Part shown: piece by piece, positions 1 through 64,000 of the stretch | Layout of the letters: each line of letters begins with the position of its first letter | Numbering within the stretch: the first letter of the stretch is position 1 | From: an uncultured Gammaproteobacteria bacterium | GTDB taxonomy: Bacteria; Patescibacteriota; Microgenomatia; UBA1406; GWC2-37-13 | NCBI GenBank assembly: GCA_964412815.1 | Contig: CAYPQF010000038.1 | Coordinates: forward strand, 11,284 to 75,283 | Direction of reading: 5' to 3' | Length of the DNA: 64,000 bases | The notes under the pieces: generated by a model | Seen by the model: only the letters and a program-made list of their open reading frames with translations | Told to the model about the DNA's origin: nothing | Database searches by the model: none | Position numbers and translations under genes: made by a program

Positions 1-141
1 GCAGAAGTGTTTCATCAAATGACATATCCTCGTATGCTAACAGACAAAGATGAAAATGAAGCAAGAGAAGCCGAACTCATACCAGAGCACAGGACCCGTT
101 TCACGTTGCGCGTATCCGACAGAAAAGTTACTTTTTCTTGA
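1..141 (+). CDS. 3' end of an unidentified CDS entering from the left edge (partial)
   Basis: Frame 1 is open from base 1 to TGA 139-141 (AEVFHQMTYPRML...SDRKVTFS). Composition is non-repetitive and charged. No family recognised. It overlaps the convergent antiporter stop by 14 nt. Confidence 0.3.
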   Translation, partial: AEVFHQMTYPRMLTDKDENEAREAELIPEHRTRFTLRVSDRKVTFS

Positions 142-1480
142 TTAAGTCTGCCACACCAATCTTTCGCGCCAGGAAGGGCGTTAACGGAGGTTCGATTACG
201 AGTGTCAGAAGAATAACCCACATACCAATTGCAATCACAAAATCTGACTGGATGATGTTGTAACTGGAAGCGATGATCAAGAGTATTGCCGCGATAATAC
301 CGGTTTCTCGGATAAAGCTGAGGAACACAATATCCTTAAACTGGAATTCGTGTCTGAGCAGCCACGGCAACAGCGAGACAAATACCACAAACGGACGGAT
401 GACAAACATAAAGAGCAGGGCCGCGATAATACCCACCGGGGCAAGCTCAATCAGGATCTCCAGTGGAACCAGTGCTCCCAGAACGATAAAGATAAACGGC
501 TTGATCAAATGGCTCAGGAGACTCTCATAGAAATGTGAGACCTGTTTGAGACCGCCAATCATATCCGTCAACAGCCCACTGACAAACGCTGCAAGAAATC
601 CGGCACCTCCCAGTACTGTTCCGAGAGAGTAGGTAAAGATTGGAACCGACAGCAACAGCGCAGGATCTGCTTCGTGGTCTTTGCGTTCATTTTGCTGATA
701 GTAGAATTTTTTGATCAACATAAACCCAATCCAGCCGACCAGAATGCCGGAAATAATCTGGAGTGCCAGAGCATCGTAAGTTGATTTGTTCACGAGTGGA
801 ACAAAATATCCGAAGATGTTACCGGACTGAGTAACACCCACCCCTATCATGGCGAGCAACAGGAAGCGTGTCAGAATACTGCCGGTAATATCCGTTAACG
901 CACTCTCCGCGATTGCAATCTCCTTCAGGAACTCCCGGCGGAACTTCATGATGTTCAGCGTCGGAATGATTGCAGTCGGGTCGGTCGATGCCAGCGCCGC
1001 ACTCAGAATCACAATTGACGGGATAAGCGCGAGTTCAACCTGTCCGAAGATGGTAAGTAAAAAGTACAGAACTGCAGTAAAGATAAGGGAGGTAATAATG
1101 ACCCCTACCAGACTAAGTGATGCAATTGGGAAAAACCAGTGCTTAAAGTTCTTGAACGGAATCTCGAGCCCTCCGGCAAACAGTACAATAGCAGCAAACA
1201 GCTCCATCACAATTTTCAGTCCGGAAATCTGATGAGTATAAAACTCAAGCACCGGCTGAAGTGCCATACCGGCAAAGATTGCCCAGACAAACGACGGAAT
1301 GACGGTTTTTGGGGCTATGCGATTAATGTAGTAACCGACAAACAGTACTGATCCCAGAATAAAGAGTTGCACATCTATTTCGTGAATAATCTCTGCGTTG
1401 TGCCCAATAAGACCGCGCGTCAACAGCGAGATGACTGTTAAAAACAGTATCAGCATGAAATAGGGAACAATATTTTTCAT
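128..1480 (-). CDS. Na+/H+ (cation:proton) antiporter, CPA1 family
   Basis: Multi-TM hydrophobic ORF with the CPA1-type segment AALASTDPTAIIPTL. Start placed at MKNIV (ATG 1480) because TACAAT/GGAG lie directly upstream and the earlier in-frame ATGs fall inside that promoter. Confidence 0.8.
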   Translation of the reverse strand: MKNIVPYFMLILFLTVISLLTRGLIGHNAEIIHEIDVQLFILGSVLFVGYYINRIAPKTVIPSFVWAIFAGMALQPVLEFYTHQISGLKIVMELFAAIVLFAGGLEIPFKNFKHWFFPIASLSLVGVIITSLIFTAVLYFLLTIFGQVELALIPSIVILSAALASTDPTAIIPTLNIMKFRREFLKEIAIAESALTDITGSILTRFLLLAMIGVGVTQSGNIFGYFVPLVNKSTYDALALQIISGILVGWIGFMLIKKFYYQQNERKDHEADPALLLSVPIFTYSLGTVLGGAGFLAAFVSGLLTDMIGGLKQVSHFYESLLSHLIKPFIFIVLGALVPLEILIELAPVGIIAALLFMFVIRPFVVFVSLLPWLLRHEFQFKDIVFLSFIRETGIIAAILLIIASSYNIIQSDFVIAIGMWVILLTLVIEPPLTPFLARKIGVADLIKKK

Positions 1481-1533
1481 CGGTAACTCCATTGTAAAGT
1501 GTTTCGGAATCCGATGCAACCGGTTACGCTTTT

Positions 1534-2370
1534 TTACTGAGGGAAAACCCCATCTGTTTGCGTCAGGAAGGTATCATAGAGCTTCATCAACTGTCGCACA
1601 GCAGCTGGAATCTCAGGAAAGAGATGTGAATCAATTCTCCTGACTGGCACAATCTTGGTGCTGGTACTGGTCAGAAATGCACCGTCGTACGCCCCTAAGC
1701 GGGAGTACGGAATCACTTCTTCCCGGTAGGTATAGCCGTGCGTTCGAGCCACATGAAGAATGGTTTTTCTGGTAACGCCTTCTAAAATTAGATCAGACGG
1801 CGGCGAGATTATGGTAGTGCCTTGAATCGTAAAAAAGTTGGTGCGTGTTCCCTCCCGGATCGTTCCGTCACGATCTACCAGCAGGCCATCATAACACCCT
1901 GCTTCTTGTGCATCCCGATAGATCAGATAGCTGGGGAGCATATTCAGTGACTTTGCGTTCGGCAGATAGCGTTCGTACTGAAACGTGATGGTATCAACAC
2001 CGGTTCTGTAGAGTTTACGGTCGGGAAAGAGCGGCGCGAGCGGAAGAATAAAGAGCTGGGCATCTGCCGCGGTTTTACCACCAATCAGAAGCATCTTGAT
2101 GTTACTCGCCGAAAGGTGATTCTCTGAGACAACCGCACGAATCCATGCGATGACTTGAGATTTAGTAAACGGGTGAGCAAGGCGGATCAGTTCAGCAGAA
2201 AGAAAGAGACGATCAACATGCTGTTCGACAAAATACAGCACCTCTTTGCGAACTTTCATGGTTTCGTAGACACCAAAGCCATAGCTGTACTCGATGTGGT
2301 CCAGCGGCACTACTGCCTGATCCAGTGGCAGCAGTTCCCCGTTTCTGGAGAAATAGGATTTTTGTTGCAT
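1534..2370 (-). CDS. PLP fold-type IV aminotransferase (D-amino-acid / branched-chain aminotransferase family)
   Basis: 278 aa with class IV patterns YGFGVYETMKV, EGTRTNFF and LEGVTR. Substrate specificity cannot be assigned. Confidence 0.75.
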   Translation of the reverse strand: MQQKSYFSRNGELLPLDQAVVPLDHIEYSYGFGVYETMKVRKEVLYFVEQHVDRLFLSAELIRLAHPFTKSQVIAWIRAVVSENHLSASNIKMLLIGGKTAADAQLFILPLAPLFPDRKLYRTGVDTITFQYERYLPNAKSLNMLPSYLIYRDAQEAGCYDGLLVDRDGTIREGTRTNFFTIQGTTIISPPSDLILEGVTRKTILHVARTHGYTYREEVIPYSRLGAYDGAFLTSTSTKIVPVRRIDSHLFPEIPAAVRQLMKLYDTFLTQTDGVFPQ

Positions 2371-2391
2371 ACCGTCGCTCTATTATAGCAC

Positions 2392-3111
2392 TCAGGTCTC
2401 GATATCGGTATGCACACGGACGTCTTTCATTTCGTGAAACACCGCGCCCGGTGTTTTATGGAGGGCATGAGAGTCCTGATTAAAAATGGTCTCCAGGGCC
2501 TGCTTTTTATCGTCGCCGGACACAAAGACCAGCGCATGGTCTATAATAGAACGGACAAATGGCATTGTGGTTGTAACCCGGTGTGGATACGGGTTCTTCC
2601 CGGTAGCATCGTAACTTACTACCCACCGATCCCCTTCAAACAGGGAATCAAAGGTTTCTTTACTCTCGGGGAATGGCATCATTCCGGAGATATGTGCGTC
2701 CGGTCCAACTCCCATGGTTGCTATCACCACGCCAGCGGGATTCGCATCCTTCCAGCCTCGTACTGCCTGCTCAAACCGGGTAGCCAGCTGTTCCGCGGTC
2801 TCCCCCTGTTGCACCCTGGTATCGATGGTTCGGCAGCCTTTTTCCTGTATTCGCGCGTAGAATTCCGTGTGCGTGAGTAATGCGAAGTTATTTTCCTGAG
2901 GGTCCGTCGAGTATCGCTCGTCAAGTACCGTTACCGTTATTCGATCGGTAATGTACTGCGGCAGTATCGCTTCAACCAGCTGGAGCGCGGAACCACCGGA
3001 AGACAGAAAAAGAATTGCGTCAGACATATGTTGCGCAAGCAGAGCATCCAGCTCTGATCCCGCGGATCTGAATGCTTCATCTCTGGTTTCGTACTCGGTT
3101 AGCTGTATCAT
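2392..3111 (-). CDS. 6-phosphogluconolactonase / glucosamine-6-phosphate isomerase family protein
   Basis: 239 aa with LFLSSGGSALQL, VLDERY and MGVGPDAHISG, matching the GxGxDGHxAS-type motif of this family. Confidence 0.6.
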   Translation of the reverse strand: MIQLTEYETRDEAFRSAGSELDALLAQHMSDAILFLSSGGSALQLVEAILPQYITDRITVTVLDERYSTDPQENNFALLTHTEFYARIQEKGCRTIDTRVQQGETAEQLATRFEQAVRGWKDANPAGVVIATMGVGPDAHISGMMPFPESKETFDSLFEGDRWVVSYDATGKNPYPHRVTTTMPFVRSIIDHALVFVSGDDKKQALETIFNQDSHALHKTPGAVFHEMKDVRVHTDIET

Positions 3112-3132
3112 GCAGCCATTATACCCGTTGAA

Positions 3133-3468
3133 TTATTGTGATGGAAGTGCTGAATCATCCAGATTTTCCGTTGTGGAAGAATCTATCAATGCATCCAGAT
3201 ACTCTACTTCACGATCAATATCATCAGCCGACTCCGGGGCGGGTGGTTCAGTTGGCAAGATTGCCGAGCCACTGGCAGCAACAGGAACTATCGGTGCTTG
3301 AGAGTCAGCGGTGACTTCCGTTGTTCCTTCTACTGCAATAGGCTGCTGCTGTTCCAGTTCCGCAGTCTGACGACGAAGCTGATTCTGAAAAAAGAAGATC
3401 AATCCAACTGAACATACTACCACCAGTACCAGCATCCCTGCGATTAAGAGTTTGTTTTGATTTGTCAT
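3133..3468 (-). CDS. hypothetical membrane-anchored acidic protein
   Basis: 111-aa ORF with one N-terminal TM helix (LLIAGMLVLVVVCSVGLIFFF) and an acidic tail. It sits 2 nt after the stop of the upstream gene. Confidence 0.45.
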   Translation of the reverse strand: MTNQNKLLIAGMLVLVVVCSVGLIFFFQNQLRRQTAELEQQQPIAVEGTTEVTADSQAPIVPVAASGSAILPTEPPAPESADDIDREVEYLDALIDSSTTENLDDSALPSQ

Positions 3469-3470
3469 AA

Positions 3471-4217
3471 TTATTGTGCGGAATCACTTGCAACAGCATC
3501 ATCCTCGATCTGATCTTTCAGAGCCTGCAATGCGGGACGAACCGTCTCCTTATAGTAATCATGCAGTTCTGCACGTGCTTCTCTGAGTGACTCAAGTTCA
3601 TCTTTGGTTGTTTCCAGTGCTGCCTGGAACTCTTCTTTTGAGGCAGTGCATCCCAATTCCTTGACACTCTCAAGCGCGTTCATAAAAGACGCAAATGCAT
3701 CTTCAACGGCTTCCACCCGGGTATCCATGCCTTCAACGGCTTGTTCCAAAGCAGCTGTATCATATCCTTTTTCCGAGAAGATTTCGATAGCTTGCTTCAG
3801 GCGTTCTACCAGACGATTATGTCGCTCTTCATCATTTCCGCGGGCAGTTTGAAACCGTTCCGCATTCATCCGATTTTTCTCATTAAGAGGAGCACAGCGT
3901 GCTTCATCAGTAGCCATACGATCCTGCATCTGTTGTCTGGGCATACCGGAAACACGCGGCATTCCTGAGACCCGTTTTTGCGGCATTCCACTAAGTCGTT
4001 CTTTTGGCGGCATGGGACTTCCACTCAATTGTTTCCGGGGTGGGGGTGACCCTTCCGTTCTTCCGGTCCCCTGCATCAGCGGGCGACCATTCTGCATCTG
4101 GACATCTTCCAGATCCATGGTCCGGGGTTGTTGAGGCACACGTTCCTGTTCCTGTGCCAATACAGTTGGAACGATCAGGGTTAGCAGTGCTGCAAAAAGA
4201 ATTGGGATTATACGCAT
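3471..4217 (-). CDS. secreted hypothetical protein with short SGMP repeats and a helical C-terminal half
   Basis: Start moved to MRIIPILFAALLTLIVPTVLAQ (signal peptide, ATG 4217). Contains repeats LSGSPMPP/LSGMPQ/VSGMPR/VSGMPR. No family recognised. Confidence 0.55.
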   Translation of the reverse strand: MRIIPILFAALLTLIVPTVLAQEQERVPQQPRTMDLEDVQMQNGRPLMQGTGRTEGSPPPRKQLSGSPMPPKERLSGMPQKRVSGMPRVSGMPRQQMQDRMATDEARCAPLNEKNRMNAERFQTARGNDEERHNRLVERLKQAIEIFSEKGYDTAALEQAVEGMDTRVEAVEDAFASFMNALESVKELGCTASKEEFQAALETTKDELESLREARAELHDYYKETVRPALQALKDQIEDDAVASDSAQ

Positions 4218-4285
4218 ATAGATAGAGTAATCAAGAGTTCGCCCTGGTGCAAGGAGAAACGCAAAGAGATTGGTATAATAGGAAG

Positions 4286-5053
4286 ATGGAATATATTCTC
4301 CCGGTATATAAACCAGTTGGTGAAACTCCACTGGATACACTCAACAGGCTGCGAATCGAACAGCCACGCTACCGGGAGGCAACGCTGGGTTATGCCGGAC
4401 GGCTTGACCCCATGGCTTCCGGAGTACTTCTGGTACTGGTAAATGAAGCAAACACCAATCGCAAAGAACTGGAGCGTCTGGACAAAGAGTATGAGTTTTC
4501 GTGGATTCCCGGAATCACCACAGATACGTACGATCTTATGGGTCTGGTTACCCGCATCCAGCCGGTACAGTCACCGCTCGAACCGCAACAGATGCGTGAG
4601 CAGTTGAAGCGGTATAGGGGGAGTTTCGATCAACCGTATCCCCCATACTCCGCTGCCCGAGTCAATGGCAAACCGCTGTACTACTGGGCCCGGGCCGGTA
4701 AAATCGACGCAGTACCACGGCCCTCAAAAACTGTCACCATTTCGTCGATCAAGCTTGACGGAATTACTGAATTAAGCGGGGAGGAATTGCTCAACAAATG
4801 TACCACTCAAATAGAACAGGTCCGGGGAGATTTTCGTCAGAAAGAGATAATCCAGCGCTGGGAGGAGGAACTTAAACCGTATCCCGCCCATCGATGGAGA
4901 GAGTATCACGGTACGTGTGTCTGTAGCAGCGGCACCTATATCCGCAGTCTGGTAGACAGCATCGGAGCCGATCTCGGTACCGGCGCTGTTACCTCTGCAA
5001 TTACCAGAACACGGGTGGGATCGTATACCCTTACACCCATGCCGCAAGGATAA
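4286..5053 (+). CDS. truB: tRNA pseudouridine synthase B-like
   Basis: MEYILPVYKPVGETPLD... plus the catalytic-Asp motif GYAGRLDPMASGVLLVLV. Start at ATG 4286, 6 nt after TATAAT 4274-4279. Confidence 0.8.
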   Translation: MEYILPVYKPVGETPLDTLNRLRIEQPRYREATLGYAGRLDPMASGVLLVLVNEANTNRKELERLDKEYEFSWIPGITTDTYDLMGLVTRIQPVQSPLEPQQMREQLKRYRGSFDQPYPPYSAARVNGKPLYYWARAGKIDAVPRPSKTVTISSIKLDGITELSGEELLNKCTTQIEQVRGDFRQKEIIQRWEEELKPYPAHRWREYHGTCVCSSGTYIRSLVDSIGADLGTGAVTSAITRTRVGSYTLTPMPQG

Positions 5054-5438
5054 TCGCCATTGTCAGAGTGGCGACCAGGTGGTACGCAACAGAAATAACG
5101 TATACCTTAATTGACTGATTTTCGTATAGTACCGCAGTCGCAAGGGGAGGAGCAGTCAATGCGGCCCACAGCAACAAACCCGATTCCAAAGCTCCGTCAA
5201 CCGTTGTGATATTCAGCTTGTTTAGAATCAGAGCTAATCCGGTGGCCATTACCAGTGCCACAACAATCATCGAGAGCATAGCTTTTTTTGCTGCTTCCGC
5301 ACTAATCTCACCCGGCTTAATTCCCCGTTCCTGCATCCACAGATTGCCAAATAATATCGGAGAGTACCATGCAGCGCCGATACCCATATATGCAACAGCT
5401 GCAAGGAGGACCGCAAAAAGATTGATGTCAGAAAACAT
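5031..5438 (-). CDS. DUF1761-like small membrane protein
   Basis: 135 aa, four TM segments. The N-terminus LLAAVAYMGIGAAWYSPILFGNLW is as I recall for DUF1761. Confidence 0.5.
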   Translation of the reverse strand: MFSDINLFAVLLAAVAYMGIGAAWYSPILFGNLWMQERGIKPGEISAEAAKKAMLSMIVVALVMATGLALILNKLNITTVDGALESGLLLWAALTAPPLATAVLYENQSIKVYVISVAYHLVATLTMAIILAAWV

Positions 5439-5545
5439 AGGAATAGTTTGACTGATAATACCTATATATTACTTTTCACACACAGGAAAAACAAGTACGG
5501 GAAGAGAGCATAAGGGACGGCACCTGTCCTAGGTAACTGAGAGTA

Positions 5546-6970
5546 TTATTGCTGCGCATCACAGTCGATACCAATATCAGTTCCACAGGGTTCAATCAGG
5601 TTCGGAATGGAAGCGGCGCACGAAATACCAAAGCAGATCCGTTCGCGGAAAACCACCTGTTCGATCGTAACAATGATCGCCAGTACCGCCACAATCAGAA
5701 CCACACCGATAATCGCGGCAGTTATCTTGTTGCGGGCTTTGGTAGTATTTTCTTCGTCACCACCGGAAGTAATCCAGGAGAATGCCCCCAGCAGGAGATA
5801 TAACAGTGCAACCAGTCCGGCCAGTACAAAGAACAGACGAATCACAAAGGTCAGAATATCCGAAAGGTTGGGAATACGAAAGCCTAGAGCGTTCTGATCA
5901 ACTTTTACGGTAACAGTCAGAGTACCACCCGGCTGATTGGGACCAACCGTCTCAAACTGATCCACCGCACCGGTGGAAGGGTTAATCACGGCACGGAAGT
6001 TCCGGGTCTGCCCATCGACCTGCGTAAACGGTCCGGTCACTACGACTCCCTGTGGTGTCAGATTAATACGACGTACTTCGTTGTTTAACTGCGGTTGCCA
6101 GTTGGTCAGTTGTCCATTTGATTTATCAACTGCTGCCAGATAGCGGCGCTGTTGCCCGCCAATCTCAGTAAACGAGCCACCGATATACAGATACTTATCA
6201 TCTGTTGCCAGGGCGTAGATATCTCCGTTTGCATCCAGCACATAATCGGTCATATTCCCGCTGACCCGGTCAAACACCGCAAAGTGAAGTCTGTTCTTGC
6301 CACCGATTGCGGTAAAGCGACCACCGACATAAATATACGTGTCGTCTACCGCTATTGCGTAAACATGATCGTTAGGTATCGGATTCCAGCTGAAAAGTTC
6401 CAGTGTCTGCTTATTGTAGGCTGCGATATACGGACGGGATTGTCCGGAGATCTCGGTAAATTTACCGCCTACATAGATACGGATATCATCAGTGGCAATT
6501 GCGTCTACCGGGGCATTCGGGTTTGGATTCCAGTCCAGTACGGTGTTTTGTGGAACATCAATAGCAGCCAGGTGATTACGCATGGCGGCAGAACCGGTTG
6601 CCAGTTCCACTCGGGTAAAGATGCCGCCGATGTAAAGATAGTCACCGTCCCGGACCACCGTGGTATCGGTGCCATTGGTCACATATGCTCCCGGTGTCAG
6701 TTGCGCAGTTGCCGTCGCGGTTGGGATTGGAGTCACCGTTCCGGTTGGTGGTTGCGTGATGGTAGCAGAGGGTGAGGCTGTCGGCAGCGGAGTATTTGTC
6801 GGCTCCGGTGCTCCCTGTTGTTGCTGAGTTTGCTGATTCTGTTGGGTCGAACCCTCTCCGGTAAAGAAGTCCAGAACTTGTGCCTGGGTGGGGTTCATCA
6901 GACCACAGAAGAGAACGGCGGCTATAAAGGTTCCGATCATTTTCTGCAGGAATCCGCGCGTGGTCAACAT
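5546..6970 (-). CDS. secreted beta-propeller repeat protein with C-terminal TrbC/VirB2-like (T4SS-pilin type) membrane domain
   Basis: Signal peptide and a Q/PT-rich linker are followed by 5-6 repeats of ~48 aa with core YhGGxFTxIxGxxR. Two TM helices then flank LLGAFSWITSGGDEENTTKARNKITAAIIGVVL, and the tail is Cys-rich. Confidence 0.7.
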   Translation of the reverse strand: MLTTRGFLQKMIGTFIAAVLFCGLMNPTQAQVLDFFTGEGSTQQNQQTQQQQGAPEPTNTPLPTASPSATITQPPTGTVTPIPTATATAQLTPGAYVTNGTDTTVVRDGDYLYIGGIFTRVELATGSAAMRNHLAAIDVPQNTVLDWNPNPNAPVDAIATDDIRIYVGGKFTEISGQSRPYIAAYNKQTLELFSWNPIPNDHVYAIAVDDTYIYVGGRFTAIGGKNRLHFAVFDRVSGNMTDYVLDANGDIYALATDDKYLYIGGSFTEIGGQQRRYLAAVDKSNGQLTNWQPQLNNEVRRINLTPQGVVVTGPFTQVDGQTRNFRAVINPSTGAVDQFETVGPNQPGGTLTVTVKVDQNALGFRIPNLSDILTFVIRLFFVLAGLVALLYLLLGAFSWITSGGDEENTTKARNKITAAIIGVVLIVAVLAIIVTIEQVVFRERICFGISCAASIPNLIEPCGTDIGIDCDAQQ

Positions 6971-7071
6971 TATGAATTGTATTGTTATAACAATAAATAT
7001 CTAATAGTTTATTATACCACACTTCATCTCCTCCTGTACAAACCAGACCCCCTTGGCTACAATGAATCCGT

Positions 7072-8751
7072 ATGCACGTGTTTCTTGAAATTGCGAGTAT
7101 TATCGCCATCGCGACCGGAGTCTCCTTCCTGATGCGTCTGCTCAAACAACCCCTAATTGTCGGGTATATTCTCTCCGGAATAATTGCCGGACCGTATCTC
7201 TTAAACATCGTCAGTGCGGTCGAGACGATCGAACTGTTCTCCAAGATCGGGATCACGATTCTCCTGTTTATTGTGGGACTGAGCTTAAGCCCCACTGTGG
7301 TAAAAGAAGTGGGAAAAGTTTCGCTTACTACCGGTGTAGGACAGGTTGTCTTTACCTCACTCATCGGCTTTGTAATTGCGCTGATGCTGGGACTGGACCG
7401 CCTGGCAGCTCTCTATACCGCCATTGCCCTCACCTTTTCCAGTACGATCATCATCCTGAAACTGCTCTCGGATAAAGGAGATGTGAATAAACTGTATGGA
7501 AAAATCTCGATCGGGTTTCTGCTGGTACAGGATATCATCGCCACTATCATTCTGATCTTTGTATCGTCGTTTGCTGGCGGAACGGACGGGAATATCGGCC
7601 TGTTTATCATTATGACCATCGGCAAGGGTGTCGCCCTGATTGCCGGACTGATGCTCGTGAGTAACCTGCTCCTCACCCGTATCTGCCGCTATATCTCGAA
7701 TTCGCAGGAACTGCTCTTCCTGTTTTCGCTGGCCTGGGGCATGGGTCTGGCCTGTATTTTTTATCTGATGAACTTTTCGGTTGAGATCGGTGCGCTGGTT
7801 GCCGGGGTAACGCTGGCCTCCACGCCATACGCAAATGAGATCGGTTCCCGCATGAAGCCGCTCCGTGACTTCTTTATCGTGCTGTTCTTTATTCTGCTCG
7901 GCTCACAGATGGTAATCAGCGATCTAGGATCGCTACTGGTACCCGCACTTATCCTGTCGCTGTTTGTGCTGATCGGCAACCCGATCATCGTAATTATTCT
8001 GATGAACTGGCTTGGATATAACAGAAAGACCGGGTTTTATGCCGGACTGGCGGTAGCACAGATCAGTGAGTTTTCGTTAATTCTGGCAACCCTTGGTTTT
8101 AATGTTGGACATCTGTCGCGAGAAGTCCTTTCGCTGATAACGCTGGTAGGTCTGATTACGATTGCCGGCTCCACCTATCTGATTCTCTATTCTGACCATC
8201 TCTACCCCAAACTAAGCAACCTGCTCAAGTTTCTGGAGTTCCGCAAAACCGGACGCGGCGCGGAAAAAACTGCCCGCGAACACACCGCTCTTCTCTTCGG
8301 GTACGACCGGGTCGGCTCGATGTTTGTGAATGCCTTCGAGAAGCTGGAGCAGAAGTATCTGGTGATCGATGTGAATCCGGAATCTATTCAGAAACTGGAA
8401 CAACTGGAAGTACCGGCACTCTATGGCGATGCCAGTGATGTCGAGTTTCTGGGAGATCTTAATCTGCAGAATATCAAGATTGCGGTCACTACTATTCCGG
8501 ACTTTAACACGAACCTGCTGTTGATTGATCAGATCCGCAAGGTAAATGAAAAAGCAATTGTGATTGCCATATCGCATAATCCGGGAGAGGCAAAAGAGCT
8601 GTACCTGAGAGGCGCAACATACGTGGTGATGCCACACTATCTGGGAGCAAAATATGCTGCCAATATGATCTCACGGCTGGGGGTAAAACGAAAAGAGTAT
8701 GAAGCAGAGCGAGGCAAACATCTTGCACACATCTACAAGCTGCTGGGCTAA
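7072..8751 (+). CDS. monovalent cation:proton antiporter-2 (CPA2, Kef-type) with C-terminal RCK/TrkA-N domain
   Basis: N-terminus LKQPLIVGYILSGIIAGPYLL and about 12 TMs. The cytoplasmic Rossmann-like segment LLFGYDRVGSMF follows. Confidence 0.8.
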   Translation: MHVFLEIASIIAIATGVSFLMRLLKQPLIVGYILSGIIAGPYLLNIVSAVETIELFSKIGITILLFIVGLSLSPTVVKEVGKVSLTTGVGQVVFTSLIGFVIALMLGLDRLAALYTAIALTFSSTIIILKLLSDKGDVNKLYGKISIGFLLVQDIIATIILIFVSSFAGGTDGNIGLFIIMTIGKGVALIAGLMLVSNLLLTRICRYISNSQELLFLFSLAWGMGLACIFYLMNFSVEIGALVAGVTLASTPYANEIGSRMKPLRDFFIVLFFILLGSQMVISDLGSLLVPALILSLFVLIGNPIIVIILMNWLGYNRKTGFYAGLAVAQISEFSLILATLGFNVGHLSREVLSLITLVGLITIAGSTYLILYSDHLYPKLSNLLKFLEFRKTGRGAEKTAREHTALLFGYDRVGSMFVNAFEKLEQKYLVIDVNPESIQKLEQLEVPALYGDASDVEFLGDLNLQNIKIAVTTIPDFNTNLLLIDQIRKVNEKAIVIAISHNPGEAKELYLRGATYVVMPHYLGAKYAANMISRLGVKRKEYEAERGKHLAHIYKLLG

Positions 8752-8752
8752 A

Positions 8753-9826
8753 TCACTGCTGAAACTGCGGCGCAATCATCTGCGGATTATCAATATAGGG
8801 CTGGAGAATCTCCCGTACTTCGTCGACACTGGTCACTTGCATGAGTTTGGCGCGAGTCTCCGCTGCATTCACAATTCCTTTGCAGTACCAGGCCAGATGT
8901 TTTCGCATCGATAAGAAATTGAGTTCCGGTGTCAGATCATAAAACGCCTGCACATGTTCGATCGCACTATTCAGTCGTTCGATAGGTGTTGCTTCGCGAC
9001 CGGTAAAGATCCAGGGATTTCCATAAGTAGCGCGCCCGATTAATACGCCATCCAGATTGTAGGTACTGATTTTTTCCTGCGCATCAGCCAGAGATTTAAT
9101 ATCGCCATTCCCCAGGAAAGAAGTAGCTGTCTGTTTTACCAGAGCGGCTGCTTTGCCGATCTCCTCCCAGTCTGCCAGACCGGAATAGAGCTGTTTGAGA
9201 GTCCGTCCATGGAGGCTGATATTAGCAGGTTCAACTTCCAGCAATGTTTTAATCCAGTCTTCGGTAACAATCTCCTCTACCCCAATGCGGGTCTTTACCG
9301 AGACTGGAAGCTCCCGACGCTCGACGGTGATACCCCGGGCTTTCACGTAGTCTTTAACATACCGGACAATCTTATTTGGAAGCCCTACTTCTTCAATCTT
9401 CCGGCCTTCTGCCCAGTCTTTAAGCGCTTTTTTTGTTTCACGAATGATGTTTTGCCCATGCTGCGGTTGACGAATCATACCCGCGCCGGCGCCACGCTTG
9501 GACACATTTTTGTCCGGACAACCGAAATTAATATCCAGTCCGTCAAATCCCATCTCTGCCACAATAAAGGCAGACATGTAATAGGACGGAATATCGACCC
9601 CATAAATCTGCGCGATCATCGGTGTGTCTGTCTGGTGATAGGTGAAGGCGCTCATCAGTTTTACCGCACCATGCGCGATACCCTCGACCGGGGTAAACTC
9701 GGTCAATAGAATACTCGGATGACCGTGGGTGTCCATAATGTATCGATAGGCAGCATCTGTCACACCGTCCATGGGAGAGAGACCAATAATAGGACGGGGA
9801 AGATCTTTCCAGAAACCTTGTTCCAT
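8753..9826 (-). CDS. dus: tRNA-dihydrouridine synthase
   Basis: GLSPMDGVTDAAYR, DGLDINFGCP and SLHGRT are Dus-family TIM-barrel motifs. Confidence 0.85.
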   Translation of the reverse strand: MEQGFWKDLPRPIIGLSPMDGVTDAAYRYIMDTHGHPSILLTEFTPVEGIAHGAVKLMSAFTYHQTDTPMIAQIYGVDIPSYYMSAFIVAEMGFDGLDINFGCPDKNVSKRGAGAGMIRQPQHGQNIIRETKKALKDWAEGRKIEEVGLPNKIVRYVKDYVKARGITVERRELPVSVKTRIGVEEIVTEDWIKTLLEVEPANISLHGRTLKQLYSGLADWEEIGKAAALVKQTATSFLGNGDIKSLADAQEKISTYNLDGVLIGRATYGNPWIFTGREATPIERLNSAIEHVQAFYDLTPELNFLSMRKHLAWYCKGIVNAAETRAKLMQVTSVDEVREILQPYIDNPQMIAPQFQQ

Positions 9827-9842
9827 AGCCTTCTATTATACC

Positions 9843-11225
9843 TTATGGACAGGTAGAGCAGACGTCATCCTGTTGTTCTACGTACCGGGCAACCGTCTGC
9901 CAGAAGGTTTTTACGCCAAACGGAGAAATTTCCTGCTGATTGGTTTGGGCAGGAGCAGGCGGAACATACTGCATCATTCGGGAGAACAGTCCCTGGTTAA
10001 AACACCACCAGATATAACAGGAAGCCGCAACTGGATCTTTCGGGAGCTCCATGCCACGCCAATGCCGGGCCTGTGTCAACAGTTCCTGGCCACGTTTTGA
10101 GTCGATGAGCGGTATCCGCTTTGCAGCCCGCTCCCACAGGTACTGCTGGTCTGAGTACTGCGGAATAAGTCCATTGCGGCGTAAAAAGGTAATGTTGTCA
10201 TATTCCTGACGTCCCACAGGCTCGGAGAACAACAGGATAGTACCGCCACGCTGGTCGGGCGGGAGCAACGCTTTAAATGACTGCTCGCTAGGTTTAGTAA
10301 CTTCGAGTGAGATCTTATATTTCTTAAAAACATCTTCGTACATATCGACCACTTCCCGATCGAGGGCAGACACATAGAGCTTTGCATACGGTCGTTCGAT
10401 CATATCGCGCAAAAACATCAGGGTATATGGTGCAGACCGGGTAATGATATGGAACATAAACCGGTGCGAGGTACGATATAAATGGTCAATCATGGTGGTA
10501 AAGTACTCAAGCCCTACCGCTGCACCAGAAATGGGGATGCTGACATGAATCTGTGATTTTGCTGCCGGATCTACCTGGTGGATACGTTCATGGTAATCAC
10601 TATCGGTGAGATTGGTCGAGAGCTGCGGACTGACCGGGTAGGCTACTACCTCGAACGGAATTGCCGGTTTTCCGGTTTGTTTTCCATACTCAATCAACTG
10701 CTGTTTCGTATATTCACTGGGAACCACCGTGAGATCTGCTTCCGGCACATACCAGATATACTGCGGACTATCGTCGGTTACCTGAACCACCAGAATGACG
10801 CGCACATTCCGCTGTTTCTCAATTTTTTCTTTAATTGCCGCAAGCTGGTGTGCCAGCCCATAATGAGTAGCAACTACCAATACGGTCTCCGGTACATCGA
10901 TTCGCTGGTCCAGTACTGTCTTCATCTGCTGCATCATCAGCTTTTTCTGGGACCGGATGATATGAATGTAGATTGTTGTAAAGAGGTCCTGAAACGGACC
11001 GGACTGTCCCCATTCAAATAGCTTCCGGAAGATGGTATGGATGCTTAAGATACGATGAATCGCTTCGATCGTTTTTGCCTGAGAGCCCAGTAATAGCGGG
11101 GATACTTCTGAAGGGAGACCTCCGTATAACGCGTCGGTCACGCGCAGATGTCCGAGTCCTGCCGGCGCGTACGAAAAGATCAGAACCAGGGATTTTTTAC
11201 TTAGGATTGCAGCAGTGCCTTTCAC
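9843..11225 (-). CDS. hypothetical protein, possibly a divergent GT-B glycosyltransferase (MGDG-synthase/GT28-like)
   Basis: 460 aa, GTG start. The N-terminal APAGLGHLRVTDAL resembles the G-x-GH motif of the MGDG synthase N-domain. The C-terminal TKPSEQSFKAL loosely resembles the TKxGG..SEAL motif. Weak assignment. Confidence 0.35.
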   Translation of the reverse strand: MKGTAAILSKKSLVLIFSYAPAGLGHLRVTDALYGGLPSEVSPLLLGSQAKTIEAIHRILSIHTIFRKLFEWGQSGPFQDLFTTIYIHIIRSQKKLMMQQMKTVLDQRIDVPETVLVVATHYGLAHQLAAIKEKIEKQRNVRVILVVQVTDDSPQYIWYVPEADLTVVPSEYTKQQLIEYGKQTGKPAIPFEVVAYPVSPQLSTNLTDSDYHERIHQVDPAAKSQIHVSIPISGAAVGLEYFTTMIDHLYRTSHRFMFHIITRSAPYTLMFLRDMIERPYAKLYVSALDREVVDMYEDVFKKYKISLEVTKPSEQSFKALLPPDQRGGTILLFSEPVGRQEYDNITFLRRNGLIPQYSDQQYLWERAAKRIPLIDSKRGQELLTQARHWRGMELPKDPVAASCYIWWCFNQGLFSRMMQYVPPAPAQTNQQEISPFGVKTFWQTVARYVEQQDDVCSTCP

Positions 11226-11264
11226 AGTATTCAGTGTAGCATATGACGCGAGAAGCTGTCTATC

Positions 11265-11419
11265 GCGCAGGGTATTTGAAAAAGAGGAATATTGAGCACA
11301 TTTGAATACTTTGAGTAACCTTTTTTCGAACTGTTGAGCAAGCTCAAATGTTCTTCAAAAAGCCTACTCAAAGTATCTACACCTGCTTACTATGCTCGGC
11401 TTTCAAAAATACCCTGCGC
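11265..11419. repeat. 155-bp imperfect palindrome (long hairpin-forming inverted repeat)
   Basis: Perfect 13-bp outer stem (GCGCAGGGTATTT 11265-11277 / AAATACCCTGCGC 11407-11419). Perfect 11-bp inner stem (TACTTTGAGTA 11307-11317 / TACTCAAAGTA 11365-11375). Central TTGAGC/GCTCAA around 11340. Confidence 0.8.
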
Positions 11420-11460
11420 ATAGATCCTGTTCCCGGTGTACAATACTACTAACTGCTACT

Positions 11461-11814
11461 ATGAAATACGCACGTAATTATGGAGGCATCGTCTGGACAA
11501 ATCATGCGCTGGAACGACTCCATCAACGAAAACTGCCCCAGGAAATTGCGTTTCTTGCCTATCAGGCTCCCGACCAGCGAATTCCCGGAAAAAAAGCCGG
11601 CATGATAGAGCTGCAAAAACAGTATGGTCAATCACTCATAACCTTAATCGTAAACCAGAATGAACGCCGGGAGTGGATTGTGGTGTCAGCCTGGATCGAC
11701 CCGCCCCTACCGGGCACCATGGACTACAAAAAGAAACAGGACTGGAAAGCGTACAAGAAAGCCGGATTCTGGGGAAAACTGTGGCTTACCTTTAAAAAAC
11801 AACTCGGTTTCTGA
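11461..11814 (+). CDS. small protein, DUF4258-like (toxin-like fold) with basic amphipathic tail
   Basis: Start moved to MKYARNY (ATG 11461), with TACAAT at 11439-11444. The WTNHALERLHQRKL motif resembles DUF4258. The C-terminus is KKKQDWKAYKKAGFWGKLWLTFKKQLGF. Confidence 0.45.
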   Translation: MKYARNYGGIVWTNHALERLHQRKLPQEIAFLAYQAPDQRIPGKKAGMIELQKQYGQSLITLIVNQNERREWIVVSAWIDPPLPGTMDYKKKQDWKAYKKAGFWGKLWLTFKKQLGF

Positions 11815-11827
11815 TAGACTGTATTAC

Positions 11828-12775
11828 ATGCGCAGACAATCTACCTACGTCTATATTTATTATTTAAAACAGCACAAAAAGCTGGTGCTGTCTTTCTTTC
11901 TGATGCTTTCTGCCCTCTGTGGACTGGGCGTTTACACACTGGGACATGCGCAGGGTTCCCGTGCCGCGCAACAGGGGCAACCGGAGATGGTCACAGAGGT
12001 AACTACAGGAGCAGATCCTCAACCCACCGAACCGGTCATGATGATGCCAACTATTCCACCACTATCACTTGAGTGTGGCGTTACCATGAAGATTGTCAGT
12101 GCTGATCCAACAGGCTATATTGCCGAAGTAACGCTCGCGAATAGCAGTGAGACCAGCTGGTCTGACTGGGAAATCAGCTGGGACAACCAGCAGAGTACCG
12201 GCAGTGCCGAAATCGTAAAACTCTGGAATGGAACACAGGAGACTACCCCAGAACGCATTACCGTCAAGAATGTGCAGTGGAACTCGCAGGTTCCACCCTC
12301 CGGCAAAACCACCTTTGGCTATCAGGCAACAGGGGCGCCGGTCTATCCACAGCAGATTCAGATAAACGGAGTTGCGTGTGCTGCTCCTTCACCGACACCT
12401 TCTCCGTCCGCAATGCCGACTGCCATACCGGTCACCCCATTGACCGGCTCGAAAGGATCGTGTACGGCATCATACGTGGTCCGGAACGAATGGAGCTCGG
12501 GCTTTACCGCCGATGTAATTCTGACAAACAGTACCGGCACCATACTGGAAGGCTGGGAAGCACGCTGGCAGTTTCCGGGAGATCAAACTATCACCACCAT
12601 CTGGAATGCAAAGCATCAGCAGAATGATCAGGAAGTTATGGTAAGAAATGTGAGCTTTAATGGCCTGTTTGAGGATACCAAATCAATTGCATTCGGATTC
12701 ACCGGTTCATATAGCGGCACAAATACCCCACCTTCTTCTATCCAGCTGAACGGACTTGAGTGCAAGATGAAGTGA
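11828..12775 (+). CDS. secreted protein with two CBM2-type carbohydrate-binding modules and no catalytic domain
   Basis: Start moved to MRRQ (11828). One TM/signal anchor is followed by two modules bounded by Cys residues. The second is CTASY..W.SGFTADV..N....GWEARW.F...Q.I...WN....V.V.N..FNG...FGF.GS..G.N..P..IQLNG.EC, a classic CBM2 pattern. The modules are joined by a PT linker. Confidence 0.8.
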   Translation: MRRQSTYVYIYYLKQHKKLVLSFFLMLSALCGLGVYTLGHAQGSRAAQQGQPEMVTEVTTGADPQPTEPVMMMPTIPPLSLECGVTMKIVSADPTGYIAEVTLANSSETSWSDWEISWDNQQSTGSAEIVKLWNGTQETTPERITVKNVQWNSQVPPSGKTTFGYQATGAPVYPQQIQINGVACAAPSPTPSPSAMPTAIPVTPLTGSKGSCTASYVVRNEWSSGFTADVILTNSTGTILEGWEARWQFPGDQTITTIWNAKHQQNDQEVMVRNVSFNGLFEDTKSIAFGFTGSYSGTNTPPSSIQLNGLECKMK

Positions 12776-12825
12776 TGAGAGATGAAAGGATGCCTCGAAT
12801 AGCGTATGAAGTTCACCCGGAGCAG

Positions 12826-13038
12826 TTATTCTTCTTTGGAGGCACGTGCAATCTCTCCGGTATACTGCTTCTTTGTCTCTACCCATTGCCCGTAATAATG
12901 GGCACAGTCACAGGTTTGTGTGTCCGTATCGCGCTCATAACAGTGTCCTTTCTGCGCTATCACCATATGAAATTTTTCGTTAATCTGCTGAAGTTTTGCT
13001 GCCAGCTCCTTCTGCAGTTCCTGCACCTTGTTTGTCAT
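12826..13038 (-). CDS. small hypothetical protein
   Basis: 70-aa ORF 17 nt downstream of the preceding gene on the same strand. Coiled-coil N-terminus, then HC...C.C. No family recognised. Confidence 0.4.
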   Translation of the reverse strand: MTNKVQELQKELAAKLQQINEKFHMVIAQKGHCYERDTDTQTCDCAHYYGQWVETKKQYTGEIARASKEE

Positions 13039-13054
13039 ACGTATAAAGTGATCG

Positions 13055-13852
13055 TTATTCGGTGAAACGGAAACTCTCTAATACCTGTTTTACGGCAGCG
13101 TCGTAGTTTTTTTCGTTTGGCCCTTCGGTTATTGCAACAAAACCGTAAATCCGGTTATCTTTTTTAAAGTGATAGTAATCAAAACAACCCAACCCACAGA
13201 CCCGGGCCACCTCATATTGAATCTCCCCGATCTTTTCCTGAGAAAGTTCTGCAGGATCACCTTCACGCGGGATACCAGTAGTGTTATAGTTTTCTTCCAT
13301 CCACTGGCGGATCTCTTTTTCATACTCAACAGGCTTCATTACCGAGAAGACCACACCATCTGACATCTCAGACTGCGGTCGCTGTTGTGAACCCATCTCA
13401 TAGACAGTAATAATATCGCCATTCTTAAACTGCTGACTGTCATTTCTCATCTGCCAGCTGGAAGGATACTCAAACGAAAGCTTGTAGGCATCACTGATAA
13501 ACTCCTTTGTCTCTGTTTCGAACAGTTCCGGTGCAGCTGAGTTGGTAGCAGCTGGTGCGGGAGTGACCGGACTACCCTCTTCGACTTCGCCGGGAATTAA
13601 CCCGTTGTCCGGCTGTTTCATCTGGGCATTACGGGTACCACTCTGATCAAGCTGCATCATGTAGTAATAAAAGTAGGCATTTCCCATCAGAGAGAAGATC
13701 AAGATTAAGACTACCAGAAACATTCCGATGCGGTAGCGGCCAAGCTGCCGGCTGAGTTCTGTAATGGCTGTTTCCTGTTCCTGGTGTGTTTTGCTGTCAA
13801 AGACAGTATGTTCTGTTTGTCCTTCCATAGGTCTATTGTACCTTGTTAGCAC
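13055..13852 (-). CDS. hypothetical membrane-anchored protein
   Basis: 265 aa with a single TM (IGMFLVVLILIFSLMGNAYFYYYMM) and an extracytoplasmic globular domain. No family recognised. Confidence 0.55.
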   Translation of the reverse strand: MLTRYNRPMEGQTEHTVFDSKTHQEQETAITELSRQLGRYRIGMFLVVLILIFSLMGNAYFYYYMMQLDQSGTRNAQMKQPDNGLIPGEVEEGSPVTPAPAATNSAAPELFETETKEFISDAYKLSFEYPSSWQMRNDSQQFKNGDIITVYEMGSQQRPQSEMSDGVVFSVMKPVEYEKEIRQWMEENYNTTGIPREGDPAELSQEKIGEIQYEVARVCGLGCFDYYHFKKDNRIYGFVAITEGPNEKNYDAAVKQVLESFRFTE

Positions 13853-13961
13853 ATGGACTGCAAATTATTGAGAAGCAGATACAGAGTATTGGAGAATAAT
13901 TTTGTATGAGTCGTGGGAAACCGACATGGCTTTTTCACGACTATTTATTCAGCATCTATAC

Positions 13962-14156
13962 CTAAAGATTCTTTCTTCTCTCCTTCAGAGCAGCGATTTG
14001 TGCATCGAGCTCCTTTAATTCTGCTTTACATCCATCAATCTCGCTTTGCCACCCACCAATAGCTGCACGCATGTTTGGATCACGCCGATCAGCATTTCTT
14101 ATCAGGTCGATAAGATTCCTGATCTGTGCCGAAATAAAACCCTTCTGGCTATACAA
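13962..14156 (-). CDS. small coiled-coil hypothetical protein (TTG start)
   Basis: 64-aa ORF whose TTG start overlaps by 8 nt the stop of an unlisted 27-aa ORF (14149-14232, MSRWKSTRDIERRMKQAEREAIKGEIV). That upstream ORF has a GGAGGA Shine-Dalgarno. Confidence 0.35.
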   Translation of the reverse strand: MYSQKGFISAQIRNLIDLIRNADRRDPNMRAAIGGWQSEIDGCKAELKELDAQIAALKERRKNL

Positions 14157-14311
14157 TCTCGCCTTTTATAGCTTCACGTTCAGCCTGTTTCATGCGTCGC
14201 TCGATATCACGAGTCGATTTCCACCTGCTCATGAAGTCCTCCGTATAGACTATAGACAAATAAGGATAAAAATTATACAATAACATTAATTATTATTCAA
14301 TACGATGTTAT

Positions 14312-14875
14312 ATGAATCCTTTGATTATTAAAAGTAGCCAAACCTATAGAACCGTATCAAGGTATACGCATTTAATAACTCTAATAAAAAAAATTTTTGA
14401 TTTAATTCCTGAAGATACATCTAAACTTTCAGAGATTACTATATCCAAAATTGATGCTGGAGTTTATGTAGATATATACTCTAATATTTTTTATAAGGAT
14501 GAAGTTATGGCTCATATTGGAAAAATAAACAAAAAACCTCCACGTGCCATCAAAGACAAGGTCCGATATCCTTTTGAAATTGAAATTCAGGCATATAGTG
14601 ATCCAGAAACTGAAGATGAATTTCTAAGCCTTGTAAAGAAACATCCTAAAAAATTCTTTAATCACGAAGTCAGGTATTATTTTGGAGAAGATACAATTAT
14701 TAAAACAATCGAGATTCCAGAGGAGATCAAAACAAATAAAAAACCACTTGATTATTATCCTTTGTATTTATCAAATATTACACCAGGTGATGTGGCATAT
14801 ATACAACGAATTATTGATTTTGCTCTATACAGGCTTGAGGAGTACTGGAAGGTTCAAACCGAAATTAATAGATAA
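14312..14875 (+). CDS. hypothetical protein in AT-rich island
   Basis: 187-aa ORF rich in K/I/Y/N codons, inside a strongly AT-rich block. No family recognised. Confidence 0.5.
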   Translation: MNPLIIKSSQTYRTVSRYTHLITLIKKIFDLIPEDTSKLSEITISKIDAGVYVDIYSNIFYKDEVMAHIGKINKKPPRAIKDKVRYPFEIEIQAYSDPETEDEFLSLVKKHPKKFFNHEVRYYFGEDTIIKTIEIPEEIKTNKKPLDYYPLYLSNITPGDVAYIQRIIDFALYRLEEYWKVQTEINR

Positions 14876-14883
14876 TAATTTCA

Positions 14884-15096
14884 TTAAAGAAAGTTGCAAT
14901 GACCACATTTTTTCAAAACACCTTCAACGATGCAGTAGTTAACATTATCCCCATAATTCCACACTTCTCCAAAATCTTTATTACTGGTGGAAAAAGTGAT
15001 TTTACTACTTGGAAATCCCTTCGTAATCATACGTTGGTTATGGGACATACCTATATCTACATGCCTATCTATAACATCATTTAAATCTCCTTTCAA
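14884..15096 (-). CDS. hypothetical protein, possibly 5'-truncated
   Basis: The frame stays open upstream to 15212 (QFKKNDERSYFIPGSVPKKGKFLTVDDCKNIIKYLKTLN...) without an ATG. Only a TTG at 15096 is available. It lies directly beside the IS remnant. Confidence 0.35.
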   Translation of the reverse strand: MKGDLNDVIDRHVDIGMSHNQRMITKGFPSSKITFSTSNKDFGEVWNYGDNVNYCIVEGVLKKCGHCNFL

Positions 15097-15258
15097 ATTT
15101 AGAGTCTTTAAATACTTTATTATGTTCTTGCAGTCATCTACAGTTAGGAACTTTCCTTTTTTAGGGACACTTCCTGGAATAAAATAAGATCTTTCATCAT
15201 TTTTCTTAAACTGTCAAGTACCTAGTATAGTACACACTAGATCAAGCGTTGTTTGATC

Positions 15259-15823
15259 TAGGTACTGTTACCATATATTCAAGTAAATAATAGTAGAGAG
15301 CAAGAGCAACGCATGAGGAGAAGGTAAGGTCAAGTTTATCGTATCGTGTTGCTATTCTTCTGAAGTTTTTCAGATGGTGAAAGAGGCGTTCTATTTCGTT
15401 TCTTTTACGGTACAGGTTCTTTGCATACTTCCAGGTTTTTCTGCGTTTCTTTTGGGAGGAACTACCGGAATCTATCCCGGTTCTTTGAGTAAGCTGCGTG
15501 TTTTGTTGTCTGAATAGCCTTTATCCATGACAATCTTTGTTTTCCGCTTCAGCACTGTTTGAGAAACAAGTGCACGTCCTGCTGGTGCGTCATAGGCATG
15601 TTCCGGGACCTATTCTGAAGGCCGTATGCCAGTTCCCGTATTCCTTTTGTAACTGTCGCCATGAACAGCCCGAGCTTACTACATACAGTATCCCGTCTAT
15701 TACCTGCCGGGTGGTACTTAGGTGGCTTCCGCGGTATTGGCACGTACTGCATGATGGTTTGATAGTGTCTTTCTGTAAGCATTCTCTCATCGTACATTAT
15801 TTTATATATGTTAACAGTACCTA
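15259..15823 (-). mobile_element. internally deleted, frameshifted IS5-family (IS427/IS1031-like) element with intact terminal inverted repeats
   Basis: The TIRs match 19/20: TAGGTACTGTTACCATATAT (15259-15278) versus the reverse complement of 15804-15823, TAGGTACTGTTAACATATAT. The N-terminal transposase is split over two frames (LTERHYQTIMQYVP / IDGILYVVSSGCSWRQLQKEYGNWHT). The C-terminal part (MDKGYS..., IPVVPPKRN, YRKRNEIERLFHHLKNFRRIATRYDKLD) has an in-frame TAG and a frameshift. The central DDE region is missing, so the element is ~565 bp rather than the ~850 bp expected for this family. Confidence 0.8.
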
Positions 15824-15887
15824 AATAAGCTTCCTTCATATTGTTATTATATACCATAACTCAATATGAATTAGCCTGCTAAAACAA

Positions 15888-16628
15888 TTACCGGAAAAAC
15901 AGCCCTACCACATACGCAACTGATCCCGAAACAACTCCCAGCAGAACGGTCTCTCCAATCATTCGTGTCAAATTCTGACGCGTCACCAGCCAGCGCAATA
16001 CACCGAGCAACACCATTGCGCCGATCGCAAAACCGGCGGAATAACTGAAGGCCTGAGTTACCCGTGTTTCAAATAGATATGGAATGAGTGGTAGAAACCC
16101 GAATGTAATAAACGCAAAAAAAGTTGCCAGGGCATTGAGGTGCGGCTTTTCATCACCGGTATCAGCTAATTCCAGCTCGTAGCGCATCATAAACTCCAGC
16201 CAGTACTGTTCGTTTTTTGAGTAGATTTCGGTAAGCTGTTTTGCCTGATCGACAGTAAATCCTTTCATTTTAAGAATACCAATTGTCTGTTCTTTTTCGA
16301 GCTGGGGAGTTGTCCGGATCTCATTCAACTCGGTATGACGCTGCTTCCGGAACACATCATGTTCGGAGCGTGACGAGAGGAACTCTCCTACCGCCATCGA
16401 GGTGCCGTCCGCAAAGAGGTTCGCCAGACCGAACAACAATACCGTAATAATAGAATAGGTCGCGACATCACCACTTTGTGCTCCGGTAAATCCGGCAATC
16501 ACGGCAAAGGTTGTCACAATACCATCACTACCGCCATATACAATCTGGCGGAGATAGGTCGAGAAGGTATCTATTTTATGTACCGACTGAACATGGTGTT
16601 TGAGTTGAGCTTCGAACGATGTAGACAT
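15888..16628 (-). CDS. VIT1/CCC1-family iron/manganese transporter
   Basis: IVYGGSDGIVTTFAVIAGFTGA is the VIT-family N-terminal helix. A cytoplasmic helical insert and a C-terminal TM bundle follow. Confidence 0.8.
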   Translation of the reverse strand: MSTSFEAQLKHHVQSVHKIDTFSTYLRQIVYGGSDGIVTTFAVIAGFTGAQSGDVATYSIITVLLFGLANLFADGTSMAVGEFLSSRSEHDVFRKQRHTELNEIRTTPQLEKEQTIGILKMKGFTVDQAKQLTEIYSKNEQYWLEFMMRYELELADTGDEKPHLNALATFFAFITFGFLPLIPYLFETRVTQAFSYSAGFAIGAMVLLGVLRWLVTRQNLTRMIGETVLLGVVSGSVAYVVGLFFR

Positions 16629-16881
16629 GTGAATATTCTACACCCTTTGTAAGAGCTCAAACACTCAATAGTACCAGCAGGCTTTCCAGTCTGCGCATTT
16701 TAGCCATTTTGCGCAGGGAGAGAAGCGTATCTTTTTTAATATACTCGTTTGTTTCGGTAGAAGTGTGATGTTCTTCGTAAGTGGTCGCCTTTTTCATAGG
16801 AGTTGGTAGATAAATGAATAATAATGATTATCTCAATACTAGATGAAAATGAAGTGAGAAACTTGACGTGAAACTGACATC

Positions 16882-17577
16882 TTACAGACAGTTCCGCCAC
16901 GCGTTTTGTCCGCCCCGGGAGATCTTAAAGGCTGCGGTTTTAATTGATTCCTCGGCGCTAAACCGCAAATCCGGATTCGGATCGGCCCCCATTTGTGTCC
17001 GGGTACCAATCCAGGTATCACGACTGAACTGAAACATACCCGCATAGTCATAGGTTGTATTGTGCGAAGTAGTGTTATACCCAGACTCGCAGACCGCAAT
17101 CTTGCGCAACTGATTTTCGTCTATTGCAAACTCTCCGGCGTACCGTTTAAAGTATCCGTCAATATCGGCTGGCGCCGCAGGAGGGATATATACTGTTGGG
17201 GTAGGTGTTGCCGTTGGCAATGGAGTTGCGGTAGGTGTCGGGGTGTTGGTCGGGGTCGGTGTGGGAGTGGGGGTATTCGTTGGTGTGGGCGTAAAGGTTG
17301 GCAGCGGGGTTGGATTACCTGAGGGGATCGGAGTGCGCATCTCCTGTTCACGGGACCACATATGGAACATTCCCAGCACCGGTGTTTCTTCTGCGCGTTC
17401 ATTGGCTACTGCGGCTGGACTGTCCGTGTTGGTGACCAGCAGCTGCATTGTCAGTAGTACCGCAAACAACACACTCCCGCCAATGGCGATCTGTTTTTTC
17501 CTTGTTGCGTTGATCTCGGGGAGATCCAGCCGGTATTTCCGCTGTATGCGGCTTATCATACGCTGTATGCGTTCCAT
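16882..17577 (-). CDS. secreted Rpf-like (transglycosylase-like domain) muralytic protein with PT linker
   Basis: One TM anchor and a (TPTPTN)-type linker. The C-terminal IAVCESGYN...YAGMFQFSRDTW...AWRNC matches the CESG...GG.QF...W...W..C pattern of Rpf-type domains. Confidence 0.65.
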   Translation of the reverse strand: MERIQRMISRIQRKYRLDLPEINATRKKQIAIGGSVLFAVLLTMQLLVTNTDSPAAVANERAEETPVLGMFHMWSREQEMRTPIPSGNPTPLPTFTPTPTNTPTPTPTPTNTPTPTATPLPTATPTPTVYIPPAAPADIDGYFKRYAGEFAIDENQLRKIAVCESGYNTTSHNTTYDYAGMFQFSRDTWIGTRTQMGADPNPDLRFSAEESIKTAAFKISRGGQNAWRNCL

Positions 17578-17682
17578 AGGGATAGAGTTATTATAACATA
17601 GGGCATGTTAAAGCTTTGTAACAATCCGATGATATAGTATTTGTAAAAATAACGTTCTATTCCCTGTTCACAAAAATACTCC

Positions 17683-17729
17683 TTGACAAAGTGAACGTGC
17701 GTTTACTACAATAGTGAACATACGTTTAC
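17683..17729 (+). promoter_or_regulatory. lexA promoter with two LexA (SOS) boxes
   Basis: TTGACA 17683-17688, 18-nt spacer, TACAAT 17707-17712. Box 1 GTGAACGTGCGTTTAC (17691-17706) lies in the spacer. Box 2 GTGAACATACGTTTAC (17714-17729) lies just downstream of the -10. Both are GAAC-N4-GTTT, i.e. Cheo-box-like. Confidence 0.75.
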
Positions 17730-17751
17730 CATTATTAATTCGTTGCAGACC

Positions 17752-18318
17752 ATGAAGACAGACTATCTCGGCCAGATAAAAAAGTTCTACGCAGCTTACA
17801 AGCGCCTGCCGTCGTATTCTGAGATGCTCAAGCTCTTCAGTTTGTCATCCAAGAACGCTGTCTACAAAATCGTTCATAAATGGATTGAAGAAGGCCTGCT
17901 CAATAAGGAAAACGGAAAACTTGCTCCTGCCGCTCAGTTTTTTAGCCTTCCTCTGCTGGGAATGGTTAAGGCGGGACACCCGATTCTTGCTGATGAAAAT
18001 AAAAGTTACCTGACACTGGACGAATATCTGATTGCGGATCCTACCTCTTCGTTCCTGCTGAAGGTACGGGGAGACTCGATGATTGATGCCGGCATCTTTG
18101 AGGATGATCTGGTCGTGATCGACTCGAAAACTTCAGCCGAGAACGGTGATATCGTGCTGGCCGAAGTAGATAGCGAGTGGACACTGAAGTACCTCAAAAA
18201 ACACAAAAACCAGACCTATCTGGAGGCCGGTAACAGCAAGTATCCACCGATTCATCCCAAACGTGAACTGAAGGTTCATGGAGTGGTTCGAGGAGTGATC
18301 CGAAAGTTCCGTGACTAA
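17752..18318 (+). CDS. lexA: LexA repressor (S24 peptidase)
   Basis: N-terminal winged HTH, LPLLGMVKAGHP cleavage region, GDSMIDAGI (Ser nucleophile) and EWTLKYLKK (Lys). ATG 17752 preferred over TTG 17743. Confidence 0.9.
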   Translation: MKTDYLGQIKKFYAAYKRLPSYSEMLKLFSLSSKNAVYKIVHKWIEEGLLNKENGKLAPAAQFFSLPLLGMVKAGHPILADENKSYLTLDEYLIADPTSSFLLKVRGDSMIDAGIFEDDLVVIDSKTSAENGDIVLAEVDSEWTLKYLKKHKNQTYLEAGNSKYPPIHPKRELKVHGVVRGVIRKFRD

Positions 18319-18319
18319 G

Positions 18320-19141
18320 ATGGTATCCGAAGAAAAAAATTTGCACTTCCGCTCGATTAAAAACACAAAGAGCACCACAGCTCTGATATTTTTACATGGA
18401 CTGGGCGGCTCACATGCGTTCTGGGGGAACGACTACAATAGTCTACACCAACAGTACTCTCTGTACTTTGTTGATCTTCCCGGCTTTGGCAAATCGCCAA
18501 AACCGGAAGCAGACTATTCACCTGACTTCTTTACTGAGTGGCTGGATGACTTTATCGAAGAACAGGTGTTAGAAGAACAGATTGTTCTGGTAGGACATTC
18601 GCTGGGAGCACTGGTAGCGCTGTCATATGCCGCACGATACTCAAAAAAGATTCAGGGACTGGTGTTACTCTCTCTCAAGTACTTTACTACCCCGGAAGAG
18701 GCACAAACACGCATTAGCCAGGCGAATGTACTTTCAACAATGATGCAGGATACTCCCGGCGCCCGGTTGCTCTGCTCGATTCTTACCGCGATTCCTTCTG
18801 TTACCCGGTTTATCTCTCCCCGTCTCCTGAGGACACTCCCTCCTTCTGTCGCACAGGATGCGTTTAGTTACACCCCTGTCTCGTACTTCCAGACGTTATA
18901 TAACGTGATATACCAGCAGGATGTTCCGGCGCTTTTGGACCGCATTCCCAAAGATAAGCTGATCGTCATCCATGGCAGAAAAGATACACTGGTTCCGTTT
19001 GAGGCCGTGGATACGCTGACATTTAAATACAGCATTTCTATAACCCCGGTTACCACAGGTGGTCATGACTTTCCATTGTATAAAGCAAAAAAAACTGCTA
19101 CAATAGTACAAACCATGCTTCCCCGGATTCTCCGTGATTGA
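18320..19141 (+). CDS. alpha/beta-fold hydrolase
   Basis: LIFLHGLGGSHAFW (oxyanion region) and VGHSLGA (nucleophile elbow). The ATG lies 1 nt after the lexA stop. Confidence 0.75.
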   Translation: MVSEEKNLHFRSIKNTKSTTALIFLHGLGGSHAFWGNDYNSLHQQYSLYFVDLPGFGKSPKPEADYSPDFFTEWLDDFIEEQVLEEQIVLVGHSLGALVALSYAARYSKKIQGLVLLSLKYFTTPEEAQTRISQANVLSTMMQDTPGARLLCSILTAIPSVTRFISPRLLRTLPPSVAQDAFSYTPVSYFQTLYNVIYQQDVPALLDRIPKDKLIVIHGRKDTLVPFEAVDTLTFKYSISITPVTTGGHDFPLYKAKKTATIVQTMLPRILRD

Positions 19142-19159
19142 CGAAGCGCACTATGTACT

Positions 19160-19510
19160 ATGAAAAAGAAGGTAGACGAACAGAAACAGAAATATAATAC
19201 TCCTTTCGGCAGGTATTTTGCTCACTTTGACCGGATTGATTCTTCACTGAAAGATGCTGATGAATACGGTTCGTTTCTTATTTTGACACTGGTAGAAGAG
19301 ATTGGAGAGATGGCCCGCGCATATCTGGCAAAACACGGTCGCAAACCGACCAATATCGCGGCGCAAAACGATGAAAAATATGAACAGGAACTGGGAGATA
19401 TTCTTGTCTCCATTCTCCGGTTTGCACGGATAAAAAATATCGATCTGGATAAACGCATTATGTACTCGCTCCGTAAGATCGAGCGTCGCCACAAGGAACC
19501 AAAGGTCTAA
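19160..19510 (+). CDS. MazG-like nucleoside triphosphate pyrophosphohydrolase
   Basis: 116 aa with LVEEIGEMARAY (EExxE) and ELGDILVSILRFA helices, typical of all-alpha NTP-PPases. Confidence 0.65.
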   Translation: MKKKVDEQKQKYNTPFGRYFAHFDRIDSSLKDADEYGSFLILTLVEEIGEMARAYLAKHGRKPTNIAAQNDEKYEQELGDILVSILRFARIKNIDLDKRIMYSLRKIERRHKEPKV

Positions 19511-19546
19511 TCGCTGACGTTTCAGAAAAGTAACACACTATTAGAA

Positions 19547-19768
19547 TTATTCATTCAGGTTACTCTCGCTCTTCAGAGCAACGCCTCCGTTGTTCGAGAC
19601 AGAGATCAGATATGCAGGTTCTTCCGGTGTTGCATTACGGGTGATGAATTTGTTTTTTATTTTCTTGGTTACACGGGATGTATAGATTTCCTCGATTGTG
19701 CCTTTGGCTTTGCCCCGCCCCCATTTCCAAGAGACCTCATCGCCTTTATTGAATTTATGCTGTGCCAT
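19547..19768 (-). CDS. DUF2945-like small protein
   Basis: Start moved to MAQHKF. The pattern GDEVSWKWGRGKAKGTIEEI...PAYLI is as I recall for DUF2945. Confidence 0.5.
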   Translation of the reverse strand: MAQHKFNKGDEVSWKWGRGKAKGTIEEIYTSRVTKKIKNKFITRNATPEEPAYLISVSNNGGVALKSESNLNE

Positions 19769-19843
19769 ACGGTTGAAAATAAATAACAATTAATTAGACA
19801 ACAAAAATATTAAAATACGTTAAACATTACCACTAAAATTCGT

Positions 19844-20800
19844 ATGGATTACACTCAACTAGAACAACTGATTAACCACCCACAAAAATCTGTCTTAGCA
19901 TTACACCGGAGTCCCGACGGGGATTCGATCGGGAGTAATCTGGCCTTTTACCACCTGCTCAAGTCCAAGGGGCATACCGTCACACTGTACTCAAAAGACG
20001 AAGTACCTGAGTATCTCGCGTTTCTGCCCGGTACAGATCAGGTCCAAGTGCAGTTTCCGGAAGACATCAGATTCGACCAGTACGACACATTCTGGGCAAT
20101 TGATATGGCAACCCTGAACATGATCGGCGCGGAGATTACTCTGCCGGAACAGCTACAGGTCGTGAATATTGACCATCACATCTCCAACCCGGCATGGGGC
20201 ACCGTCAACTTAATTGAACCAACCGCGATTGCAGCATCCGAAGTCTTAACCAAGATGTTCCAGGCTCTCAAGATTGAGATTACCACCGATATGGCAACCT
20301 GTCTGATGACCGCGCTGGCAACCGATTCCGGATTTTTTAAGTACTGCCGCACACCGGAATCGTTCCGGATTGCCGCAATTTTAATGGAGAGCGGCGCCAA
20401 CTACGAAAACATCGTGTATCAGATTATGCAGAAGACCCGTGTCGAAGATCTCCAGTTTTTGGGTGTGGCACTGGAGCGGCTCACGATTTATGAAAAACAG
20501 AAAGCCGCCATCATTACGATCCCGTTGGATATCTATAATGCGTACCGTTCAGAAGGAGAGTCAACTGATATTCTTAACAGCTACACTTCTACCATTGATG
20601 GAACCGATTTTGGCGTGGTGATCACCGAAAAAGAACTCAACCAGTTCCGGATCTCGTTCCGCTCTCGTACCCCGGGCTACGATGTCTCAGCACTCGCAGC
20701 ACAACTGGGCGGGGGCGGTCACAAGGCTGCAGCTGGCGCACGTATCGAACGAAACTCGATTGAAGAAGCGGTCGAGGCTGTGCTGGCGCTGGTCAAGTAA
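19844..20800 (+). CDS. nrnA: DHH/DHHA1 phosphoesterase (NrnA-type oligoribonuclease/pAp phosphatase)
   Basis: HRSPDGDSIGS, NIDHH and GGGHKAAAG motifs. Confidence 0.8.
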   Translation: MDYTQLEQLINHPQKSVLALHRSPDGDSIGSNLAFYHLLKSKGHTVTLYSKDEVPEYLAFLPGTDQVQVQFPEDIRFDQYDTFWAIDMATLNMIGAEITLPEQLQVVNIDHHISNPAWGTVNLIEPTAIAASEVLTKMFQALKIEITTDMATCLMTALATDSGFFKYCRTPESFRIAAILMESGANYENIVYQIMQKTRVEDLQFLGVALERLTIYEKQKAAIITIPLDIYNAYRSEGESTDILNSYTSTIDGTDFGVVITEKELNQFRISFRSRTPGYDVSALAAQLGGGGHKAAAGARIERNSIEEAVEAVLALVK

Positions 20801-20803
20801 CTA

Positions 20804-21820
20804 CTACACAAACGTGACCGGCGGGGTGATCCCTTTTGAGGTAACAATCTCGCCTATCTGCCGGGCATCAGGCAACTGTTTGAGAACAGACGCGGCTGAA
20901 CGTGCCGGCACTACCAGACACATCCCGATCCCCATATTCAGCGCATGAAACATCTCTTCCTCTGCGATCTGACCTTCCTGCTGAATCAGGGTAAAGACTG
21001 GATGACGCTCCCAGGAAGCAGGCTTTAACTGCGCAGTACAGCCTTCCGGAATAATCGCTCCCAGTTTACCGGGTAATCCACTCCCGGTGATATGGGCAAT
21101 GCCATGGACCGGTACCCCCGCACGCAAGACAACCAGAACCTCGCGAACATAGATGCGGGTCGGCGTAAGCAGTACTTCTCCCAGTGTTCTTCCGCGGAGC
21201 AGTTCAGGCTTATCATATAGGCTGTATGTTGAGAGTAATAGTTTGCGAACCAGGGTATAACCGTTGCTGTGAATGCCGCTGGAGGGAATCCCGATCACCA
21301 CATCTCCCCTGGTAATTGCAGCACCGGTAATCAGATCAGTCTTCTCTACTACACCAATCGCAGTGGCGGCCAGATCATACTCATCCTGTTGATAGATATC
21401 CGTCAGTTCGGCAGTTTCGCCACCGATAATACTACAATTGGCAAGCTGACAGCCAGCCACGACACCTTCCATGATCTGTTGTGCTATCTCCGGCACAATC
21501 TTTTGCATTGCCACATACGGCAAAAACACCAGCGGTTCGGCACCGCGGCGCACCAAATCGTTGACACACATTGCCACGAGATCAATTCCGATTGAGTCGT
21601 GTTTTTGGAGCTCGATTGCAATCTTGAGTTTCGTACCCACCCCGTCTGTCGCACCTAGCAAGAGTGGTTTTTTATAAGTGGCAAACCGGGCATCAAACGC
21701 AGCGATACCGCCGATTTCCGTTACTTCGGCCCGGTAGGTTTGGCGGGATTGTTGCTGAGCAGACTGAGAAGCCACATCTCCTGCTTCAATATCTACACCG
21801 CTGTCTTTATAGGTTTTCAT
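20804..21820 (-). CDS. purM: phosphoribosylformylglycinamidine cyclo-ligase (AIR synthetase)
   Basis: YKDSGVDIEAGD start and PurM-type N/C domains. Last gene of the pur operon. Its ATGA start overlaps the purC stop. Confidence 0.9.
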   Translation of the reverse strand: MKTYKDSGVDIEAGDVASQSAQQQSRQTYRAEVTEIGGIAAFDARFATYKKPLLLGATDGVGTKLKIAIELQKHDSIGIDLVAMCVNDLVRRGAEPLVFLPYVAMQKIVPEIAQQIMEGVVAGCQLANCSIIGGETAELTDIYQQDEYDLAATAIGVVEKTDLITGAAITRGDVVIGIPSSGIHSNGYTLVRKLLLSTYSLYDKPELLRGRTLGEVLLTPTRIYVREVLVVLRAGVPVHGIAHITGSGLPGKLGAIIPEGCTAQLKPASWERHPVFTLIQQEGQIAEEEMFHALNMGIGMCLVVPARSAASVLKQLPDARQIGEIVTSKGITPPVTFV

Positions 21821-22800
21821 AGGTTGAGATAGGTGGTGAGGGTACTAATGATTCGTTCTTCGATCGGATATGGGTACTCAGGAAACGTCTTGCCGGTTAG
21901 CTTCTCGTAGACTGCCATATAGCGCTCTGCTACCTGCACAATCAACTCTTCGGACATGGGGGGAGGATTGCCATCTCCGGTATAGCCTTTTTCCGCGTAC
22001 CAGAGCCGCAAAAACTCTTTATCAAAGTTTTCCGGTTCCTGTCCCGCTGTTCTTCGTTCTTCGTAGGTTTGGGCTATCCAGAAGCGCGATGAGTCAGGCG
22101 TATGAATCTCATCCATAATCATCAACTCTCCGTCACAGATACCAAACTCGTACTTGGTATCGACCAGTATCAAGTCCTGATCCCGGCAGCGGGCCGCCCC
22201 AAATGCAAAGAGCGCCAGTGCAGCCTGTTCCATCTGGGTGTAGATCTCCTCGCTTACCATCCCTTGAGACAGAATCTGTTCTCTGGTCAGCCGTTCGTCA
22301 TGTCCATTGGCGCCGCCACCATGCGTAGTGGGAGTGATTACGGGTTGTGGCAGTTGATCGTTTTTATGGAGCCCGTCAGGAAAATCTACTCCATAGATGG
22401 TCCGCTCTCCCTGTTGATACGAATGCCAGATAGAGGTTTTGGTCACTCCGGACATATACCCCCGGACAACCATCTCGACCGGGATCGGGTCACAGTTTTT
22501 GCAGATCATGACGTTTGGGTCCGGTACCGCAATCATATGATTGGGAATAATATGCCGGGTCTGTTCAAACCAGAACTGAGAGAGGAGTGTGAGCACAGTC
22601 CCCTTATAGGGGATGCGTCCGAGAATGACATCAAATGCCGATTGCCGGTCTGTTGCGATGAGTACCCGATCGTGCGGGCGGACATAGATATCGCGTACTT
22701 TCCCCTGCTGTTTTTCCATTGGTGCCTGTCGGGAAACCGGCAGGGAAACTGTTTCGAACGTTTGCGGAATGGACTGTCGAATACGATCCTGACTGATCAT
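21817..22800 (-). CDS. purC: SAICAR synthetase (long form)
   Basis: GKVRDIY and [11 protein letters not shown] motifs. 4-nt overlaps on both sides. Confidence 0.9.
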
Positions 22801-23366
22801 TGATGAGTAGTAGAACTGGTAAGTGTTGAACCATCTGTTTTGGAAACGGTGCGCGGGGCATCTATGGAACCCGCTCCATGGGCACTCACTGCGGCTGCTT
22901 TTTCCTCAACGGAAGTACGCATTGCTTCTTTAAATGCGGTGAGGCGGGAATAGAGGTCAGGTACGTGGGTTGCGAGAATCTGCACCGCGAGAATGCCGGC
23001 ATTGCGGGCGCCGTTGATCGCGACCGTCGCGACGGGCACACCCGGCGGCATCTGGACAATCGAGTAGAGCGAGTCTATGCCGTTCATAGCCTTTGACTGG
23101 ACCGGCACCCCGATTACTGGCAGACTGGTAAGTGCGGCAACCATACCCGGAAGATGCGCGGCACCGCCGGCTCCGGCAATGATCACCTTGAGTCCCCGGT
23201 CAACGGCAGTTTTCGCATACTCAACCATCCGTTCGGGTGTTCGATGGGCCGAGACGATCGTCAGTTCGTACGGAAGTTGAAATTCATCAAGAAGTCCGGC
23301 TGCTTCTTTCATAACCGGCAGATCCGAGTCTGATCCCATAATGATGCCAATCTGTGGCTTCTGCAT
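22797..23366 (-). CDS. purE: N5-CAIR mutase (class I PurE) with ~30-aa C-terminal tail
   Basis: [14 protein letters not shown] and [12 protein letters not shown]. It is paired with purK. Confidence 0.9.
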
Positions 23367-23369
23367 ACT

Positions 23370-24524
23370 TTATTGTACTGAAATCGTAATAGTGTTTCGC
23401 ACCTCTTCTGCGAGCGCTTCTGCTGCGATCACCGTCGCAGCAAGCACGGTAATATGCCCCATCTTGCGACCGGGCTTTTCCTCTGTTTTTCCATACCAGT
23501 GCAGGTACACCTCCGGATGGTGTTTGAGGATCTCCAGATTCCCCAATTGAGCCGGAGCAACTTTTACCCCGAGAATATTTTTCATCACTGCGGCCTGAAC
23601 TGAGGGACGGATAGCGGTACTGCCAACCGGCAGTCCGGTAATGGCACGCAGGTGGTTCTCAAACTGCGATGTTTTACAGGCTTCGATCGTATAGTGACCT
23701 GAGTTATGAACCCGGGGCGCAATTTCATTCAGGAGGATACCTTCCACGGTCTGGAACAGCTCAATTCCGAAGACACCGGCACCTGGAAGTACATGAAGTG
23801 CACTTGTTACCAGTGTCTCAATCTGCTGCTGTTCGCGGGCAGAGAGTGCGGCCGGAAGCCGTACTACATCACACACATTGTTCTGCTGAACTGTCTCGAC
23901 TACCGGATAGAAGTGCACCTGTCCGTCTTTCTCTTTCACCACCATCACTGCCAGTTCCCGGGTAAAAGGCACATCCCGTTCGACAAAGAGCCCCCGGGTA
24001 TCCCGGGAAAATTCGGCAAATGCCGGCTCGATATCCGATGCCGACCGGATGACCCGGTTTCCCTTTCCATCATAGGAGGCAAAAGATTGTTTGAGGTGGA
24101 GCGGATATCCCCAGTCTGTGGCAGCCTGTGTTAAGTCCGCACTACTGGTAACCGCGCGAAATGGAGCAACCGTCACTCCATGCGTTGATACCACTTCTTT
24201 TTGTTTTAGTTTGTTCTGGATCAGGGAGATGGCCCGGGGATGGGGCTGTATTTCCACTCCTTCGTCGTGCAGTTCCTGAAGGGTTCTGGCTGAGACATGT
24301 TCCAGTTCGATGGTGATCAGATCACACTGCTGTGCCAGCGTATGGATTGCTTCAGAGTCTTCGTAGCCACCCGGAAGATGGGTAGCTCCGGCAAGCACGG
24401 CGGGCGCCTGAGGCAGTGGGTCCAGCACGGTGATATCAAACCCCAGTTGACGCGCGTACGGCACCATCATCTGCGCCAGTTGTCCGCCACCGATTATCCC
24501 GATATGGTGCCGTTTTTTTTCCAT
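23370..24524 (-). CDS. purK: N5-carboxyaminoimidazole ribonucleotide synthetase
   Basis: IGIIGGGQLAQMM and an ATP-grasp core, immediately upstream of purE. Confidence 0.9.
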   Translation of the reverse strand: MEKKRHHIGIIGGGQLAQMMVPYARQLGFDITVLDPLPQAPAVLAGATHLPGGYEDSEAIHTLAQQCDLITIELEHVSARTLQELHDEGVEIQPHPRAISLIQNKLKQKEVVSTHGVTVAPFRAVTSSADLTQAATDWGYPLHLKQSFASYDGKGNRVIRSASDIEPAFAEFSRDTRGLFVERDVPFTRELAVMVVKEKDGQVHFYPVVETVQQNNVCDVVRLPAALSAREQQQIETLVTSALHVLPGAGVFGIELFQTVEGILLNEIAPRVHNSGHYTIEACKTSQFENHLRAITGLPVGSTAIRPSVQAAVMKNILGVKVAPAQLGNLEILKHHPEVYLHWYGKTEEKPGRKMGHITVLAATVIAAEALAEEVRNTITISVQ

Positions 24525-25945
24525 GCAGTTAGGGCGTGAGAAATGATATCTGCCATCTGTCGGGCATGAGGAGCGGCCTGACCAATGTGATGCAAGGGAT
24601 CAAACGCGCTGGAGATAGCTTGGGAAGAGCAGTACTTTGCAATCTTCGGATCGTTGGTGATCAACTGCTGCAGCGGATTATCCTGTCCTTGTGCAATTGC
24701 ATCCCAGGCTGTCATCGCATGCTGTTTAAGCACTTCGTGGAGTTTTTGCCGGTTTCCCCCGTGTTTGACTGCCTGCATTAAGACCCCTTCGAGCGCGGAG
24801 AACGGGGCATATTTGTGCAGGTTCTGGGCTATCGCCCGCTCATCGATAGTCATCTGTTCGACCAGACGGATCGCGGTCTTCAGAATCTCACTCACTGCCA
24901 GAAACGCATCGGGGACCACCAGGCGGCGATTGGCCGAATCATCCAGGGTACGTTCCAGGTAGGAGTGTTGTACATTTTCGTGGAGTACAACCGGTAACTG
25001 GGCTACATACCGGGCCAGTGAACATATTTTCTCTGACGCTACCGGGTTTCGCTTAAATGGCATGGCGGACGACCCCACCTGTTGTTTTTCAAACGGCTCA
25101 CGCCATTCACCAAACGCCGGGGACTGCAGAATTCTCAGGTCCGCGGCAAACTTGGCGATAACTGAGGCGATCCCTGCCAGCGACTCGATAATCTGAACTT
25201 CGTGCATTCTGCTCCCGATCTGCGTAGATACCGGAGCAGCAGTTAGCCCCAGTTTCGAGAGTACCGCTGCCTCCATCTCTTCCGGGTTCATGGGGGAATC
25301 GTGCAGGAGAGCGGTATAACTCGCCATCGATCCAACTGCTCCTTTCATTCCTTTGGCACGCAGTTTTGATTTGACGGTAAGCAGCTGGTCGAAGGTTGTA
25401 AGCAGTTCCTGGGCATAAAACGCAAAGCGATATCCTACCGTGGTTGGTTCTGCCGGTTGCAGATGGGTGTAGGCCATACAGGGCAGATCGGCGGTATCGT
25501 GAATCCGTTTTCTGAAGGCTGTCAACAATGCGGCTGTCTGTTCTTCTATCAGCGCGAGCGCTTCTTTCAGCCGGAGCATCTCAGCGTTATCAGTTATGTC
25601 CATACTGGTTGCTCCCAGATGGAGCTTCCCGCCGCCTTTTTTAGCTTTTTCAGCATACTCGGTGATTGCGGCAAAGACATCGTGACGGGTTTGTTGCTCG
25701 ATCTCCTGAATTCGTTCAATGTCGATATCCCGTTCGTGATACTGGAGATCATCCAGTTCTTCGTGGGAGATCAACCCGGCTTTAGACTGTACGGTCGCAA
25801 GGGTCACCCAGATTCTGCGCCAGAGTTCTACTTTGTGAAGTTCGCTAAAGACTGCGCGCATCTCAGGGGTGCCATATCGCCAGGAAAAGGTAGATTGATA
25901 GGATGCAGAGGGAGCAACTTCTTCGGTTGACTGCCGTGTGCTCAT
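24494..25945 (-). CDS. purB: adenylosuccinate lyase
   Basis: Fumarate-lyase signature GSSAMPFKRNP. Start set at MSTRQ (ATG 25945), forming an ATGA overlap with the folD stop. The 67 codons upstream in the ORF track run antisense-free through folD and are not credible. Confidence 0.9.
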   Translation of the reverse strand: MSTRQSTEEVAPSASYQSTFSWRYGTPEMRAVFSELHKVELWRRIWVTLATVQSKAGLISHEELDDLQYHERDIDIERIQEIEQQTRHDVFAAITEYAEKAKKGGGKLHLGATSMDITDNAEMLRLKEALALIEEQTAALLTAFRKRIHDTADLPCMAYTHLQPAEPTTVGYRFAFYAQELLTTFDQLLTVKSKLRAKGMKGAVGSMASYTALLHDSPMNPEEMEAAVLSKLGLTAAPVSTQIGSRMHEVQIIESLAGIASVIAKFAADLRILQSPAFGEWREPFEKQQVGSSAMPFKRNPVASEKICSLARYVAQLPVVLHENVQHSYLERTLDDSANRRLVVPDAFLAVSEILKTAIRLVEQMTIDERAIAQNLHKYAPFSALEGVLMQAVKHGGNRQKLHEVLKQHAMTAWDAIAQGQDNPLQQLITNDPKIAKYCSSQAISSAFDPLHHIGQAAPHARQMADIISHALTAWKKNGTISG

Positions 25946-26793
25946 GCGTGTTCCGGAGCCTTCTGCTGCAATGCTGCCTCGACTACGTTTTTGAGCAGGA
26001 AGGTAATGGTTAACGGTCCAATCCCATTGAGGGTGGGACAGTACAATTTTGCTTTCTGGGCAATCTCTTCTTCGTGAATGTCCCCAAAGAGCTGCGTTTC
26101 TCCATCCACTTCTTTTGCATCTACACCTACACCGATTACATAGCAACCTTCTTTGATATTGGAACCATGTACGATATGTTCTTTTCCAACAGCCGAGATC
26201 ACCAGGTCACCAGAACGGATTATCTCATCCGGATTCTGAGTAGTTGAGGAGACACAGACTGGCTCAAATCCTTTTTTCTTAAGCAGCGTAAGGGTGGGCT
26301 GGCCCGCGGTTCTGCCTTTTCCCAGTACGACAATTTTTTTTCCTGCGAGAAATGCTTCCGGCGACGGAAAACCTTCGATCCGGGAAAACTCTGCAATCAT
26401 CTCCCAGATAGCCAGCGCCGTTGCTTCGGTAAACGGGGATTCCGGCAGAAACCCGTCCACATCCTTTTCAGGAGCGACCTGTTGAATCAGCTCTTCGGCT
26501 GGCCACGACTGGTAGACCGGCAACTGAATAATCATCCCGTGGATGGCTGGATTGATATTTGCGGATTGTACATACGAACGGAAGGTCTCCAGCTCCTGTT
26601 CCTGAAACCGGACAACCGTCGCGGTAATTCCCAGTTTAGTTGCTACCTTCGCTTTGAGTGAGATGTAGACTTCGGAGCTCTGGTTACTGCCGGCACGTAA
26701 AATAACCAGATGAGGAGCCAGTTCGTGTTCACGAATAGTTGCTGCCAGTTCTTCGCGGATTCGTTTTGCAATGGGCTTTCCTTTTACAATCAT
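25942..26793 (-). CDS. folD: bifunctional 5,10-methylene-THF dehydrogenase/cyclohydrolase
   Basis: 283 aa. The KGKPIA...IR start, VVLGKGRTAGQP (Rossmann loop) and GIGPLTI near the C-terminus fit FolD. Confidence 0.85.
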   Translation of the reverse strand: MIVKGKPIAKRIREELAATIREHELAPHLVILRAGSNQSSEVYISLKAKVATKLGITATVVRFQEQELETFRSYVQSANINPAIHGMIIQLPVYQSWPAEELIQQVAPEKDVDGFLPESPFTEATALAIWEMIAEFSRIEGFPSPEAFLAGKKIVVLGKGRTAGQPTLTLLKKKGFEPVCVSSTTQNPDEIIRSGDLVISAVGKEHIVHGSNIKEGCYVIGVGVDAKEVDGETQLFGDIHEEEIAQKAKLYCPTLNGIGPLTITFLLKNVVEAALQQKAPEHA

Positions 26794-26801
26794 GAGTACT
26801 A

Positions 26802-27908
26802 TTAGCTGATAATGTGATCCAGTTTATTTTGTTCTACTGCCTGCTTAATTTCCAGAGCGACACGCTCTCCTACCGGAACCGGTCGCCGGTACAGATATCC
26901 GGCGTACGGGGTAGCTGCAATGCCGGGGGAACCGGGCATTCGCGGAGAAACGTCAATCACTACAATATCTTTTTTGGGTGGGCCGGCGGTGATAATCGAC
27001 TGGAGCGCGAACGGACCGACCACTCCTCCCTCCACCATCGCGGCTGCGGCCGTAACAAACCGTTCTCCCATCGAAAAGGCCGGTTCCAGGAGCGATTCGA
27101 GCACCGTCACCGCGATATGTCCTGCTTCTTCATACTGTACCGGTACTTTGCGTAACAGCTCAATCTGGTAATCCGCCGGAGTACGCATAAATCCCTCCAG
27201 ATTGGTCTGTCGCCGGGTATCGGTACCCAACAGCTCCAGCCTTCCGGAAAGCGGGGAATAGAAAAAGTTAAAGTTCACATGAGCGCCCAGAATAAACTCC
27301 TCGATCACTGCTTTTTCCAGTTGTTTCTCGGTAAAGACACCTTCCTTTAGTTTCTGTTCGGTAACCCGCAGATACTCAGACGGGCTATCCACCAGAAAAA
27401 ATGCTCTCTCAAAGCCCCGTTCCTGCTCCAGTACTTTTACAATGCACAAGCGATCGATGGTATGTGGATCGGCAAACTGAAGCGGAAACTGAATGCCGGC
27501 TTTTTGCAATAGATCATATTGGTTAAACTCGACTCCCCGTTCCTCGATCTTGAGCAGGTGTTTATTACCGAAGATCGGGCACAAAAACTTGGTCTCGATA
27601 CCTTCGTAATCAAAGTTCAGATAGACCTCAAACGAGCGATGCGGAATAAAGATGGCGTTCCGCTCTACCAGCTGTTTCTGGATACCCTCCCGCAGGATAT
27701 CGGTAAAATGTTCGACGATCATCACCTCGTCCACACAGCCCAGATCACCGTTGGTTTTGTAATAGGTGTCGTAGGTCTTTTCGCGTCCGGCAATCGAGAT
27801 CACCAGTGTGTTAAACCCGAGTTTTTTTGCACCTGCACAGATATCCAGGGCGCTATGGCTGCCGAGCGTTGCGATGGTAATTGGTTTGGCAGGATCGATG
27901 GTATACAT
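26802..27908 (-). CDS. PurP-family ATP-grasp protein, divergent paralog (FAICAR synthetase-like)
   Basis: [40 protein letters not shown] and the C-terminal ERVALEIKQAVEQNKLDHIIS run parallel to archaeal PurP (MJ0136-type). Confidence 0.75.
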   Translation of the reverse strand: MYTIDPAKPITIATLGSHSALDICAGAKKLGFNTLVISIAGREKTYDTYYKTNGDLGCVDEVMIVEHFTDILREGIQKQLVERNAIFIPHRSFEVYLNFDYEGIETKFLCPIFGNKHLLKIEERGVEFNQYDLLQKAGIQFPLQFADPHTIDRLCIVKVLEQERGFERAFFLVDSPSEYLRVTEQKLKEGVFTEKQLEKAVIEEFILGAHVNFNFFYSPLSGRLELLGTDTRRQTNLEGFMRTPADYQIELLRKVPVQYEEAGHIAVTVLESLLEPAFSMGERFVTAAAAMVEGGVVGPFALQSIITAGPPKKDIVVIDVSPRMPGSPGIAATPYAGYLYRRPVPVGERVALEIKQAVEQNKLDHIIS

Positions 27909-27911
27909 AGG

Positions 27912-28931
27912 TTAGCTGACAATGGTATCTAAGGTATTCTGTTCTATCGCGATTTTGATCTCCCGGGCAATACGACGGCCGGTACTCATCGGTTCGTTAA
28001 AGTACAGCCAGGAATACGGCGAGCCTTCGGTGTACAGATTGGTTCCGGCGACAATCCGGCACGAAACTTCGATGGTATAAAACTTTTGTTGGTCCGTGAC
28101 GATTGTTTCCATACAAAACGGTCCGAACATACCGCGGGGGTCAATGAGCTTTTTTGCGGTATTCACCATCCGCATACCCATCTCTTGGGCTTCGGGAAGC
28201 ATCGATTCACGCAACACCAGCGGACTGTTGCCGATCACCACATAGCTCGGCTCGATCATAATCCGCTCCTGATCATGCGGAGGGATACGTCCCAGGGAAT
28301 CGACATTGGTTTCGTACCGGCGGTCGACCGAGAGTATCTCTATCCGGTCCATTACGTGCGAGTAAAAATAATGGACATAGACTGGTACACCAACAATATA
28401 CTCCTGAATAACATAATCTTTGATATTAAAATCAAACTCTTTGACTTTCCGTTCGAAATCAACCCGGTTTTGGGCATAAAAATAACCGCGCCCTCCCGCT
28501 GCACCGTGCAGTTTCACGATTACGGGGCGATCAATTTCGTCGGCCGAGGCAAAATGCTTCGTGGTAAGAATGCCTGCGGCATCAAACCATTCCTGCTGTT
28601 TTTCGCGGTTGGACTCCCAGTCCAGTACCCCTTTGCTGCCGTAGTACAACACCTTCATCTGCTTATTTTTTTCTACTCCCAGATAGGCGACAAAACTGCC
28701 GTGCGGAATCAGAATGACATTTCGCTTGATCAGATCCGGCTCCAGCTTGTCGAACTGCTTGAAAGAAGGAACGCTAATAACATCATCGATAAACGGAAAC
28801 TGACGATAAAAGGCGACACGATCGGGAGTGGTGATGAGCAGTGTCTTGAACTGTTCGTCTTTGGCACCTTTGAGAATCTGTAACGAGGAGTGACTACCGA
28901 GGGTTGCAATGGTGTAGTCTGTTTTCTTCAT
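27912..28931 (-). CDS. purP: 5-formaminoimidazole-4-carboxamide ribonucleotide (FAICAR) synthetase, archaeal type
   Basis: Near full-length resemblance to archaeal PurP as I recall it: [80 protein letters not shown]...N.LD.IVS. Start moved to MKKTDY (28931). Confidence 0.85.
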
Positions 28932-29021
28932 CACGGTAATTATAGGTAGCCTTACGGGAAAAGGCAAATTGTAATTTCTGTCGGTGCGCGTTCCCCCGCT
29001 CTGATCCGCGCCCGTTGTGTG

Positions 29022-29870
29022 TTAGCCAAAATACGCCACGGCATTCTGAAACAAGGTAAATCCGGCGGCATACTCCGGGTTCGGTGTTCCCGACCGGACA
29101 TGGTGTTCTTTGAGGATCTGCCAGTGTGGCTGCTGGGTAAAAAACATACCCCGTTCGGGGTGCGGCATCAAACCCAGTACCCGTCCGGACGGATCGGTTA
29201 TACCCGCAACATCATCCAGCGCACCATTGGGATTGGCCGGGTAGTCCTGATACTGACAGACCGTTCCGCAGGTATACCGCAGCGCAATCTGATTGTTTTT
29301 TTTGAGTCGGACCAGCACCTCCGGTTCTACATAGAACTTTCCTTCCCCGTGCGCGATGGGGAGAGAGAACTCGGTTAATCCCGTGAGCCAGGGAGACTGA
29401 TTGGCAACAACCAGATCTACCCAGCGGTCCAGATAGAGTCCGCCACTGTTTTTCATGAGGGCGGCAGAACGCTCTCCATATGCGTTATCGCATGATGGTA
29501 CCAGCCCCAGATTTACCAGAATCTGAAAGCCGTTACAGATACCGATCGTCAGCGTATCTCGCTGCACAAACTGAGAGAGCTGCTCCCAGAGGGTGTTCCG
29601 GAGCTTATTGGCATATGCGTTCCCGGAGCCGGTATCGTCTCCATACGAAAACCCGCCGGGAATTGCAGCAATCTGAAACTGTTTCAGTTTTTCCGGCGCG
29701 GCAATCAGATCATTAATATGGATAATCGTGGGAGTGGCACCAGCCAGTTGGAATGCATGAGCGGTCTCTTCTTCGCAGTTTAGACCATAGCCGGCAAAGA
29801 TAAGCGCGGCAGGCTGCACACCAGATTGACGAACAGCGGATTGCGCTTGTGATTTGATTGTTTTTTTCAT
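29022..29870 (-). CDS. purQ: FGAM synthase, glutaminase subunit
   Basis: GICNGFQIL (Cys nucleophile), AHGEGKF and MPHPER. Start at MKKTIK (29870) forms an ATGA overlap with the purL stop. Confidence 0.85.
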   Translation of the reverse strand: MKKTIKSQAQSAVRQSGVQPAALIFAGYGLNCEEETAHAFQLAGATPTIIHINDLIAAPEKLKQFQIAAIPGGFSYGDDTGSGNAYANKLRNTLWEQLSQFVQRDTLTIGICNGFQILVNLGLVPSCDNAYGERSAALMKNSGGLYLDRWVDLVVANQSPWLTGLTEFSLPIAHGEGKFYVEPEVLVRLKKNNQIALRYTCGTVCQYQDYPANPNGALDDVAGITDPSGRVLGLMPHPERGMFFTQQPHWQILKEHHVRSGTPNPEYAAGFTLFQNAVAYFG

Positions 29871-32842
29871 AATGGTTGGGCAAATCGTGATCGATAGGTC
29901 TTGAGCAGATGTTCGACACTGGTATCGATAACGGGTAACTGCTGCTGATGACGGGTACCGAGTAGTGCCACCCGTGATGTTCGGCTGACCGTGCCAATAC
30001 ACGCAATTGATTGGTCTGCCATAATGGTCTCAAACTGCGCCTTATGCTGCGGCGCAACAGTAACAACAATGCGTCCCTGGCTTTCCGAAAATAACAGATG
30101 ATGGTAACTGGACCAGCTACCGGGGATGGCATCCAGCTCCAGCTGCAAGCCCTGTTTTCCTGCCATCGCCATCTTGGCAAACGCAATTGCCAGCCCGCCC
30201 CGGGTCACGCTGATGGCTGAGGCAATAATCTGTTGCTGGACTGCCAGATGGTAGCGGCGATATAACTCGCGGTTGATTTCGGCGTCTACGCACGGGACAG
30301 ATGCTCCTACAAAACCTTTCATGGCGTAATACTCGGATCCACCCAGTTCATCGTCTGTTGCTCCCAGCACATAGACCAGATCATCTGCGAACTTGGTATC
30401 AATCGAGATCGCCTGAGAAACATCGTCAATAATGCCAATACTGGAGATCAACAGTGTGGGTGGAACTGAGATCTTGACGGGATGGCCTTCGGCTGAGTAG
30501 CCGGTAAAGTCGTTAAACATACTGTCTTTTCCAGAGATATATGGGGCATTATATGCCACCGCATAGTCGTAACACGCTTCTACTGCCTGTTTAAGCTGAT
30601 ACAACCGTTCGGGTTCGTTGGCGCTGCACCAGCAGAAGTTATCCAGCAGAGCGATTTTATCCGGGTGGATTCCGGCAGCTACCAGATTCCGGATGGCGGT
30701 ATCGAGACTGCTTGCCGCCATATGGTAGGTATCGATATCGCTGTAGCGTGGGTACAGACCCTGGGACAGGCCGACTCCCTTTTGAGCTGTCAGAAGGGGG
30801 CGCGTAATGGTGACCTCGGCGTTCACCCGCCCCCGGCCCTGCAACGGCTTGAGCACCGATCCGGCCTGAACTTCGTGATCGTACTGCTGCGACACAAACT
30901 CCGTGCTGGACAACGAGTATCGTTGTAACAGGCGGAGCAGATCGTCGGTGTAGGATTCCTGCATCGGCAATCGAGGCTCCGGAGCTGTTGAGACGACAGT
31001 ATCGGTCTCCAACGGCCGTGATGGCAAACCATCGTGGAGAAATTCCATGCTCATGTCCAGAATAATGCGTTCGTGATGTTCCACAACACACCGTCCCGAA
31101 TCGGTAAAGGTACCAATAACCGTTGCCTCTACCCCCCGGGCGGCTAACAGACTATGGAGCTCTTCCCAATGCTCCGGTAGGACGGCAAGCGTCATCCGTT
31201 CCTGTGATTCGGAGATCCAGATCTGCCAGGGGGACAGCCCCGGGTACTTTAAGGGAATACGTTCCAGTTGTACCACGAAACCGCCGGATTCTTTGGCCAT
31301 CTCTGCAACAGAACAGGATAGTCCTCCGGCACCGTTATCGGTGATGCTGGTGTAGAGCCCGCGATCACGCGCCTCTTTGATGAGCGCATCGCTGAGTTTT
31401 TTCTGGGTAATGGGATCGCCAATCTGTACCGCCGTAGCCGGACTGCCTTCGTCCAGTCCTTCCGAAGAAAAAGTTGCCCCATGGATTCCGTCCAACCCTA
31501 CCCGTCCGCCGACCATCACAATGTAGTCGCCGGGGCGGGCCTGCTTCTGATGTGACAGGCGTTGATCCGGCGGCAGAGTACGCGGGATCAATCCAACGGT
31601 ACCCACAAAGACCAGCGGTTTACCCTGATAGCGATCATCAAAGAGCATAAAGCCCTGTGGTGTCGGGATACCCGAGCAGTTGCCTCCTTCGTTAACGCCG
31701 GCAATCACCCCGTCCATAATTCGTCGAGGCGAGAGCATCGGCATGGTCAGTCCGGCATCCCGGTAGAGCGGTCTTTCCAGGTCCGGAGTGGCAAAACAGA
31801 ATCCGTACCGGTTGATTACCGGCTTGGCCCCAAGCCCGAATCCCAAAGCATCTCGATTTACCCCTACAATGCCGGTGATGGCCCCGCCAAACGGATCCAG
31901 TGCCGATGGTGTATTGTGTGTCTCTACCTTGTCAGTTACCAGATACTCGTCATCAAAGCTTATAGCACCGGCATTATCGGTAAAAACCGAGACACAAAAC
32001 GGCTGTGTCTCTCCCTGTGCGGTGCGCGCCTGCATCACATCCCGGGTAGCCCGCTTGATGTAATGTCGGAACAGCCCATCTTCGATCTCGTCAATCGGAT
32101 CGGCAAAGATAGTGTGTTTACAGTGTTCCGACCAGGTCTGCGCGATAGACTCCAGTTCGATATCGGTGGGGTCCCGGCCCAGCTCTGTAAAGTAGGCCTG
32201 AATTGTTTTCATAGAGGCCAGGTCTAGTGCGAGTGGCCCACGTCGACTGCCATCCGGATTGGGAATCCCTTCTTTACCAATGCGCCTCAGTTCCTCGTCC
32301 GGAACCCGGAGCGATACATTGGTCACCTCTTGTTGTTCTGCGAGATGGACTTCCGGAACCGGCAGTACATGCGCCCCCTTCCGGTAGCCAGCTCCGTTTT
32401 GTAGACTGATACGTTGAATCAGCGGGTTGTAAAGGGTTGCTGCAAAGGTCTGAACGGTTGCTCTGGGAACGGGATCATGAATCAACAGTAGCCGCGATGA
32501 ATAGACTGTCTGTGTATCAGAGAGCGTCAGGTGCAGCCCGTCAATTAAGGTTTCCCGTGCGGTGGTTCCAATGTTATCCGTGACTCCGGGCAGATATCCG
32601 ATCTCCACCGCCCACTCAACCGGTTGCGTACCAACTGGCCTGTCATATAAGGCCTGCTGGACAATCGGATTGTGCAGCAACCGGACTGCTGCTTCTTTTT
32701 GGGAACTGGTTAGGGGAATGGTAAGGGTGTAGACATCAACCACCGAGACCGATGCACCGGTTAATTGAGTCTGAAACGCGGCACCGCGGGCATCGCCGGT
32801 GTGCGTTATCACTTCGATTCTGGTACTGTGTTGTTGCTTCAT
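29867..32842 (-). CDS. purL: FGAM synthase synthetase subunit fused to two N-terminal PurS-like repeats (PurS-PurS-PurL)
   Basis: 991 aa. The PurL landmark WSEHCKHTIF sits near residue 240 rather than the ~50 I recall for small PurL. Residues 1-150 contain two ~75-aa repeats ending LLHNPIVQQALY and LYNPLIQRISL, which are PurS-like. No separate purS is present in the operon. Confidence 0.85.
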   Translation of the reverse strand: MKQQHSTRIEVITHTGDARGAAFQTQLTGASVSVVDVYTLTIPLTSSQKEAAVRLLHNPIVQQALYDRPVGTQPVEWAVEIGYLPGVTDNIGTTARETLIDGLHLTLSDTQTVYSSRLLLIHDPVPRATVQTFAATLYNPLIQRISLQNGAGYRKGAHVLPVPEVHLAEQQEVTNVSLRVPDEELRRIGKEGIPNPDGSRRGPLALDLASMKTIQAYFTELGRDPTDIELESIAQTWSEHCKHTIFADPIDEIEDGLFRHYIKRATRDVMQARTAQGETQPFCVSVFTDNAGAISFDDEYLVTDKVETHNTPSALDPFGGAITGIVGVNRDALGFGLGAKPVINRYGFCFATPDLERPLYRDAGLTMPMLSPRRIMDGVIAGVNEGGNCSGIPTPQGFMLFDDRYQGKPLVFVGTVGLIPRTLPPDQRLSHQKQARPGDYIVMVGGRVGLDGIHGATFSSEGLDEGSPATAVQIGDPITQKKLSDALIKEARDRGLYTSITDNGAGGLSCSVAEMAKESGGFVVQLERIPLKYPGLSPWQIWISESQERMTLAVLPEHWEELHSLLAARGVEATVIGTFTDSGRCVVEHHERIILDMSMEFLHDGLPSRPLETDTVVSTAPEPRLPMQESYTDDLLRLLQRYSLSSTEFVSQQYDHEVQAGSVLKPLQGRGRVNAEVTITRPLLTAQKGVGLSQGLYPRYSDIDTYHMAASSLDTAIRNLVAAGIHPDKIALLDNFCWCSANEPERLYQLKQAVEACYDYAVAYNAPYISGKDSMFNDFTGYSAEGHPVKISVPPTLLISSIGIIDDVSQAISIDTKFADDLVYVLGATDDELGGSEYYAMKGFVGASVPCVDAEINRELYRRYHLAVQQQIIASAISVTRGGLAIAFAKMAMAGKQGLQLELDAIPGSWSSYHHLLFSESQGRIVVTVAPQHKAQFETIMADQSIACIGTVSRTSRVALLGTRHQQQLPVIDTSVEHLLKTYRSRFAQPL

Positions 32843-34125
32843 GAGAGTGCGTGATTTCCAATATCTGTCCGGAACTGCATCCCTTCAAAATGGATACCGG
32901 CAGGTCCAATGGCGGCATATACTTTTTGTAACGCATCAAAGAGAGTCTCATCCCAGGCGGTTACGGCAAGCACTCTTCCGCCGGAGCTCACCACCGAGCC
33001 CTGTTTAAATGCCGTACCCGCATGAAATACCTGTATATCCGGATCGACCGTTTCCCGGTCCAGACCGGCAATAGGGACACCCTTTGCGTACGGGCCGGGG
33101 TATCCTTCCGCTGCCAGGATCACACAGACGGCACTGCCCTGCTTGAACGAGACCATCTCCGGTGTCAAACGACCTTCAACACACGCCAGCAGTAGTTCAT
33201 ACAGATCAGATTCCAGTAACATCAGCAGTGGTTGCGTTTCCGGATCACCAAAACGGGCATTAAACTCAATGACCTGTGGTCCAGTAGCGGTCATCATCAG
33301 GCCGGCATAGAGCAAGCCTTTGTACGGGATACCCTGATCAGCCATCCCTTTGATCGCCGGCTGGAGAATACTTTCCTGAATACGTAAGATTTCTTCGGCA
33401 GAGGCAAAGGGAGTTGGCGCATAGACACCCATACCACCTGTATTCGGCCCCTGATCGTGGTCGTAGATACGTTTATGGTCCTGTGCCGGCAACAGCGGGA
33501 CGATCGTCTTTCCATCTGTCAGCGCCAGTAACGAAACTTCCTGTCCTGACAACTTCTCTTGTAACACAATCTGTTGCCCTGCCGCTCCGGCAACGTGTTC
33601 GATCATCAGCTGGTCGATGGCCGCCACGGTTTCTTCAACTGTTTCCGGGACAATCACTCCTTTGCCGGCCGCCAGACCACTGGCCTTGACCACAAATACA
33701 CTGCCGGACTGCTGAACAAACGCTTTTGCTGCAGCTGCGTCTGTAAAAGAGCGCGAAACCGGATGGGGAATAGCATACTGCTCCAGAAAGTCAGCGGTCC
33801 AGGCTTTGCTGGTCTCCAGCTGTGCAGCCGCCTTGGTGGGACCAAAGATTTTTAAGCCCTGTGCTTCAAACGCGTCGACGATACCGGCTGCAAGGGGCAC
33901 CTCCGGACCGACCACCGTCAAGCCAATCTGCTCTGCCTTGGCAAACGCGAGTAACTGCTCAATATTGTCTGCCGCTATCGCAACGTTGGTACCAACTTCG
34001 ACGGTCCCCGCGTTGCCCGGTGCGATATAGACCTGCTCGACTGAAGGAGACTGTTGGAACTTCCAGGCGAGTGCGTGTTCGCGTCCGCCGGAACCGATTA
34101 CTAGAACTGAATGGGTATTAGCCAT
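32839..34125 (-). CDS. purD: phosphoribosylamine-glycine ligase
   Basis: VLVIGSGGREHALAWK and an ATP-grasp core. Confidence 0.9.
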   Translation of the reverse strand: MANTHSVLVIGSGGREHALAWKFQQSPSVEQVYIAPGNAGTVEVGTNVAIAADNIEQLLAFAKAEQIGLTVVGPEVPLAAGIVDAFEAQGLKIFGPTKAAAQLETSKAWTADFLEQYAIPHPVSRSFTDAAAAKAFVQQSGSVFVVKASGLAAGKGVIVPETVEETVAAIDQLMIEHVAGAAGQQIVLQEKLSGQEVSLLALTDGKTIVPLLPAQDHKRIYDHDQGPNTGGMGVYAPTPFASAEEILRIQESILQPAIKGMADQGIPYKGLLYAGLMMTATGPQVIEFNARFGDPETQPLLMLLESDLYELLLACVEGRLTPEMVSFKQGSAVCVILAAEGYPGPYAKGVPIAGLDRETVDPDIQVFHAGTAFKQGSVVSSGGRVLAVTAWDETLFDALQKVYAAIGPAGIHFEGMQFRTDIGNHALS

Positions 34126-34912
34126 GAGGGTATAACTGAATTGCTAACTGTTTAACATTGTTGAGAATCGAATACTGCGCTGGTGGGATCAGCGGCGTAC
34201 TTCTGGTGAGCACTGGTACCTCTTTGCCCTTACCGAATGCTGTCAGTGTCTGTATCACGGTCTGATGTTCCACCGGCAACAAAGCCTTCTGCAGCTCTGC
34301 GACAGCAGAAACAACGGCTTCCCTGTTCACCTGGATTTCTGCGCTTACCCCAAGGTCTGCGCTCACCGGTTCTTGCACCGTCAACGCAGGCACTGGCACC
34401 TGTGTGCGGCAGAGCACTCCACCTTCGTCAAAACCTGTTGTCACCTGATGCGTGGTGGCTTCTGTCCAGTAGTCACTCCCGGTGTACCCGCAATACAAAA
34501 TTCGCGCTGCCAGTACCCGACGCCCATACATTCCGCTGCCCCCAAAGTCATGTCCGTGCTCCGGATCCAGTGGCCCGGGATGCTGGTTGATGATCCTACC
34601 GGAATACTGCTCGATCAGGTTGCCGGGCGTGAGCGGCAGCCACCCGTTCTGAGAGATCAGCGTGACCTGATATCGTCTACAGACTTCCAATAGCTTGTCT
34701 CCAAAGGCTGCCGCGTCGGCAGCATCCGTTTTGCGGACCACTTCTACCGGAATACCCCGTTCGCGCGCCTTCTCGATACCGGGTGCGGTGGTACGGCTAC
34801 TGATAACTACGACCGGCTCGATGCCCGGCAGGTTCCCCGCGCGACCGGCATCGACAATCGCAGCCATGGTACTGCCGCTTCCGGAAATGAGTATTGCCAG
34901 ATTATGTTTCAT
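34118..34912 (-). CDS. purN: GAR formyltransferase, divergent, with insertion and C-terminal extension
   Basis: ILISGSGS, INQHPG and THQVTTGFDEGG correspond to the PurN motifs. At 264 aa it is longer than the ~200 aa I recall as typical. Confidence 0.7.
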   Translation of the reverse strand: MKHNLAILISGSGSTMAAIVDAGRAGNLPGIEPVVVISSRTTAPGIEKARERGIPVEVVRKTDAADAAAFGDKLLEVCRRYQVTLISQNGWLPLTPGNLIEQYSGRIINQHPGPLDPEHGHDFGGSGMYGRRVLAARILYCGYTGSDYWTEATTHQVTTGFDEGGVLCRTQVPVPALTVQEPVSADLGVSAEIQVNREAVVSAVAELQKALLPVEHQTVIQTLTAFGKGKEVPVLTRSTPLIPPAQYSILNNVKQLAIQLYPHG

Positions 34913-36434
34913 ACGCGTATTCCATACCTGTCCGGGTGACCGGATACTTACCGGTTATACAGCCACCACACCCGCCGTTTGCCAGAAAAATATCGTCAGC
35001 ATCGGTGACCTTGGCAATCTGACCGTTTTTAATTCGTGCTTTTAATAATCCAATATTCGAGATGTAGTTGACACTGGTGGCACCGATCTCCGCGGCAATC
35101 CGTACTGGATCTCCCTGGTGCTTTGCCGCGATCAGCTCTTCGTGAGACCGGATACTGACTCCCAGATGGCACTTATGACGCACCTGCGGAAACCCGATTA
35201 CCCAGTGCACTTCTTTTGCTCCTAAACTATAGACTGCCCGGGTAATCTGTTCTGAGACATTACCTCGGACTATCGAGTCATCACACAACACCACCACCTT
35301 GTCCCGCCATAAAAACCGGTCCGGAATAATCGAGAGCTTTCCCAGCACCTTTGATCCGATTGCCGTTCTATCATCGTCCCGCATAAAGAGGCGTTGTGCA
35401 CCGTTGGAATCAAAGTGATCGCGAATAATCAACTGCTTGAGCGGGAGTCCCATGGCACCAGCATAGCCACAGCCGATAGCCAATCCTGAATCAGGCACCC
35501 CTACTACAAAATCAGCGTGCGAAATCGGGGACTCATCCGCGATAATCTCACCACACCGCTCTCTGAACGCATGAACCGATAAGAGGTTTTCTTCATTTGT
35601 TTCCGGAGTGCCATTGAGCTGTCGGGAAAATCGTGAATCCGGACGGGCAAAATAGCTCCACTCAAAATCGCAGAAGTGTCTTTTAGCATCAGGATTTGTC
35701 GTGATCACCGTCATCTCTCCCTTACGAAACCGGATCAGCTCACCACAGGATACCTCGCGGAGAAAGGTTGCGCCCGCTTTGTCCAGCGCGTAGGTCTCTG
35801 ACGCAATCATCTTGATATCATCAATTTCACCGATAAAGAGCGGTCTCATGCCATGATTGTCCCGACAAACGTACAAATCATCACATACCCCGATCATCAG
35901 ACTGTATGCTCCTTTCACAAATGAGAGGACCTTAAGAATCCGCTGATCCCAATCGCCTTCCATCTCGGCCAGCATTCGGGTAAAGATATAGGTGTCACTC
36001 GCACCGTCATCAAACTGAATCTCAGTTTGACGCTTGAGGCCTTCGACATCGACAAACTCTCCATTATGGACCACGGCAACATGTCTTCCGTCATTGGTGT
36101 TGGCGATGCAGGGCTGGATATTGGTGTCACTATAATCACCGTTGGTGCCATAGCGGCAGTGCACCATCGACCAGATCTGTGGCATATCCAGTTGGCGTAT
36201 AACCTGAGGAGTAAAGATTGTTTTAAGAAGGCCGTCCTGTTTGAAGCTTTTCATCCCGGACGGTGTTTGCAATACATAGCCGGCACCGTGCTGGCCGCGA
36301 TGTTGTACACCGCTGGCTGCCTGGATGGCAATTTCCGTTAACCGCTCGTATCGCGGTGTCGATATACCGACAATTCCGCATTTTTCTAGCAGCGGCTTGG
36401 TTATCTCAATGGTATAGTCAGGTTTCCCTGGCAT
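34902..36434 (-). CDS. purF: amidophosphoribosyltransferase
   Basis: Propeptide MPGKPDYTIEITKPLLEK followed by CGIVGI (Ntn catalytic Cys). PRTase motif VVVLCDDSIVRGN. The GTG at 36467 is rejected because it lies inside the leader terminator hairpin. Confidence 0.85.
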   Translation of the reverse strand: MPGKPDYTIEITKPLLEKCGIVGISTPRYERLTEIAIQAASGVQHRGQHGAGYVLQTPSGMKSFKQDGLLKTIFTPQVIRQLDMPQIWSMVHCRYGTNGDYSDTNIQPCIANTNDGRHVAVVHNGEFVDVEGLKRQTEIQFDDGASDTYIFTRMLAEMEGDWDQRILKVLSFVKGAYSLMIGVCDDLYVCRDNHGMRPLFIGEIDDIKMIASETYALDKAGATFLREVSCGELIRFRKGEMTVITTNPDAKRHFCDFEWSYFARPDSRFSRQLNGTPETNEENLLSVHAFRERCGEIIADESPISHADFVVGVPDSGLAIGCGYAGAMGLPLKQLIIRDHFDSNGAQRLFMRDDDRTAIGSKVLGKLSIIPDRFLWRDKVVVLCDDSIVRGNVSEQITRAVYSLGAKEVHWVIGFPQVRHKCHLGVSIRSHEELIAAKHQGDPVRIAAEIGATSVNYISNIGLLKARIKNGQIAKVTDADDIFLANGGCGGCITGKYPVTRTGMEYAYET

Positions 36435-36453
36435 TACATCATGGCGGTAAATT

Positions 36454-36478
36454 AAAAAAACCCGCACATAGGCGGGCT
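36454..36478 (-). terminator. intrinsic terminator inside the pur operon leader (attenuator candidate)
   Basis: Minus strand reads AGCCCGCC-UAUGU-GCGGGU followed by U7. It lies 19 nt upstream of the purF ATG and downstream of the promoter. Confidence 0.65.
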
Positions 36479-36494
36479 AACTAAGTAATGATGT

Positions 36495-36547
36495 ATTGTC
36501 GTAAATAAACGGCATCGATGCCGTTGACAATTGCTTCGGTGCAATTG
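36495..36547 (-). promoter_or_regulatory. two perfect palindromes in the pur leader (RNA hairpins or operators)
   Basis: CAATTGC-N6-GCAATTG (36528-36547) and AACGGCATCGATGCCGTT (36508-36525). The second is extended by ATTGTC/GACAAT (36495-36500 / 36526-36531), which competes with the first for nt 36528-36531. Confidence 0.6.
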
Positions 36548-36561
36548 AGATTCATGCCACC

Positions 36562-36591
36562 ACTATACCCAATCAAATATCACGATTGCAA
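36562..36591 (-). promoter_or_regulatory. pur operon promoter
   Basis: TTGCAA (36586-36591), 18-nt spacer, TATAGT (minus strand, 36562-36567). The predicted 5' UTR is ~120 nt. Confidence 0.55.
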
Positions 36592-36666
36592 GTGAAAATA
36601 TTAACAGCCAGTAAGAAAGACTTTTGCTATAGTCCATAAGAGAATTTGCGGTGTATAATATTCCGT

Positions 36667-37584
36667 ATGCAACTTACGACAACTCTCGCCGGCATCTCCT
36701 TACGAAACCCGCTGGTTCTTGCATCAGGTATTATGGGAGTTAGCGCCTCAACCATGAAACTTGTTGAGGTAAACGGCGCGGGAGCCGTCACCATGAAATC
36801 AATCGGCCCTGTCGAACGCACCGGACATCATAACCCGACAGTTTTTTCCTGGGGTGCTGGACTGACCAACGCCGTCGGCCTTTCAAACCAGGGAGTGGAC
36901 GCCGCTTTGCCCGAGATTCAGATGTCTCTCGAACGACTTGAAATCCCCCTGATTGCCAGTATGTTTGGCGGAACAGTGGATGAGTTTAAACAGGTGGCAG
37001 AAAAACTTTGTGCGCTCCCCATCAAACTACTTGAACTCAATCTGTCGTGTCCCAATGTACAGGATAGTCATGGCCGGATGTTCGCGCTGGATGCCGACCG
37101 GACCGAAGCAACGGTAAAAGCGGTTAAGGAAGTCAGTGGCATCGTGAAAGTATTTGCGAAACTCACCCCGGAAGCACCCAACATTGTCGAGATCGCCAAA
37201 GCGGCAGAAGCAGGCGGCGCAGACGGTATTACCGCGATCAACACGATCTCCGGAATGGTGATTGATATTACACAACGGCGCCCTATTCTCACTAATAAAT
37301 CGGGCGGCATCTCCGGCCCTGCCATCAAACCGGTAGGCGTTCGGGCAGTATATAACATCGCAAAAGAAGTGCGACTTCCTATTATTGGCACGGGCGGTGT
37401 CGAGACAGGTTCGGATGCACTCGAGTACATTATGGCAGGCGCAACCGCAGTCGGTGTAGGCTCCGCGGTCTGGTCGAGGGGAATTGATGTATTCAGCAAA
37501 ATTACCACTGAGATGGAGACCATTATGAACGAACAGGGAATTACCAGTTTGGACGAGATCCGGGGGGTCGCCCATTCCGCATAA
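36667..37584 (+). CDS. pyrD: dihydroorotate dehydrogenase, class 1B catalytic subunit
   Basis: LRNPLVLASG, NLSCPN and GGISGPAIKP. Start at MQLTTT (36667), 7 nt after TATAAT 36654-36659. Confidence 0.9.
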   Translation: MQLTTTLAGISLRNPLVLASGIMGVSASTMKLVEVNGAGAVTMKSIGPVERTGHHNPTVFSWGAGLTNAVGLSNQGVDAALPEIQMSLERLEIPLIASMFGGTVDEFKQVAEKLCALPIKLLELNLSCPNVQDSHGRMFALDADRTEATVKAVKEVSGIVKVFAKLTPEAPNIVEIAKAAEAGGADGITAINTISGMVIDITQRRPILTNKSGGISGPAIKPVGVRAVYNIAKEVRLPIIGTGGVETGSDALEYIMAGATAVGVGSAVWSRGIDVFSKITTEMETIMNEQGITSLDEIRGVAHSA

Positions 37585-37597
37585 GATCGATACAAGT

Positions 37598-38413
37598 ATG
37601 ACAACTTCACCACTACGATTTGACCAGTCGTTACCACTCAAAATTGATCGGATCGTAACCGAAAACGTTCGCGTAAAATCGTTTTACTTTAAGCATAAAA
37701 TGATTGCCGAACCGGGACAATTTGCAATGATCTGGGTGCCCGGCTATGACGAAAAACCGTTTGGAATCGTGGTGGTTGACGAAGAAACCTTTCTGATCTC
37801 TGTTGCCGCTGTAGGAGAATCTACCAAAGCACTCCACCAGATGAAACCGGGTGACACCATAGGCTTTCGGGGCCCGTACGGAAACTGGTTTCACCTGCCG
37901 GAACAGCCCAGCCGGATTGCGCTTATTGCCGGGGGGTATGGCATGGCACCACTCGGGTACTTTGCGAAAATGGCGGCAGAGAAAGGGTATACGGTTGATG
38001 TGTTTGCCGGAGCCCGCTCGCACGATCAATTCCTGATCTATCCGTTCCTGGATCATCCCAATATCGCAATTTATAAGGCAACAAACGATGGCACCGCCGG
38101 CTACAAAGGTTTAGTCACCGATGCATTTAAGGAATACCTGGAACAGCAGACACCTGCCTTTATCTACACGGTGGGACCGGAGCCAATGGAACAACTCGTT
38201 GCCGAGATCTGCTATACGAAAAACCTCCCGTTTGAAGTCTCACTGGAACGATACATGAAATGCGGCTTTGGTATCTGTGGCCAGTGTTGTGTCGATCCGA
38301 CCGGCTGGCGGATGTGTATCGAAGGACCGGTACTGAATCACGGGCAATTACGGCAGGTAACTGAATTTGGCAAGTATCATCGCTCCGCATCTGGTAAAAT
38401 AATACCCTACTAA
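37598..38413 (+). CDS. pyrK: dihydroorotate dehydrogenase electron-transfer subunit
   Basis: FAD/NAD-binding fold plus the C-terminal 2Fe-2S cluster motif CGFGICGQCC. Confidence 0.85.
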   Translation: MTTSPLRFDQSLPLKIDRIVTENVRVKSFYFKHKMIAEPGQFAMIWVPGYDEKPFGIVVVDEETFLISVAAVGESTKALHQMKPGDTIGFRGPYGNWFHLPEQPSRIALIAGGYGMAPLGYFAKMAAEKGYTVDVFAGARSHDQFLIYPFLDHPNIAIYKATNDGTAGYKGLVTDAFKEYLEQQTPAFIYTVGPEPMEQLVAEICYTKNLPFEVSLERYMKCGFGICGQCCVDPTGWRMCIEGPVLNHGQLRQVTEFGKYHRSASGKIIPY

Positions 38414-38414
38414 T

Positions 38415-39338
38415 ATGAATCTCGTACACTTTGATGTCGACGAACATCTGAATAACCTGCTGACGGGCGAGAAGCACCCGTTTTCCCTTAAGTCATCCAC
38501 GTTAGATCAACTTGCCAACATAGCTACACTGGAAGCAGTCAGTGTCAAAGCCCAGTCTCATATTGACCAGGCTGTTCTGGATGCCCTGCCCAACCTCAAA
38601 CTGATTGTGACCCGAACGGTCGGACTCGACCATCTGGATATTGAGGCATGTAAAGCACGATCTGTTTCGGTATACCATATTCCCGACTACGGCTCATTTA
38701 ACATTGCAGAACACGCCATGGGCTTGATCCTTGCCGGAGCCAACCATGTCGTCAGCAGTAATACTTCTGTTCACAATGGAACGTTTACGCATAAGCCGTT
38801 CCTGCGCACCGCTCTCCGAGGTAAAACTATCGGTATTGTCGGCACCGGTCGTATCGGCATCGAACTGATCAAACTGGTTCAGGCATTCGGGATGAAAGTT
38901 ATAGCCTTTGACCGCTTTCATAACCGCGATATGGAACAAGCTCTCGGATTTTCGTATGTAGAACTGGAAACCATCTGGGAAGAAGCAGATATCATATCCC
39001 TGCATGTACCGCTCTTCCCCGAGACACATCATTTTATAAACGCGGAAGCTATTGCACAGATGAAGCAGAACGTAATTCTAGTTAACACAGCCCGGGGAGA
39101 ACTGATTGATTCTGAGGCCATTGTAACACATATCGACAAATTTAAGGCCGTTTGTCTGGATGTAATCGAAAACGAAAAACAGTTTTCCAAGGATCACCCG
39201 TTGCTCGGTCAGCCAAAAGTAATTATTACCCCGCATATTGCTTCGTTTTCTGACGAAACAATCAAGAGTATTGCCCGACAGACAGACGAATGCCTCCAGC
39301 GATATCTGTCCGGCGATACTACCCAGCAAGTTGCATAA
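38415..39338 (+). CDS. D-isomer-specific 2-hydroxyacid dehydrogenase
   Basis: GIVGTGRIGIEL NAD-binding loop and a NTARGELID / ITPHIAS catalytic region. The ATG lies 1 nt after the pyrK stop. Confidence 0.8.
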   Translation: MNLVHFDVDEHLNNLLTGEKHPFSLKSSTLDQLANIATLEAVSVKAQSHIDQAVLDALPNLKLIVTRTVGLDHLDIEACKARSVSVYHIPDYGSFNIAEHAMGLILAGANHVVSSNTSVHNGTFTHKPFLRTALRGKTIGIVGTGRIGIELIKLVQAFGMKVIAFDRFHNRDMEQALGFSYVELETIWEEADIISLHVPLFPETHHFINAEAIAQMKQNVILVNTARGELIDSEAIVTHIDKFKAVCLDVIENEKQFSKDHPLLGQPKVIITPHIASFSDETIKSIARQTDECLQRYLSGDTTQQVA

Positions 39339-39394
39339 GATCACTCTCAACTGGACCTGCTGCACTCGGTACGCAGATAGTGTACTATAGATAT

Positions 39395-40489
39395 ATGAGT
39401 GAACTGCAGCCTCCCGTTCAGGATCAGACACAGGCCGAACGCCGGTCGTTTCGCCTGAACTTCACCCCGATACCGGAGCGTATCCGGACCGGAATCTCCC
39501 GGTTGGTAGATACGGTTCGCGGAAACAAAGCCTCACAACAATATACCGAAGCAGGAGTAACCCAGCGGCTACAGGAGCTGGGTGCACTACCAACACGACC
39601 AGAGATCCGCGTTGCCCCCACAGAATCTACCCCGGCTGTAGAATCCACAGAAAAGACAAAAAAACCAAAACGGTTTACTTCTCTCAAGAAAGTAGCCAAG
39701 ATTCTTACCCGGATTGGCGCTCTGGCGGTAATCGCGCCGACAGCCTTCGCGGGCAGCGCTCCCCGGCCGATCTACGAACATCTCCATAACACCCCGGAGT
39801 TAATTCCTGTGATGGATACTTCGTTTCGACCGGATGTACGTATCGCATCGTATAACGATCAGGGTCGTGCCGCGGATGTGCCAGTAGATGGCATGCTGGT
39901 ACTGGGTCGACAGGATGTGGTCAATGCAGAACAAACGGCTGTCCCCGGAGTAGAAGCACGCTATATTGACAAGGCATATTACCCGAAAGACCTGCTTCCC
40001 GAATTGATGGCAGGTCACGATCCCAAAAAACTGATAACAGATATGGCACCTCTCTTTAATGACCGTATAAATGTGGTCGCGGTTGATATGGAAGAAGTAA
40101 TGGCTCATCTTGAACAGCTCAAACAGCGATATGGCATTGATCAGAACTTGACCATTGACACCAATAATCCCATTGCGTATCAACAACCTCCGGAGTCTCA
40201 AGGATGGCCATTTTTCTATACCATTAAGCCGGAAGATTATCAGGGACTCTCACCGGAAGCTATGGAGGCCGCTCTCGCAGAACAGTATGGGGAAGATGTA
40301 GCCTGGGATGACGAACTGCTCGAGTTTGTTGTGGATTCTCTCCAGGAGGGCGATATGATTTATGTGAACAATCAGGGAAGCACCCGTCGCGGTCCGGAAG
40401 CTAACTTTGGCATTGTATTTACAGAACGGGAACACCAGATGGTCAGGGATGCAGTCAATAGACAGCCGGGTGCACTTACTCCGGAATAA
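39395..40489 (+). CDS. hypothetical protein with one TM segment
   Basis: Start moved to MSELQPP (39395). TM segment ILTRIGALAVIAPTAFAG. No family recognised. Confidence 0.5.
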   Translation: MSELQPPVQDQTQAERRSFRLNFTPIPERIRTGISRLVDTVRGNKASQQYTEAGVTQRLQELGALPTRPEIRVAPTESTPAVESTEKTKKPKRFTSLKKVAKILTRIGALAVIAPTAFAGSAPRPIYEHLHNTPELIPVMDTSFRPDVRIASYNDQGRAADVPVDGMLVLGRQDVVNAEQTAVPGVEARYIDKAYYPKDLLPELMAGHDPKKLITDMAPLFNDRINVVAVDMEEVMAHLEQLKQRYGIDQNLTIDTNNPIAYQQPPESQGWPFFYTIKPEDYQGLSPEAMEAALAEQYGEDVAWDDELLEFVVDSLQEGDMIYVNNQGSTRRGPEANFGIVFTEREHQMVRDAVNRQPGALTPE

Positions 40490-40829
40490 CTCTGCCTTCC
40501 AGCGGTTTACCCGTAATATGCTCCTCCAGTAATGCCAGGTTTTTGATATTTGCCTTAAATATAAAGTCAGCAAAGTCTCCGAGTACCGGGACAGAGCCGA
40601 TTACAAAATCAATAAAGATATTGGTTATCATCCGGGCTACCTTCTGGCCGGGTAACTCCATCCGGATAGCGATCCAGATCAAATAAAACGAGAGCATCAT
40701 CGGGATAATATCCCCAATACCGGGAATAATGCCAATCAGGGCATCTGCCCCAAAACGTAACCCGAATATTTTATATTTCCCTTCTAAAAAGTTAGTCATG
40801 CTGCGCGCCGCGCGTATATGTTTTTCCAT
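40476..40829 (-). CDS. DUF4112 membrane protein
   Basis: GLRFGADALIGIIPGIGDII and IDFVIGSVPVLGDFADFIFKAN are the duplicated DUF4112 motif, from memory. Confidence 0.7.
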   Translation of the reverse strand: MEKHIRAARSMTNFLEGKYKIFGLRFGADALIGIIPGIGDIIPMMLSFYLIWIAIRMELPGQKVARMITNIFIDFVIGSVPVLGDFADFIFKANIKNLALLEEHITGKPLEGRVIPE

Positions 40830-40847
40830 AATTGGTATAATTGATGT

Positions 40848-41066
40848 ATGACAACGAAAACCGAACTGGTTCGAACGTTCTCACATGATATAAAAAATTC
40901 TCTTGCCAGCATACAGTCGTATCTGTTCTTATTGTATCGAGAACTTGAAAAAGGTAACACTGATAATCTCCCCGCATACAAAGAAAAAATTGAAAACAAA
41001 ATACAGACTGCTCTTTCTCAAGTGGAGGAACTTACCTCACACTTTCCGAATCCAGTCGATCGGTAA
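40848..41066 (+). CDS. stand-alone HisKA (DHp) domain protein, no ATPase domain
   Basis: 72 aa. H-box FSHDIKNSLASIQSY followed by one more helix, then a stop. 276 nt of non-coding sequence follow. Confidence 0.5.
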   Translation: MTTKTELVRTFSHDIKNSLASIQSYLFLLYRELEKGNTDNLPAYKEKIENKIQTALSQVEELTSHFPNPVDR

Positions 41067-41342
41067 CTTCCTGCTGTTCATGAGCACCATCGGCACATCA
41101 TATGAATCATATTTTTTTATCAGGATGCGCTGACGCTTGTCGATGCCGAGTAGTTTTTCCATAATTGTTCTCATAGTGCTATGATATCTCCTTTGTATAA
41201 TAGCGCAATAAATACTTCATAAATGAATAATAAGAAGGTTGATTATTTTTATTACACTTTCTTAACATACTTTTTGCACAACTATGGATACTTTCGTATA
41301 TGATGAGGGAGAATAACCATTGCTTAGTCGCACTATTTCAGC

Positions 41343-42500
41343 ATGTCCACCGATTTACAAACTGTTTATAAAGCTGCAGTAGATTTAGCTCAATCAACCA
41401 ACGATACTCACGACTTGTATCAACACATAGTCGATAAAGCCGCTACCCTCTCTCACTCAGTAGAAGTAAAATTATGTGTGTTCCTGCCAGACCCACTCTG
41501 CGAGGAATACTCACTGCAGCGGGGTTGTCTGGAAAAATCTTTTTATTCAATAGATCAGGTTAAAAAACTGATCTCTGGAGAACTGGCAATCTATTCACGC
41601 ACAGAGATCTCTCTTCCCGCAGGACTGGAAACAATTGATTCACCCACCATCCTGATTATGCCATTGATGCAGGGAAAAAAACTCAAAGGTTGTCTGGTAA
41701 TGTATTCAACCAAGTCGACATTTACCAGCACCGAAAAAACCTCGTTACTGCTGTTTCGTACTATCGCTAATCTAGCGTTATCAGAAGAGGAATCTTCTAA
41801 ACTGGCGTATGAAGCGCGCATTACCCGTGACCAGTTTATTACTATGGCTGCCCACGAACTGCGCACGCCGTTGACGGTAATCAACGGGTATGTCGATCTG
41901 CTCTCACAACGGATACCGGAAGAAAAAAAGAACGTCAGAGAGTATATAGAAAACTTATCCCTCGAAACCCAGCGGCTGACTTTTCTGGTGAAAAACCTGC
42001 TTGATGTCAATTTGATTCATGCAAACAAAATTGAATGGCATTTTCAGGAGCAGCCGATTCATCTATTGATCGAAAGCACGGTTCGGCAATTTAAAAAACT
42101 CTATCCTCGTCGTGAGCTTACTATCAAATACCAACTTGATAAGGATGAGGTAATGGTTGTCGTTGATGGTGAAAAAATATACAAAGTACTGCTGAGCTTA
42201 TTGGATAATGCAGCAAAATTTTCTGGAGAGACTTCTCCCATTCGTATCTGCGTCTTCGAAGAAGAAGATTACATTGTTATCTCTATTAAAGACTTTGGAA
42301 CCGGAATGGAGAAAGAAGTGATATCGCAGGCATTAAAAGGTTTTTATAAAGCTCCAAATAACACCAGGGAAGGGATGGGAGTCGGGCTGTTTCTTGCGCA
42401 CTACATCGCGACTCATCATAATGGATCACTTGGGGTCAAGTCACAGCCAGGCAAAGGAACGACTATTGAGCTTCGTATCAACAAGAGTATCCTTTCATAA
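41343..42500 (+). CDS. sensor histidine kinase (GAF-like N-domain, HisKA, HATPase_c), cytoplasmic
   Basis: H-box AAHELRTPLTVINGY, N-box LLDNAAKFS, G-boxes DFGTGM and GVGLFLA. No TM segments. Confidence 0.85.
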   Translation: MSTDLQTVYKAAVDLAQSTNDTHDLYQHIVDKAATLSHSVEVKLCVFLPDPLCEEYSLQRGCLEKSFYSIDQVKKLISGELAIYSRTEISLPAGLETIDSPTILIMPLMQGKKLKGCLVMYSTKSTFTSTEKTSLLLFRTIANLALSEEESSKLAYEARITRDQFITMAAHELRTPLTVINGYVDLLSQRIPEEKKNVREYIENLSLETQRLTFLVKNLLDVNLIHANKIEWHFQEQPIHLLIESTVRQFKKLYPRRELTIKYQLDKDEVMVVVDGEKIYKVLLSLLDNAAKFSGETSPIRICVFEEEDYIVISIKDFGTGMEKEVISQALKGFYKAPNNTREGMGVGLFLAHYIATHHNGSLGVKSQPGKGTTIELRINKSILS

Positions 42501-42508
42501 CCTTGCGG

Positions 42509-43189
42509 TTATGCTTCTTTCATAATATAACCAAAGCCACGAACTGAATGAATCAGCTTAACGGGTTGACCATGGTCAATCTTTTTGCGGAGATATCCGA
42601 TATAGACATCTACAATACGAGTATCGACATCAACAGAAGACATCCACAGCCGGTTGAGGATCATGTCTCGGGTGAGAATACGGTTCTGATTCTGCATCAT
42701 ATACTGAAGCAGTTTCAGTTCCTGAGGAGTCAGCGAGATCTCTTTTCCACCACGTTTGACCGTCAACGTCTTGGTATCAAGTTCAAGATCCGCCAGGTTG
42801 AGCATACTATTCTCTCCGGATGCCCGGCGGAGACGTGCCTGAATGCGGGCAATCAGAATGTCAGCGACAAACGGTTTGGTCAGATAATCGTCCGCTCCCA
42901 GATTCAATCCTTGTACAATCTGATTGGCTGAATCCTTGGCAGTCAAGATGATGACTCGAATATCGGGAAACTCAGTTCTTATCTGTGTACAGATGGACTC
43001 TCCACTAATATCCGGTAACCCCAGATCCAGCAAAACCAGATCCGGTTGAGTCTTTTTTATGATCTTGAGCGCGTTTACTCCATCTGAAGCAGTGACTACG
43101 TTATAGTTGTGTTCGAGCAGTAGTTGTTTAATATAATTGCGAATTCCTTCATCATCTTCAATGACAAGAATAGTTGAGAGCATTGACAT
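42509..43189 (-). CDS. OmpR/PhoB-family response regulator
   Basis: ILVIEDD, DLVLLDLGLPD and the LTAKD receiver, plus a winged-helix output (LTPQELKLLQYM, VRGFGY). Confidence 0.9.
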   Translation of the reverse strand: MSMLSTILVIEDDEGIRNYIKQLLLEHNYNVVTASDGVNALKIIKKTQPDLVLLDLGLPDISGESICTQIRTEFPDIRVIILTAKDSANQIVQGLNLGADDYLTKPFVADILIARIQARLRRASGENSMLNLADLELDTKTLTVKRGGKEISLTPQELKLLQYMMQNQNRILTRDMILNRLWMSSVDVDTRIVDVYIGYLRKKIDHGQPVKLIHSVRGFGYIMKEA

Positions 43190-43249
43190 AGTTTGATTAT
43201 AACTTAATATTCGATTGCCATTAATTCTATAAGTCTATGACGAGACCAT

Positions 43250-43292
43250 TGTAAGAATAGTGTAAATGTTTTGTAAATAGGTGGCCACCTAT
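43250..43292. promoter_or_regulatory. three TGTAA direct repeats at 11-bp phasing plus a 16-bp perfect palindrome
   Basis: TGTAA starts at 43250, 43261 and 43272 (TTTACA/CTTACA on the regulator's strand). This is 60-85 nt upstream of the response-regulator start. The palindrome is ATAGGTGGCCACCTAT at 43277-43292. Confidence 0.5.
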
Positions 43293-43300
43293 ATCCTAAT

Positions 43301-43552
43301 TTATCTTTTCAGTAACCGACCGATCCAGATCAAAACGACAGCTCCGAGTGTTGCAACAATCAGACTGTATAAGTTGAACCCGGTTGCTCCACTTTGTCCA
43401 AACAGATTCATGATGAATCCTCCAACGATTGCGCCGATGACACCGAGAACGATATCCATAAAAGCGCCTTGACGTGCGTTTGTACCCATGATGATTGATG
43501 CGAGCCATCCTGCAACTAATCCAAGTACAATCCAGAGTAAAAAGTCCACCAT
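43301..43552 (-). CDS. GlsB/YeaQ/YmgE-family stress-response membrane protein
   Basis: Start moved to MVDFLLW (43552). GLVAGWLASIIMG and GAIVGGFIMNLFG are family hallmarks. Confidence 0.8.
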   Translation of the reverse strand: MVDFLLWIVLGLVAGWLASIIMGTNARQGAFMDIVLGVIGAIVGGFIMNLFGQSGATGFNLYSLIVATLGAVVLIWIGRLLKR

Positions 43553-43809
43553 ACCGATTTGCACCCCCTTTTGATACGTAATTTGTAATTGCTTGAGTCC
43601 ATGATACGAAGGTTTAATCAAAGTTCTACCTACAAAGCAGTAAAGATAATGTAAGAAGGTTAAGAACCGGTATGTATTATTTATACCTTGACAAATAGAA
43701 AAATAGTACTATAGTTATTGTTGTCAGAACAAACTGTAAATATTGTAAGTTCTGATCTATTATTTTTTAAATTAAAAGTGGTGTCGAGGTAAAATCTTGA
43801 CCAATCTGT

Positions 43810-45804
43810 ATGGAACACCATCTGGTTCTATTTACCGGGTTATTCTTCGGAATATTCCTCTTGGTAACAACCCTTCTTCTTGTTTTTAGTAAAAAGTTCA
43901 CCTCTGTGCCGTTCACGGTAGCGCTGCTGATCGCAGGCTTCCTGAGCCAAAATATCATACGATTCTTCAATATAGACTTTCATCTCACGCTCAGCCCGGA
44001 CGTTATCTACTTTATTCTGCTGCCTATTCTGTTGTTTGAATCTGCTTTTAATATCAACATTCATCAGTTTAAGATCCAGTTTAAGACGATTAGTTTTCTC
44101 GCCACATTCGGTCTCTTAATCTCGGTTTTTGTTGTGGCAGGCTTCCTGTTTTATACACTTGGATTACCCTTTGAGATCGCACTGCTCTTTGGCGCAATTA
44201 TTTCAGCCACCGATCCAATTGCAGTTATTGCGCTCTTTAAAAACCTGGGAGGTCCAAAGCGTCTTGGACTGCTAGCAGATGGAGAAAGTATGTTTAATGA
44301 CGCGACCGGTGTTATCGTCTTTAAGATCGTTTCCACATTTGTTCTGGCAAATCAGGCGTTTTCAACCGGAGCTATCGTACCGAGTGTCGGAAACTTCCTG
44401 TATGTGTTTATCGGCAGTATGGTATTCGGAGCATTGGTGGGAGCTTTCTTTACCAATATCTTTGCCCAGTTTAAACATGACCGGGTTGGATTAACCACCA
44501 TCTCAATTGCGGTTGCAATTCTGGTCTTCGGCGGTTCTGAACATTTCTTCGGACTGTCAGGGGTTATCACCACCGTAGTCACCGCATTAATTCTGGGGAA
44601 CTTTGCCAAGCCTAAAATTACCAGCCATACCTTACACTTTATGGAAGAATTCTGGGAAAACCTGGGTGTCTACTGTATCGGACTGGTATTCTTCTTCTCC
44701 ACCTTTAATCTGGATATCTCGATCTTTAGTGATGTTTCCGCGTTCTCCATCGGTATGGCAGTTCTGTCTGTACTGATTGCCCGCGCAGTATCCATTTACT
44801 TTAGTTGCTGGATTACAAACAATACACCGTTCTTTAATGATGAACCGAATGTACCGCTCCGCTGGCAGCATATTCTGAACTGGGGAGGTCTGCGTGGCGT
44901 TATCCCGCTGGTACTCGTATACTCACTTCCGGAAGATTTCGCCTATTACAACGAGATGCTTGCCTTTACACTGGGGTCATTCCTGTTTACCCTCCTGATC
45001 AACGGATTTACCATTAAGTTCCTGTTAACCGGACTGGGTCTTCATTTGCCCGAGAAGGAAGAGGAGATTATCAAAGAAGAGACTGATATCTTCACCCTGG
45101 AAGAGCTGAAGAATCTACTGAAAAAGCTGCCACAGGATGAATTCCAGGAGAGTGTCATCGAGAAAGTTGAGACTGAACTGACAAATGAACAGAAAGAACA
45201 TCGTAAAAGACTGAAAGATCTGACTGTTGACGATGATCTGCTGCTCCGCAGTTTCACCTTGCAATCTCTACAGATTGAGCGCACAACTGCTCATGAACTG
45301 CACGAACAGGGATATGTAAACGAACGCGTCTATATGGAATTCGAGACAGAACTGGATCTGCAATTGGATGCGCTCGAATACCCTGAGGTCTTTGCCAAGA
45401 CGAAGACTGAAAAGACTGGATTAATTAAGAGTCGTGTGTCATTCCGGAGATCACTTACCCGTCTGAATGAACTGTCAAAGTGGCTGCCATTCCTTGGCTT
45501 TATTATCCGCACAACAGAAAAAGAAGCTATTGAGACACGATACATGCTCCTCAAGACACGTCTGATTGCCAGTAATGATGTCCTCTGGTATCTGAACTAT
45601 GTCAAACAGTTTGTAAAAGATCGTCAAAAGGTTCTTGAAGGAATCTCTGCTCTGGAACAAAAACATATGGAGTTTGTGGAAGATAACCGCAAACAGATTG
45701 AACATATGGTAAAAGAGTACCCGGAGATTCTCGAAGAATTTGAAAAGAAGATTATTTATGCACTGCTGGATAGACAGGAACAGCACAATCATTTTGTAAT
45801 CTAA
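43810..45804 (+). CDS. Na+/H+ antiporter (CPA1, NhaP type) with long cytoplasmic C-terminal domain
   Basis: FESAFNI, AIISATDPIAVIALF and about 12 TMs, then a ~260-aa charged helical tail. Confidence 0.8.
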   Translation: MEHHLVLFTGLFFGIFLLVTTLLLVFSKKFTSVPFTVALLIAGFLSQNIIRFFNIDFHLTLSPDVIYFILLPILLFESAFNINIHQFKIQFKTISFLATFGLLISVFVVAGFLFYTLGLPFEIALLFGAIISATDPIAVIALFKNLGGPKRLGLLADGESMFNDATGVIVFKIVSTFVLANQAFSTGAIVPSVGNFLYVFIGSMVFGALVGAFFTNIFAQFKHDRVGLTTISIAVAILVFGGSEHFFGLSGVITTVVTALILGNFAKPKITSHTLHFMEEFWENLGVYCIGLVFFFSTFNLDISIFSDVSAFSIGMAVLSVLIARAVSIYFSCWITNNTPFFNDEPNVPLRWQHILNWGGLRGVIPLVLVYSLPEDFAYYNEMLAFTLGSFLFTLLINGFTIKFLLTGLGLHLPEKEEEIIKEETDIFTLEELKNLLKKLPQDEFQESVIEKVETELTNEQKEHRKRLKDLTVDDDLLLRSFTLQSLQIERTTAHELHEQGYVNERVYMEFETELDLQLDALEYPEVFAKTKTEKTGLIKSRVSFRRSLTRLNELSKWLPFLGFIIRTTEKEAIETRYMLLKTRLIASNDVLWYLNYVKQFVKDRQKVLEGISALEQKHMEFVEDNRKQIEHMVKEYPEILEEFEKKIIYALLDRQEQHNHFVI

Positions 45805-45815
45805 CCCCCTACCGG

Positions 45816-45862
45816 TTGGTGCCGCGGCAGACGTATGTTTGTCAGGCACCAATCTTTTTTTT
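45816..45862 (+). terminator. intrinsic terminator
   Basis: TTGGTGCC (45816-45823) pairs with GGCACCAA (45845-45852), followed by TCTTTTTTTT. Confidence 0.7.
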
Positions 45863-45909
45863 CACCTCATCTGCACGAACCGCACATAGAACAGGATCGC
45901 TCAGCCCGC

Positions 45910-46146
45910 TTACCGCTGATCTTTTAGTTTCTTAAGTTCATTTGCCTGATCCTCATAATAGTTGATCAGTTCGTTTAACTCACCTTCATTCATCGTTTCT
46001 GCGTTCATCGCAACCGGCTGGAGCTGTCGTACTTCCATTTGTTCCAAACGATGATTAATAACAGCAAAAGAGACAGCACTACCTAACAAAACACCAATGA
46101 TGCCATATGTCACTGCTCTACGGTCAAATGTTTTCATATCATTCAA
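45910..46146 (-). CDS. small membrane-anchored hypothetical protein
   Basis: 78 aa, one TM (VTYGIIGVLLGSAVSFAVI) and an acidic C-terminus. Confidence 0.45.
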   Translation of the reverse strand: MNDMKTFDRRAVTYGIIGVLLGSAVSFAVINHRLEQMEVRQLQPVAMNAETMNEGELNELINYYEDQANELKKLKDQR

Positions 46147-46280
46147 ATGAACTTATAATTTCAGAACTCATTATAGCGTATATAACGTAAAAATCAGGTA
46201 ATTTATACCAAAATATACATACGCAGACTACACAGTAATAAATTTACGTGAGAGCCTCTACATGCTACAATATCCCTACC

Positions 46281-47201
46281 ATGATCTCGATTTTTTATAA
46301 AAATACCAGATCGAAGAAGATTCATAAGCTGGAAGACTACCGGTCAAACTCCTGGATCTCTGTTGAGGAACCGACTGACGAAGAGCTTGAGACTGTTGCT
46401 ACACGGTATAAAATTGATATCGGGTTGTTACAGGACGCTATGGACATCAACGAACTACCTCGCGTAGAATACGAGGACGGGATCCTGTATGTCTTTACCC
46501 GCTTTGTGTACGGCTATGGCACCAGTGTTCTCACTGCCCCCATGCTGATAGTAATGACGCGAGGATCACTCCTCACCATCTCGCCGAAATCACTCCCGTT
46601 CCTGGAACGGTTTCTTAACGGAAAAATTGCGTTTAACACCATTGACCGTACTACCCTGTTGCTCAAAATCCTGCGCCAGATCAGTTCTAACTACACAAAC
46701 TCCTTGAACAGTCTCGGGAAAAAAATTATCGGATTCAGTAAGCGGGTAGAGAATATTAAGAATAAAGATATCGTTCAGTTTATTCAGTATGAGAATATTT
46801 TGTACGATCTCAATACTGCTCTGGTACGAAACGAGACCATCTTCCGAAACTTAATGACAGGGAAAGTAATGAAATTTTCTGAAGATGAAATTGACCTGGT
46901 CGAAGATCTGGCGCTGGAGAATGCACAGAATATGGAGATTGCCAAGGATAACATCCGTACGATTGTCAATGTCCGCGAGTCGTACTCCACCATTCTGACG
47001 AACAACTTGAACAACGTCATCAAACTCTTTACTTCACTCACCGTAATTCTCACCATACCGACAATCCTGGGTTCATTTTTCGGTATGAATGTGGCCCTAC
47101 CCCTCGCCGATCATCCCTATGCCTTCTACGAGATCATTATTGTGTGTCTGATTCTCATGCTGATTCTGGTCGTCATCTTTATTAAGAGAGACTGGCTGTA
47201 A
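46281..47201 (+). CDS. corA: CorA-family magnesium/cobalt transporter
   Basis: GMN motif in SFFGMNV between two C-terminal TMs. Start moved to MISIFYK (46281). Confidence 0.85.
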   Translation: MISIFYKNTRSKKIHKLEDYRSNSWISVEEPTDEELETVATRYKIDIGLLQDAMDINELPRVEYEDGILYVFTRFVYGYGTSVLTAPMLIVMTRGSLLTISPKSLPFLERFLNGKIAFNTIDRTTLLLKILRQISSNYTNSLNSLGKKIIGFSKRVENIKNKDIVQFIQYENILYDLNTALVRNETIFRNLMTGKVMKFSEDEIDLVEDLALENAQNMEIAKDNIRTIVNVRESYSTILTNNLNNVIKLFTSLTVILTIPTILGSFFGMNVALPLADHPYAFYEIIIVCLILMLILVVIFIKRDWL

Positions 47202-47248
47202 TCTCTCTGTGCAGCGTGACGTAGTTTCTGGCTCAACTATATACCGAC

Positions 47249-48769
47249 TTACTGCACCAGTACTGTTGTACCAACCTCCGCCCATTGGTAGAGCTGCGTC
47301 ATCTTGTCGAGCGGCGTGTTTATACATCCGTGACTGCCAACACTTAAGTAGTCCATCGTTCCATACACCGTCCTCCACGACGCATCATGGAGTCCGTACC
47401 CCTGGTAAAACGGCATCCAGTAGGTAACCATGTTGTCATAAAAAATACCCGGAAATGGCGATCGCATCCGGAAATTCATCGTTTTGAGGTAGATCGCAAA
47501 TTGACCTTTCACGGTTTCAAATCCAGCTTTGCCGGTGGTAACGGGGACAGGTTCCGTGAAAATAGAGATACCGTTTTCGTACGCGTATAAACGTTGTTTG
47601 GCAATATCGACCAGGATCAGTTTGGGGACATCAACCGGAGGGACCGGAATTCCTGACTCTTGTTCGCGCCGTTTTTGTTCTGCCAACAGGGCCTGCCGCT
47701 CCTGTTCTTCGATCTCCTGTTTTTTCGAACGGGTTGTTTCCAGTACCGGATAGACATCCGTGGCTGCCAGCTGCTGTAACTGCGTACTGCTCGCTTCTAC
47801 TGACTTTACCGTAATCAGATTGGTAGCGGATGATTTTAACTGATTCAGTTTGGCAATCTGTTCAGAAAACCCTGACCGTTTACTAAAAAAAGCCAGTAAT
47901 GTATCTGCTTCTGACAGCGCTGCAGTGACGTTGGTCAGCACCAGGTCACGTTTTGCCCGTTCCATCGACGAAAGCAGCTGTCCGATGGTATCTTCGCAGG
48001 TCTTGATTTCAGCAACCAGTGTATCAAACTCCATGGTTCCCAGCTTGGACTCAAGCGAGGTTGTATAGGCTATCCATTCATCACGTTTGGCTATAGTAAA
48101 GTTGACCGAGGTAGCCAGATTGGATTTGAGACGATCTTTGCAGTCACTCAGTTCTGCCCGCATTTCGGTGGTTACTTTGACTTCACGTTCGGTAATCTGT
48201 TTCCGGTAATCAGAGACCTGCTCAACACTCAGTTCGCCTTTGGCTGAAACATCTTTCACACTCAGCAGAAAGCCCTGAACTTCGTCCTGCGAAGGGTACT
48301 GATACTCCTGAGCAATGGTGTGTTTTCGCTCCAGTTCTGCTAAATCCTGATTAAACGCATCCTGTTCCTGTTTGAGGACAGTACTGTACTGTGCATTGAT
48401 TTGCTTATTAAGACCTTCCAGTTCGCTTTCTGCAGCAAATAAATACCATAAAAAGGCACCCTGTCCTGATGAAGCTATTTTCTTGTCCGCACCAGAGAGC
48501 TGTGCATAGTACTCCTGAGCATTGTAACCGTACTCTTCGACGACCGCAATCTTTGCCGTTGCGTCTTCGAGCAGAAGTTTCGTCCGTGCCTGCATTTTAA
48601 GGCCAAAGAAATAATAGAGCGCACTACCCGCTCCGATTAAAACCAGAAGAGTCAGGACAATCATGATGGTGGATAATCTGCGCGGCTGCATCTGAAGCGG
48701 AGCAACCTGATTGTGCTGAGACGGATTCTGCCCTGGACTAAAAACAGTTCCCTGATCCGCAATCGTCAT
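47249..48769 (-). CDS. L,D-transpeptidase (YkuD domain) with long coiled-coil N-terminal region
   Basis: The C-terminal GYGLHDASW...VGSHGCINTP is the YkuD catalytic His/Cys motif. One N-terminal TM is followed by ~330 aa of coiled coil. Confidence 0.8.
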   Translation of the reverse strand: MTIADQGTVFSPGQNPSQHNQVAPLQMQPRRLSTIMIVLTLLVLIGAGSALYYFFGLKMQARTKLLLEDATAKIAVVEEYGYNAQEYYAQLSGADKKIASSGQGAFLWYLFAAESELEGLNKQINAQYSTVLKQEQDAFNQDLAELERKHTIAQEYQYPSQDEVQGFLLSVKDVSAKGELSVEQVSDYRKQITEREVKVTTEMRAELSDCKDRLKSNLATSVNFTIAKRDEWIAYTTSLESKLGTMEFDTLVAEIKTCEDTIGQLLSSMERAKRDLVLTNVTAALSEADTLLAFFSKRSGFSEQIAKLNQLKSSATNLITVKSVEASSTQLQQLAATDVYPVLETTRSKKQEIEEQERQALLAEQKRREQESGIPVPPVDVPKLILVDIAKQRLYAYENGISIFTEPVPVTTGKAGFETVKGQFAIYLKTMNFRMRSPFPGIFYDNMVTYWMPFYQGYGLHDASWRTVYGTMDYLSVGSHGCINTPLDKMTQLYQWAEVGTTVLVQ

Positions 48770-48862
48770 ACTGTTCCATTATAGCGTTCTGAACCTGTTG
48801 CTGGCAAGCCGAGTAGAATGATAATAACGTTCTCTTAACTGTCTCTTTGTTATGATACTACT

Positions 48863-49264
48863 ATGAAAAACAAATCAACTTTTTCAACTGAAGAGCTCAA
48901 GAAGAGATTGTCAGACATGGAGTACGCCGTAACACAGGAAAAAGCGACAGAGCCACCATTTACCGGCGCTTTTGTCCATAACAAAGAACAGGGAACTTAT
49001 ACCTGTATTGTCTGTGGAACCCCTCTCTTCAGTTCAGATACCAAATTTGATTCCGGGAGCGGTTGGCCCAGCTTTTGGGATGTCATTGAAAATGGAAACG
49101 TAGAACTTCATGATGACTTCAGCTATGGCATGAACCGGGTAGAAGTAGTCTGTGCTACCTGTGGAGCTCATCTCGGGCATGTTTTTAACGATGGTCCGGC
49201 AGAAAAAACAGGACAGCGATATTGTATTAACTCTGCAGCGTTAGAGTTTAAAATGAAGGGATAG
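48863..49264 (+). CDS. msrB: peptide-methionine (R)-S-oxide reductase
   Basis: CIVCGTPLF and [12 protein letters not shown] zinc CxxC pairs, and RYCINS (catalytic Cys). Confidence 0.9.
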
Positions 49265-49337
49265 TGCAACGGGTAACGCTTTGTGACGATCAAGCACAAA
49301 CGCGCTTGAACGCACAAAACGTACCTGAGGGTGAATC

Positions 49338-49601
49338 TTATTCACGGTTTTCTTTTGGCTTGGCAACATTAACAACCAGCGGACGTCCTTCGACATCTTT
49401 CTGGTGCATTGCATCAACTGCTGCCTGTGCTTCTTCTTCGGTTGAGAACGTAACGAAACCGAATCCTTTTGAACGACCAGAATGACGCTCAGTGATTACG
49501 ATTGCTTCGACGACTTCTCCAAACTGTGAGAACAGTTCACGGAGTTGCTCATCACGAATTGACCATGGTAAATTACCAACGTAGAGTTTCTTATTATCCA
49601 T
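49338..49601 (-). CDS. RRM-type RNA-binding protein
   Basis: RNP2 KLYVGNL and RNP1 KGFGFVTF. 87 aa. Confidence 0.85.
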   Translation of the reverse strand: MDNKKLYVGNLPWSIRDEQLRELFSQFGEVVEAIVITERHSGRSKGFGFVTFSTEEEAQAAVDAMHQKDVEGRPLVVNVAKPKENRE

Positions 49602-49881
49602 TCATCTCCACCCGCCTTTCACATTTGGAATAAATTATTAATCCAAATGAAGTCTTGCTCTGGAGATTCTTTTCATCGCAGATTAAAACATTCATTCTAA
49701 GAGTATATTATACCATGTTAAAACACGGGTGTTTGTGAGGAATATCATATTGAGGCTAAAAAGGAGTGTTTTTAACGGCTATTTAGCGCAAAAAGAACGA
49801 AAAAACGTTTGATATATAAAACTCTGGGATGAAATTCTATGGAGGGGATGAACAATAAATAGTTACTGAATGTAGTGGTAT

Positions 49882-49908
49882 CTCCGGCGAGGGGGTGCCT
49901 CGCCGGAG
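49882..49908 (-). terminator. GC-rich hairpin after the high-GC cassette (no U-tract)
   Basis: CTCCGGCGAG-GGGGTGC-CTCGCCGGAG, a perfect 10-bp stem, ~45 nt past the ORF2 stop. Confidence 0.45.
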
Positions 49909-49951
49909 CGTGCCACTGGAAAACAGGGTGTCGAGCCGGCCGTGAACAGAG

Positions 49952-50299
49952 CTAGCCGCGGACGCCGCTGCCGTCGCTCGACAGGCTGGTCAGCGGGGCG
50001 CGCGGGTTGGACTCCACCTCCTCCTCGGCCAGCACGCGGGCGCGCTGGAGCGACTTCATGATCTTCTCGATCTGGAGCGGGCTCTGCACCCGGATCAGCT
50101 CCTCGAGGATCTTGAGCAGCTCCAGGTTGGTCGCCGGCAGCTGGAGGTCGTCCTCCGGCAGGCCGATCTGCACGAGCATGCGCCCGTAGACGCGGATGAT
50201 CTCGATCTGGCCGCGCAGCACGACCTCGAGGACACGCGGGTTGTTGAGGTCGATAGTCCGCCCGTCGTTGATCAGCTGGCTGATGCCGCTGATCAACAT
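49952..50299 (-). CDS. hypothetical protein, high-GC cassette ORF2 (115 aa)
   Basis: MLISGISQLINDGRTIDLNNPRVLEVVLRGQIEIIRVYGRMLVQIG... 113 of 115 codons end in G/C. The ATG overlaps the ORF1 stop (ATGTTGA). No family recognised. Confidence 0.6.
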   Translation of the reverse strand: MLISGISQLINDGRTIDLNNPRVLEVVLRGQIEIIRVYGRMLVQIGLPEDDLQLPATNLELLKILEELIRVQSPLQIEKIMKSLQRARVLAEEEVESNPRAPLTSLSSDGSGVRG

Positions 50300-50451
50300 G
50301 TGTAGAGGGGCACCGTGGCGCCCCGCAGGTTGCCGGTGGTCAGCTCGTTCAGAGCGTTGCTCGACAGACCGTTCCCCGTCAGGGCGCCGCGGAGCTGCAG
50401 AACCGTGCGGTTGTCCATCTCGAGCGGCAGGGTGGGGTACTCCTGAGTCAT
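50293..50451 (-). CDS. hypothetical protein, high-GC cassette ORF1 (52 aa)
   Basis: MTQEYPTLPLEMDNRTVLQLRGALTGNGLSSNALNELTTGNLRGATVPLYTC. Preceded by the Shine-Dalgarno AGAGGAGAG with a 6-nt spacer. It may be the N-terminal part of a frameshifted single gene. Confidence 0.5.
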   Translation of the reverse strand: MTQEYPTLPLEMDNRTVLQLRGALTGNGLSSNALNELTTGNLRGATVPLYTC

Positions 50452-50508
50452 CGCGATCTCTCCTCTGTTTGTTAGGTGCTTCTTTCCAGTGGCTTTTAAG
50501 CCTATAGT

Positions 50509-50537
50509 ATAATACCACTATCTATATCTAATTGCAA
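50509..50537 (-). promoter_or_regulatory. promoter of the high-GC cassette
   Basis: TTGCAA (50532-50537), 17-nt spacer, TATTAT (minus strand, 50509-50514), in AT-normal sequence. Confidence 0.5.
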
Positions 50538-50590
50538 TAATCCCTATCAATTATGGGTTGACAAGCGAAACAAAAAGTACTACATTTGGA

Positions 50591-50606
50591 GTAAACAAGT
50601 GTTCAC
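50591..50606 (+). promoter_or_regulatory. LexA (SOS) box upstream of the DnaQ/GIY-YIG gene
   Basis: GTAAACAAGTGTTCAC is the reverse complement of GTGAACACTTGTTTAC, the same GTGAAC-N4-GTTTAC word as the two boxes at lexA. It lies 11-13 nt upstream of the -10 (TATAAA/TAAAAT, 50617-50624). Confidence 0.7.
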
Positions 50607-50630
50607 CAGTTGACCGTATAAAATCTGCGT

Positions 50631-52046
50631 ATGCTTCCCAACACATTTTCCTTTGTCGATATCGAGACCACCGGCGGCAGTGTCACCGGCGATCGCATCA
50701 TAGAGATTGGTATCCTTCGCGTGGAGGATGGCAAGATTGTGGAGAAATTCGAGTCTCTGGTTAATCCTCATCATTATATTCCCGAGTTTATTACCGGAAT
50801 CACCGGTATTCGAGCTGAGGATTTAACAGGAGCTCCCACTTTTGAAGAACTTCAGGAGCGCATCTACCCCTTACTGGAAAATAGTGTATTTGTAGCGCAC
50901 AACGCCCGGTTTGACTATGGCTTTATCCGGAATGAGTTCCGACGCCAGGACTACACATTTTCAGCAAAGGTATTGTGCACCGCCAAACTATCCCGTCTGC
51001 TCTATCCTCATCACCGTAAACACAATCTGGACAGCATTATTCAGCGTTTCGGCTTTGCTTGCGAACGTCGTCATCGCGCGTTTGATGACGCGGCAGTTCT
51101 GTGGGACTATTACCAGGCTATGCTCGATGAGTTTGGTGTTGAAGCTATGCTCAAGGCCGTTCAACAGGTCATGAAGTTGCCCAGCACCCCGATTCACCTC
51201 TCACAAGAAGAACTGGACAGATTGCCGGAGATGCCCGGCATCTACGAGTTTTATGGCGATCAGGAAGTGCCGCTGTACATCGGTAAAAGTACCAATATCC
51301 GTGAACGGGTACTCTCTCACTTCTCGGGGGACCATGCGCGTTCGGCCGAGATGGATATCTCACAACAGATTAAGCGCATTGAGACTATTCCCACTGCCGG
51401 AGAACTGGGAGCATTATTGCTGGAGTCGGAGCTGGTCAAGCATAAACAACCGGTATACAACAGACATCTACGTATTAAAAACGTGCATACGGTGATTTTT
51501 GAAGAACGCACCCCGGAAGGGTATAAAATACCGAAAATAGCAGAGATGTCCGAGATTCCCGGAGACACAGTTGCCTCAATTCTTCATATTGCCAAGTCAA
51601 AACGGCAAGCAAAAGAGTTTCTGGAAGAGCTCTGCAGGAAACACAGCCTGTGCCGGAAGCTAATGGGCGTTGAGAAAACAAAAAGCAGCTGTTTTTCCTA
51701 TAAACTGGGGCAGTGTCACGGCGCCTGTGTAGGGGAAGAGCTGGTTGATTCGTATAATCTCCTCTTTGATGTCGTTTTCGAGAACTACCGGGTACTCCCC
51801 TGGCCCTATTCAGGTAAAATTGTGATTCAGGAAGAAAACCAGATTATTGAGAAAAAAGAGTTGTTTGTGTTCGAAAACTGGTGTTTTCTCGGCAAGGTGG
51901 ACGAAGAGTCTGTGTACGACATACCTGAGATGCGCTTTGAACACTGGTTTGAGTACGATATTTACAAAATTATCCGTGGATTTCTGCGTAAAAAACCTTC
52001 ACGGGTAGTTGATCTTTCGGTTCTTTCTACTGCGTCATCTCAATAA
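50631..52046 (+). CDS. DnaQ-like 3'-5' exonuclease fused to GIY-YIG/UvrC-like nuclease (Cho-like)
   Basis: Exo motifs FVDIETTG, VAHNARFDYGF and HRAFDDA. GIY-YIG motif PGIYEFYG...PLYIGKSTNIRERV, then a UvrC-like middle region. Confidence 0.8.
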   Translation: MLPNTFSFVDIETTGGSVTGDRIIEIGILRVEDGKIVEKFESLVNPHHYIPEFITGITGIRAEDLTGAPTFEELQERIYPLLENSVFVAHNARFDYGFIRNEFRRQDYTFSAKVLCTAKLSRLLYPHHRKHNLDSIIQRFGFACERRHRAFDDAAVLWDYYQAMLDEFGVEAMLKAVQQVMKLPSTPIHLSQEELDRLPEMPGIYEFYGDQEVPLYIGKSTNIRERVLSHFSGDHARSAEMDISQQIKRIETIPTAGELGALLLESELVKHKQPVYNRHLRIKNVHTVIFEERTPEGYKIPKIAEMSEIPGDTVASILHIAKSKRQAKEFLEELCRKHSLCRKLMGVEKTKSSCFSYKLGQCHGACVGEELVDSYNLLFDVVFENYRVLPWPYSGKIVIQEENQIIEKKELFVFENWCFLGKVDEESVYDIPEMRFEHWFEYDIYKIIRGFLRKKPSRVVDLSVLSTASSQ

Positions 52047-52156
52047 CCTCGTAGTCCGTATCATCCCCACTTATTTATTGACTTTCCTTCCCTATTTCAG
52101 TTACAGTATAGAAGTACCACACGCTTGCGTGTCATCTTATTCACTTTATTTATACC

Positions 52157-53851
52157 ATGCAAAACACTAAAGTCGCCTACTTTTCGATGGAAATTATGCT
52201 CCGTACCCATATCCCGACCTATGCAGGCGGACTCGGAATGCTTGCAGGAGATCTGCTCCGTTCATGCGCCGATATGAGGGTTCCAGCGGTGGGAGTGACA
52301 CTGGTCTATAATGGGGTTCATTTTGTCCAAAAGATTAATGCGGACGGGTCGCAGAGTTACACCGAGTACGACTGGAGAAAAAACGATCAATTTACCAAGC
52401 TACCCGAAGAAATTACGCTCAAGATTGATGGTCAGGACGTAATTGTAGGGGTCTGGCGCTATGATATCGTCGGCTTTTCCGAGTTTGTAGTGCCGGTGTT
52501 TTTGCTAGATACCGATCACTATCTGAACCAGCCATGGATGAAGCACATCACTGATAGTTTGTACGGCGGTGACCATTATGCCCGCATTTGTCAGGAACTG
52601 GTACTGGGCATTGGTGGCGTACGGATGTTGCGAGAACTAGGGTACAAGGACGTCGAGTTCTTCCATATGAACGAAGGTCATGCGGCATTTGTCCCGCTGG
52701 AACTACTACGGGAGAATAACTACAACGACGAAGAAGTCCGCAAAAAATGTATCTTTACCACCCATACCCCAATCCCGGAGGGGCATGATCAATTTGCGTA
52801 CGATTTTGCCTACAAATACGGAAGCGAATATTTCCCCTGGCATCTCAAGCAACTGGCCACGGAAACGAGCCTGCACATGACACATCTGGCCATGAATATG
52901 AGCCACTACTCCTTTGGTGTATCCGAAAAACATGGAGCAGTCTCTCGGGCCATGTTCCCTGACAAAGAGATTCACTCTATCACCAATGGGGTACATCACC
53001 GCACCTGGACGGCTTCACATATCCAGGATATCTTTAATGATTATATTCCCGGCTGGCAGGATACTCCCGAATTGATGGCTGACGCAGTTGAAAAGATTCC
53101 GGATGATGCCCTGTGGCATGCTCATCAGGAGTGTAAAAAGATTCTGGTCGACTTTGTGAATGAACGGCTGACTTCAGGTGATAACGAAGAAGAAAAACTG
53201 CATCCGGATGCTGACGAACTGTTTGACACCGAAACCTTAACGATCTCGCTGGCACGACGGCCAGTGCCCTATAAACGCCCTCTTATCCTGTATCATGACC
53301 TGAACCGCCTGGTACGTCTTGCAGCTGGTCGCGTACAGATTATCCAGTCAGGAAAGTCTCATCCGGCAGATACCTCAAGTCAGGAGATCGTCAAGCAGAT
53401 TCTGCATATCTCAAAAAAACTGAAAGGCATTGTGAGGGTGGTCTATCTTGAAAACTATTCGCCAAAGATTGCCCGTCTGCTGACCTCAGGCAGTGATGTC
53501 TGGTTGAACACCCCACGAAGACCGTTGGAAGCATCCGGTACTAGCGGGATGAAGGCAGCAATGAATGGCGTACTCAACTTTTCGGTACTGGATGGCTGGT
53601 GGATTGAAGGATATAAAATGACTCCACAAGCAGGCTGGGCGATCGGGCCATTTGACGATAGTGTCACTCCTTCCAACGATGACGAAGCCGATGCCGAAGA
53701 CATGTACACCAAACTGGAACATGAGATTATTCCCTTGTACTACAACAATCGTGCAGAGTGGATCAAACGCATGAAATACGCGATCACTCTCGGCAAACAA
53801 TTCAGTACACACCGCTGCATACGGGAATATATGGAAAAAGCGTGGAAATAA
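52157..53851 (+). CDS. glgP: alpha-glucan phosphorylase (GT35, short form)
   Basis: GGLGMLAGD near the N-terminus and EASGTSGMKAAMNG (PLP lysine). Confidence 0.85.
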   Translation: MQNTKVAYFSMEIMLRTHIPTYAGGLGMLAGDLLRSCADMRVPAVGVTLVYNGVHFVQKINADGSQSYTEYDWRKNDQFTKLPEEITLKIDGQDVIVGVWRYDIVGFSEFVVPVFLLDTDHYLNQPWMKHITDSLYGGDHYARICQELVLGIGGVRMLRELGYKDVEFFHMNEGHAAFVPLELLRENNYNDEEVRKKCIFTTHTPIPEGHDQFAYDFAYKYGSEYFPWHLKQLATETSLHMTHLAMNMSHYSFGVSEKHGAVSRAMFPDKEIHSITNGVHHRTWTASHIQDIFNDYIPGWQDTPELMADAVEKIPDDALWHAHQECKKILVDFVNERLTSGDNEEEKLHPDADELFDTETLTISLARRPVPYKRPLILYHDLNRLVRLAAGRVQIIQSGKSHPADTSSQEIVKQILHISKKLKGIVRVVYLENYSPKIARLLTSGSDVWLNTPRRPLEASGTSGMKAAMNGVLNFSVLDGWWIEGYKMTPQAGWAIGPFDDSVTPSNDDEADAEDMYTKLEHEIIPLYYNNRAEWIKRMKYAITLGKQFSTHRCIREYMEKAWK

Positions 53852-53909
53852 GCTATAATGAAACAAGTCGCCGGTCTGTGTCTCTTGTTATGACCTGCGG
53901 ACTGATTAT

Positions 53910-55412
53910 ATGACTACCGCTCTCTGGAAGAAAATCATAGGAACTATTCTCCTGTGTATTTTATTTGTAGCTCTCATTCTCCGATTACAACAGCAGTCAA
54001 TTATTCCGTTATACGACTGGGATGAGTCCATTTATGCCCAGGTTGCATACGAAATGTCGCAGAATAACAGCCTTCTGCTTTCATATAATGGCAATCCGTG
54101 GCTGGAAAAGCCTCCGCTGTATTTTGGCTTGCTTGCTCTGATCTTCGAGTTCGCGGGGAGAAATGAAGTTTTGTTACGGGGTATAAACATAGGGTTTGCG
54201 ATACTGTTAACGGTTCTCCTGTATTTCCTGACCAGAAAAATTCTAGCAACCCTCTATGAGAAAGAACTGAAAACAGTTCCAGCACTGGCACAGATGCTGC
54301 TATCGACTCTCCCGGCATTCTTTCTGTTTGCCTCTCCTGCCTTTATCAGCAGAACTGTCACGATCAATGTTGATTTAATCTTGGCAACCGGCTGGATTGG
54401 ATTCTTTTTGTTTAGTGGCAGATGGCTACTGCAAGCTGTCTTTTTATTGTTTGGCGTACTGTCAAAATCACTGTTTGGATTTTATTCACTGGCAATCTAC
54501 GGACTGATACACCTTCCCAAACTGAGCCGCAGAACACTCGGATACATTGCCGGGTTAGCCGCGGCCGGGCTGGCATGGTATCTGATTATGCTGGCAATGT
54601 ATGGTGGCCAATTTGTACAGATTCATTTTATTGATCATCTGTTCCGCCGCTTTAGCGATCCAATTGAACTCAAGTTTGGCGGCCGTCTGTACTATGCCAT
54701 TGGCCTCTGGAATGATTATGGTCCAGTATTACTTGCCATTCTTGTATCATACGGATTACTGCTGGTCGAACTGCTCCGGGATCTCAAAAAACATGTTAAG
54801 ATTTTTTTAACCAGCCCCCGCTGGGAGGCATACTGCATTCTGTTTTCTCCGCTCCTGTTTCTCGGACTGCTCACCATGAGTAAAACCAAGATTATCTGGT
54901 ATCTCATTCCCCTGTACCCGCTTCTGGCACTGGCTCCCGCAGTGGCACTGGCTTCTCTGCTGCGCTATCAGAAAACTGCTGTCACCGGTATTAGTGTTAT
55001 TATGACAGTGGGACTTACGGTATTAATCTTCCGGAACACGCTCACTTACACCGCGTTCCCGGACAACACCACCAGAGTACAGCTGGCTGAATGTATGGCA
55101 ACAGTCCCCGGAGATACGGTAGCGTTTTTTGTAGACGAGCAGGAGCGCAAGAATATGGTCGCTATGAAATCAGCCAATATTAACATCTCAACTTCATTTG
55201 ATTATGGTGGCACGCCGCGATTTATCTATTACAGTCGAAAAAAAGTCGACTTTTTTTATGATTTTGAAACGTTTGAACAAGCTGCTGACAGATATCCTCT
55301 GGCGGTGATAACAGCTGAAGATTACCTCAAACTTAAAACCGTTGATAAATTCGGCTCTTCCAGGGTAAAAGAATGTGAGTTTGATAACTGGCAGGGATAC
55401 CGGCTCAAGTAA
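53910..55412 (+). CDS. GT39/ArnT-like (PMT-type) membrane glycosyltransferase
   Basis: First loop YDWDESIYAQVAYEM (DE motif), EKPPLYF and more than 10 TMs. Confidence 0.75.
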   Translation: MTTALWKKIIGTILLCILFVALILRLQQQSIIPLYDWDESIYAQVAYEMSQNNSLLLSYNGNPWLEKPPLYFGLLALIFEFAGRNEVLLRGINIGFAILLTVLLYFLTRKILATLYEKELKTVPALAQMLLSTLPAFFLFASPAFISRTVTINVDLILATGWIGFFLFSGRWLLQAVFLLFGVLSKSLFGFYSLAIYGLIHLPKLSRRTLGYIAGLAAAGLAWYLIMLAMYGGQFVQIHFIDHLFRRFSDPIELKFGGRLYYAIGLWNDYGPVLLAILVSYGLLLVELLRDLKKHVKIFLTSPRWEAYCILFSPLLFLGLLTMSKTKIIWYLIPLYPLLALAPAVALASLLRYQKTAVTGISVIMTVGLTVLIFRNTLTYTAFPDNTTRVQLAECMATVPGDTVAFFVDEQERKNMVAMKSANINISTSFDYGGTPRFIYYSRKKVDFFYDFETFEQAADRYPLAVITAEDYLKLKTVDKFGSSRVKECEFDNWQGYRLK

Positions 55413-55436
55413 AACCACTACTCTAATCGTCTGTAG

Positions 55437-55616
55437 TTACTGATTTCCTCTTATAAAGGTCTGTGTCCAGATCTCCACATCGAGTAGCGAAACCTTTCCA
55501 TCTGCGTTAAAGTCTGCGAGCAAACTATTCCATTCTTTCAAGTACTCTGCTCGGAAGATTTCGTGATCTAGCAGATTAACAGATCTGTCGGGAAATTCGT
55601 CAATGATGACGGAGGT
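55437..55616 (-). pseudogene. 3' remnant of a gene ending in a dockerin/EF-hand-like repeat
   Basis: 59 open codons with no start (TSVIIDEFPDRSVNLLDHEIFRAEYLKEWNSLLADFNADGKVSLLDVEIWTQTFIRGNQ*). DFNADGKVSLLD fits the D-x-N-x-DG-x-V-x-x-x-D loop. Confidence 0.3.
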
Positions 55617-55731
55617 TCAGATGGTGCAATATGACTATTGTCAGCCGGACAGTTGCCTGCAGAGCCACCCGTAGACCAGAATACAAACGGTCTATACACA
55701 CAGCGCGTGTATAAACTATAGGCTTATCTAC

Positions 55732-55760
55732 TTGACAAACGCACATTAAAGTACTATACT
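55732..55760 (+). promoter_or_regulatory. promoter of the small GC-elevated membrane-protein gene
   Basis: TTGACA (55732-55737), 17-nt spacer, TATACT (55755-55760). Confidence 0.5.
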
Positions 55761-55808
55761 ATAGGACAGTAGGATTCGCCCGCTCTTTGAGAAAGTACGA
55801 GAACTAAG

Positions 55809-56096
55809 ATGCAATCGACTCAGCTTGGACAGATCGCGACGGAGCTGTTGAGCGCCTTTCACAGCAACCCGCTGTTGATCGGAGGACTCATCTTCGCCCT
55901 TGTTCTGTCCTTCGTTACACCCATCGGATCGTTTGTGGGAAACCTGGCCGCCAGCATTCTAGGGAGGAGCGGTGAGCCCGCCCGTTGGGGTGTGGCTACG
56001 CTTGTCTTAATCGTGCTACCCATCGTTGGCATGGGACTGTTGCTTTCGTTCTACGCGAAAGTTGAACTGGCTCCGTTGCTGAACATGGGCCGCTAG
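55809..56096 (+). CDS. small membrane protein (3 TM), GC-elevated
   Basis: 95 aa with hydrophobic segments LLIGGLIFALVLSFV, IGSFVGNLAASIL and VATLVLIVLPIVGMGLLLSF. Visibly more G/C-rich than its neighbours. Confidence 0.55.
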   Translation: MQSTQLGQIATELLSAFHSNPLLIGGLIFALVLSFVTPIGSFVGNLAASILGRSGEPARWGVATLVLIVLPIVGMGLLLSFYAKVELAPLLNMGR

Positions 56097-56112
56097 GCGG
56101 ATTCTATTATGT

Positions 56113-56146
56113 GCGCTGTCCGGGCGTTCTACGTCCCGGTCAGCGC
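56113..56146. terminator. bidirectional hairpin between convergent genes
   Basis: GCGCTGTCCGGG (56113-56124) pairs with CCCGGTCAGCGC (56135-56146), 11 of 12 bp. T-rich sequence follows on the plus strand. Confidence 0.55.
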
Positions 56147-56156
56147 CTTCTCTTTC

Positions 56157-56336
56157 TTAGGAAGATTTCTTTTTGGGCACCTTCGCACCTTCTTCACGTG
56201 CTTCAGAAAGTCCAATCGCAACTGCCTGTTTTCGCTTGGTTACTTTCTTTCCACTACCGCTTTTAAGGGTTCCTTTTTTATATTCGTGCATTACTTCTTT
56301 GACCTTCGATTGAGCTTTTTTGTCATATTTAGCCAT
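56157..56336 (-). CDS. small basic protein, DUF6496-like (59 aa, below the ORF-track cutoff)
   Basis: MAKYDKKAQSKVKEVMHEYKKGTLKSGSGKKVTKRKQAVAIGLSEAREEGAKVPKKKSS. The pattern H.(Y/F)K.G.LKSGSGKKV..RKQA.AIGLSEAR is a conserved small-protein family, from memory. Confidence 0.65.
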   Translation of the reverse strand: MAKYDKKAQSKVKEVMHEYKKGTLKSGSGKKVTKRKQAVAIGLSEAREEGAKVPKKKSS

Positions 56337-56635
56337 ATTTATCAGTGAAATGTATAATACCTGTCATCTTATATCTCAACTATGAAAAGAAGCGACAAGG
56401 GGATACAAGAATTCCGTAAGTAGTTTTGTAATAATGGGCAATCTGTATTTAGCTTGTTCTACTATTATAAGTCGCATCATAACACATATAAAAAACACCT
56501 TCTCAGCGTTCTCACATAATTGCATTAAGCCTGAAAGAACGGGTATTCTTATTACTTTGATGTAAACTATAAGTATTTGATTTTTGACTCACAACCTATT
56601 TATAGTAAATTAAGATACAAATTTTTTACTTCAGT

Positions 56636-58138
56636 ATGCAAAAACATACGCGTATAGTGATTGGGTTCCTTCTTGCTCTTATTACCATTTTTGGCGGTGC
56701 TTCTCCCGCTCTCGCACAGACAACCGAACCTCTCAAAAAAGTTTCGTGGCACGGTAAGGACTGGTTTTTGCACGGGGTGAACATGCCTTGGGTGCAGTGG
56801 GGATGCGACTTCGGCTCCGGGTGTTCCTGGGGTGATAACGGAGTAGAGTCCACAACGGTACAGGCGAAGATTCGCCCGGAGTTTCAAAAGTTGAAAGATA
56901 ACAAGCTACACGTAGTGCGCTGGTGGATGTTTCCGGGGACACCAACTGTCAGTAATGGAAATAGAATGATTCTTACCGATAGTTCCGGAAAACCAACCGG
57001 AATTGATCCGGGAGTCTATCGGGATATTGATGCTGCACTCCAATTGGCACAGGAATATGACCTGTATTACAACTTTACCCTGTTTTCCAGCCCGAGTTCT
57101 CTTCCCGCTTCATGGCGTGACAACGAGACACACCGCCAAGCTCTCGCCGATGTGCTGGGACAGATGTTTGCCCGGTACAAAGATAATCCCCGCATCATGG
57201 CCTGGGAGACGTTTAACGAACCTGAATGGGAGATCTTCTGGGATAACCAGACTGATATGAGAAACAAGACGGTCGATCTGGTGAAACGTATTATTGCCGT
57301 ACAGAGAAATACAACCCCGGCTCTGGTTAATATCGGCCCGGCATGGGTACAACTTGATGTCTGGACCAATGCAAATGTAGATGTCGACTTCTACTCTCCC
57401 CACTACTACGACAACATGACCAATCAATGGGGCAGACGTGATAACGCATTTTCTGTCACTGCGAGCCAGCTGCGACAGGAGTATGGCATCGATAAACCCA
57501 TTCTTCTTGGAGAAATCTATGTCGGGAGCGATGTAAACCCTGCGGAACGATACCAAAAAGCCCGCGATCTGGGATATGCAGGAGCTTGGGGATGGTCATT
57601 ATTCTATAACTCTACCAGCGATAAGATGCAGATTGATATGGCAGGAGCAAAATCATTTGCGGACAAACACACGGATATCGGACCCACCAGTTCGGGTACG
57701 ACCAGTCCAACCGCAACACCTGCGCCGACTACAACCCGAACTCCGACTCCGGTACAAAAAAGCACGGTTGCAGTCTATGCAAAAGGCTTTGCAGCAAACA
57801 ATACCTATCCAACCATGCAGGTGTATATTAATAACACCCTGGTAAAAACATTTACCAATGTACAGGATGCGCTGACTACCCCGCTTACCTTTGAGTTCAA
57901 CCGGAAGATTGTTTCTTCAGATGTACTAAAGGTAGCCTTTACCAACGACTACTATACGAGTAGAACCAATGATAGAAACCTGTTGATCGATAAGATACAG
58001 GTTGATACAAAGACCTATCAAACGGAAGCATCTACCGTGTACGGCACCGGAGTTGCGACCTCAGCAGGATGTAAATCAGGATATCTGAAGCAACAGCAGC
58101 TAAACTGCAACGGATATTTTCAGTACAACCTCCAGTAA
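56636..58138 (+). CDS. secreted glycoside hydrolase family 5 enzyme with C-terminal carbohydrate-binding module
   Basis: Signal peptide, then HVVRWWMF, AWETFNEPEW (acid/base Glu) and LGEIY. A PT linker leads to a ~130-aa module with VAFTNDYY...DRNLLIDKIQVD, resembling Ca-dependent CBM36/60-type modules. Confidence 0.7.
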   Translation: MQKHTRIVIGFLLALITIFGGASPALAQTTEPLKKVSWHGKDWFLHGVNMPWVQWGCDFGSGCSWGDNGVESTTVQAKIRPEFQKLKDNKLHVVRWWMFPGTPTVSNGNRMILTDSSGKPTGIDPGVYRDIDAALQLAQEYDLYYNFTLFSSPSSLPASWRDNETHRQALADVLGQMFARYKDNPRIMAWETFNEPEWEIFWDNQTDMRNKTVDLVKRIIAVQRNTTPALVNIGPAWVQLDVWTNANVDVDFYSPHYYDNMTNQWGRRDNAFSVTASQLRQEYGIDKPILLGEIYVGSDVNPAERYQKARDLGYAGAWGWSLFYNSTSDKMQIDMAGAKSFADKHTDIGPTSSGTTSPTATPAPTTTRTPTPVQKSTVAVYAKGFAANNTYPTMQVYINNTLVKTFTNVQDALTTPLTFEFNRKIVSSDVLKVAFTNDYYTSRTNDRNLLIDKIQVDTKTYQTEASTVYGTGVATSAGCKSGYLKQQQLNCNGYFQYNLQ

Positions 58139-58144
58139 TGAATC

Positions 58145-58173
58145 TGTCCCGGCAGCTCGTTGCTGCCGGGACA
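58145..58173 (+). terminator. hairpin terminator after the GH5 gene
   Basis: TGTCCCGGCAGC-TCGTT-GCTGCCGGGACA, a 12-bp stem with no clear U-tract. Confidence 0.5.
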
Positions 58174-58439
58174 CCTCTCTACGGTTAGAAAATAATATTC
58201 AACAGGATTGTCAGGATTATACTAATCAGTATTGATGGCCAGATTAGAAACTTGAATTTAAACATATCTCTTCACAATACACCTGCTCCATAAGAATCTT
58301 CGCAGTCTTCAATAAAGAGCAGATAAGAACAATACTGTAAACCTCTTACTGATTCTGTTTAAGTTTATACATAAATAATACTTTGCTCTAATACGCTATC
58401 TCTATACTGGACGTAGATTATTATTTATTTTTTTCAGTT

Positions 58440-58820
58440 ATGAAAATTATTCCATCTAAAGTCCATGGCTATATAGACTATACCCTGGCAGCAATCCTCT
58501 GGTTTGCTCCTACCATTTTTGCCTTCGAGAATGTCGGAGGTCCCGCAGTTTGGGTACCACGTGCAATTGCACTGCTCATTCTCGGTCAGTCGTTATTAAC
58601 AAACTACGAACTGGGAGTGTTCAAGGTAATTCCCCTTTCCGTACATCTGATTCTCGACCTGGCTGCTTCTGCATTCCTGGCGGCATCCCCGTTCGTCTTC
58701 GGGTTTTCCACCTTTGATGCGAACGTCTGGATGCCTCATGTAGTCGCCGGTGTCGGATACTTTATTATCTCGTTCCTGACCGAGTCACGGGCTCATCAAG
58801 TAGCACGCGCGCATGCTTAA
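58440..58820 (+). CDS. small integral membrane protein (4 TM)
   Basis: 126 aa with four hydrophobic helices. Family uncertain. Confidence 0.5.
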   Translation: MKIIPSKVHGYIDYTLAAILWFAPTIFAFENVGGPAVWVPRAIALLILGQSLLTNYELGVFKVIPLSVHLILDLAASAFLAASPFVFGFSTFDANVWMPHVVAGVGYFIISFLTESRAHQVARAHA

Positions 58821-58832
58821 CCGCATATCCGG

Positions 58833-58866
58833 AAAAAAAGCCGCGGGGAAACCCGCGGTTTTTTTT
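58833..58866. terminator. bidirectional intrinsic terminator
   Basis: A7-G-CCGCGGG-GAAA-CCCGCGG-T8. Confidence 0.85.
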
Positions 58867-58927
58867 ATAACACTTTCTTTTCATTCTGCTGCTGAATACG
58901 CTACAATACAGTTTTACGGATAGAACT

Positions 58928-59992
58928 ATGAAATCATCTACGCCAATCCTGTTAACTGTTACTCTACTGAGTATTATTTTCATTTTCTGGTGGGCCTATT
59001 CTAAGATTACACATGCTCCCCCTCCTATGGCTACTCTCGCAACCATCGCCACAGGCAGACCAAGTCCGACAATCGCAGCGACCCCGACCCCAATGCCCTT
59101 TGCGGAACTGACGATTCCCTTCCTCCGTGCCAGAGTATACTCCGGGAGACTTGGCGAACGCACTCTGATCAGTGAGAACGGCAGTTACAACTCGTATCTG
59201 ACGAGCTATACCTCTGACAGACTCAGGATTAACGCACAACTGACCACTCCAACCGGAGAGATGCCGGACGGCGGGTGGCCTGCTGTGGTGTTTGTGCACG
59301 GATATATCCCTCCGGCACAATACAATACACTGGAAAAGTATACAGACTATGTAGATTACATTGCCCGGAACGGATTTGTTGTGTTTAAGATCGATCTTCG
59401 GGGACATGGTGAGTCCGAGGGCGAACCGAGTGGAGCGTACTATTCATCCGATTATGTGATCGATACCTTAAATGCATATACGGCACTTGAAAACTCCGAC
59501 TTTGTCAATAAAGAGAAAATCGGCCTGTGGGGACACAGCATGGCTGGAAATATTGTGATGAGGAGTATGGCTGCAAAACCGAATATACCAGCGGGTGTTA
59601 TCTGGGCTGGAGCAGTCTACACCTATACAGATTTTATTGAGTATCGCATCTCCGATACCAGTTATATTCCATTGCCCAGCAGCTCTCCAGCCACCAGTCG
59701 TCGACAGCAGATTATTGCCGCACATGGAGATATCTCTTCTGTCAGTACCTACTGGAAACAGGTTGCCCCCGCAAATTATTTAGGTGAATTTACTGGAGCA
59801 GTTCAGATTCACCATGCCGTCGACGATGATGTCGTCAGTATCGAATATACCCGCAACCTCAAACGGTTGATGGATGCAAACTCAGTTGAAAACGAAGTGT
59901 ACGAATACTCATATGGAGGACATAATATCTCCGGCGGCAGCTGGGTAGAAGCAATGGAGCGGACCGTCCAGTTTTACCGAGAACAGCTCTAA
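58928..59992 (+). CDS. secreted/anchored alpha/beta hydrolase (S9 prolyl-oligopeptidase / dienelactone-hydrolase-like)
   Basis: N-terminal TM and a PT-rich linker. VVFVHGY and GLWGHSMAG (nucleophile elbow), with a C-terminal HHAVDD and GGHN region. Confidence 0.7.
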   Translation: MKSSTPILLTVTLLSIIFIFWWAYSKITHAPPPMATLATIATGRPSPTIAATPTPMPFAELTIPFLRARVYSGRLGERTLISENGSYNSYLTSYTSDRLRINAQLTTPTGEMPDGGWPAVVFVHGYIPPAQYNTLEKYTDYVDYIARNGFVVFKIDLRGHGESEGEPSGAYYSSDYVIDTLNAYTALENSDFVNKEKIGLWGHSMAGNIVMRSMAAKPNIPAGVIWAGAVYTYTDFIEYRISDTSYIPLPSSSPATSRRQQIIAAHGDISSVSTYWKQVAPANYLGEFTGAVQIHHAVDDDVVSIEYTRNLKRLMDANSVENEVYEYSYGGHNISGGSWVEAMERTVQFYREQL

Positions 59993-60018
59993 CGCGATCG
60001 CAACAACGTATCAAGCGC

Positions 60019-60831
60019 TTATTCAAACGTATTACACCGGTCCAGAGATCCGCTTTCATACCCACGGGTAAACCATTCCACTCGTTGATCAGATGATCCA
60101 TGTGTCCATGACTCCGGATTCACATAGCCACTTACCCGCTCCTGAATCCGGTCGTCTCCCACGGCAGCAGCTGCATCCATGGCTTCTCCTATCTCACCGG
60201 GCTCAAAGATCTGTTCATCCCTGAGCGAATGCGCCCACAGCCCAGCATAACAGTCGGCCTGCAGCTCAAGCTTGATAGAATCCTCATTCGTTTGTACCCT
60301 TCCCAGGGTTTGTAACTGGTACTGTACATGATGACCGACTTCGTGAGCTATCACATATGCTTCGGCAACGTCTCCACCCTGAGCTCCGAGTCGGTTGGTA
60401 AGTTCGTCAAAAAATGTTTCATCTATGTAGATGGTTTGATCGAGTGGACAATAATGCGGTCCAACCTGGGATGTTGCCGAACCACAACCCGAGTTTGTTG
60501 CGGTACGAAACAACACCAGGCGTGGTGGCTGGTACGTCAGTCCATTCTCCTGAAATGTAGTTGCCCAAAGTTCGTTGTTCGATCCCAGAACCGTAGACGC
60601 GAAGGTCTCGTATTCGTCGGCACCCTCATATTGATCCGTTACCTGTCGTTGTGAAGTCTCGCGGGGAAGGGCATCCAACTGATACAAAAGATCTGAAAGA
60701 TCGCCTCCCGTTAAGAAATTAAATGCAACGATCAACGCGAGACCTGTCAGGCTAATTCCACCTGCTACCGGTGCAAATCCCCGACGATCTTCAACATTTC
60801 CGCGACTGCCAATCTTCCACCAGTTTGCCAT
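60019..60831 (-). CDS. YpfJ-family neutral zinc metallopeptidase
   Basis: NVEDRRG, one TM, CGSATSQVGPHYCPLDQTIYID and AHEVGHHVQ (HExxH). Confidence 0.8.
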   Translation of the reverse strand: MANWWKIGSRGNVEDRRGFAPVAGGISLTGLALIVAFNFLTGGDLSDLLYQLDALPRETSQRQVTDQYEGADEYETFASTVLGSNNELWATTFQENGLTYQPPRLVLFRTATNSGCGSATSQVGPHYCPLDQTIYIDETFFDELTNRLGAQGGDVAEAYVIAHEVGHHVQYQLQTLGRVQTNEDSIKLELQADCYAGLWAHSLRDEQIFEPGEIGEAMDAAAAVGDDRIQERVSGYVNPESWTHGSSDQRVEWFTRGYESGSLDRCNTFE

Positions 60832-60938
60832 ACGGTAAGTAATTTATATCCTTAATTTATACTGTTCACGCATGAAAATAGCGTGAATAATGAGATAATA
60901 ATGCGGTAAGAACCATCCGGGACTGGTACAATTGGAGT

Positions 60939-61466
60939 ATGGATTTGAAGTCATACATTGCTGAGTACCCGGATTTTCCAGAACCTGGCATTCTGTTTCG
61001 TGATATCAGTCCGCTTCTGGCTACTCCAGCTGCATTTACCGAACTGCTGAACCAGATGGAAGCGAAACTCGATCCTCTCTCATGCACCGCACTGATTGCC
61101 ATTGATGCACGTGGTTTTATCTTTGCAAGTGCTCTTGCTGACCGGATGCAAAAAAAGCTTATCTTGGCAAGAAAAAAAGGCAAACTCCCCGGATCTGTTA
61201 CTTCGGTGTCCTACTCCTACGAATATGCCGCTGCGGACCTCGAGATCCAGAATGGCCTACTACAAAAAGACGATCATGTTGTGATTATTGACGACGTGCT
61301 TGCAACCGGAAATACTCTGGCAGCTGTTGCCCGCCTGATCGCAGAATCTCCCGCAACTCTGTGTGGCATACTAGTGGCACTTGAGTTACCGGCACTCCAT
61401 GGTCGGGAACCATTGAAAGAATTTATTTCTCCATCATCTGTTCATTCTATACTCTCCTATGAATAA
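60939..61466 (+). CDS. apt: adenine phosphoribosyltransferase
   Basis: DFPEPGILFRDISPLL and VVIIDDVLATGNT (PRPP-binding loop). Confidence 0.9.
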   Translation: MDLKSYIAEYPDFPEPGILFRDISPLLATPAAFTELLNQMEAKLDPLSCTALIAIDARGFIFASALADRMQKKLILARKKGKLPGSVTSVSYSYEYAAADLEIQNGLLQKDDHVVIIDDVLATGNTLAAVARLIAESPATLCGILVALELPALHGREPLKEFISPSSVHSILSYE

Positions 61467-62112
61467 CCTCTGGTGCCTGTTTGCGATGGAAGAAGAACGG
61501 ATGGCAATCTTTCCAGACGAAACAACTGATCTGATTCAAGAAAAGCCTTTTACTATCAGAAAAGAACGGACATCCGGTATCTTCATTCTGGTTACCGGTA
61601 TTGGGACAGTAAACGCAGCAATCGCGACACAGCATTTACTTGATCAATATACTCCGGAGATCATTATTAATCTTGGAGCAGCAGGCGGAGTAGCACCAGA
61701 ATCAGAACTCGGAGCGGCATATATGGTAAGTGAAGCAATTTTTTTTGATGTAGATGTCACCGCTTTCGGCTATAGTTATGGCAGGATTCCCCGGAACGGT
61801 GTTGAGACCTATCAGTTACATACAGTGCGTGAGGAACCCTGTATCTGCGCCTCTGGCGATAGCTTTGTAACAGACTTTCATGGCCAATATGGCAAGAAGA
61901 TCTCTAAAAAAATACTTCTGGTTGATATGGAGATTGCAGGTGTCTGTCATACTCTGCTGGTAAATAATTATCAGGGAAAGATATACGCAATTAAAGGAGT
62001 ATCAGATAAAGCAAACTATCAGGCACCTACCAGTTTTGAAGAAAATATGGCAAGAGCTCTCACTCAGGTACAGGCCATGTTTCAATCCTTACTCGGACAC
62101 CTACGCTCTTAA
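61459..62112 (+). CDS. mtnN: 5'-methylthioadenosine/S-adenosylhomocysteine nucleosidase
   Basis: FAMEEE, TGIGTVNAAIAT and VDMEIAGV. Overlaps the apt stop by 8 nt. Confidence 0.8.
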   Translation: MNNLWCLFAMEEERMAIFPDETTDLIQEKPFTIRKERTSGIFILVTGIGTVNAAIATQHLLDQYTPEIIINLGAAGGVAPESELGAAYMVSEAIFFDVDVTAFGYSYGRIPRNGVETYQLHTVREEPCICASGDSFVTDFHGQYGKKISKKILLVDMEIAGVCHTLLVNNYQGKIYAIKGVSDKANYQAPTSFEENMARALTQVQAMFQSLLGHLRS

Positions 62113-63363
62113 CGGCTTCTGAGGCTCTCGTTCAACAACATCTCCTGCCACCTGTTCCCGTTTAGCCAGCAGGATAAAAGGAATGGCAATACTTTGAATC
62201 AAACTTGCAGCTGCATATGATGCGGGGTAACTCCAGACATCTGCCACCCGTCCCAATACCGGCTGAATCACAATTCCTCCACTCGAAGCCATCAGAGAGT
62301 CAAACGAGATGACAGTCGCACGCTGTTTGGAAGGGATCTGACTATTCAGATACGTCTGACGTACCGGCATCAACGCGGCAGTAAGCAGTCCAAGCACAAA
62401 GATAAGTATTAAAGCAATCCAGAAACTGGTTGTCATCGACACTGCCAGCAGGATTGCTCCATTGATTACGATTCCAGTATATAACAATGTTGTCCGTCGC
62501 TGGAAAAACTGGATGAGCCGCGAAACTGTCATTCCACCGATAATTTGAGCGGAAGCCACAATGGCAGCGACCAATCCAGCCACCCCATAAGCTGAAGAAT
62601 CTCCATATAACTCAAGTAAAAACGGCTGCAGCGCATAGAACACGTAAAAACCGACTCCGGCGGTAAACGGGGCCGCAATCATGAGCCATCGTACTGGAGG
62701 ATTTTTGAGACCATACTCAAGTGATTTTGAAAGAGTAACAGAAATTTCCTGTACCGGATTTTTACCGCCTGAAGGGGTAAAACCCAGATCCTTCATCAAA
62801 AACCATGCGGTGGCAAAGTTTAAAAGGAGCACTGCGGAACGAAGAATATATGGGACTCCGAGGTTAGTATATTGAGCAATCATTCCACCGGCAACAGATC
62901 CGGTTAACATGGCAATGCCCCCTACAACCTGCCCCTGTGCAAACACAGACTCCATCTTGCCGGTATAGCCTGTTGCCTCCAATGCATCCACCAGCCATGC
63001 TTCCAGAGCCCCGGAAAAGAAGGTAAAGCCTAACCCCAGCAACAACGAAGCTACTGCCCACCCCCAGAATGGTCCCTGTATCTGCCACATAAACAGATAA
63101 AGAGCAGTAGAAAGCGCCAGGGTAATGGTGCCCCACAGATAGGAGACTCTCCGGCCATAGGTATCTGCGATCACGCCAGTAGGAATCTCAAACAGAACCT
63201 GTCCGACTGTAAAAAAGGCATTGGTAGCAAAGGCTTCAAAGTTACTTAAGCCTGCGTCCAGGAGAAAGATAGTGTTAATGCCCCAGATAAAAGAAGCAGC
63301 CAGTGTATTTCCCAACACCAGCATCACATACGTTCTCTGAATGTGTTGAGGAGTATACTGCAT
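62101..63363 (-). CDS. MFS transporter
   Basis: About 12 TMs with a GVIADTYGRR-type loop between TM2 and TM3. Confidence 0.75.
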   Translation of the reverse strand: MQYTPQHIQRTYVMLVLGNTLAASFIWGINTIFLLDAGLSNFEAFATNAFFTVGQVLFEIPTGVIADTYGRRVSYLWGTITLALSTALYLFMWQIQGPFWGWAVASLLLGLGFTFFSGALEAWLVDALEATGYTGKMESVFAQGQVVGGIAMLTGSVAGGMIAQYTNLGVPYILRSAVLLLNFATAWFLMKDLGFTPSGGKNPVQEISVTLSKSLEYGLKNPPVRWLMIAAPFTAGVGFYVFYALQPFLLELYGDSSAYGVAGLVAAIVASAQIIGGMTVSRLIQFFQRRTTLLYTGIVINGAILLAVSMTTSFWIALILIFVLGLLTAALMPVRQTYLNSQIPSKQRATVISFDSLMASSGGIVIQPVLGRVADVWSYPASYAAASLIQSIAIPFILLAKREQVAGDVVEREPQKPLRA

Positions 63364-63371
63364 CTACTGCA

Positions 63372-64000
63372 TTATACCAGTTTCAACGGCAGGCTGACCG
63401 TAAAGGTAGTTCCTTTGTTCAGTATACTTTGCACAGAGATTGAGCCATTATGTCGAGCAACTATCTCGCGAGAGATATAGAGTCCAATGCCCAGCCCTGA
63501 ATAGACCGGCTGTTCCTCGTTATACGCACGATAAAAGCGCTCAAATATCTTTGAGCGTGCATGAGGAGGGATGCCCATGCCGAAGTCCTGTACATGAATT
63601 TGTACTGTGTCCCCCTCCTGCTCCATCCGAACTACTACCCGATCGGCGTCGGGAGAATATTTTATCGCATTGGTGAACAGGTTAATCACTACCTGACCAA
63701 TTCGTTCCTGATCTCCACAGATGGTTACAGGTATCTTGTTTTCAAAGAGAATCTGATGGGTATCAGTTACATGTTGAATATCCTCAATTATCCCCTCTAT
63801 GGTCTTATCCAAAGAGAACTGTGTATCTTTGTAATCAAGCTTTCCCTGCGCAGCTTTTGAGACATCAAGCAGATCGGTAATGAGATTTGTCAGTTTTGAG
63901 ATCTGCTGATCCATTTTTCCCAGATACTTTACGACACTGGGATCTGTATCTTTTGCAACGAGCTTTTTTAGAATCTGGGTATACCCTTTGATACTGGTCA
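63372..64000 (-). CDS. sensor histidine kinase, C-terminal part (5' end beyond the window)
   Basis: The frame is open to the window edge. N-box NLFTNAIKYS, G-boxes DFGMGIP and GLGIGLYISREI. Confidence 0.85.
   Translation of the reverse strand, partial: TSIKGYTQILKKLVAKDTDPSVVKYLGKMDQQISKLTNLITDLLDVSKAAQGKLDYKDTQFSLDKTIEGIIEDIQHVTDTHQILFENKIPVTICGDQERIGQVVINLFTNAIKYSPDADRVVVRMEQEGDTVQIHVQDFGMGIPPHARSKIFERFYRAYNEEQPVYSGLGIGLYISREIVARHNGSISVQSILNKGTTFTVSLPLKLV

Follow-up and report, generated by a model that had tools for sequence, protein, structure and literature searches.

Tandem PurP II and PurP III genes in a bacterial purine operon without PurH: a candidate two-protein module for AICAR formylation

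Introduction

The locus described here raises the question of how a small-genome, CPR-type bacterium that encodes no recognizable PurH could carry AICAR to IMP, and what a second PurP gene contributes to that segment of the pathway. The pair of PurP types found here is already known from archaea, and its occurrence in a bacterial host with a bacterial-style pur operon repeats the archaeal question of the second PurP and of ring closure. A survey of 1,403 complete genomes published in 2019 found PurP in archaea only (PMC6486802). According to two studies (PMC3261824, PMC6486802), FAICAR synthetase (EC 6.3.4.23) activity is reported for MJ0136 only and for no protein of types II or III, and the type II and type III proteins of Pyrococcus furiosus were each inactive as FAICAR synthetase when tested singly. 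The type II protein, PF1517, is described in PMC6486802 as binding ATP and AICAR and as inactive alone, and a heterohexamer was proposed. Single PurPs of types I and IV travel with the cyclohydrolase PurO while the II and III types mostly do not (PMC3261824). What PurP II/III do, and which enzyme serves the Crenarchaeota as IMP cyclohydrolase, has been in question since 2008-2011 and was so still in 2019 (PMC6797443, PMC6486802).

Results

The initial annotation had placed two tandem PurP genes in the window (the whole 64,000-nt stretch of DNA that was analysed). Both open reading frames were recovered there, on the minus strand and with the PurP motifs that had been quoted for them:

26802-27908, minus strand: PurP-B (B), 368 aa, PurP III / cluster II type protein
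27912-28931, minus strand: PurP-A (A), 339 aa, PurP II / cluster Ib type ATP-grasp protein

The frame of A extends upstream as far as a TTG at 28967; the ATG at 28931 was preferred as the start since the resulting 339 aa matches the typical length of homologues (337 aa). Pfam and NCBIfam profile searches assigned both proteins to the PurP family over their whole lengths, A scoring 129 bits against DUF1246 and 234 bits against DUF1297 and B scoring 131.5 and 195 bits (gathering cut-offs, 25 and 23.8 bits, respectively). No other ATP-grasp family scored better, other such matches being marginal (ATP-grasp_3, 23 bits; CPSase_L_D2, 18 bits, under its cut-off), and the genome contains exactly two DUF1297 matches. 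All six NCBIfam PurP models matched A and B, with best scores of 379.4 and 259.6 bits that did not reach the equivalog cut-offs of the PRK13278 models concerned (590 and 556 bits; range for formate--phosphoribosylaminoimidazolecarboxamide ligase models, 482-603 bits). Judged by these scores, A and B are members of the PurP family and not certified equivalents of a characterised enzyme. The label of FAICAR synthetase given to them earlier holds as a family match, while the activity itself is extrapolated from PurP I (MJ0136).

The two proteins represent different isoforms. Assignment to PurP II (cluster Ib) was based on Asn at the position of M. jannaschii (Mj) residue 258, an xGG(K/R)G loop at 161-165, His27, Ser94, Ser266 and Arg314, and closest similarity to PF1517. 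All of these were found in A: the motif 'IGN' supplies the Asn, the loop reads 'AGGRG', the four remaining residues are kept, and the best solved structure was PF1517 (2r84; 327 bits, E 1e-96, full-length). B aligned over its full length with the solved structure of MJ0136 (2r7k; E 1e-65) and has the diagnostic features of cluster II, namely His for Asn258 and a loop two residues longer from which the glycines are absent (PMC3261824). Its 'AGH' motif places His at Mj-Asn258, and the loop after Lys156 reads 'VLEQERGFERA' (11 residues), lacking the loop glycines, versus 'FPGARGGRG' (9 residues) in Mj. His258 occurred in 57/57 B-type sequences, and at each of 37 sites checked B agreed with the consensus of a B-family signature that is nearly invariant at catalytic-site positions (R93, E159, R162, R164, N210, R229, Q230, H258, and D310) and includes a 2-residue deletion in the GGTN loop. 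B also keeps the formyl- or phosphate-contacting residues His27, Arg314, and Ser266, as well as Lys156, Glu199/Glu200, and Asp310 of the ATP-grasp nucleotide site.

A and B are only 32.7% identical, and a phylogenetic tree, which held no PurP III reference from a cultured archaeon, separated them by a deep split (support 100). A fell on the side that holds MJ0136 and PF1517, the latter grouping with Microgenomates-type A sequences (support 84). The A and B subtrees contained the same three groupings, from which we infer that the two genes were co-inherited. CPR and DPANN sequences interleaved in the tree, the locus sample being CPR and DPANN only; PurP matches were also seen in bacteria outside the CPR (Limnocylindrales, Methylomirabilota, and Eremiobacterota). 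By identity and residue signature A and B are no recent duplicates, and the earlier description of B as a more divergent paralog was right as to family but incomplete: on the same evidence B is orthologous to PurP III / cluster II, an isoform of its own that is ancient and under tight conservation. Taken as a pair, A and B are by these characters the counterpart in a bacterium of the PurP II + PurP III pair of archaea.

The pair lies within a 13-gene operon, together with the following features:

20804-36467, minus strand: pur operon, purF-purN-purD-purL-purQ-A-B-folD-purB-purK-purE-purC-purM
25942-26793, minus strand: folD, 283 aa, the next gene after B, with Pfam THF_DHG_CYH and THF_DHG_CYH_C; sole genome copy
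27909-27914, minus strand: A/B junction, a TAA stop, 3 nt (CCT), and the B ATG, all in the same reading frame
28939-28967, minus strand: promoter-like site TTGCCT-17-TATAAT in the purQ-to-A gap, the only sizeable one in the operon
32839-34125, minus strand: purD, overlapping purN
34118-34912, minus strand: purN-like formyltransferase gene, 264 aa; Formyl_trans_N, 68 bits

The genes purN, purL, purQ, and folD were named from Pfam/NCBIfam matches and the others from their translations and from tblastn matches in like-ordered operons of relatives; every operon gene is single-copy in the genome. The operon has a G+C content of 52.6% versus 46.8% for the genome, above all 309 genome windows of equal length. 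The purN-like frame scored 79.8 bits against TIGR00639, under the cut-off of 150, and its sequence retains the PurN catalytic motif N-x-H...D. When the sequence of the A/B junction was read, no Shine-Dalgarno-like stretch was seen, and the spacing suggests that translation of A and B may be coupled. The -10 box of the promoter-like site ends 7 nt ahead of the A ATG; with 10/12 consensus positions it is the best site in 20000-37000. Overall, such sites are no more numerous there than in shuffled sequences, so that a promoter ahead of A is only a lead.

The initial annotation had the pair occupying the operon slot of PurH, and this proved incorrect. Within the same family, operons of the PurH type read purF-purN-PurH-purD-purL-purQ(-purB-purK-purE-purC) and those of the PurP type purF-purN-purD-purL-purQ-A-B-purB-purE-purC, with no further gene change. 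PurH thus sits between purN and purD in same-family genomes, whereas the pair sits between purQ and folD or purB; in the present operon the usual purH slot has no room because purN overlaps purD.

Neither PurH nor PurO had been seen in the window, and this absence extended to the whole 1.80-Mb assembly (a MAG of 51 contigs, 95% complete), which was searched with PF01808, PF07826, MGS-like profiles, and tblastn. There was no PF01808 match (PurH) and no PF07826 match (PurO), tblastn with PurH queries from four other genomes of the phylum gave nothing under E 0.01, and neither a stand-alone IMP-cyclohydrolase domain nor PurJ was found in the assembly. Its sole MGS-like domain belongs to an ORF of 1070 aa with carbamoyl-phosphate-synthase-type ATP-grasp matches, which we read as a probable CarB. 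A canonical purH elsewhere, which would make the pair redundant, was likewise missing from the 95%-complete assembly, and no gene for an AICARFT, an MGS-type IMPCH, or a PurO-type IMPCH (PurH/PurV/PurJ/PurO) was found. The IMP-cyclohydrolase step is thus left with no assigned gene, as had been noted from the window. MGS-like ORFs of PurH-less relatives were considered as PurJ and rejected, being CarB, an argininosuccinate synthase-MGS fusion, or an aaRS-like-MGS fusion, of which only CarB occurs in the present genome. FolD as a moonlighting cyclohydrolase was rejected as well, since the genome has just this one FolD, PurN depends on it, and most related operons lack it. One-carbon genes for PurN, a single FolD, SHMT, and pyruvate formate-lyase (PFL) are present and PurT, formate-THF ligase, and PurU are absent from the genome, so that the gene content fits the folate/formate hybrid pathway that had been suggested.

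The distribution of the pair was surveyed in 401 genomes of the same class, a separate phylum sample, the 41 nearest genomes, and 61 fetched loci. PurP was carried by 69/401 genomes of the class sample, 63 of these having exactly two copies, as did 23/28 carriers in the phylum sample. One copy of each isoform, usually adjacent, was the rule, and A lay upstream of B on the same strand in 53/61 loci; at least 53 occurrences of the pair were recorded in other genomes. No A-only genome was seen among well-assembled genomes, even those with full PurH. Three Peribacteria-like genomes had only B and lacked A, PurH, and purC; one of their B copies is fully intact and one is visibly decaying, with 11/37 signature sites changed, and these genomes are too ambiguous to serve as proof of an independent B function. 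A query in which both genes were read through the in-frame TAA gave 317 matches of at least 390 aa; no A-B fusion was found among the 120 matches listed, which were single B-type proteins. Two apparent fusions were dismissed: a 727-aa match (P0128) combines an unrelated N-terminal region with an A-type PurP, and an 804-aa 'B-PurB' protein spans an assembly gap of Xs (locus L008).

PurP accompanied a PurH-type gene in 37/69 class carriers and 22/28 phylum carriers and occurred without it in 32/69 class carriers, including all 16 carriers of one family (f173). The earlier statement that PurP replaces purH fits the present genome but is lineage-specific. A pur operon was confirmed in six of the 41 nearest genomes, and each of the six had either PurH (two genomes) or the pair (four genomes), with no case of both or of neither; a further three had PurH alone with a separate purC, or a short contig bearing the pair. 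A general anticorrelation of PurH and PurP, true of these 41 genomes, fails at class and phylum level. In relatives PurH was found between purN and purD (family f1) or directly after B (family f10). The pair was embedded between purQ and purB in several families and elsewhere neighboured purA, guaA, purB, purE, and purC, all near the IMP node; in DPANN loci it lay beside purA and guaA, where the only nearby de novo genes seen were purF-, purD-, and purE-like. Among 22 further PurH-less carriers, PurO was present in 0/22 and purC in 21/22. When all ORFs of the 61 loci were clustered, no third conserved gene adjoining the pair emerged as a candidate cyclohydrolase, the recurrent neighbours being purA, guaA, purB, purE, purC, prs, a HAD phosphatase, and unrelated genes.

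Discussion

The pair is probably an obligate two-protein module for the formate- and ATP-dependent conversion of AICAR to FAICAR, possibly to IMP. A and B would act jointly, probably as a mixed oligomer, with A as the canonical ATP-grasp catalytic subunit and B as an obligate partner whose active site is predicted to be remodelled yet strictly conserved. Using formate and ATP, the pair would formylate AICAR to FAICAR and so take over the role of PurH in the present genome; formate would come from pyruvate formate-lyase, and GAR formylation may stay folate-dependent by way of SHMT, FolD, and PurN. Since the genome encodes none of the known IMP cyclohydrolases, closing the ring to give IMP would fall to the pair or to an unrecognised enzyme. 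To regard the pair simply as a substitute for PurH would be wrong, since many carriers keep PurH too. The intact B-only copy hints at a role for B alone, which counts against this reading, as do the reported inactivity of each P. furiosus protein when tested singly, the two genomes in which A and B are unlinked, the lack of an A-B fusion among the listed matches, the missed equivalog cut-offs, and the 95% completeness of the MAG.

It is conceivable, though on balance doubtful, that the II/III pair alone constitutes a complete PurH-independent AICAR-to-IMP module, with ring closure catalysed or driven by the remodelled PurP III site (His258, Arg93, Arg162, Arg164, Arg229, no glycine loop). If so, the pair would be the long-sought third kind of IMP cyclohydrolase and would fill the cyclohydrolase gap of the Crenarchaeota, Thaumarchaeota, Pyrococci, some Thermococci, and these bacteria. 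Records of relatives come from groundwater and marine samples, and we assume from this origin that the host grows at moderate temperature; if it does, heat-driven spontaneous ring closure would be a poor excuse for the missing cyclohydrolase.

Alternatively, A alone might be a FAICAR synthetase and B the missing cyclohydrolase of a third kind, an idea raised by Brown et al. (PMC3261824). His at Mj-258 would then activate the carboxamide nitrogen while His27 and Arg314 held the formyl group. B keeps both of these residues and Ser266, yet always has His for Asn258 and no glycine loop; PurH, PurO, and PurJ are absent here and in the 22 other pair carriers, 21 of which have purC; and the association of PurO with single types I/IV and not with most II+III pairs (PMC3261824) agrees with such a division of labour. 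We nevertheless regard two separate enzymes as unlikely. PF1517, a type II protein, was reportedly inactive alone, and an A-only genome was never seen even where PurH could supply the cyclohydrolase, which is better explained if A needs B. Lys156, Glu199/Glu200, and Asp310, which B retains, would be superfluous for a simple cyclohydrolase, and the archaeal phyletic match is imperfect (PMC3261824).

An improbable alternative is that the pair, or at least B, acts on some other substrate and is only loosely tied to de novo synthesis, with unknown proteins performing the last two steps. Many genomes do keep the pair beside an intact PurH, DPANN loci have few de novo genes near a pair that adjoins purA and guaA, the B-only genomes lack purC, and no in-vitro activity is reported for types II/III. 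However, several families have the pair in mid-operon, flanked by purQ and purB, and full operons without PurH need an AICAR formyltransferase, the pair being their sole gene difference from sister operons. PF1517 moreover binds AICAR and ATP according to PMC6486802, and one of the B-only copies is decaying at 11/37 signature sites.

That A and B are redundant, perhaps condition-specific FAICAR synthetase isozymes arising as tandem paralogs is very improbable. Both are full-length PurP-family proteins and databases label both as formate--phosphoribosylaminoimidazolecarboxamide ligase (family) proteins, but they share only 33% identity across a split with support of 100, B has its own nearly invariant catalytic-site signature, and redundancy would be expected to lead often to single losses, yet 63/69 carriers keep exactly two copies. 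Finally, although a 51-contig MAG that is 95% complete could omit a gene and many relatives have both pair and PurH, a normal purH in the unassembled 5%, with the pair as an extra formate-dependent route, is scarcely credible, since PurH of relatives lies inside the operon (purN/purD in f1, after B in f10), both junctions here are intact and PurH-free, and the same PurH-less state recurs in 32/69 class carriers, including all 16 of f173.

These bacteria correct the published view of PurP as restricted to archaea, and no experiment lies behind the 'FAICAR synthetase' labels given automatically to B-type proteins. For the archaeal question they offer tiny genomes (0.8-1.8 Mb) and hosts probably of moderate temperature, with few hiding places for an unknown cyclohydrolase. 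Sister operons that are otherwise identical, some having PurH alone, some the pair alone, and some the pair with PurH directly after it, constitute natural 'swap' controls, and the bacterial copies are directly testable by complementation of a purH deletion in E. coli.

The closest known system is the archaeal PurP II + III pair (clusters Ib + II of Brown et al.), exemplified by PF1517 (PDB 2r84-2r87) and PF0421, both of P. furiosus, and adjacent in Sulfolobales, Pyrobaculum, and Korarchaeum. The bacterial pair has the same isoforms and diagnostic residues, one copy of each, and is often adjacent and near pur genes; in both cases the genome often lacks PurH, PurO, and PurJ, and the function is putative. 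Unlike the archaeal pair, it resides in a CPR/Patescibacteria-type bacterial host and, here, in a bacterial-style 13-gene operon with purN, folD, and purK. PurP of M. jannaschii (MJ0136, PurP I, 2r7k) is of the same fold and family, A sharing its substrate-contact residues and glycine-rich loop, and the chemistry proposed here would be that of MJ0136 (formate + ATP + AICAR to FAICAR). However, MJ0136 is the product of one gene, a homohexamer active alone, with PurO closing the ring, whereas two diverged proteins and no PurO are found here.

Bacterial PurH (AICAR transformylase and IMP cyclohydrolase) would serve the same pathway segment and in sister genomes is present where the pair is absent. 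The folds are unrelated, PurH uses 10-formyl-THF while the pair would use formate and ATP, PurH has its own cyclohydrolase domain, and their operon slots differ (purN/purD versus purQ/purB). A further parallel is the PurT/PurN duality of E. coli, in which a formate-using ATP-grasp enzyme and a folate transformylase serve one step and may coexist, as the pair and PurH do in 37/69 carriers. That duality concerns step 3 and PurT is a single protein, whereas the pair would act at step 9; the present genome would combine a folate enzyme at step 3 with a formate-type system at step 9.

Organization of the pur operon

The two PurP genes, PurP-A and PurP-B (hereafter A and B), lie within a tightly packed, 13-gene operon with the order purF-purN-purD-purL-purQ-A-B-folD-purB-purK-purE-purC-purM:

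20804-36467, minus strand: pur operon
27912-28931, minus strand: A, 339 aa from its ATG; ORF open upstream to a TTG at 28967
26802-27908, minus strand: B, 368 aa
28939-28967, minus strand: promoter-like TTGCCT-17-TATAAT, best match of the region; its -10 box ends 7 nt before the ATG of A

Three bases separate the TAA stop of A from the ATG of B, which is in the same frame. Apart from 90 nt between purQ and A, the operon has no real gap. The TTGCCT-17-TATAAT sequence in this gap could be an internal promoter for a leaderless transcript starting at purP-A; the total of promoter-like sites was not above the count in shuffles, and we regard it as a lead only. G+C content of the operon was 52.6%, versus 46.8% for the genome, and was above that of all 309 equal-length genome windows. 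The operon may have been acquired as a block, or lost as a block in sister species. PurL (29867-32842; 991 aa) has ~200 N-terminal residues ahead of its FGAR-AT linker, and the operon contains no separate purS gene; the extension may stand in for PurS. The purN-like protein (34118-34912; 264 aa) has a C-terminal extension of ~85 residues and scored 79.8 bits against TIGR00639 (cut-off 150), with the N-x-H...D catalytic motif present.

A and B are divergent members of the PurP family

The initial annotation had placed both ORFs in the PurP family, and profile searches bore this out: each was covered over its full length by the two PurP domains of Pfam (A, 129 and 234 bits; B, 131.5 and 195 bits), and other Pfam ATP-grasp families gave marginal matches at most. 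All six NCBIfam PurP models matched as well, with best scores (A, 379 bits; B, 260 bits) far beneath the equivalog cut-offs of 482-603 bits. By these scores, A and B are family members and not certified equivalents of the characterized enzyme. Among solved structures, A was nearest to PF1517, the PurP II of P. furiosus (E 1e-96), followed by MJ0136 of M. jannaschii (E 4e-88), while B was nearest to MJ0136 (E 1e-65), more remotely than either match of A. The two share 32.7% identity, and the genome has one copy of each.

Archaeal PurPs split into types I, II, III, and IV (Brown et al., PMC3261824; Cruz et al., PMC6486802). Type I (MJ0136) is the sole type with demonstrated FAICAR synthetase activity, whereas types II (cluster Ib, PF1517) and III (cluster II, PF0421) co-occur in the same archaea, one of each (PMC3261824, PMC6486802). 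The hallmark of cluster II is a His in place of Asn258 (M. jannaschii numbering, used throughout), together with a loop 161-165 that has two additional residues and lacks the glycines of the other types (PMC3261824). A carries the motifs 'IGN' and 'AGGRG', and B carries 'AGH' and 'VLEQERGFERA', compared to 'FPGARGGRG' in MJ0136.

In an alignment of sequences from the fetched loci (54 of type A, 57 of type B), both types shared His27, Lys156, Glu200, Asp226, Arg228, Asn232, Glu265, Ser266, Gly-Pro-Phe 292-294, Ser312, and Arg314. Near-invariant in the B type only were Arg93, Glu159, Arg162, Arg164, Asn210, Arg229, Gln230, His258, Asp310, and Pro316. A two-residue deletion removes the 'GTN' motif from the B type, which still has the reported contact residues for the formyl group and the 5'-phosphate. 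B is thus not a decaying copy but a conserved protein whose active site has been remodelled. A joint tree that included, as references from cultured archaea, MJ0136 (type I) and PF1517 (type II) split the A clade from the B clade with a support of 100 and grouped both references with A. The same three groupings recurred in both subtrees.

Formate, folate, and PurH alternatives in the genome

PurH formylates AICAR to FAICAR and closes the ring to IMP; PurO is the archaeal cyclohydrolase for the second step. The reported lack of both in the window extends to the whole assembly (a MAG of 51 contigs totalling 1.80 Mb; completeness 95%, contamination 0.8%): profile searches found no AICARFT/PurH domain, no PurO, and no MGS-type domain except in a 1070-aa ORF read as CarB, and tblastn with PurH proteins of four other phylum genomes gave nothing below E 0.01. 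The assembly also lacks PurT (only PurK matches the model, with 166 bits where the cut-off is 502), formate-THF ligase, and PurU, its formyltransferase domains being confined to purN of the operon and an Fmt-like gene. SHMT, a single-copy FolD, and a pyruvate formate-lyase (755 aa, 616 bits) are encoded. This pattern of presence and absence is consistent with the hybrid pathway proposed initially, in which GAR formylation would be folate-dependent, AICAR formylation formate-dependent, and the cyclohydrolase step unassigned. The genome encodes guaA and prs, whereas for purA the adenylosuccinate synthetase queries (three from CPR, one from DPANN) had no significant tblastn match; either the gene is part of the missing 5% or salvage provides AMP.

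Distribution of the pair and of PurH

The nearest named homologues belong to Patescibacteria/CPR MAGs, and sampled relatives have CPR-sized genomes (0.6-2.1 Mb). Record titles such as 'uncultured Gammaproteobacteria' and 'uncultured Methanosarcinales' (L004-L009, L011, L015, L022, and others) do not match the gene content and tree position of these MAG contigs, which are CPR- or DPANN-like, and these labels look unreliable.

Among the 41 nearest genomes, all of the same order, the pair occurs in five (the source genome, G003, G012, G033, and G037), PurH in three (G004, G005, and G015), and both together in none. Six have a pur operon in the fetched region, with PurH in G005 and G015 and the pair in the source genome, G012, G033, and G037. 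In G004 the neighbours of PurH are guaA and purA, and purC is on a separate contig; the pair of G003 is on a short contig in a genome with no purC match. Two near genomes have a purC-like gene only, with no further pur gene in the 20 kb fetched around it, and both other genomes of the source genus lack purC, PurP, and PurH.

Gene order in pur operons with PurH, the pair, or both
G005, PurH-type: purF-purN-PurH-purD-purL-purQ
G015, PurH-type: PurH-purD-purL-purQ-purB-purK-purE-purC
G012, PurP-type: purF-purN-purD-purL-purQ-A-B-purB-purE-purC
G240, another family: A-B-PurH-purB-purE-purC

Within the family, PurH versus A and B is the sole difference between the two operon types. Contrary to the initial suggestion, the pair does not occupy the position of purH: PurH lies between purN and purD in relatives, and the pair follows purQ.

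PurP and PurH-family genes in wider samples
Class, 401 genomes: 69 with PurP (63 exactly two copies, 3 one copy); 37 with a PurH-family gene, 32 without
Phylum, 401 genomes: 28 with PurP (23 exactly two copies, 3 one copy); 22 with a PurH-family gene, 6 without

The three single-copy genomes of the class sample are in 40 to 190 contigs, and one has its match at a contig end. The 37 class-sample carriers that have a PurH-type gene fall into two families: 17 are in f10, where the gene is mostly full length and adjoins the pair, and 20 are in f9, where it is AICARFT-only. In five of the f9 genomes it adjoins a weak IMPCH/MGS-like ORF, in what looks like a split, permuted PurH. All 16 carriers in family f173 are among the 32 lacking PurH. 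The PurH-less state of the window is therefore common and real. Replacement of PurH by the pair is nevertheless specific to certain lineages: the two exclude each other among the 41 nearest genomes, but 37/69 class and 22/28 phylum carriers keep a PurH-family gene.

Across the 61 loci retrieved from named genomes, 53 have A upstream of B on one strand; among these 53 are Roizman-, Curtiss-, and Peregrinibacteria, one Eremiobacteraceae, and many DPANN archaea. The usual neighbours are purA, guaA, purB, purE, and purC. The layout is variable (L012-L014, L062; L076-L084): purA separates A from B in Curtissbacteria, and A, B, and PurH are consecutive in f10. The two genes of the pair are on different contigs in two genomes, and A alone was not seen in any well-assembled genome. 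Three Peribacteria-like genomes (L068/L069 = G222, G405; also G145) have only B, in the syntenic position with pgi, ruvA, and an M23 peptidase gene as neighbours, and have lost A, PurH, and purC; of two such copies examined, one is intact and the other has lost 11 of 37 signature residues.

Function of the pair

Three features link the pair to the AICAR-to-IMP segment: its place inside the operon, its exchange for PurH in sister genomes, and its neighbours around the IMP node. On this segment A and B together would act as a formate-dependent module, a reading that we consider probable. PF1517 binds ATP and AICAR, yet is reported to be inactive alone, and Cruz et al. proposed a heterohexamer of PurP proteins (PMC6486802). 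On the strength of that report and of the two-copy rule, which persists even where PurH already provides the cyclohydrolase, we favour an obligate partnership of A and B, akin to that heterohexamer, over two independent enzymes.

That the pair also closes the ring to IMP is less likely, though plausible. The pair without any known cyclohydrolase was seen in at least 23 genomes, the smallest of 0.8 Mb, from nine family-level groups of the phylum, and in archaea single PurP types accompany PurO while types II and III together mostly occur without it (PMC3261824); however, B keeps ATP-site residues and the phyletic pattern is imperfect. Among 22 PurH-less carriers, each at least 91% complete, none had PurO and 21 had purC. 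Their MGS-like domains were rejected as the cyclohydrolase, being located in CarB-sized ORFs or fragments or in ArgG- or aaRS-like fusions. C-terminal MGS-like domains are fused to argininosuccinate synthase in G037 and G503 and to a class-II aaRS-like protein in G037 (all these ORFs: L087 2423-4042, 4256-5797; L088 1143-2765); these may be nucleotide-sensing regulatory domains, as in CarB.

Comparison with known systems

The PurP II/III pair has long been known in archaea, where the IMP cyclohydrolase was described in 2019 as 'still unidentified in Crenarchaeota' (PMC6797443); we found no later literature on the pair's biochemistry. A 2019 survey of complete genomes recorded PurP in archaea only (PMC6486802), and our literature search found no paper linking PurP with CPR or DPANN groups, although sequence databases already label such bacterial proteins as formate--phosphoribosylaminoimidazolecarboxamide ligase (family) proteins. 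To this the present analysis adds a genome-wide survey of genes for formate and folate use, a comparison of operon slots, counts at class and phylum level, the B-only cases, and the B-family signature.

Follow-up and report, generated by a model that had tools for sequence, protein, structure and literature searches.

The G+C-rich segment between the genes for an RRM protein and a DnaQ-Cho protein in this bacterium is one autonomous unit of expression, read from the minus strand. It comprises a predicted sigma-70-type promoter with an extended -10 element, a leader (about 50 nt) carrying a Shine-Dalgarno sequence, one open reading frame (ORF), and a 3' hairpin. The copy present in the window, i.e., the whole 64-kb stretch of DNA analyzed here, is, as assembled, a damaged allele of a single gene, disrupted by a 237-bp deletion and a frameshift. 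We consider it probable that this gene is specific to the lineage, that it is old as well as foreign-looking, and that its G/C-ending codons have been maintained.

Composition of the Segment and Its Host Background

Analysis of 200-nt windows reproduced the abrupt switch in composition between the RRM and DnaQ genes described in an earlier note on this DNA: G+C content is 0.62–0.70 from approximately 49880 to 50460 and 0.35–0.48 on both sides. The top eight of all 300-nt windows across the 64 kb fall within the segment (maximum 0.683; mean of all windows 0.481, standard deviation 0.056), and no other stretch of at least 0.62 occurs in the window or in about 55 kb of related loci. The intergenic DNA next to the segment has a G+C content of 35–40%, and the adjoining RRM gene has a third-position G+C content (GC3) of 0.34.

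The two ORFs that the note had named have G+C contents at the first, second, and third codon positions of 0.60/0.49/0.87 (ORF1) and 0.67/0.35/0.98 (ORF2, GC3 0.983), and the counts given for their G/C-ending codons were both reproduced (46/52 and 113/115, respectively); intact alleles gave 0.70/0.40/0.97. The neighboring genes use mixed third positions, as described, with a GC3 of 0.51 ± 0.08 for the 57 host ORFs outside the cassette, compared to 0.94–0.98 for the cassette alleles. The anomaly held when tested against native genes, since none of these 57 ORFs exceeds 0.62. Codon choice in the cassette is the opposite of host preference, with only GAG, CAG, AAG, ATC, and TTC used for the amino acids concerned, and the encoded protein is poor in K and rich in R, L, and A. 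Such atypical composition and codon usage are as expected of a horizontally acquired gene. The few A/T-ending codons are concentrated in codons 2–29.

Expression Signals and Untranslated Regions

The promoter, strong Shine-Dalgarno sequence, and 3' hairpin described in the earlier note were all found on the minus strand (Table 1), and the promoter is kept in all alleles. The leader has the G+C content of the host, in agreement with the claim that the promoter and 5' untranslated region are AT-normal. It was likewise borne out that most host genes lack a Shine-Dalgarno sequence: a core of at least 4 nt was detected for only 6 of 54 ORFs. Many host ORFs have a TATAAT-like box 6–8 nt upstream of the ATG, which suggests that many host genes are transcribed as leaderless mRNAs.

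Table 1. Features of the G+C-rich unit and its surroundings, with positions in the window.
Feature	Position	Strand	Basis or remark
dnaQ-cho promoter, TTGACA-17-TACATT	50558-50586	+	Back to back with the cassette promoter
Cassette promoter, TTGCAA, 17-nt spacer, TG-n-TATTAT (extended -10)	50509..50537	-	Consensus scan; putative function
Leader, about 50 nt, G+C at host level	50452..50502	-	
Inverted-repeat arm 1, 11 nt, TTTCCAGTGGC	50483-50493	-	In leader
Small 5' hairpin, GGCUUAAAAGCC	In leader (50452..50502)	-	
Shine-Dalgarno sequence, AGAGGAGAG	50458-50466	-	In leader
"ORF1"	50293..50451	-	Native codons 1-46, then 6 out-of-frame codons and a stop (codon comparison and alignments with intact alleles)
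Frameshift site	50304..50312	-	Window ACGGTGCCCCTCTACAC, sister strain L006 ACGGGGCCC--CTACAC (coding strand)
"ORF2"	49952..50299	-	Starts at native internal Met51; residues 51-101 fused directly to 181-245
Deletion junction, 237 bp (79 codons), in frame	50146..50152	-	Alignment with intact alleles
C-terminal tail, LT(T/S)L(S/A)SDG(S/Q)G(V/T)RG	49955..49993	-	Alignment; frame retained throughout the alleles, the two with deletions included
G+C-rich 3' untranslated stretch	49909..49951	-	
Inverted-repeat arm 2, GCCACTGGAAA	49912-49922	-	Complementary to the leader arm
3' hairpin, perfect 11-bp G+C stem, 5-nt loop, without U-tract	49882..49908	-	z = -3.5

An inverted repeat of 10–11 nt flanks the ORF in all alleles, and the exact arm pair of the window (TTTCCAGTGGC/GCCACTGGAAA) is also present in L001 and L004. 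A transposon was considered as a source of this flanking repeat and rejected, given that neither a target-site duplication nor a transposase-like protein was found. No T-tract terminator was called at the 3' hairpin, which occurs once in the 64-kb window. The hairpin and the adjacent repeat arm make up a block of 41 nt that does not differ at any position among the five alleles, compared to 66–74% identity between allele classes in the coding sequence beside it. This block may serve as a terminator, a stabilizer, or an insulator.

The Window Carries One Gene, Probably Damaged

Alignment with intact alleles shows that the two ORFs are remnants of one reading frame. Relative to the sister strain L006 (ERR16016679), the window has an extra CT (approximately 50304–50307; net +2) and a G>T change within codons 47–50; the first 300 nt of the gene show no other difference between the two. 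The extra CT is absent from L006 and from all full-length alleles. In addition, residues 102–180 were lost from the window copy through the 237-bp deletion, the junction of which keeps one GACGACC (coding strand), whereas intact alleles have two, 237 bp apart. This deletion is probably real because the 7-bp microhomology is too short for k-mer collapse. The +2 insertion may be either a real mutation or an assembly error; in the latter case, the sequence in the window would not be a pseudogene but would code for one deletion variant of 165 aa. As assembled, the copy shows both a disrupted frame and a loss of coding sequence relative to intact orthologs, as expected of a pseudogene.

The ATGTTGA overlap of ORF1 and ORF2 reported earlier is present; it arises because the +2 shift splits the gene and ORF2 starts at the native Met51. 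There is no Shine-Dalgarno sequence before ORF2. One reading offered in the earlier note, a gene of about 165 aa broken by one frameshift, proved essentially right: orthologs contain a single ORF, the sister strain reads through, and the frameshift is seen, but the unbroken gene encodes 245 aa and the window copy additionally lacks 79 codons. The sister strain contains one ORF of 159 aa with no frameshift and a different in-frame deletion, which indicates that the gene is either dispensable or being remodeled in this species.

Related Loci and Assembly Integrity

When the cassette was sought in related genomes, it was found at the same locus, as a single intact ORF in three related lineages. 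An ORF of 245 or 246 aa at the RRM-X-DnaQ locus, with the same promoter, Shine-Dalgarno sequence, and hairpin, was recovered from five samples (JGI 3300045911, SRR30649437, SRR17161169, SRR32929652, and ERR15113708). The alleles fall into the sets L001/L002, L003, and L004/L005, each with one ORF of 245–246 aa, and L006, with 159 aa. All recovered relatives carry the unit; further contigs reached by look-ups via neighboring proteins end before the cassette or duplicate loci already in the set. The same junctions between the RRM and DnaQ-Cho genes occur in six independent metagenome samples processed by two pipelines, and the cassette sequences diverge between samples while the context stays syntenic. 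Genes in the neighborhood encode MsrB, RRM, DnaQ-Cho, glucan phosphorylase, YkuD, CorA, and Na+/H+ antiporter proteins. There is no mobility gene within 10 kb of the cassette and no tRNA gene in the window. The bacterium may be Patescibacteria-like and episymbiotic. Named matches among the top PurB hits (about 54–57% identity) come mostly from Patescibacteria MAGs, and closer hits reach 59%. A scan of GTDB with DnaQ-Cho returned no match, and GTDB species representatives did not include the lineage.

The Product Is an Orphan Protein

The encoded protein is an orphan confined to this bacterial lineage. When 1.84 billion representative proteins were searched with HMMER using a two-sequence profile, the only hits were members of its own family (P0006, P0001), and the same held for word-indexed searches with ORF2 alone and with the full-length protein; this agrees with the earlier note, in which neither protein was recognized. 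No match to a housekeeping or other family was found in Pfam, NCBIfam, PHROGs, PADLOC, or a PDB profile search, and ORF1, ORF2, and the full-length proteins gave none in Pfam, NCBIfam, or PADLOC even at E ≤ 10. There were also no matches by tblastn against phages and plasmids or by peptide patterns and a 24-nt pattern from the 3' block against GTDB genomes, JGI metagenomes, and IMG/VR. The word-indexed searches missed the L006 allele, showing that the protein database is incomplete.

The intact product is 245–246 aa long, acidic (pI 4.8), and predicted to be all-helical, and it lacks a signal peptide and membrane segments. Both models built by AlphaFold from shallow alignments were of low confidence (pLDDT 45.8 and 44.7). 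A Foldseek search with the former returned nothing at E ≤ 0.001, and its best TM-score of 0.39 was disregarded. All five indels and deletions between alleles are multiples of three. The protein may contain an internal duplication, as suggested by two DNA repeat families that lie 366 nt apart in L004 and by self-comparison offsets of 113 and 122 aa that rank near the top in all alleles; direct tests of this possibility gave E = 0.014 (BLASTP) and E = 0.018 with a probability of 2.5% (hhalign). A 340-aa antisense ORF of L001 was rejected as a candidate gene, since G or C at the sense third positions keeps this frame open by default, and it is broken in the window. Encapsulin cargo proteins have a short conserved C-terminal tail after a variable linker, with the shell gene in the genome. 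We take the tail LT(T/S)L(S/A)SDGxGxRG to be loosely similar to encapsulin cargo loading peptides.

Origin and Evolution of the Cassette

The codon usage of the cassette, together with the K-poor and R/L/A-rich composition of its product, points to a high-GC genome as the source. At least four lineages share the unit in synteny, and it thus does not appear to have been acquired recently. In agreement with this, the cassette is older than the divergence of lineages in which about half of the fourfold degenerate sites of housekeeping genes differ. Foreign genes are expected to drift toward the composition of their new genome. Protein sequences of the cassette alleles diverge by up to 30%, and dN/dS is approximately 1 in the C-terminal third. 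At fourfold degenerate sites, 9–32% differ in the cassette compared to 47–53% in host genes, and the share of changes that are G<->C is 67–92% compared to 14–20% (Fisher p 2e-7 to 6e-9); these comparisons cover three intact and two deleted alleles that are not independent, and recombination complicates the comparison with the flanks. Such slow and almost purely G<->C synonymous change suggests that selection, or another G/C-favoring process acting on the nucleic acid, keeps the third positions as they are. The transfer from a high-GC donor proposed in the earlier note is therefore consistent with codon and amino acid usage, but not its description as very recent, given the locus shared by diverged lineages and the G<->C nature of the changes.

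We also found evidence of recombination at the locus. The alleles are mosaic, and divergence of the cassette disagrees with divergence of the flanks in both directions. Identity between the window and L006 is 99.8% in the RRM flank and 96.3% in the DnaQ flank, with a recombination break at the cassette. L004 retains a relic second copy of the last 11 nt of the gene 49 nt downstream, and the 3' junction of L003 contains an insertion of 35 nt.

A specific mRNA structure was considered as the cause of the high G+C content. Compared to permutations of synonymous codons, extra structure gave z-scores of -0.2, -0.2, and -2.5; two of the three alleles thus have no excess, and this explanation receives no direct support. 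The start region is slightly less structured than the permutations, though not significantly so.

Alternative Explanations

The main alternative is that the cassette was transferred very recently and has yet to ameliorate, or that it has repeatedly been re-acquired or replaced from an unsampled high-GC reservoir. This reservoir could, for example, be a partner of the putative episymbiont, in which case the G/C-ending codons would merely reflect the mutational regime of the donor. Codon usage typical of high-GC genomes, the K-poor and R-rich composition, and the sharp boundaries are all in line with recent transfer. Allele replacement would account for the discordant divergence of cassette and flanks, the recombination break between the window and L006, and the relic in L004 and insertion in L003, and repeated re-acquisition would likewise yield differences that are only G<->C. 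Since the L006 allele was not returned by the protein searches, an unsampled high-GC donor or reservoir may exist. However, no donor lineage or homolog elsewhere emerged from the 1.84 billion representatives or the scanned collections, which are incomplete but in which high-GC bacteria are heavily sampled. The locus, promoter, leader, and 3' block are also the same across lineages, which makes independent insertions unlikely, and a single recent event cannot explain alleles that differ by up to 30% in protein. On balance, we regard recent or repeated transfer as unlikely.

Three further explanations are far less probable. That the segment acts mainly as a nucleic acid, i.e., a structured RNA or DNA element with an incidental ORF, seems very unlikely, even though it would fit the conservation of the 41-nt block relative to the adjacent coding sequence, the inverted repeat around the ORF, the dN/dS of about 1 in the C-terminal third, and the fact that G+C content appears to be the selected property. 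Against it, the segment shows strong three-base periodicity with a second-position G+C content of only 0.40, in-frame indels, a Shine-Dalgarno sequence with fewer G/C-ending codons in the start context, no structure beyond synonymous permutations in two of three alleles, and tolerance of large internal deletions. Rfam contains no match either: none reached the gathering score in the window, and hits at 49550–50650 were at chance level only (E 0.23–0.28). Highly improbable is a functional two-gene module of toxin-antitoxin type, coupled via ATGTTGA, as the earlier note had suggested from the layout. The ORFs overlap as coupled genes typically do, and native residues and G/C-ending codons persist in both pieces, but every relative has one ORF, the split is a by-product of an insertion absent from a strain that is otherwise identical over the first 300 nt, ORF2 has no Shine-Dalgarno sequence, and no toxin, antitoxin, or defense family was matched. 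As for a foreign high-GC fragment joined into the contig during assembly or binning, which would account for the abrupt change in composition only, we regard this as next to impossible. The chimera raised in the earlier note is excluded by identical junctions in six independent samples, from two pipelines, that share the promoter and hairpin and carry diverged cassettes in a syntenic context.

Comparison With Known Systems

The unit resembles a laterally acquired orphan gene or a small genomic islet of the phage moron type. It is an autonomous promoter-ORF-hairpin unit between two conserved housekeeping genes, and it is atypical in composition, dispensable, strain-variable, and without detectable homologs. 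The promoter, the terminator-like hairpin, and the atypical composition of a moron are all present. Unlike a moron, it lies outside any prophage or mobile element, with no match to PHROGs, phages, or plasmids and no mobility gene within 10 kb; it is also syntenic in several diverged lineages, with conserved G/C-ending codons and no drift to host composition. The window copy alone resembles a type II toxin-antitoxin operon, in that two short ORFs overlap by 4–7 nt under one promoter. In contrast to such operons, the cassette is a frameshifted single gene with monocistronic orthologs; neither a conserved gene pair nor a toxin or antitoxin domain, fold, or family was found. As in integron cassettes, a palindromic element follows one ORF of foreign composition, and the boundaries are near the ORF ends. 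However, this unit has its own host-type promoter, its hairpin is a perfect 11-bp palindrome rather than an imperfect attC-like site, no integrase is among the annotated neighbors, and no attI or cassette array lies nearby.

Two further parallels concern the third codon positions. GC-biased gene conversion reportedly acts at recombination hot spots (Lassalle et al. 2015), and the cassette locus does recombine, as seen from the mosaic alleles and the identity break, and has G/C-rich third positions. Yet the effect is far too strong (0.97 compared to 0.51) and its limits coincide exactly with the start codon and the hairpin. In Streptomyces, bldA and TTA codons provide codon-dependent regulation by a rare tRNA. 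By analogy, the systematic codon departure of the cassette could create a dependence on particular tRNAs, although here every codon class, rather than one rare codon, is shifted to G/C endings.

Proposed Role and Implications

In the reading that we favor, an old lineage-specific gene with maintained G/C-ending codons, the unit would have been acquired long ago from a high-GC genome and since been kept at the RRM/DnaQ-Cho locus in at least four lineages. Its third positions may have been held at G or C by selection or another G/C-favoring process. In the lineage of the window, deletion between the GACGACC repeats would then have removed 237 bp and the +2 insertion would have split the remainder. 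Our best guess is that the product is a dispensable and fast-evolving accessory protein. With low confidence, we propose a cytoplasmic protein that is strongly expressed and non-essential; its mRNA may be unusually stable owing to the G+C-rich body, 3' hairpin, and complementary 5' and 3' untranslated regions. The conserved N-terminal module and 13-residue tail around a variable middle hint, also with low confidence, at a role in interaction or conflict, such as immunity, anti-defense, or binding of a partner.

For annotation, these findings mean that a single entry, an allele of a lineage-specific gene that has been disrupted and shortened, should replace the "two overlapping ORFs", and that the segment is neither a toxin-antitoxin pair nor contamination. 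The cassette stayed at a GC3 of about 0.97 while roughly half of the silent sites in its neighbors changed. If confirmed with more genomes, it would provide a clean natural case for studying what selects synonymous G+C in one gene; it could instead point the way to a high-GC partner organism that has so far gone unseen. It is a tentative and rather doubtful suggestion that about 97% G/C-ending codons in a genome of 48% G+C reflect either selection on the nucleic acid or ongoing flow from an unsampled high-GC partner. If selection is responsible, it would be gene-specific selection on synonymous G+C, possibly through extreme mRNA stability or tRNA dependence. If gene flow is, the genome would bear, in this cassette, a fingerprint of the bacterium's physical host. 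A strongly promoted orphan gene led by a Shine-Dalgarno sequence in a mostly leaderless genome is a useful handle on host biology.

Composition of the cassette

We measured base composition across the minus-strand cassette between the RRM and DnaQ-Cho genes, where an abrupt compositional switch had been described. In 200-nt windows, a sharp step was observed: G+C rises from 0.35–0.38 at 49600–49899 to 0.62–0.70 at 49900–50499 and is 0.42–0.47 beyond. The eight 300-nt windows with the highest G+C in the 64-kb window all lie in the cassette. The earlier note had counted G- or C-ending codons at 113 of 115 positions in ORF2 and 46 of 52 in ORF1, the two overlapping cassette ORFs, and the recomputed GC3 values agree; by comparison, the 57 other window ORFs have a mean of 0.51 (sd 0.08), with values up to 0.62. 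Codon choice in the cassette (GAG 51/51, CAG 39/39, AAG 8/8, ATC 44/44, TTC 11/11; no TTA, TTG, or CTA) is the reverse of that of the host, which prefers GAA, AAA, GAT, and TTT. High GC3 is not the host's 'optimal' usage, given that the adjoining and likely highly expressed RRM gene has a GC3 of 0.34. The opposite outlier in the window is a 1-kb stretch at 33% G+C (14001–15000); an ORF at this position has no Pfam match and may be another foreign islet.

Features of the window and related loci
Feature	Location or source	Strand	Description
ORF2	49952–50299	minus	GC1/2/3 0.67/0.35/0.98
ORF1	50293–50451	minus	GC1/2/3 0.60/0.49/0.87
Cassette promoter		minus	TTGCAA-17-TATTAT, TG ahead of the -10 hexamer
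Shine-Dalgarno	cassette leader		AGAGGAGAG
Hairpin	49882–49908		perfect 11-nt arms, 5-nt loop; occurs once in the window
Repeat GACGACC	50146–50152		once here; twice in the intact gene, 237 bp apart
Net +2 insertion	~50304–50307		codons 47–50
RRM upstream block	49602–49755		154 nt 5' of the RRM start codon
AT-rich spacer	49790–49880		RRM upstream block to hairpin
Low-G+C ORF	14312–14875	plus	187 aa, G+C 0.30, GC3 0.21
PurB	24494–26146	minus	550 aa, ~87 extra N-terminal residues; relatives 462–483 aa
PurL	29867–32842	minus	longest ORF 991 aa, ~210 residues ahead of the PurL match
L001	JGI 3300045911, 746-kb contig		X a single 245-aa ORF
L002	SRR30649437		X a single 245-aa ORF
L003	SRR17161169		X a single 245-aa ORF
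L004	SRR32929652		X a 246-aa ORF
L005	ERR15113708		X a 246-aa ORF
L006	ERR16016679		same species as the window

One gene at a conserved locus

Related loci from other metagenome samples (L001–L006) were found through DnaQ-Cho protein relatives of >90% identity on other contigs and, for L006, through an identical RRM protein. Gene order is constant in each fetched contig: antiporter, CorA, YkuD, MsrB, RRM, the G+C-rich gene (X), DnaQ-Cho, and phosphorylase. Because the same junctions occur in six independent samples, the assembly or chimera artefact considered in the earlier note is ruled out; another of its proposals, a single gene split by a frameshift, was borne out by one intact ORF in L001–L005 (~67–69% G+C, GC3 0.94–0.98) and an open frame in L006.

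Alignment to intact alleles revealed a 237-bp in-frame deletion in the window copy that removes residues 102–180 and keeps 181–245. In the sequence as assembled, the N-terminal frame closes six foreign codons past the +2 insertion, giving 'ORF1'; the native internal Met51 is the first ATG of 'ORF2', and the ATGTTGA overlap reflects a two-base shift in the reading of ...CAC ATG CTG ATC.... The first 300 nt of the L006 allele match the window except that the extra CT is missing, as is a G>T change close by, so its reading frame is intact. Its in-frame deletion differs, with residues 102 to ~152 kept and ~153–235 lost. That two strains of one species carry independent large deletions, one with an apparent frameshift in addition, suggests that X is dispensable or under remodelling in this species. 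The window copy is a case of ordinary gene decay.

On the RRM side, identity between the two strains is 99.8% across 5.7 kb, and on the DnaQ side it falls to 96.3% across 4.5 kb. The drop coincides exactly with the cassette (~50003–50144) and suggests a recombination break. The SRR32929652 assembly also breaks here, with contig 4886 ending 210 nt upstream of X and contig 3951 forming the far side.

Expression signals and genomic setting

The promoter, Shine-Dalgarno, ATGTTGA overlap, and hairpin reported in the earlier note were each located in the sequence; as reported, no T-tract was found at the hairpin. The scarcity of Shine-Dalgarno sequences among host genes also held, with a core of at least 4 nt in only six of 54 ORFs. 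Many window ORFs have a TATAAT-like hexamer 6–8 nt 5' of the ATG, indicating leaderless mRNAs; such starts recur across the window (e.g., 2370–2392, 3111–3130, the 8751 region, 48769–48790, and 63363–63385), and the majority of this genome's genes seem leaderless. The RRM gene and X are among the few with leader and Shine-Dalgarno. The cassette forms a self-contained unit: its promoter is good, and its Shine-Dalgarno-led leader is of a kind rare in a largely leaderless genome.

Promoter, leader, Shine-Dalgarno, and hairpin are common to the window copy and L001–L005. The 3' stem-loop, which stands between the cassette and the co-directional RRM gene, is very stable and perfectly conserved (z = -3.5). 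In all alleles, the 3' UTR beside the hairpin carries the complement of an 11-nt leader sequence (10 nt in L001 and L004).

The RRM upstream block is 98.7–100% identical in all five lineages even though roughly half of the 4-fold sites in neighbouring genes differ. It holds a 12-nt near-palindrome (CATTTGGAATAA/TTAATCCAAATG) and the predicted RRM promoter, and has the look of an extended 5' UTR or regulatory region under strong constraint, of the kind known from genes of cold-shock-type RNA-binding proteins. The adjoining spacer exists in two unrelated sequence versions, one in the window, L004, and L006, the other in L001 and L003.

The host bacterium has been sampled little, and scans with sequence patterns did not detect it among GTDB species representatives. 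The window contains a purine biosynthesis operon, whose PurB has named top matches mostly in Patescibacteria MAGs (~54–57% identity), with closer others up to 59%. The N-terminal extensions of PurL and PurB are either wrongly chosen ORF starts or fused domains.

An orphan, fast-evolving protein

Judged by its sequence, X behaves as a protein-coding gene: 3-base periodicity is strong, with G+C of just 0.40 at second positions, each of the five indels or deletions that separate alleles has a length divisible by three, and the rare A/T-ending codons concentrate in codons 2–29, the pattern expected at a translation start. The product would be an acidic protein of ~27 kDa (pI 4.8), poor in K, F, Y, and W and rich in L, R, and A. 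Structure models predict an all-helical fold of nine or ten helices, but their confidence (pLDDT 45.8 and 44.7) is too low to be usable. The N-terminal 101 and last 13 residues are conserved and present in every allele; an ancient internal duplication of ~115–122 aa is possible.

In 5.8 billion clusters, word-indexed searches found nothing beyond the X family itself, and a profile HMMER search of 1.84 billion representatives returned only one family member (P0006) and the window's own ORF2. X had no match in Pfam, NCBIfam, PHROGs, PADLOC, PDB, phage and plasmid collections, or three contig collections, and the cassette matched no Rfam family. X belongs to no known protein family and is an orphan. 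The word-indexed searches missed the L006 allele, showing that the searched databases are incomplete.

The cassette shares the anatomy of 'moron'-like or islet-type foreign genes but differs in lying outside any mobile element, and it has no integron context. The toxin-antitoxin reading suggested earlier is rejected, as both defining features of type II modules are absent.

In X, dN reaches as much as five times the value for neighbouring genes, and dN/dS is 0.3–0.6 in the first two thirds and 0.9–1.4 in the last third, ratios inflated by depressed dS. Fast evolution, mosaic alleles, and tolerated deletions and a frameshift form a pattern typical of accessory genes that take part in conflicts or interact with partners (immunity, anti-defence, or host contact), and on this pattern we judge X to be probably of that type rather than housekeeping. 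X would be highly expressed from an mRNA that is G+C-rich, long-lived, and protected at its ends, yielding a soluble, helical protein that may work via protein-protein contacts.

Origin and probable maintenance of G/C-ending codons

The reversed codon choice and K-poor, R-rich protein suggest that X came from a high-GC genome. The earlier proposal of a very recent transfer from such a donor is upheld as to the foreign-looking codon usage and fails as to timing: the acquisition is not recent, because the unit is syntenic in lineages with strongly diverged neighbours. Between lineages, neighbouring genes differ at 47–53% of 4-fold sites (dS 0.4 to about 3), compared with 9–32% for the cassette. 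G<->C transversions make up 67–92% of cassette 4-fold differences versus 14–20% in host genes (Fisher p 2e-7 to 6e-9). Neutral sequence under the host mutation spectrum would lose much of the G/C excess, mainly by G/C-to-A/T changes; selection or a biased process may keep the third positions of X at G/C.

Alternatively, alleles could have diverged elsewhere under high-GC pressure and been imported repeatedly. Some features are consistent with such a reservoir. The cassette can be either more or less diverged than its flanks (window vs L004: flanks 96%, cassette 84–89%; L001 vs L003: flanks 79–90%, cassette 91–97%), the window allele is a mosaic whose N part is closer to the L001 type and C part to the L004 type, and L004 has a relic duplicate of the final 11 nt of X, 49 nt downstream. 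However, all alleles share the promoter, leader, and a 100% identical 41-nt 3' block, and the searched collections hold no carrier outside the lineage; we therefore favour maintenance in place. GC-biased gene conversion alone does not match the pattern, since the effect ends at the start codon and hairpin, with adjoining intergenic DNA at 35–40% G+C; a specific mRNA fold as the source of G+C richness was unsupported.

At L004 941–1005, the repeated 11 nt (TCCGCGGCTAG) enclose DNA of ~47% G+C, and L003 has a 35-nt insertion between stop codon and conserved 3' block (~5050–5090). Both may have been left by earlier allele replacements at the 3' junction.

A 'very recent transfer' is too simple an account of X. 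The interest rests with the gene family rather than the decayed window copy: a foreign-composition orphan whose G/C-ending codons persist through substantial divergence, apparently under constraint.
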